Shown here piece after piece: positions 1 to 64,000 of a stretch of 64,000 nucleotides of DNA (positions are counted from its first letter, which is position 1; every line of letters starts with the position of its first letter). Source of the stretch: Marsupella aquatica (Eukaryota; Plantae; Marchantiophyta); contig OZ316897.1 in the NCBI GenBank assembly GCA_973895155.1, positions 8,579,832-8,643,831 on the forward strand. The letters are read 5' to 3'. A model generated the notes under the pieces. The model saw nothing but the letters and a program-made list of their open reading frames with translations, searched no databases and was not told the origin of the DNA. The position numbers were made by a program, and so were the translations under genes.

Positions 1-2026
1 ATGGAGACCCTTTGATATTAGGGACAATGGTCATGCGGTAGAAGACATTACTTTTCAGATTGTTCTCATGTGATTTGGTCGGATGAGATTTCTATTTAGT
101 GACTATAGATCCATAATTGTTTTTTGTGATTGGGACATGCCTTTTCATATCTGTTTACGGATTAGAAAGTGGCATAGGATGCACTCATCCTGTAGATTTT
201 TAATTTGGATCATTTTGAGTAGTCCACGGATCTCTTAGCCACTTTTGTAAGCGCCTATTTCTAGGCTCTAGTAACAGGGATATCCTAAAACCCTGATTTC
301 ATGTACAATTTTCCAAATTTTATGTTATAAGCGACTAGCACTACCATACCGTCTGGCCCGATCAAGTTGAGTGGCATCAGATGCGTGTATTCTATGGATT
401 TTTGATTTGCTTCAATTTAGAGTAGTACAGAGACCGCAGATCACTCAAAAACTTTTGTCAGCGCCTAGCGCTACCATCCGGCCAGATAAAGTTCCCATCA
501 TATGAGTTTTTGGATTGTCAAGTGATAAGCTAATTGTATGGATTTGGTTCATTTTAAAGTCTAGATCTCTCAAGTACTTTTGTCAATGCCAGGCTCTGCC
601 CTCTTGTTTTGGGGGATAACCTAAATCCCGGATGTCATGTACAATTCCCAAATTTTGTGTTACGAGCGCCTGGCGCTACTATCGAGCCAGGATATTTCTT
701 CTTCTTCAGATTTCCTGTAAAAGCCTCTTTGTATTGTCAAATATCTTTGTTCACCACAAAAAATATGGGCTAATCCTTGGACAAAATTTGGACTGTCCAG
801 TTTGTTGTTTCTTGTCATAAGTTCCTGTTTTGGGTTTCCTATTTTCCTATCTTATGTAAATACCTCATCCTACCTATCAGGGAGAGAATCTCTGAAATTG
901 ATCCTAGTTATCTAGGAGAGGTTCTCCGAGATTGATCCTATCTATCTTGGAGAGCCTCTCCAAGATGGTAATTGGGACACATTTTCAAACTATCTCGGAG
1001 AGACTTCTACTGAAAAAAGCCTTAAAAATGTGAATGACATGAACTTACTGCTTTTTTGCTTGACGCCATGTAGCAGGGTGTGTTCTCGGAGGGTTAACTA
1101 AGTGTATATTTTGGGGTACCATGTGCGATCCTAGCCTAATATAAATAGACCTATTTTATAAAGAAAACATTCCAAGAATATTCTCTATAATTTTCAACAT
1201 TAATAACCTATTTTACTTTATAAAAGGTATATATTAGAGAATATTCTATAAACATGAGCTTATAATACCTTTGTTTGTCTCTTACGCTTTTTAAAAAATT
1301 AGTTAATTTCTATCAAAAATACCTATTTTGGATCGCACGTGGTTCCTAAGATTTTTGATAGTCAACCTTCCAAGGGCGTGTCATTCCAAATGGTGAATGA
1401 GTCAATGTGATCTAACTTCTCAGCCCAGTCAATGTGAAGGTACTCAAAGATTTTACCTATTTGGACAAATGAACCACCATGCACGATGCACATGAAACCG
1501 TTGTTTGTGAGTAGAGAGTCAGCCAATGTCGTCGCCACCTCTAGGTTACTGAGCCAAAATCTAAGCCAAACCAGAACATTGTTTTCAGCCTAATATAGGC
1601 GATAATTTGACCCTAACTGAAGAAATATCATATCACAGCCATGGCCCTTAGGTACACCATCGACTGTCCAACCTTGTTTCCAAAAACCGGCCAACTTCAA
1701 TTTCTTACACCATTCCCTAAATTCCCTCATGAATGGAGGGAGAGACAGGTTTTTTGTGTGGTTGGCTCATATTTCTCCTTCAACCAAGAAGAACACTCTA
1801 GTACTAAGGTCATATGCTCTTTTGCATGGCAAAATAGGAGAGCGGATTTAATAGCATGTTAGGGCCAAGGTACTCCAACAATTTTGCAAAGATCATAGTC
1901 CGGAAGAAGCGGGGCTTCTGTTGAAACTGTCTTCTTTAGTTTGTCAAGTATGTAGTGGGACCGCAAAATAAGACCAATCCTTAGCACTACCCTGCGTCTT
2001 GTTGCACTATTAATTTTTCTAATTAA

Positions 2027-2386
<360 letters not shown>

Positions 2387-2450
2387 GTGTGACTCTATAA
2401 TACTATGTGAAATGAAAATGATATATTAGGAACTTATTAAAAATCAATGT

Positions 2451-2519
2451 CTAAGAGATGGAGGAATTGAGAATACCCACTAGAAAAACTAAACCGATCC
2501 ATAACGAAGCACCCGAAAT
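2451..2519 (-). pseudogene. psbZ: psbZ C-terminal fragment (NUPT)
   Basis: The reverse strand reads SGASLWIGLVFLVGILNSSIS*, the PsbZ C-terminus. Confidence 0.92.
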
Positions 2520-2613
2520 TCATGCTCGGTTTGGGAAGAGATTCGAAAAAATAATCTACTTCATTAAGCAATTTATTGAAAAATCATAAACTAACTATTT
2601 TGAACACTATTCA
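2518..2613 (+). pseudogene. atpF: atpF intron 3' end and start of exon 2 (NUPT)
   Basis: ATTCATGCTCGGTTTGGGAAGAGAT is a group II domain V tail. It is followed by TAATCTACTTCAT|TAAGC and then [15 protein letters not shown], similar to liverwort Atp[16 protein letters not shown] (recalled). Confidence 0.85.
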
Positions 2614-2721
2614 TATTGCAATTCCTGAATCGAGAGGTGAACATGTTAGATGGGATAATTTTCTGACCGTATCACCACATCCGCAAGGATTAGGACCTCA
2701 TCCGCAGGTCAATGGAATATT
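2609..2721 (+). pseudogene. psaB: psaB internal fragment (NUPT), with one small indel
   Basis: Translates [29 protein letters not shown] / SAGQWNI. Confidence 0.92.
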
Positions 2722-2981
<260 letters not shown>

Positions 2982-3011
2982 CTAGGTAATTTCTGTATCG
3001 TAATTGCCCCA

Positions 3012-3063
3012 GTTTCCCTCTCGACAATGAAGCTTATCCCCCACTGTCTCACTGGTTGACCTT
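3012..3063 (-). pseudogene. rrn23: Plastid 23S rRNA fragment (NUPT)
   Basis: The reverse complement CCAGTGAGACAGTGGGGGATAAGCTTCATTGTCGAGAGGGAAAC is a conserved 23S segment. Confidence 0.85.
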
Positions 3064-4066
3064 TACTCCCATTAGAGATACAAATAATTGAAAAAAATTG
3101 TTTTAATCTAGATTTTTAGGGTATAATATAGAAAAATATGTTTATTTCTCTATTTTCCGAGTTTATTAAAGGAATAAATAAAAGCAAATACAAAGGAATG
3201 GAGATTCAGGTTCTCGACCAGTAATCACTGCGGATGCCACTAAAGATGATAGAAATGACAATACTGCCACTACTTTTTCTGTATTTGTAAATCTGCCACA
3301 CTTTTGCTATACGGTTAACTACTGACGGAATATTGTTAACCAAGGGTTAACATCCGTTCATGGCATTAGAGCCACGTTGATTCATCATCTTCATGGTGAC
3401 TACTGTCCGTTACCCTGACAAGTGCACTTGAGCCTCCCCGCCACTCGATCAAGCCACCCCACCACTTGGGCCACGGTTAACTTGTTTCAAAATAGAGTTT
3501 ACGGTAGAGGGAATTGTCGAGGTCACACCAAAGAAAACAGATCGAAAGCTATGTATTTTGCGAAGGGAGCGTTGGAGATTTAGGGTGACATGCAAGACAG
3601 TTTTTGTGGAGCCGCACTGTACTCGAGCATTCTGTTGTTTGGCAACCCCTTGTGTCCAGCGAAGTGGATGCACCAGTGAAGCATTGTAGCTACCTGCATC
3701 AACATTCAAAGTTCTCCCATAGCTGGTGCGATAAGCAACTTGGGCTTACTTTTCGGTAACACTCACAAGCATCATGGTTGAAAACATTTCTGTCACTTGA
3801 ACGCCACAGTGTAAGGCAGAAAAGTCTCCGCTTTGTTGGTAAGTAGAGTGCATTGAGTGCGCTCTACATCCCGAAAACTTATCTGAAGGTAGGCGAAAGT
3901 AGCCAGCAATCTTACGACTTGGGTGGCCGTTGCAGACTTAAAGGTGTAGGAGTAAGACGGTTCTCTGGGACATTGGTGTTGAGGTGAGGCAACAAACATT
4001 TTCACGTCTTTGTGGTGCTCGATTGGATTAATTAGGGAGTTGGCACTTCTCTGATTTGCGGAAAAA

Positions 4067-4856
4067 ATGGCTGTCGCTGTCCCTGTTTCATTGGGCAAGT
4101 TTGGTAAGGCTCCTATTTTTAATCCAGAGAAGGAGACGGTGGAATCTTTGAGGAAGCGGGTAAACCCTGCTTTCAGACCCCAATGGGACAGGTATGCTCT
4201 GTGTACACTCCACTCAGTTGAACTGCAATCAGTTCAGTATGCTTAAATTATATATTCTTTTGTTTAGTGGGTTGGGTAGATTCAATATGATGATTTTTAT
4301 TTCACCATTTTCTGTGGGTACTATGTTCAGGCTGCCTGTCACAAATGACATACAATCTTGTTGTTTCACCCAAGCTGCCATGGAGGATTACATAAAGGAG
4401 TATCACATATTCCTCATGAATCCAAAATGCAAGTGGAAGCTTCATTCTTCCAGCCGGAATGACTTCAGCCGAGCTTGGATACGCCCAACTCAGTTTGAGT
4501 TTTGGGCCGTAGAGAAGAGTGATAACATTGGGAGAACTTATGTTTTCCAGTTTGACGATTGTTAGCTTGGTTAGCAGCAAAAGATCGAGTTTGGAAATCC
4601 TGCTGAGATTGTACTTGAAGGCAAGAAATTCCGGGATGGGGATTTGTGCTATTGCTTTCAAGAGGAGACTGACTATCTCCTGGTGTATGAATTGTTTTAC
4701 CTAGAGACAGTTCATGGCAAGAGTGGATTTGCCTTGTACGGCATTCATAAATGGGTGCCATCTAATCTAGATGATTGGAAATTCACTATTTCCAATCTAT
4801 ATGGGATGTATTATTTCCATGAGGAGCCTGGGACAATGAAGGTCTATGAGAAATAG
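4067..4856 (+). pseudogene. Second, convergent two-exon gene inside the MULE, function unknown
   Basis: ATG 4067-4191, GT..AG intron, exon 4331-4856. The splice phases match. About 216 codons, interrupted only by TAGs at 4563 and 4572. Confidence 0.55.
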
Positions 4857-5132
4857 TGCAATAGTGGCCACAGAATGCTAATTACATACATAGTGAGCAG
4901 GCTTATGTAGACATAATAGGCCAGATATGGCACAGGCCACGCATACATGTCTCCAGCTTTAGAGTGTTGCGTTTTGCTACCGAAATGTATTGTGTTTTAC
5001 CATGAATAAAATTTGGACTAACAATTCAAACAATGTACATCCTTCACTCAGGAGTGGTTTCAGTTGAATGATTTGTGGCTACATGAATGAAGTACTTGAG
5101 AGGCAACTTGAGCTCTGAGATTATGTTTGCAG

Positions 5133-5900
5133 CTAGAAGTAACAGTGGATTGTTGGACAATATATAACATAACACAAACCCTTCGCTGACTTCAGCTCTG
5201 GGGCAGTTTCAACGTACATGGTTTTGAAGCCCCTTCTCTCTATATGATATAAAAATACTGCCAGTACAGACAACTCTGGGATAGCATCATGCAACAAGGT
5301 CAAAAATCTCATCCAATATTGCTCATTCTCTGAAGGAACCATGCAATAGGACAGAATCATGACAATGTTATTAGGCATCAAGAACTGTGGCAACCAATAA
5401 CATCTGAGGATATGCTGATTTTGTGTGTGTGCCATCTAAGGCAATGAGAGGCCTACAATGTGTGTAGCCTTTCGAGAGGCTGAAGGACACACAAACAAGG
5501 TCTCAAAAGATCCTCCAGGTGCGGAATATTTTGCCATGGCAGTAGGGTCCCTCTGTAAAATATGATGACAATGACTTGGGATGAGATGGAAGGACTCCTT
5601 CTCATCACCATCCAGCCTGATAAGAGCTGTCTTTTTGGCTGCATGTGCAGTATGATACCTCACATCTGGATGTAAAATAGCTTGAGCTGCGTCTCTTAAA
5701 GCTCGAGTTTGCCTATTTTTAATGAGGATGTCAAAGATTAAAGTAGCTAAGTAATCTGAGGAATTGTGCATCCGTCTACTATGATGGTCTACAGCACAAC
5801 ATTTATGATGGTCATTGAGTTGAGTGACAGTAATAGTTTCTATCTTTGAGCTCATGATCACTCGTATTGACTAGAAACATATTTGAGCAGGGTTTTCGTG
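5133..5900 (-). pseudogene. MULE transposase remnant
   Basis: Across frameshifts and stops it reads FETLFVCPSA...DGTHTKSAYPQMLLVAT...NNIVMILSYCMVPSENEQYWMRFL, the MULE DDE-domain pattern (DGT; F/Y-x-x-V-x-x-E-N...W-x-x-FL). Confidence 0.85.
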
Positions 5901-8826
5901 CCACCACATTAATTTTGCACTTTCCTATGAAACGAAGAGAGTCCTTTTTGTATGTAGTTATTACTTGTTCTGTTGAGACCCCATGTTTCACAATTGCTCG
6001 CCTCAGTGCCTAGCAGGTCTCAAACGTGTCACCTACCTTTAAAGCACCGTAACCATGTCAGAAATTTACTGAAAAAGCGACCTGCACATAGAAAAGCAAA
6101 TATGCATCTCAGAAGCTTCAGACATAAGATCCAGCTTGAATGTAATTTGACATTGATGGATTAATAATCTGCTATAAGCCATGGATCGGCTGCTATCCCT
6201 TTCTTCTCATAAATGTATTGAAACATACTCAAAACTATAGTAAAGTTTAACTTGAGCCAAAAAGAAGAGGGAATTTATGCCCTATTTTCACCCAGAAATG
6301 CGGGAACTAAAAGAATGCACTTCTCATGATCGAAGAGGAACTGATGGAATTAGTGTGAAGCATGAGAGTTCGTTCAGAGATGAGTATAGGCCACATACGA
6401 GTTTCTGGTCAATCGAGTGGTCAATACGTAGTTGAACTATCACAGCACTCCATTCAATGCGACAAAGATGCTGAAATGACAATGTTCTTACGATAGTGTT
6501 GTACTGCAAGATGGCAATGCAGTGGGCAGGCTCTCCCCCTTTACGCAGAATGCAGCAACACTCAAAGATTTTCACATCTGAATTTCAGCTCCCATTGAAG
6601 CTCTCTCTGCAATTTGCTGATCGACACCCCGCACCACCGGCATCTCATCCGCACATGAGTTTGTTCTGTGTAGGTCTTTCGGTGTTTCCTCACAAACCCC
6701 ATCCTGGTAGATTTCCTCACGAACCCCCATCCCGGTAGATTTCCCACGAATCTACCGAGAGCAAGTCTTCGCCTCTCTTTCAAATGGAAATCCCCGCACA
6801 GTGCAGTGAGTTAACTCGACCAACTAAAAAATGTCAAACTATGACAGACAGTAACCTGGACGGAAACCGATCCAATCGTGAAGCAACACGTGACACTCGA
6901 GTTAACCCAAGTAACGGTATAGCAAAAGTGTGGCAGATTTACAAATACAGAAAAAGTAGTGGCAGTATTGTCATTTCTATCATCTTTAGTGGCAACCTAC
7001 TCAAAAGCTGTATTAGTTTATGAACATATAAACTCACATAGGACAAAAGATGGTTTGACATCTTACCCTCGGATAATAATTTTGTTAAAACCTTGAAATT
7101 CCCCGACAATCAAGGGTGACCCAACAGGTTCAACTGCCACCACAAACTTCAATAAAGTTTCTCTTAAAGACTCTTAAAACTCCTATATATACTATCAAGG
7201 GTGACTCAAGGTGTTCTTGTAATCATCATAAACTCCAACCAAAGACTTGATGGTGCCCTCTAGTAAACAAACCCCTAATAAGGCCCTTTCTTTTGAAAGG
7301 AACTTGTTGGGGCCTCCACTCCCTGCAGCCCTTGCACATTCCCTCCTACCCCACCTCCTCCATGCTTGCAACCCTCTAGAGCTTGGTACCCAGCAGCGCT
7401 TTGTCCCTACCAGCCTATTATAAAGAGTTTTGGTTTTGTTTTTTGCGGGAATGACGAAGGTCACCTTGTGTGAAGTAGAACACTCTAAAATATTTCTTAA
7501 TTAATGAATTAGTGGAATCCCAAGAAGATAATTAATCAAGTCAGAGCTATTGCTCTCATTGAGCTAAGGTTATTAGTGCTTTCAAAGTAGACAAATGCAA
7601 ATTGCAATTAGCTAATGCAATTTGCGATTAGTTTTTGGACAAACACAGTTTACATATGAAATTGTAGGGTTCACAATTGGGAAATGGTAGTGTAAATGTT
7701 TTGTTGATTGAAGAGCATGGAGTAGTGAGAGTAGGGCCGAAGAACTTGTTCCTGTGTATCCCCGAGTAGTGTAGTTGGGAACAAGGCATGGCTATAATAT
7801 TCTCCCCTGTAATCTTGTATCCCCGAGTAGGGTAGTTGGGAACAATGTATGGTTCTAATATTCCTTGTGCATACCAAAAGGCTTAGCCAAGTAGTAAAAA
7901 ATTTAAGAAAGATTCTCGCTAGTTTACAAAAAAAACATGGGCTGCTTTTTGATAGAGACCCCAATAGCCAGAATCCCATGGTTCTAAATCTAGGGAGATC
8001 TAATGGTAAAAAATAATCTAAGATAACTACATAAAAGACATTTTTAGAATCTTCTATTCACACCAGGTGGTATTTGCCACTTCAAAAAAGGAAAAATCCT
8101 GAAAAAAGGGCTGAGGGCACTAGGCTGTCTGGAGGGTTGCAAGGTTGGAGGGGCTTGGGTTGCAGGGAATGTGGAGGGGTTCCAAGGATTGGGGGCCCCT
8201 ACAAACAAGTCCCTTTCAAACGAAGAGGTCTCGTGAGGGGTTTGTTTCTCTGGAGGGGCCCCATCAAGTGTTTTGTTGTCCTAAACACCAATAACACTTA
8301 TGCTAAAACTTCCAAACTCCTAGAGCTTCTTTTTGGCCCCTTCCAATGTTACATATTGCCAAATTTCCTTCCAGAACTTCAGATCAGGTTTCCTGTTTCA
8401 GAAAATTGATTTTATCCTTTTCAAGAAATTAAAATTATTCACACTAGCCATTCGCGGGAACAGCATGACTGGGAACAAGTGGATAGGACCCGATGCAGGT
8501 TCGGAAACGGGTTCACAATTCAATTTTGCACTTGTCTTGGCACAAGAAAGAAGAAGCAATGCGTGTTTCTGCATGTCATGATGAAAACAGAATGAACCTT
8601 GATAGACTTTGACGAACTTGCACAGTACACAAACCTCAGATGTTGTGTACTCTTCTTTGCTAAAAGCATCTCACTAAGCGAGTCTCCATCTCTTACTGCC
8701 AACATACAGGAAATCTCCACGGTGAAACTCTAATTTCTTACCATAGATCGGAATGGTGGCCGTCTGCGACCCATTCTCAAGCTTCTTTCTGAGCCTCGTG
8801 TGTATGACCCAGCTGTTTCTCACGGT

Positions 8827-8963
8827 CTGACGCTCAGCTTAGTCTGGATTGTAAGCGGAAATTGCTGATCAGGTGGGCCTAAATGACTTCCAGATCTGAC
8901 ACTCAGCTTAGTCTGGGATTGTAAGCGAAAATTGCTGGTCATGTGACCTAATATGACCTCCAG
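8827..8963. repeat. Tandem duplication, 2 x ~69 bp
   Basis: TCTGAC(G/A)CTCAGCTTAGTCTGG...ATGAC(T/C)TCCAG occurs twice. Confidence 0.8.
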
Positions 8964-9385
8964 GGGTTAGCAATTACATATCATGACTAAAACTTCCACT
9001 ACTTCGCGAAGTTGACCTTCTGTACATAATGCATGGAAATCCCTCATGGTTTGATGTTATGTGTCAGCTTGGCGGAAACCTGTGTGCCAATTACTACCGA
9101 CTACTCCAACAAAATATTATTAAGTTTTCATATGCTCTTCCGCAAATATTCTGCCTGCCCATTTCAGTCGGCCACCAATCTCGGTGAGTGAGATAAGTGT
9201 ATGATTGTCGCTACAAAAATGAACTCAAAATCACAAATTATAACTTCCTGCTTCCTGCTCTGCATCTGCATGCGTTTGGGGATTTGCATACCTAGGTTTT
9301 GATCGCTAGGCCTCCTCTGATTCAACTAATCACACTGTTGGCCATGTCAGATCATACAATCCTGGCAGTTTCTATAGAAAATATC

Positions 9386-9624
9386 TTGCAATCATACAAC
9401 GCCTTGGCTCTGTAGAGAGTCGCCCTTCCAGTTCTATGCAGGGGAAGAAGAGGCTTGCAAAGTATTGCAATCATACAATGCCTTGGCTCTGTAGAAAGCC
9501 GCCTTTCCAGTTCTATGCAAGGGGGAAGAAGAGGCTTGCAAAGTATCGCAATCATACAATGCCTTGGCTCTGTAGAAAGTCGCCCTTCCAGGTCTATGCA
9601 GGGGAAGAAGAAACTTGCAGAGTA
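9386..9624. repeat. Minisatellite, 3 x 79-81 bp
   Basis: The unit GCAATCATACAA(C/T)GCCTTGGCTCTGTAG...CTTGCA(A/G)AGTA starts at 9388, 9467 and 9548. Confidence 0.9.
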
Positions 9625-9980
9625 CAGGATCTTGCCAGCTTGCTTGCTCTGGCTCCTTCAACATTGCATTAAGATTGTTATTACAGGAGCAGGCTGGCTG
9701 GCCTAAAATTTGTCATGGGGCGACTTTTATTGGTTCCTTTTGTAAAGAACGCTCATTTGACTTCTTCTGTTTTTCCTTAAGGCAGAAGAATGACCATCAG
9801 AATCTCTGTTAACATCTATGCATGGAGGGTCGAAACAACATCCAAGATAACCCTCACTACTCAAAAACAGAGCCCTCATCACAAGTCAAAGAGCAATTAC
9901 AAAATAAAAAATTTCTTGAGAAGTCAAATTATAAAGGTATCAAGGTGAGAAGACTATCAAAGAACATGGTCCACTAACTA

Positions 9981-10844
9981 CTAATTTCCAGCCTCCCACA
10001 CATAATCTACCCAAGCTAAAAGATCTTGCTCATTGAAGATAATGTCACTCTCATTTCTTTCACGTGGTCTCAGAAAAACCTTTTCAAATTCTAGGAGTAA
10101 AGGGCTGCCATTGACTTCCCTCAAATCTAGGTCTATCTTTAACTCTTGGAAACTCCTAGCAGTTCTCTGTCTGTTCAATTCCCATTCCTCAATATGGTAT
10201 ATCTTTCCGCCAAAACGTACCGAGATAATGATCACAATATTAACCTCACCTCCAGACTGCTCAAGCCACCACTTTGCATCTGTTCTTAGGTGAACTAAGG
10301 ATTCAGACCACCCTGTTTCGATCACAACAGTAGGCCAAGCTGCTCCACCTCGTCGAACAGAAAAAGGTTTGAATGCAGAGTCTCCTTCCTTAGAGGTGCC
10401 CTCAGCTCCAGTAAATCTTATGGCCAGAATAGGACAAAGTTCCAGTCCCAATCCCATTGCTTCACACTTGCCACGCATAAGATAGGAGAAATGTGCGTGT
10501 GATAATTCATGAAATGCAATAGGCATCAGTTTAATGATTAACAGATTTTGATTTCTGTAATGGCTAATCCTGACATCTTTACCTATCCGTTTACGATCCT
10601 GATCTATCTCAGCAAGCTGTAATAGAGTGACTGGTTGGAAAGAAAGATATTGCTCTCTTGTAGTACCTTGTTGCAACAAGAGGCATTGTGCATCTATAAT
10701 CTTGGACATATTTTCTATTCCATCAAATGTATAGGGCTCTTTGTGTACTAAACACATGGGTGTCCCAGACGAAGAGGAAGGCTTAGCCATAGAAATGGGG
10801 TAATTGTCGTTGGCACTGTCCAGATCGCCCCACATTGTCGCCAT
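9981..10844 (-). CDS. Fungal-type Uma2-like PD-(D/E)xK restriction-endonuclease-fold protein; intronless ORF, start uncertain
   Basis: Open frame of 313 codons (to 10922; first ATG at 10844). Motifs IIKLMP..HE, SKEGDSAFKP, WPTVVIETGWSESL..LR.DA.WWLE.SGGEV.IVIIISV and GSPLLLEFEKVFLRP match a family I recognise from ascomycete hypothetical proteins. Confidence 0.75.
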   Translation of the reverse strand: MATMWGDLDSANDNYPISMAKPSSSSGTPMCLVHKEPYTFDGIENMSKIIDAQCLLLQQGTTREQYLSFQPVTLLQLAEIDQDRKRIGKDVRISHYRNQNLLIIKLMPIAFHELSHAHFSYLMRGKCEAMGLGLELCPILAIRFTGAEGTSKEGDSAFKPFSVRRGGAAWPTVVIETGWSESLVHLRTDAKWWLEQSGGEVNIVIIISVRFGGKIYHIEEWELNRQRTARSFQELKIDLDLREVNGSPLLLEFEKVFLRPRERNESDIIFNEQDLLAWVDYVWEAGN

Positions 10845-13800
10845 CTCAACATTGCAGAAATAACCAGATTTCACCCACTTAGTAAAAAGCTCAACATTGA
10901 TAAAGTAAGAAAACAGAAACAAGAGAAGGTTAGGACTCGTTCAACCTGGGAGAAGCATCCAGAAGTGGTGGCAGAGCTAAAGGTTGGGGATCAAGCTTCT
11001 TACGCTTCCCTTCTGTAAACACCACAAAACCTGACTTCGTCAAACTAGTCTCGAAAATTCAAATGTAATGAGCGAGTGGAGGTTTTGAACCCTCAATAAC
11101 CAAGAAAGAAATCAAGAGATGGTCTCGAGACTTCAAATGCAATGGGCGAGTGGGGTTGTGAACCCTCAATAACAAAAGAAAGAAGTGGCATGAGGAAATA
11201 AATTCGCCACATCCATACTGGACGATCAGGAAAATAGCAGAAGCAAGGGATAAAATTAATAATACCTTTCGTAGTTTGCATGGACGAAAGTTTTGTCTCT
11301 TGTAAACCCGAAACTGTCTAGCTGCACCTCCCCTTACTTCACAAGTCCTTCCGTAGTTCTTCCAGGGTGTGATGGGAGAACTTGCTCTTCATCGGCGCAG
11401 TAAAGAAAGGCCTCGGGAAATATTACAAAGAGCTATAATACCACGGCACATTAACCAACACCTGAAAACCAACAGTCACAACTGTCAGCTGCATCTCGCC
11501 ACCACCAACCAGTTCCGATAACAAAGTCTTCAACTAGTCATCCGGGGAAACCTTGGCAAATCTCTCAACTAATAACATCGTTAAAGTCTGTGAATCATCC
11601 GTCGTTAACTGCCGCACTGCCTCGAATTCAAAACCATCGCGAAATTTTCTCACCACATCATTTGAAAGAATGTGCGAGCTCCCGAAAAACAGTGAAAGCC
11701 GATTAGACAGACAGTGGCGAGTGTGGGTGACAACCTCCGGATGAGGAAGCAACAAGAACCATCGAGGACAGCGGAAGGGAACGCGATTGCCAGCATCACT
11801 AAACGAACAGACTGCATAGGCATGTTCATCTCCTGAAGCTTTCGTGAAAAGGTGCTCTCTGAAGTGAGGCGGAGCGGGACGAGTTGTGGGCCAGAGATGG
11901 CTGAGTGGAGGCCGACCGCTGCAGGGCTACCGGCTGGCGGGCGTACGTCCGACGTGGGACGGGCGGCGGCAAGCCGAGCCGGGGGAGCACAGTCGTCGAG
12001 CGGGAAGGACCGAAGGAGCGAGCGTGAAGAGTCAGCACGGCTCACGGCTGACAGTGTGGTCGCCCGGACGGTTTCTGGGGATCCGGTGGGGCTGAAGCGG
12101 CCGGGGTCTGGCAGGTGCTGGCGGCCTCGCTTGCTCGAGGAGGGATCCACAGGTGCGCAGTCAGTCCCCCGAGATTGGGACTGCCTCGTAGGTGGGGAGG
12201 TCCCCCGACGCAGGGCTCTCAACGTATACGGGACGGGCCGAGTGGAGGCCGACCGCTGCAGGGCTACGTATAGGGTAATGCAGGTGTGGGCGCAGGGTTA
12301 CTAGGGCGTCTCAAACTTAAGCATTTGGAATTCCGAATGGCACCCGGGATTTCACAGTCGCGGGCCGCCCGGATCAGGTGGTCGGCCCACCGATTTGGTG
12401 ACCGAAAAGTTTTTACCGGGTTTTTTTGGTCACCCGGTCGTCCGCTATGGACTAACCCTGGGTTGGATAGGCAGGTGGCAACTAACTGAAGCAGCAGACG
12501 AGGGCGACTCGAGAATCAAAACCGAACTAGGTGGAGCACTAGACGGGACGAACACGAGAAACGAACACGAACGCGAGACTAGCCCAGACGGGACAACTGC
12601 TAAGAAACAAACACGAACTCGACATTCAACTCGAGGGCCTCCACTTTTCGTATGATTGCGTGGATCAGTCTGTTTCTGTGCTCTCGATTCGGACGCAGAA
12701 AGCAGGAGGACGAGGAGGAGCAGCAGCAAACCTCTCTGTCGCGGGTTCTCTATCGCAATTCTGCGTCAAGGGAAAGGATTCTGGCTGTGAATCCGGGAGC
12801 TATGGAATTCGAGGATCCATGAGCAGGAGGAGAGCGATTCTAGTTGCTGGAAAGGTTTAGGGCGTGATGGTGGCCGGTCGATGACAGAGTGATCGTTGTG
12901 ATGTCGAATTTGGAATGGCTGCTCCACCAGGTGAGAGATAATTTCGAGGGCTGCAGGGGATTAAGGGGTTTCTCGGTTGCGTGAATCCCCTTCGAGTGTT
13001 TGAAGAATAATCTATCCAGGGGATCTAGTTTCCTGTCTCTTTCGATGAAGTTTCTTGTCTCTTCCGATGAAGTTTCCGCCCTCTGTGTAGTGGTTTGCTC
13101 TTCAAATTGCCTGCATAAATGTATGCTTGAAATTTCTGGAGAAATGAACCTTAATGGCAGCTTTACGATGGGCCGTATGTGCTAAACTTTCCACGCCTGT
13201 TCAATTTCTTTGTGCGCAGACGTTAAGGCGGGTTGAGAGTGAGCGATACAAGTGCTGGTCTGCCCGAATAGATTGAGATTTTCGTCGTCGTTGAGCTGAG
13301 ATTACATTAGCTGTGGTGATCAAAGATGGCGACAGAGAGAGCAGCAAGATGCTTTTGCAACCACGGCCACGGGCGCGCCTATCACCTTCGAGCGCCCTCT
13401 TCCCACCGAGCTCAAGTTTGCAAAGTCATGTAAGTAGAGCTTTTCTTTGGCAAAGTTATTCGAGTTTGAACCTCGTTGTATCATTTTGCATTAATGTCTG
13501 CAAGTTAATTAATTAGCCCTTAGATTAGACAGACAAACATGTGTCCCTAAGATGTTTTTCTCATAATGAAATTTATGAGTGAGACGAGTAGCAACATGTA
13601 CCTGGCTGATGTCGAGCATTAAATTCAAGTTAATTTTAAAATGGTCCTTAGACTGGTACTGCTCCATCTGCAGTAGCTAGTGGAACTTCATGACGATCAT
13701 CTACGCGTTGCCTTCTGGACAAGAGGAGCGTCTAGGGGGGTACCTCACTTGATCCTCATTTTACCACATTATCGAAATTACATCACCGAAAGCTAGAGCC

Positions 13801-13906
13801 CAGGGTAGAAGGTCAAGACTGTAAGCAAACAAGGAACATCCTAGTTTAATTGGGTAATGACAATGTCCTATCGTGAATTGTGTTTGCAGTAACTTGATCT
13901 GACACT

Positions 13907-15450
13907 ATGCCTCGAGTTTCACAACGACAAATACAGCTCAGGGCTGTAAAACAGAAACTTGAGCTTAACATTGCCCTCCTCAGCGACAGTGATGAGTCTG
14001 ACGAAGGTGAGAAGGTGTTTCATAAGATGCCTGGACAACTGAAGTGTGCAGGGATTGGAAATTTCAGTAATGAACTGTCTGATGATAGTTGCCTCCAGCT
14101 TGATTCATCTGGAGACAGTGACCATGACGAGTATGACCAAGACGACACAAGACCTGAGGACTTGCTAGAGTTGTATTTTGTGCTATATAACACCAGGTAT
14201 TTCATGCCTCGTCATGTGAGTCTGAAGTCCAATGACTTTGCCACTCAATTCTTCCATAACCTGCCAGAACTACTTTTCAGGCAACTTACAAGGATGAATA
14301 AGAATTCCTTTTTCCATTTGCTTGACTTGGTATCGACTCATCCAGTCTTTCAGAACAGGTCCCAATTTGAGCAAGCTCCTATAGTCAGGCAAATGGCAGT
14401 TTGCCTTGACCGTCTTGGGCATGATGGTAACGGGGCTTGTCTTAACCATATGATCCCTACCTGGGGTGTAAGTACCGGTTCTTTGGTGAATTTTTCGAAA
14501 CGATGCTTCTGTGCACTTGAATCTGTTCTTGCAGACCAGATCCAATGGCCAACTAGGGATGAGCGTCTTCAGCTGAGTGATGGTTTTGCCAGACTTGGAT
14601 TCCCTGGATGCATTGGTCTCATAGATGGGTCTCTCCTACCTCTTGCACAAAGACCTGCTCTCCATGGTGAGTGCTATTACGACAGGAAGTCCAGGTACTC
14701 AGTTAATGCTCAAGTGGTTTGTGACAATCGACGCAAAATCCTCTTCATGTTTACAGGTCTGTGTTGCTCCTCACTTCATAACCAGTGCTTGTATTCTGTC
14801 ACTGGCATGCTCTTTAACCATTCAATTCCGCTTAGCGTTTAATGTCTTTATCTTGACTTTGTTACAAATCACTCCTTACAGGAATGCCAGGCTCCTGTAG
14901 TGACCTCACATGTGTGAAACGCTCCCCACTATTCCAGTACTGCAATGGAGTTGGTGGAACACTTCTTTTCGATGAAAATCAGTACCTGCTAGGTGACAGT
15001 GGGTACCAAGCTCTTCCCCACTTGGTCTGCGCTTTTAAAAGGTCTGACTTCTGTCAAGACAAGGAGGACTTCAATACTTGCATTGCAAAGTGCCGGGTCA
15101 CAAATGAGCACTGTATAGGGGTACTAAAATCCCGTTGGCATTCACTGAAGGAGGTCCGCACTCAATTGAACAAGAGTAAGGACTCTCTCTGGATGATACG
15201 GTGGGTTTCCTTGTGTGGCAAACTGCATAATTACGTTATGAGCATGAACGACGAATGGTCTGAATCTGACATGGAAGAGGATAATTGTGATGAGCCCCCA
15301 GCTGTAGTGGAGGAGGCAGACATAGTCCCAGACCCTGCACGTTCCTCAAGGCGGAGAACTGCTGAGGCTGGTCACGCTATTTTACTCAGGGTTATGGACG
15401 ATGCTCTCACATTCTACCGCCAACCAGGAGGATTTTTGCACCATGACTGA
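13907..15450 (+). CDS. Harbinger (DDE_Tnp_4 / HARBI1-like) transposase; exons 13907-14756 and 14882-15450, ~472 aa
   Basis: FRQLTRMNKNSF, GFPGCIGLIDGS, YYDRKSRYSVNAQVVCD, spliced TG|MPGSCSD, YLLGDSGY and RVTNEHCIGVLKSRWHSL. The GT-AG intron joins in frame and the catalytic acidic residues are present. Confidence 0.93.
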
Positions 15451-17224
15451 AGAAATAGCTTTACAGTGCTATTGTCTAGGAAACAGGAGTGTTCCTATGT
15501 TGGGTTATTCTGTGGAGCCCGAACTTGTCATTTACTAAAGTTGATTGTTTTTTAAACTCGATTTCCTTCTATTGTGGAGAGGAATTGATAAACAATTACT
15601 TGTCTATGTGTTCAGACAAATTGCATTACAACCTCCGTTGTACCCTAAGATTCATTATCGTCTCTTTTCTACTCGACTGTGTGAATTATGTGAAGATGAA
15701 TTGTGTGAATTATGTGACTCTCTGCTGTGCTCTGAGTACCTAGCTCTTGTTGAGTGACTTGACTTGGAATCCTTGAGGCTTGATCGTTTCTCAGACGTGT
15801 TACGCGCACACTGTTGTCGTAATTGTTGATCATCGCGTGCACACTGTTGTCGTAATTGTTGATCATCGCACTGTCTCACTCTGGACCCTAAGCAATCGTT
15901 CCGTAAGGAATTGGAGAGGTGTCAGATTGTTGGGACTCTTTGCTTCGGTTCTGGATCTAGCTCTTGCTCCCCAGTTATTGCGCACAATGTTGTGATAATT
16001 TGCTTTTTGTCTCTCAAGCACCCTACGCAGCTTGTTTCTCCATGGAATTGGAGAGAGGTCGGGTTTCGGGTTTAGCCTGGATTCTGGTCGGGCGACTATG
16101 GCGACGCAGTTCGTTTCGATGATATGTGGAAGGAGCTGGCAATGAAACGCCTGAGAGAGCAAGGAAGAGGTATTTCCTACGATGCAGAGCAATTCACACT
16201 TCAGATGGCCGCCGACCTTTCTGCGCGGAAGCGAATTGTTGTTAGGGAATGTCTACAATGTAGTTGTGTTGTTGGAGATCTTCTAATGCATGATTGGAGC
16301 CCTGACAACCTCATGCGGATTGATGACCAGTGCCGGTGATGTGCGCAATTCATTTAACAAGGGGTACAAAATTATGCAGTTAATTATTCGACAGGGATTG
16401 GAGTTTGGGCTAACTTGTTGGCCTTCAGTTGTGTTTGAGGAGGAGAGTTCAATGCATTCGTCGATGAATCCAGCCTCGGACCTGAGATGTAGGAGGTGAA
16501 TCCGTTTATGTCACTCTGTATCTCCCCTCTTCGTATAGCTCAGGATCGGATTATCAGATATGAGGACCGAAAGGGATGTAAAAGACCCCTTGACAAGAAC
16601 GTCACAGCGACGAAGGACGCTGTCGAATATCACCAACCTTTCTCTCTCCGCCAGTTGGGCCAGCGATGCTCGAGAGGGTCTGAAGGCCAAGACCCCAAGC
16701 AAGACACTTAGTTTCAACGAGTCTCAGCACGGACCAATCGATCCCCAGCAACATATCAAGGAAACTAAGGAGTAGAAGTGCACAAAGGCGACATTCAATT
16801 GGAAACATCGTAATGGACGAGGACTGGAATGATTCGACCAACGTGGACAGTAGAAGCCAAAAGGATGGCGTGAGGAGGTCAGACTTAAGCAGACGGCGTC
16901 CGGCAGTCTCGAAAGAAAGTGGTGGATAATTTAAACCTGATTTGAATATCCACATTCCTCATGGAAGCAGGGAACGAAACAACATGAAGGCAGTTATGAT
17001 GGCAACGGAGCCTTAAAATTTGAGAGCCATGAACAAAAGTAGTCTACGGTGACAGTGGAGTTCCTGAGAAACAGGCATCGGCCTGGAGGAGAGTGGTGTA
17101 AAGTTCCTGCGTCTAATCTGCTCAAGTGCTTGGCTTAATTACGGAGAACTATTCCCCCCTGAAGAATGAACTAAGTACTCACCATCGAATGAATCTACCT
17201 CTACTCTAGTGTACTGATCTACAC

Positions 17225-19364
17225 CTAATCTAGGTCGATTGAATCACCATCTTGTTGGTGAAGCCCAGACTCGGGATGTGTGGTGGAATCGGACATTGGA
17301 TTCATCGCTGCAGTAGCACAGAGAACCTTCGGAATTATCCCAAGGAGGGTTTGCATCTCATCACATGTTCTGTTTGTCTTGATGAGCTCTGTCAACAATG
17401 CAAGTGTCTGTTGAGAGTTAATACACCGAAGTTGATGATCATGCTCCACTTTTGCCTTCTTTGCTTCGTGCAATCTGGTGGATCTGTCCCTATCTCTACT
17501 TTCTCGTGCTGTGTTCTCTCGCAATTCATTGGCATCTCGTGCAACAGCTTCTCTTGCCTCCCTTGCTTCTCTGGCAGCAGCTTCCCTGAACTCTTTTCGT
17601 TCCCGCATGTCCTCTAATCTCCATTTATCCTTTGCTTCGATGATCTGCTGCTTAAACACATTTTTCTCATTCAACTTCTCAAGGTAAACTTCGGCCAAAT
17701 TAGGCCTGGATGTAGCTTGTGAGGGAACTGCCCTCCTTGGTGTTCCTCGTCGTGGGCCGTGTGGTGTTCCACGAGTTGACTGAGGCAAAGATCTGGGTGT
17801 TGCCTGAGAAGCATCGGGAGATCCTGTTCTCAGTGGTGTTGGCTCAGGTCCCTCTGGTCGAAGATAACCATGCTGTGGAGACACATCTTCTGTTGATTCA
17901 GGTTCCTCTGGTCGCTCTGAAAAATCATCCACGGGCTGTCCATCAAGGCAGGATTCAGTCCTACATGGCATATTTGTAGTGACATCTGCAATCATAAATT
18001 CGAAGTTAAATACCACAATCTCCACCCGACAGACCCTAGGCTGACCTTCTTCATCGGCCACACAGCAGAGGCAAGAATCTACGCTACCATCCGCAAATGC
18101 TGGCATCCATCAGTGACAAGGCAAAATAATTATCTACTCCATTTTCTGACCAGCTAACTACGCAGCTCAATCCGTGATGGGTTGACGGTATTCGGCTTGA
18201 ACATTGAGCTTCTACATTGATGCCATGTTAGAGGACCACACCCATTCAGACTCTGGTATATATTTCAACCTCTCGAATAGACCCATTCTGAGAGGAGGAA
18301 AACATGGCTCGAGGGCCCAACGAAAAGAGATTAGCTAAGATCAAAGAAGATTGAGAGGCACGATCAAAGGGCTAGGGAGATTGTTGTAGAGGGTCTAGAG
18401 TCCGTTTGAAGACTTGTTCTAAGATCTCTGACTGATTAGACACAAAAGATCGCAGCCTCTGCAAATTCCTCTACAGCACATTTGGAGATCGTCCCTAAAC
18501 AAGAATTATTTGAAGTATATAAAAAACTACGCCAGAAGGTCAAGCAAATAGACATTTCCTTACTATGCCTGAGAAGCGACTGGAACTCTGGACATGACTT
18601 CTTCGCTGTCTAGTACATCTAACTACGCAAATATAGACGACTACTCCAATCCAGGAAAATCTGGGGGCTGCCGATGAGCTAAAACAATGTTGATAACCTC
18701 CCTGTTACCTGATACGATAGTTCGCAAATGCCATATGAAGGGTTTCTCCTCGTCTCTTACAAACCAAGAGTTGCAGACCATAGTCGTTAAGTCAGACATT
18801 GAATTTGTTACCTGATGGCGTTGGAGCTGCGATGTGTGGAATTTCCTCAGCTTCACCACCATCATCGTCATCGGAGCCCTGATCCACAAATATTTCGGAA
18901 TGTCCAGGCAATCCAACACAACCTGTGCTAGGCGGGGACACATTCGCCCTGTGCCCATACAAGGCATGCATCCTCTCAAAATGAGGGCAGATTTTGTCAA
19001 GTTTGGCTTCGATAGTAATCCCCGCTCTTATTTCTTCCATGGTAACCCCAAATCCTGAGTCTCGCTTCATACCTAGAGCTTCCTTGTATTTAGCGACATA
19101 TCTACCAAATCGTTTACCCAGGTTGTCTCCATTTGCTACGAACGATGCAAAGCCTCTTGACTGAATCCAAACAAGCATCAGTCTAAAAACTGTTTTCTTA
19201 TTTGGATGCTTGGTGGCTGCTCCCTTATCACGCACTCTGTCTCCTCCGTTCAGCATTGCAAAATTATCACCTTCCTCCAGCCATTCAACAATCAACAATA
19301 AGTTTGCCGGTGTGAGTTTGCGCCCTTCAGAGCTCCCTGCCTGGGTTGCGGGAGTAGTCACCAT
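17225..19364 (-). CDS. Harbinger second ORF (Myb/SANT-like DNA-binding N-terminus, coiled-coil C-terminus); exons 19364-18812 and 17985-17225, ~437 aa
   Basis: IVEWLE..DNF, RFGRYVAKYKEA...SGFGVT.EE...GITIEAKLDKICPHFERMHALYG.RANV.P. The phase-1 donor CAG|GTAACA joins the phase-1 acceptor TTGCAG|AT. The tail is E/R/A-rich. Confidence 0.75.
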
Positions 19365-19968
19365 GGCTGGCAATTCGTGAATGTGCACTGATTGGGAATC
19401 CTATGCTTCTTGACGCTCATCAAACAGAGCGCGTTGTCTTGAACCCGACTGAGGAAGCTCCATGTTCCTGCTATGTATCCTTGTGTTGTGTGATTCTTCG
19501 ATAAATCTTCGAGGCTGAATTCTTGATTTCAAATCAGACGCTCCTCTTAGTGCAGCCGCGGCCCGCGGGGATGTGCCACTGAGGATTGAGGAAGACGCTC
19601 CTCTCAGTGCAGCCGCGGCCGTGAGCAAGTCATTCAAACGGAACCCCTACGTGGCACTTAAACACATTTGATAAACCCAGGTTTAACCCGTGCCGGGACT
19701 CCTTTTAGGTGCGAGATAAAGTTCAGACCCCCGGTTTTTTGGGACCCGATTTTGGGTACCGGTGGTCAATATCGGGCGGCGACCAGAGACATCCGGGTGA
19801 CCGGAAGGAGTCCTGTAACGCGCAGGGTTGAGACGCCCTACTAGACCGTAACCTTGCGTCCGGAATATGAAAAAGAAGCTGACCGGCGGTAGCCGGAAAA
19901 CTTCTTTGAATATTCCGGGAGCAGGTTACAGTCTATAACCCCATCCTAGACCTGCACTAGCGTACGTA

Positions 19969-20081
19969 ACTCCTGCCCGGAAAGAGGTTATCGGTTAGAC
20001 TTTTCAGGACAGCAGATTATGACTATAGCAGGCCCCTCCAAAAATGGTTATACACCGGTAACCTCTTCTCCTGACAGGAAT
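19969..20081 (+). repeat. Cassette B1 (113 bp)
   Basis: Lies between TACGTA sites. Reverse complement of 24301-24413, with about 12 differences by eye. Confidence 0.9.
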
Positions 20082-20087
20082 TACGTA

Positions 20088-20238
20088 CACTAATGCAGGG
20101 CAGGGCTGGGGTTATAGACCGTAACCTGCTCCCGGAATATTCAAAGAAGCTTCCCGGCTGCCGCCGGTCAGTTTCTTTTCATATTCCGGACGCAGGGTTA
20201 CAGCCTAGTAACCCTGCGCCCAGACCTGCATTACCCTA
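20088..20238 (-). repeat. Cassette A2 (151 bp)
   Basis: Lies between TACGTA sites. Six differences from 24420-24570. Inverted relative to A1 (12271-12302 plus 19843-19962). Confidence 0.9.
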
Positions 20239-21138
20239 TACGTAACTTCCTGGCCTGACACACCTGGCAGTCATAATCCATGGATGGAACTCTGTAATCA
20301 TGCAACGGAAACATATAACCTCCCTACGGAAAATGGTAATTTTGGACGGAAACTTTATTCCATTGAGATTTTGAATCTTCCTTCCATCCATTCCGTCCAT
20401 TTTTCCAGCTGTCGGTGCTAGAGTGGAACATCCGTCATCCCTGGGAGATAACAGCTTTTTGTGGTAAGAGTGAACATCAATCATTCGATCATGCCTGGAT
20501 GAGCTTTCTGTCCTTATGGGTATTGTGTCCTCATCCATAGGGTTCTGTTCTTTTAGAGTTCACTCTGATGAGGTCCATGGCACTCGCGGAAACGGAAAGT
20601 TAAAGCAACGAAAGAAATCAATTGAGACATACAACAAAAATTTGATGAAGGGAAAATACAACAGTAGGCAAGCAGGCTCAAGCCCTCCGGTTACCGCATT
20701 GCGCTAATTCTGAGACCGACCAGAAACTCGGCTTGGAAACTGGACAGCAAGATCGACTGAGAGTAACATAGATGTAGACTCGCTAATAGCCACAAGAGTT
20801 GACACCCTGTGCTCTAACCTGAGCGAATGCGGAACGCTATGAGAAGCTTCATAGCACAATTATAATTAAGAACTTTAGAAGAGACTAGTTGCAGGAGATT
20901 GAAAGCAAGCGCAAAACGAGAGACATTGACATAAAATATTCTTCAACTTTATTGAAAGGGGATCTTTTTTTATCAGCGCCAAATGTATATTACTCGGAAA
21001 TCTTGGAGCGAAGTGATACAAACAATTAAACAAATGGAAATGTTGTGAATCCACTGGCAACGAATAATTACTGGTGGAATTCTATCAGAATCTTACAAAG
21101 TAAAATCTGTCAGGCTATCTATTGAAGTCTGTTGTCTA

Positions 21139-23589
21139 CTATGTAGATCCTATGTTCTCCTTGTCCTCGTCAGTGCCTGCATGCAAAAGCTTGAATGTAA
21201 CGTTGCAGTTGTGGAAAGAATTCCCTGTCATATTATTCCCCACATATACATTCTGCCTCTTGCATGGCTGTGACATTCGTTGGTACATATCTGGATCCTT
21301 CTTGGCAATTTCCCCTTCCCAATCAATACCGTCATCAGTAAAAGCAATCTGCTGCGGTACATTGCTCAAATCCAACAGCTGGGAAGTACTTGATTTAGTG
21401 GACTCCTGCCCCGACTCCTGCAAACACAGACCACCATAAATAAATTAATAGCATATTATTTTCGTCACCCAAACCTGTCAATGATAAGAAAGAAAACTGC
21501 ATGCTCGGAAGAAACGTGACTCACCTCCCTTCCATCCGTCAGAGCTACCTGAAGACTAGATTTGTTACTGAGCCTATCGATTAGAGGCTTCAGTCCCGCA
21601 GTCGACCCCACAAGTTCCTCAGCCACAAATTGCTTACTCACATGGGCCAATGCCTTTTCATAATCCAAACCAGGATTAGCAGATACGAGTGTAGCAGCCT
21701 CCATTTTCAAAGCTTGAGTTCAATCGTATCTTGAATAACCTCCAGTGGTGTGATGACCAGTTATCAGCATGCCAATCTCATTAGGGACGCCCTTGGCAGC
21801 CATCCTGGTTATAAGCGTACTCCTTCCACTACGATTTGAAAACAAATCTCCTGGTAGTCCTACCAACATCAACATATTCTTTAGCCATTTACCCGTTGTC
21901 TCTCGAGCCACTTTATGAACTTTATTATACCATACGTTCCCAGCAGGATTACAAATAGCTTGCATATATAGGTCAGGTTTGTTGCACTCCCCTTCAGGTG
22001 CCATATGACGATGATATTGCTTCGTTGTCAACACAAAATCTGCCTCATAACTATGGTAAGTTTTGCGGAATTGCTCCTCGTTATATTTCTTTAACGAATA
22101 CGCATTGTTTTTTGACGTCCGCTCCTGAAATCTGCACCAAATTGTGAGAAAGATGCATAGAGACAGATCAATCAGATCACATCAATACATAATAACTTAC
22201 CAGCAACGTACAAACAGCCCTCTAGAGCTGTACTCACTTCACGTATTCTCTGCCTGTCTTGTCAAGACAGACAGTGAGATCATTTCGGTGAAGCTCGTAG
22301 AGTTCTTGCCCTCCACGAATGCCCATTCGAACGAGGCAGTAAAATGCAAGGCACTTTTGGCATCTGTAAGAAGAAGTGAGCTGATTGTCGATGTCAGCCA
22401 AGATGGCATTCTCATGAGCTTCTGTCAAAGTATAAACCTGCATAAACCAATACATTGAAGTCAAAATCTAAACCACAAAGCGCTGCGTAGGCACATAATT
22501 TTCCTGCTCCCTCAGCCTTAGCTGCTAGAGCCGCGAATGATCGAGCTAGCAAGGAGTGAGCAAAGTAGGATTGGGTGACCTCACTCCCTCGACTGAACGA
22601 ACCGTTCGCCACCTGTAACCCTGTTGCCATTGTAACCTAGTACCCAAACACAGACTTTGCGTGGGACTTTCCTGCTCGGCTTGCACAGAAGCAGCCGCAG
22701 AGGCGAAGCAAAGCAAAATGGCAGACTCAATCCCAATGGACACAAAAACGTGATGAAGCACAGCTACAAGTGAACAAATTGGTCGAGATGGATGGGATTC
22801 AAAAGAAGATAAACAAAAATAGTTGTACCTTCTACCTCGGTAAGTTCACTCTATCTTTGGCGCTCTTCGTGATAGCTGCTTTCAAAACCATTCTGGTTTT
22901 TGCAAATGTAGGATGTGAATTTATATTGAACTCTCTGTCAACAAGAAATAATCCTTCCCCTCTGAGAGACCGAACGTCACTTGCTCGTCGGATAATTCGA
23001 TTGTAACCATTCATGAGATTCATTAGACTAGAAGACGGATACGACTTACCGTTTGTTTTCTGTACTCGACAAAACAACTCACTTAAAAGCTCATTTAACC
23101 TAGGCAATGGCAAATCACCGAGACCAATGCTCATATCCCAACCCACTCCCTTGCGCAACATGTTTGCCCGTTTCAAAGCCCATTTATCATTCCATTCTGA
23201 AGGTAATTTTTTGTTTCCTCTGCCAGCCTCAAGCAAAATAGGGTCGGGAAGCGCCCGAAGCCCTGACAAATTCACTTCCACGTCTCCTTGATTGTGAGGA
23301 ATAACATCTACAGTATCCATCAAGTTTGAAGCCACATGGACCGAAGTTGAATCTCTAGAGACATCGTAAAAAATGCTAGCCATATTAATGTATCAAGCTC
23401 TGTCTCCTCGCCAGCAAGGTCTTCTAGGAATAGAAATTCACTCTCATCCCCATTCCACTCAGGACCACCTACGGAGCCTCCGTCACTCAAATGCTCTTCA
23501 ACTGTCTCACTGATCTCACAAACTCCTTGAACATCCATTCCACCACTTGCTTCCGCCATGCTGACGGATTCAATATTACCTTCCTGCAT
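21139..23589 (-). pseudogene. Crypton-type (DUF3504-like) tyrosine recombinase; 4 exons (~23589 or 23383 to 22829, 22437-22238, 22131-21525, 21417-21139)
   Basis: LNELLSELFCRVQKTNGKSYPSSSL; MGIRGGQE (catalytic R); spliced YVK|FQERTSKNN (K); WY; SNRSGRSTLITRM...GV...ITGHHT..GYSRY (HxxR position, H, Y); C-terminal FHNCNVTF. GT-AG introns are in phase. In-frame stops at 22832-22834 and 21720-21722. Confidence 0.88.
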
Positions 23590-24137
23590 GACAAACTCAA
23601 TAGACTCTGTGATGACAGAAAACGAAACTAAACATTTTTCTTGGATAGTCATCTCAATAGTAGCGAACAACAACATAAGCTTGGAACATAAGTTGAAGCC
23701 TGAAATTCAAATGGATTTTGCTGCAACTTGCAGAGGTACCCCGTAGTTGCAAGATTTCACTCCTCAATCCTCCCAATCGGGTTTGCTGCAACTTGCCGAA
23801 CTTATCCATTGATGGAGCTAGCGCCATCACCAACGATTTTGCGATCCAGTTTGAATCCACATTCCCCCGAGCACATTCAAATCATCAATACAACCGCTGT
23901 GCATCTGATGTTGGAACACAGATTCTTGAAGAAAGTATCCGCCTACTGGAGGAAAGTCTCGGAAGAAAGTGTCGCTTCTCGTCTGCATGAATTCAATCAA
24001 AACTTGACAAACAAACAAATGACGCCCCGCGCCCGCCTCTTCTTCACTTTCGGCCATTCAGGGATGCTATTGACCTTCCTTCTCATTGGCCAAAATGACA
24101 CTAGCCGGTAGCCAATACACCAACCTGAAACTACGTA

Positions 24138-24294
24138 GGTTAACTACGATCTCGGCCGTCCATTACCGAGGGTGTACCGGCTCTCCCCGGCTCCTCCAGG
24201 ACCTCTCCCGGCTGACGCCGGTCGAGGTCCTGTCAGAACCCCGGTCGAACCTCTGTACACCTTGGTAACGATCGTCCAGACCGTAGTTATCTTA
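24138..24294 (-). repeat. Cassette C (157 bp), a diverged A-type module next to the recombinase gene
   Basis: Lies between TACGTA sites. Imperfect inverted ends ggtTAACTACGATCTC and taagaTAACTACGGTCTGG show the same 3-nt/5-nt offsets as the A modules. Confidence 0.75.
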
Positions 24295-24300
24295 TACGTA

Positions 24301-24413
24301 AATCCTGTCAGGAGAAGAGGTTACTAGTGTGTAACCATTTCTACAGGGGCCTGCTATAGTCATAATCTGGTGTCCTGAAAAGTTGAGCCGGTAACCTCTT
24401 TCCGGGCAGGAGT
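24301..24413 (-). repeat. Cassette B2 (113 bp)
   Basis: Lies between TACGTA sites. Inverted copy of B1. Confidence 0.9.
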
Positions 24414-24419
24414 TACGTA

Positions 24420-24570
24420 TGCTAATGCAGGGCAGGGCTGGGGTTATAGGCTGTAACCTGCTCTCGGAATATTCAAAGAAGCTTCCCGGCTGCCGCCGGT
24501 CAGTTTCTTTTCATATTCCGGACACAGGGTTACAGCCTAGTAACCCTGCGCCCAGACCTGCATTACCCTA
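24420..24570 (-). repeat. Cassette A3 (151 bp)
   Basis: Lies between TACGTA sites. Direct copy of A2. Confidence 0.9.
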
Positions 24571-24870
24571 TACGTAGGGCGTGCGGTGGCGAGCGGAGCC
24601 GGCAAGCACAGGCGTCGAGTGGGAAGGAGGGAGAGTGAAGAGATCAGCACGGCTGACAGGGTGACAGTGTGGTTGTCCGGGCGGACCGGGCGGACCGGGC
24701 GGTTCTGGCGATCGAGTAGAGGCCGACCGTTGCAAGGCGAATGGCTGGCGGGCGTACGTGCGACATAGGGTGCATGGCGCCGGTGGCGGCGAGCGAAGGG
24801 AGCACTGGCTTCGAGCGAGAAAGGAGTAACAGTGAGGACCGTTGCTGGCGATCTAGTCGGGCTGAAGCAG

Positions 24871-26694
24871 CATCCAAAGAGACGAGTCCCTGGAACAGCA
24901 TTAACTGTACCTCGGGACTCCCTCAGAGCCTACCGGAAGGAGCACCCTGAGGTTCCCCTTTTTGCACCCATCTCTACACTTTTCAGGGCATGACCTTACA
25001 CTCGCAGCCCCTGCTCCCTCTCAATTAGAGACTTAATTCAACATTCTTATCCCCTCTTGTGTAGTGCTTTTTTTCCCTTGCATCTGTTTGTGGGAGTGTG
25101 TTTAAATTTCTTGGACTCGATGGAGGCAATCGTTTGATAATAGCTGACATTCTATTTAAATTTCTTGGACTCCATGGAGGGTTCCCGGGTTGTCCCGGTT
25201 TTGAATAAAATAAAATAATTCTTGGACTCCATGGAGGCGATATTGACAGTAGCTCACACATTTTTGACCCGCTTTGCAAAGTCCGGCACCAGTCTAGTTT
25301 TAGTTATTTATTTATGAGGGGTTTATTATTCAGTGCAAGATCGCCTGAGCTCAAACTCTTGCCACTAAATTCTTCCTCCTCATGTTGTATTCCATGCCTT
25401 CCAGATAGGTCACGAATGCATTCATGACTAGCTCCTAATTGTGCCTAACTTTGTAACTTTAGTGTATAGAGGTCCAAGGAGCACAAACACTAAACTCAAA
25501 AGAATACACCATTGCTCATCCCGAAACCTGGAAAGGTGAGAAATTAAAAAATTATCACCTACTCATAGGGCTAAACTATTGTAGAACCAACTTCCTAGGA
25601 AAACCAATTTTCAATTCAATCATCAAATTGGATATTGAAACAATTTCGCTTTTGAAAGTCAGTGTAATGATGAATATAATAGCAGTTTTTATTTTCTCTT
25701 CTTTAATGCTTCCCGAATTTCTCCACAGTAGTACAGTAGAGTTTTACAAACGTCACAAGGCTACGAATTGACTGATGTTTATAACTTCGATTCTTCCTTG
25801 AGCACTTCATCAGTCAAATGTTTTTTAAATTGGGTATTTTAGTATATCAACTCCATTGATTAGAGCTAAATTTAAAAAGAAAAAGAAATGGTTCCCCATT
25901 TTTCTTTATTCTAAGGCTCGAGGAGTAAGTATGACTACTGTAGTTTACATATGAAATGATTATCTCCATTTTTTTTGAATTAGATAAATCATTTTGGTTT
26001 CAACCCCCTTGTATATTACATCTGAAATATATATTAGTATGGTTTCAAAAATGCATGATTACCGACGCAAAGTGCTCAGGCTCCCATAAAGGTTACAAAG
26101 TTAGGCACAATTATGAGCTAGGCATGAATGCGTTGTTACCCATCTGGAAGGCATGGAATACAACGATGAACAAGTAAGGATTTAGTGGCAAGAGTTTAAG
26201 CTCAGGTGATCTTGCACTGAATAATCAACCCTCATAAATCAATGACTAAAACTAGACTGGGGCTGGACTTTGCAAAGCGGGTCTAAATGTGTCAACTACT
26301 GTCAAATGATTGCCTCCATGGAGTCCAAGTTTTTTAATTTATTTTTATTTTTTTCAAAGCCGGGACAATACCCGGAAACACTCCATGGAGTCCAAGAAAT
26401 TTAAATAGAATGTCAGCTACTGTCAAACGATTGCCTCTATGGAGTCCAAGAAATTTAAACAAACACTCCCACAAACAAATGCAAGGGAAAAAGGCACTCC
26501 ACAAGAGGGGATAAGAATGTTGAATAAAGTTGTCTCTAATTGAGAGGGAGCCAGGGGCAACGAGTGTAAGGTCATGGCCTGAAAAGTGAAGAGATGGGTG
26601 CAAAAAAGGGAAAACTCAGGGTGCTCCTTCCGGTAGGCTGTGGGGAGTCCCGAGGTACAGGTAATGCTGTTCCAGGGACTTGTCTCTTTGAATG
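24871..26694. mobile_element. Non-autonomous foldback element with ~600-bp inverted arms
   Basis: Starts CATCCAAAGAGACGAGTCCCTGGAACAGCATTA and ends TAATGCTGTTCCAGGGACTTGTCTCTTTGAATG. Arm similarity runs to ~25460 and from ~26090. Flanks are AAGCAG and AAGCGG. Confidence 0.85.
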
Positions 26695-26799
26695 AAGCGG
26701 CCGGAGTCTGGCAGGTGCTGGGGATCGCGCTTTCTCGAGGAGGGATTAACAGGTGCGCACTCAGTCCCCCAAGTCTGGGGTCGTCTGATAGGTGGGGAG

Positions 26800-27086
26800 C
26801 AGCCTATTTTTTAAGGTTTTTTTATTTTTAGCCAGTGTGGGGAATGTTTGCTTCTCTGAGGGAGGAGATTCTAAGGATATTCTCTGTCAAATTTTATTAA
26901 ATTAAATTGTGACCGTCAGATATCCCTAGATTTAAGGAGAGCCGTTAGATTCTGGCTAATGGGGTCAATGATTTGGTGGAAGAGTGGCTAATGGTGTCAG
27001 AAAAATGTAGTGAATCTTAGCCAAAAGTGGCGAAAGTTTTTTGGGGAGGTGGAATTTGGCTAAAATTCTCACTTAAAAATACGCTG
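26800..27086. mobile_element. hAT-like MITE (287 bp)
   Basis: TIR CAGCCTATTTTTTAAG / CTTAAAAATACGCTG with a perfect 8-bp TSD GTGGGGAG. Confidence 0.85.
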
Positions 27087-27884
27087 GTGGGGAGGTCCCC
27101 CGAGGCAAGGGCCTCACCGTATACGGTTAATTAATAAACCACAACTACGAATATAAGGGGCTCCACGTTACGTGGAGTCCCCATACCCAACTGTATAACA
27201 TGGGGCAACAGCTTCTTTTTTTGCTAGTAGCTGCGTGTGCTCTCAGCTATAATGAGATTCGTTATAGCTCATTATAGCTCATTATAGCATTAAGTCTCAG
27301 GTATCGTTGAGATCTACTTCTGTAAAACAAAAACAGGCAAAATGGTCAATATTTTGTAAGAAATATTGAAAAAACAATAGATGGGATGAGATTGGCCAAA
27401 TTCAAAATTTTGAATTTCGGGGGAAGAGTCAATCTGAGCTGTCTGCGTTTCTTGTCTCCAAAAATCTCCAGCATAGTGGTCGCTCTCTTGCTCAAAAGGA
27501 CTATCTCAAAGAGAATTGTAGATGGGTTTTTTCAGTTTTGTAATGGGGTTGATATTTTTCAAATGAAAAATAAAACAAATCCAAGCCCTCCTAACCTTCT
27601 ATTTTGTTACTTTTGCAATATGTGTAGCTCATTGTTTATTTATTCTACAAATATTGTCCATCCACATTAGAAATCGATCTAGGGTGCAAAAGAAAGATAT
27701 CAATGACATTCATGATTGGGTGTTTGGTGTTTCAAAAATAAATAAATAGTTTTCAAAATAAAATTAAGTTAAATTTTGAGTTTTCAACCATTCTCCTGCC
27801 TGATCTTGGGCCCTGCCCAGCATTAATGGTCGTACAGTACCAGAGTTGGCCGTACAATACCGGAGTTCCTTACATACCGAGACC

Positions 27885-28549
27885 TTGTTGCACCGTGGCG
27901 GTCCATACCAAGACGAGACTACCACAGCCTTCTAGCCCGCCATAGCTCACAGCCTACAATACGACATTGGAATGGGGTTAAGCGAATCTTTCGCTACCTA
28001 TGTGGCACAATGGATCTTGGTTTATTCTACCCAGCAGACATTGATATCACACTCTGCGGATATGCAGACGCAGGCTATTTATCCGACCCTGCGGATGCAA
28101 AATCTTAGACAGGCTACGTATTCCTCACTGGTCCTACAGCAATTTCTTGGAAGAGCACCAAGCAATCCCTAACTACAACGTCCTCTAATCATTCAGAAAT
28201 CGCGCTCTATGAGGCCAGTCGAGAATGTCTTTGGCTACGCACAGTCATAGACTACGTTCTAGAAAACACAGGTATGTCAAAACTGACTTCTCCCACTGTG
28301 ATTTATGAAGATAGTAGACCGTGTGTTGAACAGATAGCCGCCGGATACATCAAAGGTGACAAAACCAAACATATTGCACCAAAAATTTTCTTTACATATG
28401 AACAGCAACATAAACAGATCGAAATACAATGGATCCCCAGTAAACAGAACTCTGCCGATATATTCACAAAGGCTTTACCTCCTATCACACACAGTGAACT
28501 CACCAAGGCTATGAGGATGCGCAGTTTTTCTTCACTTTTACAGAAATGA
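27885..28549 (+). pseudogene. Ty1/Copia pol 3' fragment (RT end and RNase H), Bianca-like lineage
   Basis: HWNGVKRIFRYL.GT.DLGLFY, GYADAGYLSD, AISWKSTKQ, IYEDS, GYIKGDKTKHIAPK and NSADIFTKALP, with stops and frameshifts. Truncated at the 5' side. Confidence 0.92.
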
Positions 28550-28905
28550 CGAAGAAATAAGTTGTAAGACTTATCGACATCAGGGGGAGCACTTGCGCAG
28601 ATCAGGAAGGAGCTCAACAAATGTATCGATCTTGCCTCCATGACGACCACACCCAGACGCTGATAAACCTTCATCAATCTGCTCATACAAATTTCACAAA
28701 CTTACTGACTGCAAGCTATCGCTGACTGCAAGCTATCGCTGACTCATCTGACTCTCAACCGAAAGCCCTAGTTTTCTCCATGAACTACATTGACAGAACG
28801 AAAGACCTCACTCCGACGGACGTTCCCAAACTACTCTTGACCATTTTATGCTAGACCTACAAACAGACCAAAGACAACTATAGGACCTTTAGACAACTCC
28901 TATAT

Positions 28906-31593
28906 TGTTATGAGTCATCTAGCCCCAAACTAGACTAGAGTCACTATACCATGGTTATACCTTAACCGTACCTGTACACACATATATATAAAGCAGAACC
29001 GTGACCCCTAATCAGTATCTGATTCATTCTCAATTCATTCTCTCTTAACACGTTATCAGCACGACTCTCGGAGGCTGAGCACTAGCTTGAACTTTTTTTA
29101 GGGATTCGACAAGTGACAAAAATTAGACACTTGAGGGAATCCCAAGACAAAATCCGTTCAAGGAAACCTTCATTTGAGAGTCCATGTCAACCTGGTGTTG
29201 GAAATTGATGGAGTATCCTCTGTGAGAAACTAACTCCAAAGAAATTAGAAGAAGCAAAATCAGAAGGAGAGGCTGATCAGACAAAGAGTCGAACCCCTGG
29301 ATTGACCCTTGTGGGATCATTAAAGCTTTAGAGGAATTGATTCTGAAATGCAAGATTGAAAGTACGCAGCATGATTTATGGAAGGAGGAGAAGAAACACT
29401 GCAGCGCAAAGTCCATAGAAAAACCAGGATAAAGCTTGGGCTGGAGTCAATCAATCCAATCAAAGAGACCTGATTGAATAGAGGCAGAGCACAATCAACA
29501 AAATTTCAATCAAGGTGAGATCTGAAAAGGCACCACACCCTATAGAGAACGAATGTTGCACTAGGGCTCAACAACCGGAGGGTGAAAAGGACTGAAGGAA
29601 ATTTGAGGGATGGAAACCTCATGAGAAGACAACACAGTGATCACCGACGCAGCCGCGAAGCCATGCAAAAGTGGGAGAATCGATGCACAAGCCTAAAACG
29701 GCAAAATTTGGACCAGGCTTTTTGAGAAACCATCGACAAAACTTGATAAGTGCAAAACCCCCATACTTGCAACTCATTATAAAGAGTATTTTTACTTACA
29801 AAAGAATCAGATCACTTAAAGCATCTTTTTCAAAGCTTTTAAATCACTTTAAGATACATGTGTAATCCTTAACATAAACCTAAATCACAAGCTTACACTC
29901 TCATTTTACAAATGTGAATACTGTGCCTTTACACAACACATTGAATACATATAACATGGTTATTACACCATTAATATCACTTTCCACCATAGGGGGAGGA
30001 AAGCACATTGTACCCACGTACAACTATCTCCCACCTCCTAATGTCATTTTGGTTCATTCACCTTCTAGTACCATTTGAACTTATACACCTTCTGGTATCA
30101 TTTGATCTCATAAGATCCAAACGGACTCAGATAAGGGACTTTCCATGACTAACAAAGGTAAAGGTAGAGATGATTTGATAATGGGCAAAGCCCCTAATCT
30201 CATCTATACATGAGTTAATGAGGGAGTTAATATGGGCAAAGCCCGTAATCTAACCCCTACATTCTCTTGATCAGTGGGCATTCCTATCGGACCTTACCTA
30301 TAGATGAGTTCCAAATCTAAGAGATATTCCTCACACTCACAATTTCAAGAGAAAATAACATGCATTTTATGCAGATCAATGGGAAGAAACTTCATTCTCT
30401 CTAACTTATCTACTCAAAAACTTAAACCAAACTCATACACTACAATGGAAAATACCTCTGTACTTGGCCATACTTGGCTATACCAGGAGTTTGCCACTCC
30501 ATGACACTCTTGTCAAAACAACACAAAACATTGCAGACGTGCAAGGCAGAAGTGCCCATTTTAAGATAAATCATGCACACCCTCTGGTGATGCCATTTTA
30601 AGAAAATTTATATATTCTCTCACAAGGCACACCCTTTTCTACAAGAGAAAACAACTTTTCAATATACATGATTTCTCCATGTGCCCACTGCACATGCATC
30701 CATAGTTAAGGATCTCAAACTCAACTTGAGAAGGAAATAGTACATGTACCTCAACCTCATGTTGAGGGGGAGATAACATCATTCAAACCATACATATCCA
30801 ATATAGGATAAAATCCATGTAATATACACAAATTACATACAAATACCCAATTATATTCTCCTACAAGGAGCAGAAGTTATTATTTCTACCCCACACTTGA
30901 CATTTGATAACACAAACCTATGACCACAAGATGTAGCAACATACTATCATAACACTTTCATCTTTGAGGGGGAACAACACAATGTGATTTTCCAGCTACT
31001 AACCTAAGCTCCTCATTATATTGGACATGAACTTGATTTGTTTGTTGCCAGGCTTCATCTAAGATATTGCAAACTTCTGGAGACAATTGAAATTCCTGTT
31101 GCATCTTAATACCTTTGACGACCCTACATACCATGCGATTGACTTACGACACATGATATGTACCAATTGAAGACTCCACTTACTGCTAATGCATTTTCCT
31201 TTATCGCCAAGAGGATCAACGGGCTGTACTCTTTTTCCTTTAGGGTCATATTTTTTTTCTCTACTACCCTAGTAGAGTTGTTTTTTACCTCAATCTAGCC
31301 CTGCTAAAGGTTTTAATGAGGCAGTCCACCTCTTTGGTTGACGTAACATGCGTATCTATAAGCATGATGATAAATTATCATTTTTTTGTCTAGCTCTAGG
31401 ACTAGTCTAGATTGTCTTCATAATTCCCATTATGTCGCCAAGGGGGAGTGTTATGAGTCATCTAGCCCCAGACTAGACTAGAGTCACTATACCATGGTTA
31501 TACCTTAACCATACCTGTACACACATATATATAAAGCAGAACCGTGACCCCTAATTGGTATCTGATTCATTCTCAATTCATTCTCTCTTAACA
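28906..31593 (+). mobile_element. Non-autonomous LTR retrotransposon (145-bp LTRs) nested in the Copia remnant
   Basis: LTRs at 28906-29050 and 31449-31593 (TG...CA, 4 differences), TSD TATAT, PBS-like CGTTATCAGCACG and PPT AAGGGGGAG. No long ORF. Confidence 0.93.
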
Positions 31594-31796
31594 TATATTA
31601 CAAAAACATTTTCTACAGGATGGTAACACTCTTTCTCCCAGAAGACAGCAGGGGAGTTTTAATGAGGTTACATCCATTATGGTACCACTCTTAGATATAT
31701 CAACACCAAATAAATTCATATAGAAACAGACTATATCATCCCCAACATAGACTTAAACAGTTCCAACAATTACACCATAATGTTGCAAAGGGGGAG

Positions 31797-31942
31797 TGTT
31801 ATGATACATAGGTTAGTTAAGTCTAGGATTGGGTTACCTTAACCTCAGGTAACTGCTGTAACCACCCGAACTAACTACCTTGTATATAGTCCATATGGAT
31901 CATGAAGGAAGAACACTTATTTGTTGAGTAGTTATTTCAACA
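31797..31942 (+). mobile_element. Probable 3' LTR of the older Copia element
   Basis: PPT AAAGGGGGAG is followed by TGTTATGA...TTTCAACA. Similar length to the nested element's LTR. Confidence 0.65.
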
Positions 31943-32807
31943 AAATGCTAGTTCATTTAGTTACTTATTGTGATAGGTTTGTTGGACCTTGTTTTATGAG
32001 TCTTTTGACTCTGGTGCTCTCTCGTCGGACCCACGACTCTTTTCTGTATTTCATGTAGGGCCTTGTCTCTCAGTTAATTCTGGAGGTTTTCCTGTGCTTT
32101 CCGGAGAGACTTGGGCTTGTGTGGCTTGTACTCTTTTGGGATGTCTTGGCCCTCCCTGTCTTCCCCTGAATTAAAAAAATATTGTTTGGCAAGACCAAAG
32201 AAAGTATCCATTTTTTAAAGAGTACTTTCAAAACGGAGAAAGGGACTATTCTAAGAGCACTCCTCACCGGTCTAGTATCGGGTCCCACCGGGAGCAAGGA
32301 TACCAGGACCAGCCCATGGGCCCAGTTTTGGAACCCCAATCGTGCCGCGGCCCGGGCACCCCAATGTCAAGGCCTGGAATTTTTCCTAACCAAGGGCGGT
32401 AGCCACACATCAAATGTGGTAATACACTCCATGCACTCATTGATTTAGATAAAATAACAAGAATTATCATGGTATGGATGGATGTCTTACACAATATATG
32501 TCATATTTTGATGTGCAGTTAATTCAATTATTTGGAAACATATCGATGGAATACAAGTTGCGTCACCCAAAACTACAGCTTTTTTACCCTCCAGAACCTA
32601 GCAGGACACAGCTTGCCAAGATCGATCTATGACTGCAATCAGCCTTCTCAGTTTTGATCCAAGTCTCTACGAAGGAGAGTGCAGAGATGCTTCAGCTCAG
32701 AAAGGCGGGACACGTGGGGAATGATGGGCCCTTCACTGACCCGGATGTGCAGGCTACAAACCGGCTCGCTAAACTCCCCGATAACTGGGTCTGGTTAACA
32801 CGGGTGG

Positions 32808-33031
32808 GAGCGCTCTCCAGATTGCCTCATCTACTGAACTTACCGCAGTTAAAGCTCGTATTTGGAGTGTTCTCAAGATTGCCTCATCTACTGGACTCAC
32901 TCTGTAGTTAAAGCTCTTAGTTGGAGTGTTCTCCAGATTGCCTCATCTACCTGGACTTACCGTAGTTAGAGCTCTTACTTGGAGTGTTCTCCGGATTGCC
33001 TCATCTACTGGACTTACCGTAGTTAAAGCTC
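32808..33031. repeat. Minisatellite, 4 x 57-59 bp, upstream of the TPR gene
   Basis: The unit GAGTGTTCTCCAGATTGCCTCATCTACTGGACTTACCGTAGTTAAAGCTC starts at 32808, 32865, 32924 and 32982. Confidence 0.9.
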
Positions 33032-33412
33032 TGAGTTAGCAAGATCTGATCCAGACCGAAGAAAAAGGATAAACCCACATCCCAAAACCAAAACCCATCA
33101 AATGATCCTCGAGATGAATCATACGATCGGTACTCCCTCACGATTCGTTGAGAACCCACATGATAGTCTCGAGCGCAGGGTTCATCAAAGCCCATCAAAT
33201 TCGGATCTCGGACAGCCTCTTCAATCCTCGCAGCAAATCGTAGAATATGCTGGAATGATGATGATAAGAGTGAGCGATTGACGACTTCGTTCTGTTGAGC
33301 ACAGGGTTTAGAGAATCCTGAGCTGAAGCCCAGAGAGCAGACTGTGTATGGACGCTTTTCTCATGATGGATATTTGCCTCGTGCTTGTCTAGCTGACTGG
33401 GGAAGTGAATGA

Positions 33413-36400
33413 ATGGCGCTGAGAACGAGTAGCTGGGAGCGCATCATGGCTGGCCATGCCTCTCTGCTGAAGTTGCATTCCGACCCAATTCAGGTTCTGT
33501 CTTTGTTTTTGTCTCTGCATCGGAATTGCCATTGTTGTATTGCCTCTAGTTCTGCTTCTTCCCTGGCTTTTGCTGTATTGCCATTATTTTTCTCTTCTCT
33601 GGTTACCTTGCAGATTGGTCTCGTTATCCATTGTATCCTTTAAGTCCTCTCGGAATCTGATCAATGGAGCAATTGCATTCCAGCTACTATAGCGTCCAAT
33701 TCAAAGAATTGCGAAAGGGTTATGAGTTGATGATCAGTTATTTTCTCAAGAATCTCATCAAATCTCACTTGGAGTTGAAAGACCCACAAATTCCAAAAGA
33801 TGATTGTCTCCTTTTCTTGCCACACAAGCCCGAATGTCCATTTTTGAATGTTAACACAAATGATAACAAAAATATCATACATGATTGTCATTTTGGCATA
33901 CATAGTATCTCATGCTTCTGTCCATCCACATAAATAAATTTTGGTGGGGCCTTAGAGTCACTATCTAGAGTTGTCACCCTAGAAGCCTACACCCCAACTC
34001 TAGGTTCTGTCTGCGCTTAATTTTAAGATTTCATTCATCAATGTAATAAGTACTATATGAATAGAAACTGAGTCAATCATCTGCATCCAGAACTTCCTGT
34101 AGTAGTAAATTGCAATCATCCCCAGTTGCTAGACTGAAGGAACTTCCCAGTTGATGAAGACATTTCCGATGTTTGGACCAGGTTCATTGGTGCCGCTGGA
34201 CATATCCCAACTCGTCTGGACTTCATAGACGGAATTTATCTAAAGCAGATACTGTAGCTTTGAGGACTGGAAGGACGAGCTCCTTCACAGTCTATGCGGC
34301 TAAGCCAGGATTTGGTGCTCAACCCAAAAAGAAAACAAAGGTCTGGCATGACTTGAAAGTTTGAATTTTTTAATGCGAGAGAGAGATGTTATTGTTCATA
34401 TCTCGTTCAGTTGATAAGGCCAACTAACCAATTGACGTCGCGTCATTGACAAGCTCGTGAGCGAGTTGTTGAGGACTAGTACTTATCCGGAGCCGTTAGT
34501 GAATGCAGAAGTCAGAACGCAAACCGAAAGTGAACGAAGAGAAGGATCCGGTAACCAGGGCAAAGTGAGTTTTCTTGTAACAACTAAAGCTATCCGCCTG
34601 ATTGTTGAAGGGGCATGGTTTTGCACACTGGCAGATTGGAATTTTTAATGGCATGGGATTTATTGGATTTTGCAGACAGATACTTGCAAAGAAGGAACAA
34701 ATCCTTCAACAAGAAGCGGGAAGTACTGGTGAGTTTATGTCTGAGAAGCAAGATATAATTAAGTAGCTCCGTTTGCTTAGATGCTCCTGGCATGGTTTCC
34801 TTCTTGGGGCCTTTGACAGGGCTGGGTCAAAATGATTGTGATTAGAAATTCTGACAAAACCGTGTCGTGTTAGTTATTGACAGTAACCAGCAGACAGATA
34901 CGCTGACAGTGGCAGAACAAGCACCTAGTATCTTGATCGATGAGGAAGCGCCAACCTATGACCCACTGGACGAAGAGATTTTTGAACAGAAGCTAGCAGA
35001 AATAAAGAGGTATTTCTTTTTCTCTGAAATGTTGTTGGCACAGTTTGCTCTTTAAGACTCGCGAAAGCTTGTTCCTGGATTTGTGGATGTTGGGGTCTTA
35101 TTTTGTGAGAAACTCTAATGAGTAGAGAATCTTCAAAAGTGGACAATCCCTAGCTGGTACACCAGTTGAGGATAGGTTGCTCATCGTCATTCTTTGATCT
35201 GTGAATGAATTCCATTGACTTATGCTTCACGTCCTCTACAACTTTTGTGATCATCATGTAATTTCTGCATGCTGCAGGGTCGCTGTGGAGCAGAAGAAAT
35301 TGGAAGAGCAGAAAAAGTACGGCCCTATTGATTATGATGCCCCCCTGCCCTCATCGTCCACTCCAAATGGTTTGACCGACAATCTTGGTGCTAAAGTACG
35401 CTTTTCATCCATTCAGTCATACGTCCCCATGTAATTGCAGCGAATTTAGGAAGATTACAACCTATTGCACAAATCATGGCTGGTTATTGTACTCACACTT
35501 TTATCGGATGTGAATGGGTGATTTAATACAGTTGTACCCTCAAAGTGAGGTTAAAATGTCCCTACACTGACAGCTTCAACTCGCTGTGGTGATGAGCAGA
35601 TTGGTATTGGACTAGCTGTGGTGGTCTTTGGTTTGCTATTTGCTCTTGGAGATTTTCTGCCGTCAGGGTAAAGGACATTGTTTTGCTTTCCCTCATACCA
35701 TTTGTGAATTCTTTGCAAATGGAATTGGCAAAATAAGTTCTTGTGCTTCTCTCAGCCGTGGCATGATAGATACGTATGCCGAGGGGTTATTTCTTTCTTG
35801 GAAATGTGTGGCATTTCCAATGTGGTGGACGATCGATGGTTTGAAACTTCGTTCTGCGCACGGGTTCTTGGACGCGTCGCTTTGCAGTTAATCGATGAGA
35901 ACAGGATCCCTAGTTAGGATTTCTTACTGACTTCTTTGGCAACCCTGTTTTGAATGGGGGACGAAGTTAATTCTCAATCTGCATCCTTTGCTGATGAGGT
36001 GGAGATCATCATGCCCAGTTCTTTCGAAACCTCTAATTCTTCTCTATACGTTGGTTTCTGCCTCCAGAAGAAATGTGTCAACATCCAGTGTACGTAACTG
36101 ACACACTTCTTCGTTGCAGCCCTACGGCAGAGAAATCAAGCGAGGTTGAAAAGAAGCAGCTCACCAAAGAAGAATCGTCCAAACTTCAGGTATTTGATTT
36201 TGTACGTTTAGGCAATTCACCAGCGGAATTACAATGACTTTTCATATAGATCCGTAAAGAAATTGTCTACTGTATCTTTGATAGCGAGAGGATTCCGGAG
36301 AACGTCAGTGTCATTGTTCACCAGATTTTAGCCATGGTTTAATTTTCCAGGCCCAAGTTCAAGAGTTTGAAGACACGCTAAAAAATGTCCCCGAAGACAG

Positions 36401-38214
36401 GACTGCTCTCGAGGTACCTGTAGAACTTTCTTGAGCTTTTTGTGGTAATTCCTTTTAAGTTATTTTACAGAGTTTTTCATCTATGACCAATTCTGTTCTC
36501 CATTGGTCCTTTTAGGCTTGTTTTGACTTCTGGAATACATCATTTCATTGTTTGCAGGGAGCAGCAGTAAGCTATGCTGAACTTGGTGATTATGACAAAG
36601 CTGAAAAGTACTTGTCCAAGATTACCCAGGTGCTATAATGTTTAAATACTTATGGCGTTTGACCCAATAAGTGTGGTTTTGTCTATAAAGTATATCTACC
36701 AAGCACATACTGATTGTTGGTAAAACTCTTCTCAACTGCAGACATCACCAGGTGATGCAGATGTCTTGAGATTGCTTGCAGAAGTCCAGAATGGAAAAGG
36801 AGATTTGGATGCAAGCATTTCTTCTTATCGGGCTGCTATAAAAGTAAGAGTTGTACTTGCGGATGTCATATTGGTTCTCTGTTTATTTGCACGTCTGTCT
36901 ATGAATTACAGTTTATTCCAGTCAATCTGCCTGCAAGCAATCTGCTGACGGTTCCATGATTAAAACATCAAGGCTGAGTGGAAGGCTAGACTTTCATGTC
37001 AACCCAGCTGCGGATAGCCTTCTTCGTCCTAAATTTTGTGATGTAATGTTGAAATTCTCAGGCATCTGGCAAGAAAGAATCGTTGACTTTAATCCAGGGA
37101 CTCACTGATACTCTGCTTGCTGCCAAGAAGCCAAGCGAGGTACCTTTTCAACCTGTCTTCCATATTGACGTGAGGATTTCAAGAATCAAGTTTGCACGTG
37201 TAGATTATACATGTAACAGAAAGACAGTCCTAACGAGACATCAATATGATCCGTTTGCAGGCAGTTGGAGAGCTGCTTGCAGCAAGGGCAAGACTCAAAT
37301 ACAACTTTGATCAGATAAAGTCACAGGCCACGCAAGCAGTCTTGGCTACCCCTAGTGGTGATAATTCTTCCCCTGGCAAATTGCAGGGAGAATATACCGC
37401 CATGGATGCCGATGAGCAGATGGATCCTATAACTGTAAGTATTGAACATTTGACCCTCAGCTTTGGCTTATGGACTGTATAATGCTTTTTGAGTAGGCAG
37501 AAGCCCACTTTCTTTCTGCCTGGGAGCTTGTGACTTATTTACACCAGTAAAAGAGTATTACTCCCTCGTTAGGCAGGAACAGGATATAGCCACTGATTGG
37601 AATACTGGACCCCAACATCGCAAGTGTCCTACTGTAGTTTTATTTGAGAAATAGGCCTAAAATTCAGAGTTTGTTCTCCTTGTACAGGTGGAGCTTTTAT
37701 TGGGCAAGGCGTATGCAGCATGGGATGGTCACACAGGTGATGCTGCGACTGTTTACGATGGGCTGATAAAAAGCTATCCGGAGGACTATCGTGGGTTCCT
37801 AGCAAAGGTACAGTAAGCTGCCCAGATTTTCTCCTTGTTTTTGGCTTGCTGTGGTGCGTTTGTCCTTGGCTGCGTATTTGTATCCACCTAATGAAAATTG
37901 CGGTTGCTCATTGCCAGGGTGTGCTTCTGAAGACCCAAAGCAAGCAAGGGGATGCTGAGCGTATGTTTATTCAGGTAAGTCCTAAAACGCTCAGACACAA
38001 ATTCTCTACTATTTGTGTATTTGCTGTCTTTCCAGGCTAGTTGTAGTTTTTGCACGTCAAATGTCAATGTAAACACTCCAGTTCAGTTGTGAGTTAAGGG
38101 TTTTGGGCTAATGTGATTAACTTGGCTGATGAACTGTCCCCACAGGCTAGGTACCTTGCACCAGCAAACTCAAAATCCATTGTAGACATCTATTCAGGTC
38201 GTCGACCAAGCTAG
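33413..38214 (+). CDS. Multi-exon, probably plastid-targeted membrane TPR protein (resembles the Arabidopsis At1g78915 family)
   Basis: GT-AG exons encode YGPIDYDAP, a TM segment IGIGLAVVVFGLLFALGDFLP, GAAVSYAELGDY, VLRLLAEVQ, VELLLGKAYAAW.GH.GDA..VYD.LI, GDAERMFIQ and ARYLAP, ending TAG at 38212-38214. The N-terminal exons are less certain. Confidence 0.85.
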
Positions 38215-41200
38215 GTACTACATTGGCTAGTCAGAACTCCACTGCACCGACGAACTCAAAGTCTACACTTGATGTCCATTCAGAATATTCACCTGGGTGA
38301 AGTATGTAGCCGTTCAGGTCAATGCCTCTTTGAACCAACTCACTTGTACCATACCCACTGGCGAAAATTAGTTTGCAAGGGGTAGTCCAATGCTTTAAGC
38401 TGTAATGCCTAAGAGTTTCGTTTTATTTAAATCGCCAAGAGCAACGGAGTTCCGCAGTTTCAATAGTTCCAAGTTCTTGTGTGTGACCAGTTTTTGTCTT
38501 TGGGTACTTATCATCCGGATATTACTCAGACCTCAACAACTTGCCTGATTGTCCTGAACATTGAAAACAGTTGCAAAACATACCTCCTATTCTGCCTTTT
38601 GACCAGGGCATGCACGTAGGACTCAATTTTGACTCGTGGTGGTGGTGTCAATTTTGGATTACACACTGTCCTGAAGAGCAAGGGTTCGTGGCGGTGAAGC
38701 TTCTGCTTCAGATCAGATCAGAGAGTGTCCACCGCTAACCCACTGTGTGTTCTGAACTTACATCAATACAAGTACCATAATACCATTAAGCGCTTCCCCG
38801 CTGGATTAAAAATTTCGGGACACTTTGAAAATAGAGGGTAATGTTAGCACAGGATGCTTCCATTGAAAGGTCACTCTTACCGTGAACATTGTAACTGGAT
38901 ATGGAACAATGGGACTTGATGCGTTAAGTTTCTGTTATACGCCCTCGAACAAGGGATAATTGTCTCTCACAACAGTCAAAGTGGCCCATTCACATACGCG
39001 CAATTTAGTCAACCTTCTTGAATTCTGCCTATTCACATGCGCAAAAGTTAGTGAACCTTCCTGAAGTCTGCAAGGTTGTGAGTGCCGGCCATGATAGACA
39101 ATAGCCTACAAAGCTTTAGAGAGGTTACGTCAATTGATCTCACCACAAAATCTGTTGACAGTCTACCTTCATTACGCCAGGTTGAACTATTTCTAGTGGC
39201 TTATCTATCGCCATTGCTTGTAGGTACTAATCGCTCTTACTAATTGTCCCTCCACGTGAATAAACAACTTCCGTTCCATATAAGAAAATGCCAATACTTC
39301 GTCAGGTATCACTTCATCAGGCGGATGCAAGTAGAAATACTTTATGTTGCGGTTTTGTATAGTTAATTAACGTCTTACATTGAGCTTCCTTGTATGTCTT
39401 ACGACTCTATATCCAGAGAGCTCAACCCTTAACCCTCGGTGTGTCATATGCAGCTATATTTTGCGGCTCACAAGCAGGTTCCCAAAGGCGCGCAAATATC
39501 ACCATTGCAGCCGCACCACCAACAGCCCCACACAACTGCCATCTGAACAGTCTTGGTCTTGTCATGCGTGGCCCTGCACTCAAATCCCACGTGCCAAGAA
39601 GAAAACATCATTGACATCTTGAACAGAAACAATATCATCAATACAATCCTTATGGGCACTCCGTGGCTTCACAGACACTACCGTAATAACACACTGGTTA
39701 AGCACTGTGGTTGGGCAAAGCTGGTCATTTCATCAAGACCACAACCAGTACTATAATGCAACAAATGACGTTTCAAAGTGGTAATGCAAAGCCCATACAC
39801 AGAACAATTGAAAAGAATCGAAGCAAAGGCTTGGGATAACGAAATATAGAGACAAGTAGAACATGCATAGAGTTGGTTTTAGGGCGTGACGTCTGGAGGA
39901 AGAATGCGTGTATATTTATCCAAAGTTCATCCCAGAGAAGAACGACCAATTCGAAGTTATTCGAATGGACTGGTACGCAAAGATAGTTGAGGTAATCCGC
40001 TTGATTGGATGACTACTACGACTCAGTTAGGGTCGACAACTAGCTCCTGAAAACACGAGAAACTAGCAAGCACAAACAAAAATGACGAACAAAGCTCACT
40101 CCTAGACAGAAACTATCAATGCATTCAACCACATTTTAGGGTTTAGTGCTTCCGCCTCATTCATCAAAGTGGTCTGAGGGGCATTAGACAGAGCATGAGG
40201 AAAATGAATGAAAGCATATAACGTGATTCAAAACCCCTAGATCCGAAAATGAGCAGGTGACAAAGACGTCGGAAAATATGGGTAGCTAACAAACGGAAAT
40301 TCTTGATTGACCGTCACAAATAGTAAGAAAACTATTCAACTAGCAAGACGAAAGAGACAATGAATCGAATCGATTCTGAGAGATCAGAGAACGAATACAT
40401 GAATCACTCTGAAGTCCCGGAGGACCCAAACACTAATTCGCTGGCAATCAGTCATATAAAGGATGGCGAGCTTTCAACCTAGTGAGTCAAAAGCAGCATC
40501 CCAGCACAACTTACCTGCCTTCTTAGCGTGTCAAGGAGGAAGGCATGGCGCGTGCTGGATTATATATTGCTTCGGAGAGAGAAGGCGAAAGGCCAACACA
40601 GCGAGAGACCAAAAAAAGAAGCGTAGAACCTCCAAACTCTCAAGAGCAATGCGAATATACATGGTATAAAGAAATGTCACTACAAACGATAAAAGATACG
40701 GCGTCGTGATAGAGTGGGTCATCTGAACTTTGGAAATGTAAGATCCAACAAGACGTGCGTGGTGACATTTCTCGTTGAAACAATGGTATCCATCATGAAA
40801 CATTCACAACACACATATGATGACAATTATCAAGGGAACTCTAGCATCAAGCAAGCCATATCCACGACACGGGTTTTATGACATATCTAGTGGTACTGAA
40901 ATTGGACAGTAATGTTGTGAGAGAGAGATGGCATACCGTAGTAGGTGACACACAAAGGCCAAGCGCAGATGAATCCGCCCACCGAGGCCGTACCAGCCAG
41001 AGCATTGGTTATTCTAGAGCACGGCACAGCGTCTTCTCGCATCACCTCTCCCGTTGATTCGCCAAGGGCCTGTCTCAGCGCCATGGCTTTCAGCCCGCAA
41101 GTCCCACCACCAACAATTAATTCGACCTCTTGATCCAAAACCTGGGACGACCCCTCCAAAGCGTATGCTTACACCTAATTCCAGCTGTGGGTCTCCTTCA

Positions 41201-43334
41201 AAGAGAATCACTCCATGTGGCAGTCTTTCTCAGTTTTATAACACGTAAGTCCCTAAATCCGTAGACTCTCTCTATCTCTCTCTCGCCTGTATTTCTCTCC
41301 CACTGACTCAGGTTCTGTTTTGAGCTGAATGAGTTCAGCCGATAATCTCACTCCGCACTACGGGGCATGCGAAGAAACCAACGAGTTGCTAATTATCTTA
41401 CCGTGTCGGAACTTGTGGACTGACCCAATTGCTCAATTGACTTCACCGAACACGGAAACGAGCTGCAGATCCCTCCCCTTGACCATTGAGAATGGAATAT
41501 GGAGCTTCAAAGCAGATCTCCTCAAAAGTGCGTAATCTCCCGGATCATATCAACTACAGTCCACGGCTGCCCAGTGCGACCCGGCGTGCAAGTTTGCTCG
41601 TGTAGAATGGCTTTAGGAAGCAAGAACCCTACAAACAACTTCTACAGCACATTCCCATCAGCAGCTCATCAGCAGTCAATGAGTACGCCAATCGTCTCTG
41701 GTCTATTCTTTTCTCGGCATTACTTTGTTTTGAACTCAGCTGTGCTGGAGCTCCTTTGAAGGGATGTGCTCCACCTCCCAGTCATGCCGTCGTTGTTACA
41801 TCATGAAGAAGTTGTGTGTATCTAACTCATGCAATTCTTTGTACTACAAACATGTTTGTTTAAATGGGTACTTCTCGATTTTGTACAGTGTCAATTACTT
41901 CATAGTACAGTAATGTTTGAATCCAGAACTGCAGTCCACATGAGACTCCATTTTGCATTAATATGGAGTTCTCAGTGAGTAATAAAAATGCCTGTTGAAA
42001 CAAGCCAGCAAGAAGGTGCAACTTATTTTTTAACAGTTTGCAATGACAGAAAATTATCTGGAAGATGTGCTCTAATCAAGGCTCTTCGGACCAGAATTTC
42101 ATTGCCAACATACTGACTACTAATGGAGAGAGTTGGAAGGATTCCCACTGATGTACATTTTGGGTGCCTCCAAGTTGAAAGGCATTTTGGATCCAAAGGA
42201 AGAAGTGTAAAGAATTTCCAGACCAGACACGCTGCATCGTGTCCTGTGGAGGAAGTGAAAGGCGTTGTGTGATATTCCTCTCTGAGTGACCACTGTAGTC
42301 GAGGAAAATATATGGTAGCCATTGCAAGCTTGAGGATTTGGCATAACCATGACTTAACGTCTTACTGCTGAAAGAAGGGCGAGGCATTTGGGATATACCA
42401 GGACGTGGTGGTCCCCCTGTTTTGGCTCGTATCTCATCTGTGCAATTGTGTTGCTATTGCAACTGGATGTTGTCACCGTGCTCCTTCCTATTCATTTCTA
42501 GAATTAATGCAGGTTACACGCACCAAAGGATTACACATCTTGGTGACTGAATGATCTACATTGCACTTTTAATCTGTAGTACCAAATCATCTCTCTTGAG
42601 CAAGAGTAACGCAGGACATTCAAATCCAAGGGGCCAGACCAGACATGTGCTAGATCTTTGATATCCTATGACAGACATTACTCTTTTTGGCGGTCCTTAC
42701 TTAAAAATGAATTCACAGTTTGCATAACAATGTTCCACTTATAAGCCATGAATCCACAATTTGGATGACCATGGTTCCATTCAGACGCTGGGCGAGCATT
42801 GAGGAGAAGGTATGTCACTACAATTTTGCAGTTGCAATAAAGTTGAAGGAGGCTCCCCAATCTCCCAGAACTTCTTCAAACGTTGCAGAGTGCTGTCATA
42901 CTCAAAGACCGCTATCTCGTGAAGCATGAATTCAATTTTCGAGCGTCCCAGACATAGGGAAACCCTTAGACTCTCCGAAGACAAAATTTCCACTCATTAT
43001 TCCTGAGGAAAAGAATTTGGTACAATAGAAAATTCAAGTTCCATGTGCGATCCGTCTTCTTGAGATGTCACTGGCCACAAGAATTTCAAACAGCAGTGAT
43101 TCTTCTTTCCATGACTACCTCTAGAGGTTTAATCAGAGTTACACTATCATCGTCATTGCAATTGAAGAGTTCACCAACAGATTCCTAACCCTAGCCCAAG
43201 ACCGATTAGTCCACCATTTCATACATACACACCAAGATTACATTACAAAATCGTGGTGAGCCATCAGATTCCAACCTTCGTCGAAGAAAATTCATTTCTA
43301 AAGAACGTCATTACAATGTTTTCTACCCTATTCT

Positions 43335-43796
43335 CTAAGCAGGAGCTGCAGCTGATTCGAAAGGAGGAAGCGAAATCTCCTTCGCAAGCTCAGGATCCTT
43401 CGTTTGCCGGCCCGTTTTGATCTCCACGACTGCAAAATGCTTCCGCTTGCTGACGGGCACGCATTTCGACAGAGTAACAATGTCGCCCTTCTTCGCGGAG
43501 TTGAGAGGGTCGTGCGCGATGTAATTCTTCGTGGTCTTCACGCGCTTCTTGTACTTCGGGTAGATGGCGATGCGAGAGACCTCCACAGTGACGCTCTTGT
43601 CGTTGGTATCGGTGACGACCTTGCCCTGCAGCTTCTTCGAGGCAGTCACTTGGAGCCTCTGGGGAACCGCGACGGGAGCGGAGGAGGACGAGCGACTGCT
43701 GCTGCTGCTGCTGCCATGGGGGAATTTGAGAGCCGTGCCGGTGGCGAACGAGCTGCCGAGAGTCAGTTGAGTCGGTGCCAATGCGGCGAACGCCAT
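43335..43796 (-). CDS. PRPS17: Plastid 30S ribosomal protein S17 (nucleus-encoded, transit peptide, intronless)
   Basis: An S/A-rich transit peptide precedes KKLQGKVV...DKSVTVEV.R...YPKYKKRVK.TKNY.AHD...GDIV.L..C.PVSKRKHF. Confidence 0.96.
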   Translation of the reverse strand: MAFAALAPTQLTLGSSFATGTALKFPHGSSSSSSRSSSSAPVAVPQRLQVTASKKLQGKVVTDTNDKSVTVEVSRIAIYPKYKKRVKTTKNYIAHDPLNSAKKGDIVTLSKCVPVSKRKHFAVVEIKTGRQTKDPELAKEISLPPFESAAAPA

Positions 43797-44184
43797 AGCC
43801 AAAACCTCGAGAAAAGCTTGGAGTTGGAGTTCTGATGAGATCGACGAACGGAACTCCGAACACAGGATGAGAGGATATGTGTCTCGGAGGTTTAAGCAAG
43901 GGCCGGGCAGATTAGAATAGTTTGGTTCAGTTTGTGCCCGCTGCCCGTTCTGGGTTGGGCAGAACTTTCTTCTCTCTTTGGCACGGGCACCCGCGTGCTG
44001 CCCGCGGGCACACGACGTAACCTTCTCTTCCCAATATTATTATTACAGCTTTTTATTAACGTGCCCCTAAGAAAATGATGCTCTCATGGACCCTAGACAC
44101 AAACCATACAATTGGACCAATTGGAAATATTCCCGGTGACACTGTGAGTAAAATGGGGGTCAGTCTGAGTTGCAAAAATACATG

Positions 44185-44674
44185 GGAGCATTTTGACAAA
44201 CCTAGGGGGTCTATCAAGGCTTCATTTTCTGCCCCTAAACAAAATTAATTATCAATTTGGTTTTAATTTTACATTTAGGTTAGTAGTAATTTGTATATGG
44301 GTTCCCGTTGTCATGTGTCAAGTCACTACTGGCTAGCCTTAGCCCGCCACACCCCCCCCCCTTCCCAGTTGTGATTTCCTTAGTAAAACTGAGAGTTGAA
44401 AGTGTTGGGTTTTTGTGAGGGGAGTGTGGAGCAGAAAAATGTAAGTATTTTTCCCCCTCTTGGACCTGTGACTGCGCCCTGCAATGGGAAGGGGGGCAGA
44501 GGGGGGTGGCTGCGGGTTAAGGCTAGCCAGTAGTGACTTGACACATGACAACGGGAACCCATATACAAGTTAATACTGACCTGAATACAAAATAGGGGAT
44601 GGGTTGATAGTTCATTTTGTTTGGAGGCAGGTTAGTAATATGGGGTGGTTGGGGGACAGTTTAGTAAAATGCTG
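44185..44674. mobile_element. Foldback / MITE-like inverted repeat
   Basis: TTGTATATGGGTTCCCGTTGTCATGTGTCAAGTCACTACTGGCTAGCCTTA (44291) has its exact reverse complement ending at ~44568. Weaker similarity extends outward. No TSD found. Confidence 0.7.
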
Positions 44675-46172
44675 ATTACTATTATTAGAGGGTCTAAAAT
44701 AAGGATCTGTTTCACTCTTCCACGGGATAGGGCCACCCATAACGTGGCCCGCTGGTTGGATTCATTGATGCACAGACCTTTTGAGGTTCATATTTTTTGG
44801 GTCCAGGCCGTGGTGGCCGGGGGGGGGGGGTGGTGGTGGCGGGGAAGTGACATGCAGGAAAGAGTAGAATCTCATGACACAAGTGTGTGGGCATGACTAA
44901 GTGAGTGCTGCACATTTTTAGCTGCATCAACTCTGAATCTAAACCCAGATTGCCATGAGACAACCAAGGGGTTATATTTGAGACCTGCTATTGCTTTTTT
45001 CATGTTGCTGGTTGGCACAAAAGTTAAGCCCGGATGGACTGAGGTTATTTTGCCCTTCCCGTGGACTGTGACACATGCTCATGCACTTTACACCCAAAAT
45101 TTGCAGTGTCAGGCAATCATTGGAGGTACGTTTCCCTTTCGAGAAGGATGTATTGAGTAGTTTTTCCAAGTGACCAGACCAAATGTACCAAGCTGGTTCC
45201 TAACATACTTGTGCATATATTTGGATAATGTTGGATCTCTATTTAAACTCAAAATTTTCCAACGTGTTCTCTAATATCCAATCTATTATTTGACAAAGTT
45301 TCAGATTTTTCTGAGATCATTATTATATACTAACCGCCAATGGATATTTCACTTTTGTGAAGGGTGCCCTGAGTACTTGGGGGCAGGAGCACCTACCACT
45401 TTGGGAGAGGACACCCTGAGTAGTTTATGCATGAGGCTGTGATTTACCACCACAAGGAGTGATCTGTCAAGAGCCTGTTTCCAAGTCATATTTCAATCAA
45501 AACTATAAATAATGGGAAGTATCCACTTATTTTTTGATGTTCTCAGTAAGTCCATCCGCCAAATCCATGGGGGCTCCACAATGAACCCCTCTTTCCAACC
45601 AGGCTTTACATTCCCACAGGCACATGACATAACCTTTTGTACTCGCTATTTTTATCTTTTGTTTTGCCCGCCAGCACACAACTAACCTTTTTTCTTACTA
45701 CTTTTATTTTGCTCACAGGCACACAACAGAACCATTTTGAGAAATTGGTGGCAGCTTGATGATTGTTTTAAGCGGCTGGCTCAAACCCGCAATAATTAGG
45801 TGAGGGATGTAGAGCCCCTGAATCTTTCCGATCACACCTTCCAGCTCACTAATTCATTTGGCTTGCTTTCAATTGGACTGAAATCTCGTGGAGTGACAAA
45901 CAGGAACCAACCCTCTTTCTGCCGGGAAAGGTCACGAGTTGATGGTAAACTGAACGGATTTCTTGGCACTCCAAAAGATTGGAAATAATTGCTGCCCTTG
46001 GGGCCATTAAGCTGCTTTGTGACAAAGAGAGAAACAAAGAAACCTAAAGTTTGTTGTGATCCTAGAAGAGTTACTCATGCTGAAGTCTAAAAACATTTGT
46101 AGACCAAAGTTCATCGGCCATTGCTGCTGCTTCCTCATAAAGTGCACAAATAAGCCGTGATACAAAATGATG

Positions 46173-46368
46173 AGATTTGGAGGATTTGGCGGATTTGGCG
46201 GATTTGGAGGATTTGGCGAAAATTTGGAGGATTTGGCGGATTTGGAGGATTTGGCGAAAATGGTCGTGGGCGAAATTGGATTTGGAGGATTTGGCCGTGA
46301 TACAAAATGATGAGATTTGGAGGATTTGGAGGATTTGGCGAAAATGATTGGATTTGGAGGATTTGGAG
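46173..46368. repeat. 9-bp unit repeat (GGATTTGGA / GGATTTGGC) with higher-order duplication
   Basis: Directly visible. It explains the spurious SKS/ILQ/PNP ORFs here. Confidence 0.9.
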
Positions 46369-47446
46369 AAATCCAATTTCGCCCACTTCTAGTGCTTGAG
46401 TAGTATTAGCTCCTGGCTTACCAACTTTAAAGCATGCACAAGGACAGGTCCCCCCCACTTATTTGATTTTGAGAAATAACTCACCTGAAGGCCAGAATAT
46501 TAGTTTTCCAATTTCCAATCTCTACTTTGAATAAGAACGTGAACACTGCAAAATCAGTGTTTAACACCACCAAAATTTTTCTTAAATGGCTCCAAAACGT
46601 TAACTAATATTTATTTATCGTGCAAACCTGTATGGCACTAGGGTAAACCTAAAAAAGGGTGTTATCAGAGTGCCTATTTACTCCTTACACTAACCAAGAA
46701 TAATAACCTTTGGAGATGCTCTAATGCTATCTGATGGGGCAGAGATAGGGGCTGGCAGAGGCTCTCAGATGTGGGTCCAGCTCCAATAAAAAGATGCAAA
46801 AGCCCCATTGGATAGCCCCACATCCAAACAGAAGCAAAGCCCCATTGGACAGAGAGAGGCTGTCTGAAGTGGGTCCAGTTCCAAAAGAAGCAGGGCTCTA
46901 TTGGATAGAGAGATGGATTCACCTCATATTCCGGGAGATCCTCCACACTCGTCAGACTAGACAAAGTAAGAAAAGCAGAATGCAATCCTGAGTTAGAGGC
47001 CCTGCAGCCTCTCTGCCTCCCTGTGGCCTTGGAGCTGCCGCATCTCCTGATTCTAACTCTGTGCTTTGCGAGGCTGTGTGTGCACCTCCCAACCTTCGTC
47101 GTTCAATCCCACCCCTGCTATATGTCCTGAAACCCACCTTGGTCTCGGTGGATCATCTCGGTGACCCCTTTGGTTGCTTTGGGTTTTTTGCCCACCTCTC
47201 TGCTTGAACTGGAGCTTTGCTTTGGTACTTGTTTGGGACTACATTTGTGAATTTGGGGTTTTGTGGCAAGGTTTTGTGGTTTATTGGATTGACTGAATCC
47301 CAGCTCTCTCCTGCTCCTCATCTACTTCTTCACTCCCTTGAGGTGTTCATCTGTGGCTATTGAGGATTCATTGGCTGTGAATCTGAGGGTGTGGGGGAAA
47401 TTTTTGTGGAAAATTTCTCGAGACAGTTCTCGAGACAGTTCTCGAG

Positions 47447-50400
47447 ATGGCAACTCTGGCTCAGGTTGCGCCCGGAGTGTCGGCTCAATATTTGAGGTCG
47501 GGCGTGGCAGTGAGGGCTTCTGGAACTGAGTGCTCGGCAGCACCATCCACGTCAGGGTGGACTGGAAACCGGCAGCTGCGTCAAGAGCTGCTGGGCGCCC
47601 GGCTCAGCGTCCACCGGAGCATTGTGCCTGCACAGAGCAGAACTTGTGGGATTCCTGCGAGATGCGTTTTGACGACTGAAGAAGTTCCAGGTAAGAGGTT
47701 CCTGCAGCCACGGCAATAGCTATTTGGTTATCCTCCCTTCTTATTTTTTGAGATTCGTTTTCAACTGTTGAATTTAAAATGTGCCATTTTGACACACTTT
47801 TTCTCTTGACAGCTAGGGAAAAGAAACTTACCCCCAGGACCGACGTCAGGAATGTAGCTATTATTGCGCATGTCGACCATGGCAAGACGACTCTAGTGGA
47901 TGGCATGCTCCGTCAGGCGAAGGTATTCCGTGACAATCAGGTTACACAAGAGAGGATCATGGATTCTAATGACTTGGAAAGGGAAAGGGGAATTACTATT
48001 CTCAGCAAGAACACAGCCATTCGATACAAAGGGACAAAGATCAATATCATTGACACACCAGGGCATTCTGATTTCGGAGGGGAAGTGGAACGAGTGCTCA
48101 ACATGGTTGACGGTGTTCTATTACTTGTAATGCTCCCACACCCAAAAGCACCTGTTGGTCAGTGCAGCTAGGTATTGATTGGTCTTGTTGACCTCTATTG
48201 GGTTCACTCCCTGGTATGTTGTTGTTATTAACACGTTCTAGAAGGAATTGTACTGACTTATGGGGTCCGTCTCTAGGTGGATGCTGTGGAAGGACCAATG
48301 CCACAGACCAGGTTCGTGTTGAAGAAAGCGCTGGAACTTGGACATAGAGTGGTGGTTGTTGTGAACAAGGTTGACAGGCCGTCCTCACGGCCTGATTATG
48401 TGGTGAACATGACTTTTGAATTGTTTGTGGAACTGGACGCCACAGATGAGCAGGTGAATATTTTTTCTCACAGCATTCTTCACGTCCACCGTATTGTCAA
48501 GGCTTGTGTCAGAAAGCAGCTCAGGGTTCGATAAATTATTCCTCTCCTGTGATCGAAAGCTCGCTCTGCAGTGCGTGACAGGCTCTTTTGCATTTTACTG
48601 TGGACTACACAGTTTTCAGTAGTTTCTGAAGGTTCTTAATAAACAATTCAGCCGAGGATAGTCAATTGAGAATCTATGAATTTCTACTACTTTAATCCAA
48701 CGTCAACAATGCAGATTTTTTGGAGAGACCCCTTGAGAGGTTTTTTTTTTTTTTTTTTTTCAATTTCAGTTCGAGACCCCTTGTGATTAGTTTTCTTATT
48801 TCCTAGGCTGGGTAGTAAATGATCAGCATGCGGTAGGTGTGTGTTATAGGTGTGCAAACGCCAGCACAGTATTATTCTTTCCTCTGTTGAAGGATTGATC
48901 AAGGAAATGCAACAGGCATTTCGTTCATTGTAATTATAGTGCATGTCGTGCAGATCGTTCGATATGGATATATTTTCGAGTTTGATTTCTGGAATTGATT
49001 TGTCGTAAACGACGTGGTGCTGCAGTGTGACTTCCAGGTGGTCTATGCCAGTGGTATTCAGGGCAAGGCTGGACTAGAACCCGAAGGTTTGTCAGATGAT
49101 CTGGAGCCTCTTTTTGAGAGTATCATCCGGTGCATCCCCGAGCCACTAGTGGATAAGGACGCTCCTTTGCAGATGCTGGTGAGGCTCTCCACTTGTCCAT
49201 CCAAGCACAGTCAATATTGGGTTTAACGGATATGGAGTTTTTGGATATATTGTATGCAATTCTATCGATTCTGCAAGAAGTTCTGCTCAACTTTGTTGGA
49301 GTTTAGCTTATTTAGGTGCTGCTTCTGAAATTGGTTTGGGGGCACAGGTTACCAATTTGGACTATGATGAACATAAGGGACGTATTGCTATTGGAAGAGT
49401 TCATGCTGGAAAAATGAAGAGGGCCTCAGAAGTGAAGGTGAGTCAAGGACAAGTGTGTCATCTGTTGGAGAGCACTGACTTTACTCAGCTGATGAATAGG
49501 AGGAGGGATAATTGCAACCTTGTGCTGACTTGATGTGGTATATTCTAGATTCATTCCACGGATTATATCTTGTAGAACCTCGATGCTTTCTGGTAGAAGT
49601 TTAATTGCATTCCAGTGAAACACTGACCAGTAAACCTGCAAATTCCATCGTCTGCAGGTCTGCACTCCCGACGGGAACTGCCGGACAGTTAAAGTGAATG
49701 AATTGTTTGTTTACGATAATTTCTCCCGCGTGCTAGTAGAGGAGGTTGATGCCGGTGACATCTGTGCCTTGTCTGGAATCAGTGATGTTCTGGTAAGCTT
49801 ATTGCTGTCTCCAGATTCTTGTGCATACATGTGTTCCCTTTATGCTGTACATCATTGTGGCTGATGCATGTTTTCCTGGTTTTTCTCCTTCCCAACCGAA
49901 AAGGTTGACCTCACTCAGCTTCGGTGCCTAGTTGTCTCATCAAGGCTCTGTTAATAAATGCAGATTGGAGAGACATTGGCTGATAAGCAAGATGGAACTC
50001 CTTTGCCGACCATAAAGGTGGAAGAGCCAACTGTGAAGATGTCGTTCTCTGTCAATACCTCACCGTTTCAAGGGAAAGAGGTAGAGCAACACTCCTTCCC
50101 CCCCACAAATAGTCTTCCCATGAATTAAGTTTGCAATGTTGTCTCAGATTATGTGTAAGGAGCTATTCTGATTTTGGAAGATTTCATCCTTGGCAGGGCA
50201 AGTTTGTGACGAGCAGGAATTTACGAGACAGACTGTATCGTGAGCTTGAGCGAAACTTGGCCATGAAGGTGGAAGATGGGGAAACTGCTGATACTTTCGT
50301 TGTCAGTGGCAGAGGCACCCTTCACCTCACCATTCTGATCGAAAACATGTGAGTCACCGTTTGGATTAATGCATCACACCGCTGACCGTCTCTTGTAATT

Positions 50401-52050
50401 TCCTTCTCAACTTGAAGTATTGTATATATCCATCCTGAATCTGGACACCTAAACAGGATGATTATTGACTTCTAATTTACATGACAACTTCTGGGCTTTA
50501 TGGACCAGGAGGAGAGAAGGCTACGAATTTATGATTGGCCCACCAAAGGTCATCCACCGTGAGACTGCCCAAGGAAAGAGACTTGAGCCATATGAGGTAT
50601 AATGCAATTGCAGTTTGCATCCTCGCTTCCAACTCCTCTTTGGGATTTAAGCCTATATTTTTTCATAGAGCTGGATGGCTGTTTATGGAGTAGTTCTCCA
50701 TAGGGTTCACTTGAAGGAGGCTACGTGAAATATGTCGCTGATATTCGACATAAGGATGAGGAAGTTTTTGGTCTTGTAGGCCGCCTGTATGGTATCAATC
50801 TCTACATGAATGACGGGCTTTTCAGTACACACGAAGTGAGACTTGCCTGTAATTACGCAGTCTAAATCCCATTTGACGTGTTCGTAAGATTGCCCTTATA
50901 TTGAATTTTCCTTAGGAAGTTTTTGACTGACGTGGTTGCTTTCTCTTGAGGACAGGATGCTATTGTGGAAGTCCCTGAAGAGTACGTGGGTTCTGTAGTT
51001 GATATGATGGGCAAGCGCCGGGGACAAATGCTTGACATGCAATCATCTGGGTAAGCTTTTTTGTGGCTTCTTGTCTAAATCTGCTCTATGCTCTGCAAGA
51101 AGTGTAGTTCTTGTGAGCATGCCGCACAGACGGATCATTTGAGTCAACCGTCCTGGAAGTGGTAGCTGAACCGAATGCCAAATACGTTTGTGCAGAGTTG
51201 GGAATTCAACGTTGGTTAAATACAGAATGCCCACAAGAGGTCTACTGGGTCTTCGAAATGCCCTGTTGACTGCTTCTCGAGGCACTGCAATTTTGAATAC
51301 TATTTTCCATGGATTTGACGAATGGGCAGGAGACATCAGCATGAGAGAACAAGGGTCATTGGTATTGACTGAACCACTAAACTATTCTCGAACTGATATT
51401 TGCACACGAGAAAACCTTTCTTGTTGGATGTTTGGATATATTGAAGAATTGTTTGGACTGATTTGTTTCACATCTCAGCAATCTTCTGCCCAAATAATTG
51501 TACTGTTCATTGATCTACTAAAGGTGGTGTGGATGTAACTTCTTAGGTCGACCTTTCCAGAAGAATTGACTTGTTCCGCCCTTTTTCACAGGTGGCTTTT
51601 GAGACGGGAACTACAACTTCATATGCTTTGTTCAGTTGTCAGGAGAGAGGAAACCTGTTTCTAGCACCAGGTGTGGAGGTCTACAAGGGTCAAATTATTG
51701 GAATTCATCAGCGACCAGGGGACTTGGCCCTCAATGCCTGCAAAAGGAAGGCTGCTACAAATGTCCGGTCAAACAAGGAAGCCACAGGTACTGTATAGTG
51801 TCTCGTTGTTTGCATGGGTCTTTCTGCCAGTGATTTATCTCAATATGTATAGCAATGTCTTCCTAATGCCTGACAGTTGGAACTAATCATAAGCTTGTTT
51901 GTACTTTTGTCTTCAGTCGTACTGGCAGCTCCTCTTGACCAAAGCTTAGATGATTCGGTAGAGTACATCCAAGAAGACGAATTGGTGGAAGTAACTCCTT
52001 TGAGCGTACGCATGTGCAAAAACCCGAAGATGTCAAGTAAACGCAAATAG
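47447..52050 (+). CDS. SVR3: Plastid TypA/BipA translational GTPase (SVR3-like), ~13 exons
   Basis: A transit peptide precedes [72 protein letters not shown] and [17 protein letters not shown] introns. Confidence 0.97.
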
Positions 52051-54539
52051 TAAATTTCAGTGATGTAGTTCATTGCTGTTGTATTTCTAGAACTTCCCTG
52101 GGAACACTGCAGAAGTACTCATAAAGATACATGTTACGTAAAAGCCTTCAAACAATTGATCGATTCAGATTCATATTGATATGAATCAGCAGTGGCATTT
52201 GCAACAGTTGCATCCGGATTTCGGCTGGGTAAGCAACTGAAGAGACCACTGTTGATGGCATTCTTAGCCAGATTGGCTGGTTCTCTCAAAGTATAGCTAG
52301 TTAATTGAAGTGCTTTTCATACTGCACTCAATATTCACAATGTTGAGGTAAGCAATGATCATCTATACAGAGCCGGTTTGTTGGCTCGTCAGCTATTTAT
52401 TCACTGGCCCACAAGCTGTGTATGTTGAGGTAAGCAACCATCATCTAAACAGAGCCTGTTTGTTGGCTCGTCAACTATGTATTCAATACTGCACAAGTTC
52501 ACACAGTTCAACATTGTCTTGCCATCGGGGTGCTTTTCATTTCAGAGTCCTCTTTGAAAGAAAAACCAATGCTTGCATGCAAATTTATCGTGGAGAAGAA
52601 GAGTATCTCTCTTAAGTTGCAAGTGTTCAGGCCCTACAGAATTTGGCTGAATGTTGTAGTGAGCCGGCCTCACGAGCTCGTAGTTCTTACTCTTAGCCTG
52701 AACAGTGAAAGAGAGATGTTGTTCTCTATGATTATGCCCATTTAAGAAACACATTGGGGACCTGGCCTCGAGAATCCCACAGTTCCCAGATGCATGAATC
52801 AGAATGTCAACGTCGTAGCTCTCATGGAGGTGGATTTTCCAAGTGATTTGCTTGTCATCTTCTGATGAATGCAACACACTTAGAAAACGTGTGGATCAGG
52901 TTGGTGTACAGCATCACGCCCATCTCACGCTCGTCAAGTGTCAGAACAGTGGGATACTTGACGGATGTTTCCTTTGTTGAGCTTGTATGCTACATTGCTA
53001 CCATAGTGTGATTTGACCTCATCTACGAGACGTGAAGTCTCAAACCTCCATGAGGACAAAAGTTTCGTGTGACACTCCCATGAACCAAAATTTCTCGATA
53101 CACTATTATATCACGAGTGGCCCAATCTGTAGCATAACAAGAAAGTTTTCTGGAAGTTAACAGTGTGAATGGGCATTCTAGTACCTCTTGTCCAGCCCAG
53201 AGCTTAGGTGCACCCAACCTCTCGTTTTGCAAAACTCGTTTGGTAAAATGAAGTAGTACCTCTTGTCCAGCTGAGAGCTCCGTTGCCCCCAACTTCTCTT
53301 TTTGCAAAACTCACTTCACTCTGGTAAAATGAAGTGACAATAGATGTGAACAGAACCCCTCCCTCCCCCATGCTTGCCATGCCTCCTGCCACAATTACAA
53401 TGCAGTCAAGAGTACCATGATCGTCGTGCTGCTGCAGATCCCACTTCAAACTTGCCGACTGTCAATGCCCACTCAGGAAAATGCTTTCAGGAAAATGTTC
53501 AGTGCTTTTAGCACTTCATTGCAACAATAAACCCCCACAGAGCTGCTCGAGCAACGCATGCGTAAGGAGGCCTCATCAAGTATGTCCTTGTCTTATACGC
53601 AGTCTCTCCAATAATGTACAGAAAAATACTTAACAACTCTATAAAGGGGCAAAATTATTAAAGCAATTTATGTTTGGTACATAGGTGCGAGTCTCCGTTG
53701 AAAACACTATACTACATCTGAGCATAGAAATCCGAAACGTGCACGGCAGTTCATGAAATCAGCAGCAGCCTTTTCAGGTGTCACATTAAATGCAAACATG
53801 GGCAGATCAGCAGTTCTTACACGGGTGAAACACTGCCGTGTCGATTTCCTCTCAAGTACAATTTCTACACTGTAACACGCCAAAGTCAGGATAACAGCGA
53901 ATCTTCTCCACGAAATATATTAAATGTCGGCCACAAACACTTTTATCCATTTTATCCAACGTCTCTTATTTCCCAACCGTAGCTCACTTGTACGCTTATA
54001 CAAATTGTTGAGGGCCTTTATTGTATGCGATGTAGAGTGAACCCCTGTAGATACTCACAACATCAAAATACGATAATATATCGTGAACATTCACAGATTT
54101 AAAGAAAATAAGGAGAATTATCATGATATCAAGTGATGTCATGCACCAATGAACTGTTACACCTAGGGCTACAACTATTTCTTTTTCTTTGAAAGGATCG
54201 AGCGAGAACTAATTGGTAACATCTGCTTTTTCTTTTTGTTAAAGGAAAAATTAATTTGATCACCCACTTTCATCAGAGCATTTTAGTGTTATTATAACAT
54301 ACGAGCCCTATGCCTGTGCGGTGCACGCGGGGTTGCACGGAGCAAGTAGGGTTGGCCCATAGGGTGGGAGGTCGGGTCGAGGCATTTATGGGGCAGTGAG
54401 AAGCACAAATGTGTTAGGGGTGCACATTACCTCCATCAATGATCAGGGAAAACAGCCAATCAAATCCAACGGCTGTAGATCTTTCCCACCCAGGAGTTTT
54501 TTATATTGGGACAAAAGATGAATAAAAGACTGGATCCCC

Positions 54540-54542
<3 letters not shown>

Positions 54543-54591
<49 letters not shown>
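54543..54591. repeat. (GA)n microsatellite
   Basis: Directly visible. Confidence 0.97.
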
Positions 54592-54592
<1 letters not shown>

Positions 54593-55105
54593 AAACACTA
54601 AGATATGAGCAACTGCCTACGGCAATAATCCCAAAGAAGTATTTTGTGTAAGACATCTCAAACAGGGAAGGTTTTCTCTTTACCTGCAGTTGGGCACAGA
54701 CCACCAAGGAGCAGTTGCATCCGAATAATAATAACTCCAAAGTGAAAAGTAGGGCCTTAAACTCTGATCTTGTATTTATTTTTTATGTGTTTCTATGGAT
54801 GGTTATGAAATTTGGTCTTCCTAGGTGGTCCCCCTCTAAGGTTTATCCACTTTCAGGTGCATTTTCAAATCAAAATAGAGCAAAACTACACTTATATATA
54901 CACTCTAAACCCATGACCAGTTGGGGGCCATGGCTGTAACCCCCTTGGGCTCACTGCCCTCAAGGATTAATATCCCTTTCCTGGCCATTGGTTATCCTAT
55001 ATGTAAGGTCCATAGAGACCTGTACAATTATTAAATACGCTTCAGGGGTCCATCATTTTTGTAACAGTTCTATTGGTGACTAAGCAAAATACAATATGAG
55101 ATGTA

Positions 55106-55795
55106 CAGTCTACCGTGGATAAGTGCTACATGTATTAGTGCATTCCGTGGATAATTGCAGGGTGTTGGTGTCTTCCCCAAAAAATACAGCACATTCCTTT
55201 GATGCACCCAAAAATGCACCGTTTTTAAGTGCATCTTGGTGTCACTAAGGACAAGATTCGTAACTGCATTCCGTCTATAAGAGTTCACATGCGTTTATCA
55301 ATTAGTGCTTCCGGTAAACAAGATGCTTTTATTTATAAGTGCTGGACAGAATTACATAGAGTACTTACAAGTACTTATCCATAATAATGCTGCAAACAAA
55401 CAGATAGAGTACTAAGGTGCACTAAAGCATTTGGGCAGGACCTGTATGAGGGTTTAGGGTACGAGAGAGTTATGTGTGACCTGACAGCACAATCATGAGG
55501 TTTACAGGAGAGAATGTGAAGGAGATCGAGCAATTTGCTTCAATTTTTGCATCTTCTCGTACATTGTCTTGTGCAAACTCAACCTGTCGAATGCCAAGCA
55601 CATGCCTTTATCCTTTGACACTGCAGACTGATCAAAATCGCGAGCTTCTGTGCATAAGTGCGCCAATCTCGAATGCTGGCACATACCCATAAGTGCATTA
55701 TATGAATATCATGCACTTATCACGTAGTGCATACCGTGTATAACTGCAGGCTCAGGGTGTCTTCCCGGGAGCCTGCACTTAGACACGGTAGACTG
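55106..55795. mobile_element. Tc1/mariner-type MITE (690 bp)
   Basis: TIR CAGTCTACCGTG(GA/TC)TAAGTGC with TA on both sides. Confidence 0.88.
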
Positions 55796-56510
55796 TACCT
55801 GAGCATTTAAAAAGGACATCTCGAATGGCGAACAACTTACTCGCTTTTACAGCCATTCTGGCACAGACCACAAGAAAGGGATCACACTAATATGACCAAT
55901 TACTACATCTCATTCATGGTCCAGGCATATTTTTTGCAACATTTTTTTTATTGCCTTTGGGCTTCTTTGTTACTCTTTGGGTCTTAGTTTTGTCTTTGGA
56001 ATCGTGTCTCCTAGAGTCCTAGTTGGCGTTTTTTGTTCCTTGCTATATATATACAAGTGAAACTAAAATATGTGGGCGGTGTTTGTTCTGTGCTATATAT
56101 ATACTCGTGAAACTAAAATATGACGTGTAGATGACCATTTCAATAGGGAATCTTTGAATGGTGTGAGAAATATTCTTTTTTATTGGCAGTTGGGCACGGA
56201 CCACAAGAGAGCGATTGGGCCCGAGTAATAATAATTCCATGGTGAAAGGTAGGCCTGATTACTACGTACCCACGGGTCCAGCATTTTTGCAACATTTTTA
56301 TTGCTGACCGAATGAGGCGTACATGGACATTTCAAAAGGGAATCTGGACTGTGGAAATTTGATTTACGGGCAGTCGGACACCACATGAGAACCGAGTAGT
56401 AACACACTTCTAAGGTGAAAAGTAAAAATAATTTACTACGTACCATTCATTGGTCCAGCAATTAACATTTTCACTGCTGATCCAGCGAAACAAAGCTTGA
56501 GGCGTACATG

Positions 56511-57140
56511 TCCAGTTTGAACTGACGGACATAGTTGTCATGTTGTCCGACATGACAACTTGTCAATTGTAGGCTCCAAAAGGGGTCAAATATTGCAAAT
56601 TTGCCTATATTCCCCAGCCAGTCTCAAACTTTCCCAAACGCCTCCCGGCCCGGTCCCGGACTCCCCCGGACTCTTGCGAGCCGGCCCCCCGGTTTGGGGT
56701 TGGGGATGAAGTCAGGCCGGGTCGGGGTGGCGTGTGGGGCGGCTGGGGGTCGGGGCCGAGGCCAGGACAAGTGGGTGTGACACATGTTGGATGCTCAGGG
56801 GTCTCATTATATGGATGCCTCCCTATCACCTGTGACGTGTTTAGGTCTCGGACCTCCTAAAATGTAAGAAAAAATATTATTTTTAAACTCTATTAAATTC
56901 AAATATTCTAGGAATATTCTAAAATTTGGTTATAAAGACTCTAATGTTTTTATAAGTCTCAAAAATTTTGGATTTAAAAGATATTATTATTATTTTCAAA
57001 AAATTCTTAAGTCTTAATTTTGAACTAATAAAATGACCTTATATTTGATCACACGTGATGTGTTATTTTGTGGAAATAAAACACTCAAGGTAGGATGTCG
57101 GGGTCCAGACCCCTCATTTGTCGGACGAGTCTAAACCGGG
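56511..57140. mobile_element. Possible old MITE (630 bp)
   Basis: Imperfect TIR (TCCAGTTTGAACT / AGTCTAAACCGGG). Flanks are CGTACATG and CATACATG. It interrupts one unit of the surrounding repeat. Confidence 0.45.
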
Positions 57141-60100
57141 CATACATGGGCATCTCTATAGGGAATCTCGGATTGTGTAAATTGGCACTGCCCATGTTGG
57201 AAAAGTTGTGCACAATTCCAAGGTGTGAAAGTAGGACCAATTACTACATACCATTCATTGGTCCAGTATTAACATTTTGCAAGAGGCCTACATGTGCATT
57301 TCAAAAGGAAATTTCCAATAGTGGAAGTTTTATTAACGGGCATTCAGGCACCACACGAGGTCGGAGTAATAATAATACCTTGGTGAAAAGCCAATTATTC
57401 CCTACAATTCACGGGTCCAGCATTTTTTGCAACATTGCTATTGCTGACCAAGCGAACTACAGTGTGACGTGTACATGATGATTTCAGCTGGAATGAAGGA
57501 GACGGGCAGTAAGAGCACGGGCATGGGCTGATGGGCAGCACGAGGATAGTACCGGAGACGGTCAGTGCCAGCTGCGCCGTCGGTGTTGACGGTGAGGAGA
57601 CGGTTCCTAACCATTCGGCCGTCAGCGCCCCCTCCTCGGGCCATGCATCGATGCATGCATGCATGCAAGCTCATCATTATACGGTGTGCATCCCATACAT
57701 ACAATGATGAAGAAAAACGGGGCCAAAAGCAGATAAGTGCATACTCCATAAGTGCAAACCCTGGCTATTTGAAATGCGCTTCGTACTTTCTTAACCACGT
57801 TGCAGTTTTTTTGCACTTCTCTTAAGTGCAAATAGGGTTGCGCTGAACGAAAGTATGAAGTACAAACCCTCTCTAAGAATTTATGAATACTTAAAGGGAA
57901 GCTCACAATTCCTTTTGACTTATAGTTATTGATGAGTGCATGGCATTTTTATGTAGATTAACAATTGCACTTATGATGTGGGGGATCACAGTTATGGCAG
58001 GGGTGGACAATTTAGTAAGAAAGTCGCCAAAATAGCAGCTGAGGGAGGGCCCATTGCACGTTGGGGACTGTACACTCTTAGCACTAAAAGCAAATTCCAA
58101 ATTTTTGCACTCATGACGTTGTGAGCACAGGATGCTTCATTACCACAAGTGTGCACTTAGAAAGACGCAATTCTACTAATTAGTAGGATGTTCTAACGAT
58201 ATTGTAGTTTGTTCATTCCTTGTGAGTAACGTTAAAGACTCTTGCAAATTTACAGATTCTGGATTTTTTTATGTCACCCACTAATTCATATCAAATAGAG
58301 TTTTCATATCAAAGGTGGAAATTTTGCAACATGTCTTGCCACTAGTGTGACCTCTAAAAACGCTTGTGCTACAAATGTCAATTAAAAGGTCCTGCGTGTA
58401 TATGGATGATACATATTATTTTGTGTCAAATTCAAAAAAAGAAAATGCATTCTAGGGCCATGGATTCATACATATAAGCTTATACATATAAGACGTGTAT
58501 CCCATATAATCATGAATCCAAACAAGTGTACACGACATGGTGTAAATTTGGTTCCCGATTCTAAATTGTCAAAAGTTGTTTAGGTTTCTTCCCAGACTTT
58601 TGCCATTTTAACTTTTGGAGCCAAAACGTTTTCTCAACTGTCTTACTTTTCTGTTATTGTGCTTATAGCCTTTCCGGTATTTAGCTTGTACATAGCAAAA
58701 ACATGTGTTTGTGACCCGTTTCAACAGATATCACCATTTTGGGAGACATGTTACCTCATATAAAGTTATGTAGGCTGTCGTGTCCAGAATTTAAGTGAAG
58801 TTGTGCACATATTTTCCAGCCCACTTGCAATGTCGCATTTTTGAGCTGGGCACCAAAGACAATAGTATTTAAGTAATTTTTTGTGCAAACATCAGTACCA
58901 CTATGGTACTAAGAAGTAGGATCATGTTGGAAGGAATGTGAACCTGTTAGCAGGAACTTGGCTTCTCCCTGGAACTCAAAGTCCGCCAGGGGTTTTTACA
59001 AGGGAGAGAAGGGAAAAAGCAAATATGACCCTTTTTTTGCACTCATGCTCCCAAAACACATTCTACTGCCCTGCAGCTCATTCTGCGGCACAATGTGTGG
59101 CTATGGAGAACTCTTTCCTCTAATCCTTGTATAGTTGCAGCTAAGCTTTAGAATCTTACAGAGAAAATATATTATAGGTTTACTATGAATCAGTAATATC
59201 ATGCCTTGGGGTCTAACCTCTTATCCAGTCCTCTTGCTTAGGAACCAGCAGGTTGGAGTTTTGAATCTCCAGTGTTAGCTTTTGTGTGTAGAACCAGGAA
59301 AAATGAATTAAACCCTTTGAGGGTGAGGTTTAGTACAGGGAACCAGGGTTTCTGCTGACAAGTTAATGTATCACCCCGGCTACAACTGTATGCTGAACTG
59401 CACCAAAATCAGTCCTGTTGTGGGTTTTGCAAACTGTTGGTGCATTTGATTTGTTTTTGGTGGCTTGACAAGGTTTCATTTCCCATTAATTCTTTATGTC
59501 CTCTGAGAATAAATATGGAGTCCATCAGTGTAAACAACTTTTAACCACATTGCCAATAAAGATATTCCAATTTATAATATTGTCACTAATTTTACTTTTT
59601 TTTCCCAAAGATCAGGGACAAAGCCCAAAAACACCCCCCGGGGATGAGAGCCACCCAAAGAGGACCGTGGCCACACAGCAAACAACAGGCCAGCGAAGCA
59701 ACTAATTTTACTATATTACAATGAAGCCATGTTTTTTGTATATGGTTAAGCTAGTTATGTTGGTGAACTTGCTGTCCACATACAAAACCTTGGCATATTT
59801 ATAAATACAAAAGAACCATGACCCGTGTTAGTATAGCCAATTTGAATATCGCTAGAGGCAAAGTAGCTAAAAGTTGTAAGTGGAAAAGTCTACGGTTGGC
59901 TTACAATATCTTGGGGCCCATTTAAGTATGTGTCTACCGATAGTAAATGGGAGCATGTAGAAGCTGGGTCTTTGTTGAGAATTTAGAGTGGTCCAACATT
60001 TCCCAACATTAACTCCTTCATTCAAGGGATTTGCACTTACTAAACTTTATTTCAAAAGATTTTTGGTATGAAGTCTATCTTTAGAATAAGAAGCAGCCCA

Positions 60101-63100
60101 CCAACTTACTTTGGTAAGAAAGTCACAAGTGACCCTGACTTCTTGTAAAGCGGCCATTACTATCCATTAAACCACAGCAGCTTAAACAAGTCACTTCAAA
60201 CAAGGTCAAGATTGATGTGAGACACATCCACAAAATGTGAAGATATACTTAGATTAAAGAAACAAAGAAAAACGAAACTTAACTAAATAAAATTTTCTTA
60301 TTGCACAAAGATTTATTTTTAAATTCAAATTTTTTGCAAAATCCCCACCCACACTAAGAAAAATCTGATCTCATATTTATCTAGACTAATGGTTACAAAT
60401 TAATCTTAGTTAATTAGACAATAGAACAACATTTCTAATCTGTTCTACTTCCCACTGATGACATTTGCCACTTTTGCCAAAATGAAGAGAACCTTTAAAA
60501 TCACCATTTCGGGCACTCACTTGCATGGATCCCATTTGTCGATCATTTAGGGATAATGAGGGTGGGCACTGCAGGCGCAGCCAAGTTAGAGCAGAGTCCT
60601 TGCTTATGCTCATTTCATGATCATGTGGCATGTGACCACAAGGTCAAACTAGGGTAATGATTTTCCAGACCTTGATAAACCCTATGATTTTGTTACATAT
60701 TAAGTCTTTTACAAGAAATATATTTGATGGACCCCAAAATGAAATGTATTGCTTGAGTTTCCCATAAGCTATGTGGATCATTGATAGACCTTATATTAAC
60801 TTACCCAAGATTTCATGAGGTAGTATGAGATCATTCAAAGAACATTTTTGAAAATTAGAGATCCATCGAAATATATATATATAGTCTTTATTCAATTTAA
60901 AGATCCCTCAAACATAGATCTCTTTTTTATAAGTATCTGGCTGTAGATTATTGAGGTGCAATTATCGTGACGCCATGTAAATATTACAGAGGCGGGCAGC
61001 AGGGCAGCCCTGGGGCAGAGTCTCAGTTCTTCTCCGCGGTGACGACGAGTGCCACGTAATCCTTTGACATCACCCGGTCTGCCCGCTAGACCGCGGGCCC
61101 CATCTCAACCGTTCGTATTCCTAACACGTGCCCTGCGTTTGAGGGTCTCGGTCCGATCTCGGCGCACGGAGGGCCCACAGTCTACTTTTGGATTTTTGTC
61201 GCGGGCAGGAGATGCGGAGTCTCGGAGAGCGCCTTTGTCAGAAAACAGTGTAAGGTGTCCTTTGATCACACGTGAAGTGGGTTTACTTAACCACGGTCTA
61301 CAGTCGAATACTGTAGGTGTGTGCTGTACCGTACGCTCTAGGCTACATCTACAGTTCGTATAGCAGTTGATTGAGATTTTGAGTGGACGATGGCCACGCC
61401 ATAATTATACCGTTGTATTATTTTAAGGGTTTGATAAAGGGGGTCCTACGTGTAAACGAGCTCCGATTTTAAGCCTCCTCAAAACGCCAAGTCACCCTTT
61501 TTGGCACCAAGCACGAGATTAGTTTTGTTTCCAGGTATATATACAAAGCAATGGATCCTGTTTGGGGACATCATTAATGACAGATAACAACAATGTTTGA
61601 GTACTTTGGCGTGTTTGGAGCATAACTATCATTAACGATTTCATGACTTGGGCAGAATAAATCGTCCCCACGTTTGTCCTATCTCCTCTTTGTCAAGATT
61701 AGTAATAGTTTTTCTTTGTGGTAGTTTTCTTTTGGTTTTCCGGAAGTGAAGCCCAGATGGCCTAAAGTGAAGCCCAGATAGACCACCACGTTGGACGCAG
61801 TGCTCCGATGAACCACATTTTGGTGGTCTATGAGAGTTTTTGGGTTTATAATTTGATGATTATGAGTCTTACAATATTTTTTTAGTTTTTCACCCACAAG
61901 GTAAGTAGAGAAGGCAGAGACTCAAAAAAACACAAGCTCTAATATTTCATATTAATGCAATGAAAATTAATCTAATAGAATTTACCCCTCAGCATTCCAT
62001 GATCAATAATTCAACCAAAATGGCCAAAATATCACAGTCACTTTGATGCAACTGTAACTTACCTACTCCTCTAGCACATCCTCAAAACTGAAAAAGTATT
62101 TGAATCTATGAATATCAAATTATCTTAATTAAACTCAAATTTTGGGAATTGTGGTGCATGGGGGTTTCAAAGGCCAACGTTGTGGTCCATGGGAGCATCA
62201 TTTTTGGTTTTTCCTCAATTTCCTTTCCTTTGCTTTAATTAATTTATTGTTTATTGGTTAAAAAATTAAATGCTAGAAAGGAGATTGAAGGACAAGGCTG
62301 GATGGACTTTGGGAGCACATTCAAGAAAACATATGCTCCCAAAGATCGGTTCTGATTGAAACATAACCTATGCAATTTGCAGGCTGTTTCAGTTAAACTA
62401 CCTGGTCCTCGGAAGCATCGGGAGCCGGTGATTGAAACAGACTTTGTGAGAGCAACTTTCAGTATTGCTGTTGTAGCTCGGTGAGTCTGGCTCTAGGTGT
62501 TTCTATCAGTGTTGTTTGGTAGTTTGCAGGATTGGTTCTATGAAGAAACATGGAGTCACAATTGGACAGCTTGCAGCTTAGCAGCACAGGTGTGCTTGAG
62601 TCCAGCCCCGGGAGGTCTCAGGGTTGAATCTCAGCCTTTGAGAGTTTTTGTAGCAATGCTCTTCATTGGGAGAGCCCTAGTACTTGCCTCTTACTAGTCA
62701 CCCACTGGTTCTCCCTGGGACCTAGTGAGGAGACCTGTACATAGGCTGATAGACAACACCATTGTCTGTCTGGAACCCTAACTTCAGCTTGGGAATCATG
62801 TGCATCACAACCAATGATACATTCCACAGGTTGCAAAATCAACCATTTTTTAATGAAGAAGACTATAATTGGCTTTGGCCTTGTGGCTCACAAGGACTTC
62901 ACAACAACAAAAACGTAATTGAATGATCTACTGTATATCTGCAAAGGAACAAAAATGTTCAGTATCCACTTGTCAGTGCCTACGACAGATGATAAAATCT
63001 ACACTGTCAGTAGTAATCCTTTCAAGGTATTAACTGATCCAAAATGGCCATTAAACGAGCACAGAGCCAAATTGAAATCCACTTCTGGCATGTAACATTA

Positions 63101-64000
63101 GGGTAACCTGCACACATAACATTACTGTAGTTGGGTGCTTTTCCCAAAAGTTCCCCTTATGGGCCATGCAGGATTATGTAAAAGGTGGAAAACTAGTACT
63201 TTGGTTGTCAAGGGGTATTGTTGCCATGCATGAGACACAATGCTTCCAAACATGGCCCAACAACTTACTCGCTTACTAACTCTACTAGAGAGGGGATACA
63301 TTGGGAACCATAGTCTGGCACTTTTCATGCAGGAATCTCATTTTAATTTTTTTATTTGGACCTGCAAGCATTCATTCCCAAAACTAAGAAGTAAGATGTA
63401 AAACTAAAGAATTTTTAAGAGTGGAAGTTATATATGTTGAGCAATGCTGACATTTATAATGGCAAGCCCATAATCATCCAATGCACAAGTAATTGAGATA
63501 GAGAAATACATGGTTCACCTTAACCGAGGCTATGTCCACGGGAACATACGAGAGCTTATTGCACTCTAGGCCCACCAGTCATACCGAGTCGAGTCTCCAT
63601 AGTACAAGATCTCCCTATCTCTCAATTAGCTCCATAACAATGAGCCTGAGTTCTTCCTATCCAAGAAAACATCGCTTTGGATATAGTATGGAACATGACT
63701 GACCAAACCAAGTCTGTGACTAAGGTTAGCCCTAACTACAATTACGATCGTAATAAATCCTAGACCTAAGCGTAAATGCCTAAGAGTATCTAGAAGAGTT
63801 AGCAATCGCCCTTCCTCAACTTGTTAGAGACAACATTTCAACCAACTTTTATTATCTTGTGGCTGCTACAAATCTTCAGATGATAAAGTTGGGAAACTTA
63901 AGTTTGAAGAAATCAATCAAATATTTGGTCAGCCTGAAGTAAGGCTACAAGTCTTTTAAGTTTATCCCTCTGATTGTCTAGGAATATTCATCTGTTTCTC

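Follow-up and report, generated by a model that had tools for sequence, protein, structure and literature searches.

A 64,000-nucleotide stretch of Marsupella aquatica DNA, referred to here as the window, contains an array of modules bounded by the hexamer TACGTA. At one host site, four mobile units are stacked to form the array, which is not a single integron- or shufflon-like device. We propose, with a probability of roughly 0.7, that the locus is an autonomous tyrosine-recombinase transposon of the Crypton type, against both ends of which mini-elements made of modules A and B (AB) are stacked. Along the strand of the recombinase gene, the locus reads [A3>B2>] [C>body>] [A2>] [<B1<A1], and TACGTA bounds every unit and also both parts within each unit.

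Module anatomy of the array and its host site

The array contains eight TACGTA hexamers, at positions 12265, 19963, 20082, 20239, 24132, 24295, 24414, and 24571. In the whole window the hexamer occurs 15 times, whereas 4.7 occurrences are expected, and none of 100 shuffled sequences reached 15. The initial annotation gave approximately four hexamers outside the array, but the count is seven. Those at 56263 and 56437 are part of an unrelated tandem repeat. The pairs 56263/56437 and 35771/36091 were examined as further copies of the array and are unrelated to it, and BLAST found no additional copies of A, B, C, or the body in the rest of the window. The reading of TACGTA as a plant bZIP A-box was dropped, as it leaves the module borders and the contig break points unexplained.

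Module A1 is split by a nested PIF/Harbinger-type transposon with an 11-nt terminal inverted repeat (TIR), GGGCGTCTCAA, the insertion of which duplicated TACTA (12299–12303). This transposon does not belong to the recombinase system. When it is excluded, the eight hexamers are the exact boundaries of seven modules, A1, B1, A2, body, C, B2, and A3, as had been described from the sequence before. The hexamer-to-hexamer lengths are 152 nt for A1, 113 nt for B1, 151 nt for A2, 3887 nt for the body, 157 nt for C, 113 nt for B2, and 151 nt for A3, and match the sizes given earlier. Sequence identity is 96% between A2 and A3, 90% between A1 and A2, 88% between A1 and A3, and 90% between B1 and B2. 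Sequence and junction comparisons also bear out three further statements of the initial annotation: similarity between copies stops at the hexamer, A-type modules alternate with non-A modules, and A joins either end of B, since its end a2 is seen against both B ends. The eight hexamers do not represent eight independent events, because A is present three times and B twice. However, eight types of module end (a1, a2, b1, b2, c1, c2, body 5', and body 3') stop at the hexamer. An assembly artefact, which had been raised as a concern, was not borne out: contigs running from the body through C to B2 with 100% identity are present in three runs from two studies.

Table 1 Features of the array and its flanks (positions in the window)
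Feature	Position	Strand	Remark
Host GC-rich degenerate repeat, left flank	11850..12264	.	Native TACGTC at the matching position of the neighbouring copy
A1, left part, outer end a1 with TACGTA 12265-12270	12265..12303	+	Hairpin module of the inverted AB unit
Nested PIF/Harbinger-type transposon splitting A1	12304..19838	+	DDE_Tnp_4 ORFs 13907-15450
A1, right part, inner end a2, ending with TACGTA 19963-19968	19844..19968	+	
B1, 113-nt module between hexamers	19963..20087	+	Forms an AB mini-element with A1, in inverted orientation to the gene
A2, solo hairpin module	20082..20244	-	a1 adjoins the body 3' end at TACGTA 20239-20244
Autonomous-element body, from TACGTA 20239 to TACGTA 24132	20239..24137	-	
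Predicted tyrosine-recombinase gene, intron-bearing	21139..23560	-	
C, hairpin end module built into the element, upstream of the gene	24132..24300	-	157-nt imperfect palindrome, TACGTA on each side
B2, B module of the upstream AB unit	24295..24419	-	In the orientation of the gene
A3, hairpin module of the upstream AB unit	24414..24576	-	a1 with TACGTA 24571-24576 adjoins the host repeat
Host GC-rich degenerate repeat, right flank	24577..24900	.	Colinear with the repeat unit of the left flank; next copy has TACGTG

Both host flanks align colinearly with a neighbouring unit of the repeat, in which a native TACGTC is present. The host unit interrupted by the array has approximately 22 nt fewer than its neighbour around the target. 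Therefore, the exact pre-insertion site, as judged from the repeat copies, is uncertain. A search of the window for the empty site, with up to three mismatches allowed, gave no matches, and Tandem Repeats Finder identified no clean host tandem array.

The autonomous unit and its recombinase

The coding pieces of the recombinase are located at approximately 23560–23400, 23383–22832, 22464–22234, approximately 22105–21723, and 21423–21139, and the 3.9-kb body contains no other long ORF. They carry the motifs IRGGQELY (Arg), ERTSKN (Lys), NRSGRST, GHH, and GYSRY (Tyr). The first motif position of the recombinase is occupied by Arg/Lys, not His. The 183-residue exon has 71 relatives, and in an alignment of the exons with relatives of the family the Arg, Lys, xSxR, His, and Tyr motifs coincide (IRGG.ELY, ER.SKN, xSGR, GH, Y.RY). 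In a fold search, the AlphaFold model of the relative P0056 matched Cre with an E value of 5e-5 and a probability of 1.0, and also matched QRICH1 (DUF3504), Tn1549 Int, and Xer. According to this predicted structure, the recombinase family has a Cre-like fold. Pfam gave weak matches to DUF3504 and Phage_integrase that do not reach the cut-off, the exons of the M. aquatica copy searched singly gave no Pfam match, and the family profile matched no recombinase among PDB sequences. None of the ORFs tested matched reverse transcriptase, RNase H, or gag. The predicted fold and the motifs together point to a tyrosine recombinase encoded by the body, and its activity is predicted on the same grounds. 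The gene of M. aquatica contains a premature TGA at 21720–21722, just past the catalytic Tyr motif, where the relative P0019 has an Arg codon. The M. aquatica copy is probably dead, because of this stop codon and the Harbinger transposon inside A1.

The autonomous unit, as delimited by sequence comparison, is formed by C and the recombinase body, and it stands alone at locus L004 of a related genome (GCA_965154635.1). The order at L004 is TACGTA (9474), a C-like palindrome, TACGTA (9632), the body, and TACGTC (13853). The L004 body has a 35-nt TIR, which is missing from the M. aquatica body, and a spliced gene encoding 591 residues. Locus L001 reads C-like palindrome, TACGTA, gene, and both L004 and L001 lack A and B. 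The short contigs L002, L003, L005, and L006 end before the ends of the element, and the Marchantia polymorpha locus of P0070 (L008–L011) contains no A, B, C, or TACGTA. C lies beside the body in the same orientation at three loci in two genomes, which identifies it by position as a built-in part of the element and not a cassette. The lone C and body in another genome agree with the initial proposal that an autonomous unit of C and recombinase exists alongside a non-autonomous unit of A and B.

Hairpin modules and AB mini-elements

Modules A and C are homologous (global alignment z 9.1), and C aligns with the C-like modules of L004 and L001 with z of 13–14. A, C, and the C-like modules each fold as a single long hairpin with z between -6.7 and -11, and the alignment fold keeps pairing through changes on both sides in 32 of 67 pairs. 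Two properties are newly recognised here from these comparisons. First, A and C are homologous full-length imperfect palindromes, the dyad symmetry of which is kept by compensatory changes. Second, the spacers are asymmetric, with 5 nt in the outer arms and 3 nt in the inner arms of A, C, and the modules of L004 and L001, so that the asymmetry is conserved across species. The inner arm of the hairpin module is always turned to B or to the body 5' end. The text of the initial annotation did not mention the long palindromes. The motif GGTTAC is repeated in A and B. A 52-residue ORF inside A, used as a query for further copies of A, gave no homologue, and modules A, B, and C contain no conserved ORF. 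A hairpin-telomere (protelomerase-like) reading was dropped, as the core bounds the palindromes and does not form their centre, and a protelomerase-like flip-flop is ruled out, since A shows B always the same end.

By analogy with integron attC sites, A and C might themselves be recombination substrates in the form of cruciforms or single-strand hairpins, with the conserved, asymmetric 5/3-nt internal loop beside the TACGTA stem picking the strand or core to be cut and the TACGTA-bounded modules serving as cassettes excisable in either orientation. We regard this as doubtful. If true, it would provide a eukaryotic counterpart of structure-specific tyrosine-recombinase systems.

B1 has inverted ends of approximately 35 nt (TACGTAA.TCCTG...AGAGGTTAC). 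The ends of B and of the body have TACGTA-A.T..CTG in common, and both carry a TTACCGG-type motif 24–27 nt from the core, which reads CTACCGG at the 5' end of the M. aquatica body. Past these short motifs, B has no significant similarity to the ends of the M. aquatica body (z at most 2.2), and the derivation of B from that body by internal deletion was rejected as not significant. The AB unit ends with TAGGGTAATGCAGG at a1 and A(T/A)TCCTGTCAGGAG at b2. These two ends do not form inverted repeats, and this argues against a MITE of the DDE type. Very improbably, AB could be a MITE family without relation to the recombinase element, mobilised by a DDE transposase with a preference for TACGTA, which it duplicates; its location beside that element would then reflect coincidence or a common target preference. 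MITEs are often foldback-like, and the identical pattern of shared hexamers would result if a palindromic 6-bp target were duplicated. However, besides the mismatch of a1 and b2, A is homologous to the built-in C, the two have in common the 5/3 spacers and the rule that the inner arm faces B or the body, and the presence of three AB-type units beside one low-copy element appears far above chance given the size of the family.

The copies of A and B elsewhere in the genome were followed in contigs from four runs of public assemblies of the organism, which drop rare variants. In run X4, the summed depth is 5300–8900 for A and B, approximately 40–230 for the body, and 143 for C; these are contig sums, not copy numbers. 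The same caution applies to the ratio, with A and B approximately 30–200 times deeper than C and the body when contig depths are summed. Contigs of other A and B copies break at the hexamers of the outer A and outer B ends, into many flanks. The best-supported break points are at 20241/20245/20246 and 24573 for end a1, and at 20085/20086 and 24297–24299 for end b2. The agreement of the flanks at these points is only 0.4–0.65; therefore, the flanks differ between AB copies. The contigs thus place the ends of AB at the hexamer, and both the excess depth and the breaks at hexamers corroborate the earlier split into autonomous and non-autonomous units. To judge from the contigs, AB is a separate high-copy non-autonomous family built on the same two-part plan as C and the body. 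A fixed A–B long TIR with break points unrelated to TACGTA, raised previously as a contrary outcome, is not what the data display.

The whole 4.8-kb array could alternatively be one native transposon that moves as a whole, with 280-bp inverted-repeat termini made of A and B and the internal TACGTA hexamers serving as binding-site architecture. A1B1 and B2A3 do form a 217-nt inverted repeat with 89% identity, and the joined outer ends would make the perfect palindrome ...CCTGCATTACCCTA TACGTA TAGGGTAATGCAGG... We nevertheless consider this reading unlikely, as the depth of A and B contigs is far above that of C and the body and the breaks fall at unit ends into many flanks. In addition, a diverged copy of the body (record 16) matches only as far as 24297, the outer hexamer of C, with no B next to C; the relatives L004 and L001 have neither A nor B; and the two putative TIRs are just 88–90% alike, whereas A2 and A3 are 96% identical.

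Even less probable is an active integron- or shufflon-like switch, in which the TACGTA-bounded modules would be excisable and invertible cassettes varying in order and orientation between cells or individuals. The palindromic core confers no directionality, A occurs solo once (A2), one end of A meets both ends of B, and in both size and imperfect dyad symmetry the hairpin modules are similar to the attC sites of integrons. A joint from 20241 to 24296, found in one contig each of X4 and X5, connects an A end to a B end and bypasses the body and C. However, it comprises 23 letters on one side and 6 extra letters, and may stem from any tandem AB pair elsewhere. The modules are without genes, C is fixed by the body in one orientation at three loci in two genomes, and the recombinase gene of the M. 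aquatica copy has a premature stop. The arrangement is identical in the 100%-identity contigs from runs of two studies, and the contig joints of the four runs, from which rare variants are dropped, contain no inverted isoform of the locus. None of the well-supported break points, among the 24 of 512 loose ends listed, falls at the A|B junction, where less frequent breaks may occur. The integron or shufflon framing of the initial annotation is not supported, the modules being gene-free.

Formation of the array and comparison with known systems

The stack of an autonomous transposon and AB mini-elements suggests how the array was formed. Cryptons are said, in the model of Goodwin from 2003, to leave as an excised circle and to integrate site-specifically. 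According to this model, a unit would leave as a circle and integrate by strand exchange over the 6-bp core common to the circle junction and a TACGTN target. Integration would regenerate the core on either side of the insert, because the circle junction and the target share it. TACGTA had been proposed to be the crossover core, and it behaves as a crossover or target core; we infer the circle intermediate and the cleavage within TACGTA. The contigs, in which rare forms drop out, gave no excision, circle, or empty site. Each end of an integrated unit would present a core with one cognate arm, which may be a better target than a random TACGTA, so that later units would tend to land beside earlier ones. 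Repeated integration into the end sites of earlier units, as initially suggested, is the simplest history of the array, and the order of events would follow from it by inference. The solo A2 most simply originated as an AB unit that lost B through recombination between two TACGTA hexamers. The M. aquatica recombinase or a close relative presumably drives AB. Since the arms of A and C differ, with approximately 9 of 14 positions alike, AB may instead rely on a different autonomous element, of A type, that was not seen.

Among eukaryotic DNA transposons, no class is understood less well than Cryptons, and their recombination sites are essentially undefined beyond a 4–6-bp repeat. The locus and its relatives define a conserved site grammar, which consists of a palindromic 6-bp core, arm offsets of 5 nt and 3 nt, a hairpin module, a subterminal TTACCGG-type motif at B and body ends, and repeated GGTTAC in A and B. 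AB is a natural high-copy mini-element built on this grammar, and the natural stack of units displays core reuse. The concrete recombination site makes the model of Goodwin directly testable on plasmids, and offers a candidate plant-derived pair of recombinase and site. The proposal would also account for a repeat family of M. aquatica that is probably unclassified so far.

The accretion would resemble the tandem arrays that integrative elements build at an att site in bacteria. CTX-phage and genomic-island arrays are head-to-tail and reuse their junction sites, and the locus likewise has one core shared per junction, as from successive site-specific integrations. In contrast to them, it is eukaryotic, mixes two types of unit, and has one unit inverted, which is possible because the core is palindromic. 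DIRS, Ngaro, and PAT elements, with split direct repeats A1...B1 A2 B2, also combine a tyrosine recombinase with repeated end modules A and B. However, the locus has no reverse transcriptase, RNase H, or gag, and its A and B copies are separate high-copy mini-elements, not halves of the repeats of one element.

Integron attC sites have imperfect dyad symmetry, extrahelical bases, and a size near that of the hairpin modules. The locus is similar to an integron in having a tyrosine recombinase beside an array of units that each end in an imperfect palindrome, in its short conserved core, and in the conserved asymmetric spacing of the palindrome, 5 versus 3 nt here and extrahelical bases in attC. 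It differs in its eukaryotic host and in having no gene cassettes, attI, Pc, or IntI-specific insertion, and its palindromes are whole modules with the core on both sides.

The closest likeness is to Cryptons, which have 4–6-bp terminal direct repeats, taken as recombination substrates, and abundant non-autonomous derivatives (PMC3212892). The active CryptonF-1_cRei of Chlamydomonas has CACCG ends and a CAYCG target, and undergoes rearrangements between copies and target sites (PMC9977147). The sole gene of the locus encodes the predicted tyrosine recombinase, contains introns, and is not accompanied by reverse transcriptase. Array and units alike have TACGTA at either end, with TACGTA/TACGTC at L004, and these 6-bp direct repeats match a near-identical target, TACGTC/G, as do those of the Chlamydomonas element. 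Reports of Cryptons in land plants were not found in the literature searched, and land plants are not among the hosts given there. Published Cryptons are described as having neither TIRs nor long repeats, a descriptive trait rather than a mechanistic requirement, whereas the lineage of the locus has a built-in palindromic end module of approximately 150 nt bounded by a second, internal core, the L004 body has a 35-nt TIR, and the mini-elements repeat the two-part plan. Non-autonomous Cryptons such as CryptonI-1N1_RPro and CryptonA-1N1/N2_OL of medaka (PMC3212892) are, like AB, short, presumably borrow a recombinase, and outnumber their master, as the non-autonomous units here far outnumber the autonomous copy. 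They are internal-deletion derivatives without terminal repeats and have long ends near-identical to those of the master (PMC3212892), whereas AB and its neighbouring element have just the core, the architecture, and a hairpin that has diverged in common.

TACGTA-bounded modules of the locus

The window contains 15 copies of the hexamer TACGTA, whereas 4.7 are expected, and none of 100 shuffles reached 15. Eight of the copies are located at positions 12265, 19963, 20082, 20239, 24132, 24295, 24414, and 24571, and the remaining seven are background. Two of the background copies lie within an unrelated tandem repeat with a period of approximately 174 bp (56263–56442), every unit of which has TTACTACGTACC. 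The initial annotation placed the boundaries of seven modules at the eight hexamers, and repeat finding and BLAST searches with the extracted modules reproduced this map (Table). The identity is 96% between A2 and A3, 88–90% between A1 and A2 or A3, and 90% between B1 and B2. The alternative that the array is a misassembly is contradicted by contigs from three public sequencing runs, which continue at 100% identity from the body through C to B2. The array is therefore not an assembly artefact.

Modules of the TACGTA-bounded array and the element nested in A1. Lengths are those between hexamers.
Feature	Positions	Strand	Length (nt)	Basis and remarks
A1	12265–12303 + 19844–19968		152	repeat finding, BLAST; split by nested element
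Nested DDE_Tnp_4 (PIF/Harbinger-type) element	12304–19838			DDE_Tnp_4 ORFs and perfect 11-nt TIR GGGCGTCTCAA
B1	19963–20087		113	repeat finding, BLAST
A2	20082–20244	minus	151	repeat finding, BLAST
Body	20239–24137	minus	3887	repeat finding, BLAST
C	24132–24300	minus	157	repeat finding, BLAST
B2	24295–24419	minus	113	repeat finding, BLAST
A3	24414–24576	minus	151	repeat finding, BLAST

Removal of the nested element brings A1 back into register with A2 and A3. The insertion point is the loop of a GGTTAC-N6-GTAACC dyad in A1. If the TIR marks the end of the nested element, the 5-nt sequence TACTA is duplicated on its two sides (12299–12303 and 19839–19843). The usual target-site duplication of the PIF/Harbinger-type superfamily is 3 nt long.

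Hairpin modules and half-sites

Modules A and C are repeats of one another, and each is also a full-length imperfect palindrome that matches its own reverse complement at approximately 76% (A) or 70% (C) in BLAST. Folded as single DNA strands, they each form one long hairpin (z of −6.7 to −11 relative to shuffles). The homology of A and C is evident from a global alignment (z of 9.1) and from the centre GACCGGCG.CAGCCGGGA and ends TACGTATA.G.TAA common to both. Module B has inverted ends of approximately 35 nt and a non-palindromic centre. GGTTAC is strongly concentrated in A and B, with 13 of the 36 sites of the window located within approximately 0.9 kb.

The module ends, or half-sites, were compared by reading outward from each hexamer. 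The outer arm (a1, c1) begins with a 5-nt spacer (TAGGG, TAAGA), followed by the arm TAATGCAGG in A and TAACTACGG in C, and the spacer of the inner arm (a2, c2) is 3 nt long. This 5/3 spacer rule is kept in the three C modules (that of the window and those of L004 and L001, below) and in A, with differing arm sequences. In the alignment fold, pairing is retained through changes on both sides in 32 of 67 pairs. Inner arms always adjoin an end of B or the 5' end of the body, and outer arms lie next to either host DNA or another unit's outer end. Both B ends and the body ends begin with TACGTA-A.T..CTG and carry a TTACCGG-type motif 24–27 nt from the core, which reads CTACCGG at the body 5' end of this copy.

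The recombinase gene and its relatives

The minus strand of the body contains coding pieces with intervening introns and canonical GT donors. The pieces were analysed singly and not as one joined protein. A 183-aa piece has 71 relatives in a library of 1.84 billion proteins, 29 of them at E < 1e-10, and alignment of the pieces with longer relatives revealed the motifs IRGGQELY (Arg), ERTSKN (Lys), NRSGRST, GHH, and GYSRY (Tyr). Single exons of the window copy had no match in Pfam, and the relative P0056 matched DUF3504 and Phage_integrase, both weakly. The structure model of P0056 has a pLDDT of approximately 80–95 over most of residues 190–470, with short dips to 55–75. Its top structural match is Cre recombinase (E 5e-5, probability 1.0), and QRICH1, Tn1549 integrase, and Xer proteins were also matched. 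No reverse transcriptase was found in the element. In the window copy, a TGA codon (21720–21722, minus strand) directly follows GYSRYD, at a position where the relative P0019 has Arg, which suggests a recent nonsense mutation from CGA to TGA. The reading frame remains conserved beyond the stop (TQALKMEAATLVSANPG...), and the copy has therefore probably died only recently. The gene model of the 790-aa relative P0052 fuses PPR repeats (residues 109–165) to the recombinase N-terminal region (344–452), and is probably a gene call running through an inserted element.

The recombinase family is also represented in a 12-Mb contig (L004, GCA_965154635.1) by a plain element whose spliced gene encodes 591 aa. 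This element consists of TACGTA at 9474, a 152-nt C-like palindrome, TACGTA at 9632, the body, and TACGTC, and contains no A or B modules. Its body has 35-nt inverted ends (9633–9667 and 13823–13857), a type of TIR that is absent from the body in the window. A second locus of the same genome, L001, contains a C-like palindrome followed by TACGTA and a truncated gene. The orientation of C is identical in all three loci. Because a C-like module stands beside the gene at the three loci and the spacer rule is kept, C can be identified as the built-in end module of the element. In L001, an extra TACGTA precedes the C-like palindrome by 250 nt and bounds a stretch unlike A or B (8970–9220), which may be another module type.

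A 1391-nt contig from a related species (L003, SRR18067352) matches body positions 738–1312 and 2093–2626 at 74–78% identity. Its introns appear to be absent, since only 206 nt stand against 781 nt in the window, and another contig (L005, SRR6371231) looks alike. If SRR18067352 is RNA, that species transcribes the recombinase family and splices its transcripts. The distant family member P0070 (603 aa) is annotated as a 7-kb gene (6001–12984) at one locus in four Marchantia polymorpha assemblies (L008–L011: GCA_003032435.1, GCA_009936355.2, and two more). There is no TACGTA, A, B, or C within 6 kb of the gene, and P0070 may have been domesticated or may be an old element.

The AB family, proposed build-up of the locus, and relation to Cryptons

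Four public runs from two studies contain the locus, and their contigs were aligned to 19750–24750 at 85% likeness. The summed depth in run X4, which is contig depth and not copy number, was 5300–8900 in A and B bins, approximately 40–230 in the body, 143 in C, and 34 in the host flank. The contrast between A/B and body/C was the same in the other runs, and dozens of distinct contigs carry variants of A or B. Among the best 24 of 512 loose ends, the best-supported break points are at end a1 (20241, 20245, 20246, and 24573) and end b2 (20085, 20086, and 24297–24299), and none are at A–B junctions. The loose flanks agree at only 0.4–0.65, and are therefore many and different. The commonest changes in the contigs are C>T and G>A, and breaks after TAC followed by AT are consistent with CpG decay of the hexamer. 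A contig with a diverged body copy (record 16) matches only as far as the outer hexamer of C (24297). We claim that A and B form a separate abundant family of non-autonomous mini-elements, AB. Since depth is not copy number and the break points are the best 24 of 512, the claim is limited to a large depth excess and to AB as the predominant unit among those ends. In each of the runs X4 and X5, one contig skips the body and C, so that an A end and a B end are linked through six additional letters. This joint, with 23 letters on one side, too short to place, may come from a tandem AB pair elsewhere.

Along the gene strand, the locus can be read as the units [A3>B2>] [C>body>] [A2>] [<B1<A1]. On this reading, the B2–C (b2'.c1) and body–A2 (body3'.a1) boundaries are unit-to-unit joints of the circle-junction type, and B1–A1 is an inverted AB unit of the normal form. 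The solo hairpin A2 would most simply be an AB unit that lost B through recombination between two hexamers, once a tail-to-tail pair of units had arisen. The host flanks (11850–12264 and 24577–24900) belong to a GC-rich (57%) degenerate repeat, the units of which carry GCGTACGT(C/G). They are colinear with the neighbouring host repeat unit, which has a native TACGTC, and the interrupted unit is approximately 22 nt shorter around the TACGTC site than this neighbour. The window contains no empty site.

A Crypton model of the build-up can be proposed. A unit would be excised as a circle, strands would be exchanged over the shared 6-bp core, and the core would be restored on either side of the insert. 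The ends of earlier units, with the core and one cognate arm, would be preferred targets, resulting in accretion. The similarity of B to this body is not significant beyond short motifs. A and C have unlike arm sequences, and AB may therefore depend on a different autonomous element with an A-type hairpin.

The integron- or shufflon-like architecture suggested by the initial annotation was not borne out. The locus is not an integron, because it lacks gene cassettes. It is probably not a shufflon either, because no inversion isoforms were present among the contigs of the four runs, which drop rare forms. Cryptons have 4–6-bp terminal direct repeats and abundant non-autonomous derivatives (PMC3212892), and are described as being without TIRs (PMC13465315). 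An active Chlamydomonas Crypton with ends CACCG and target CAYCG rearranges DNA between its copies and target sites (PMC9977147). No paper on land-plant Cryptons or on end structures of this kind was found in the library searched. The element resembles Cryptons in its tyrosine-recombinase fold, absence of reverse transcriptase, and 6-bp terminal direct repeats matching the target. Unlike published Cryptons, it has a hairpin end module, an internal copy of the core, and a mini-element family sharing its plan. The locus contributes the AB family, the common grammar of A and C, and stacking at TACGTA.
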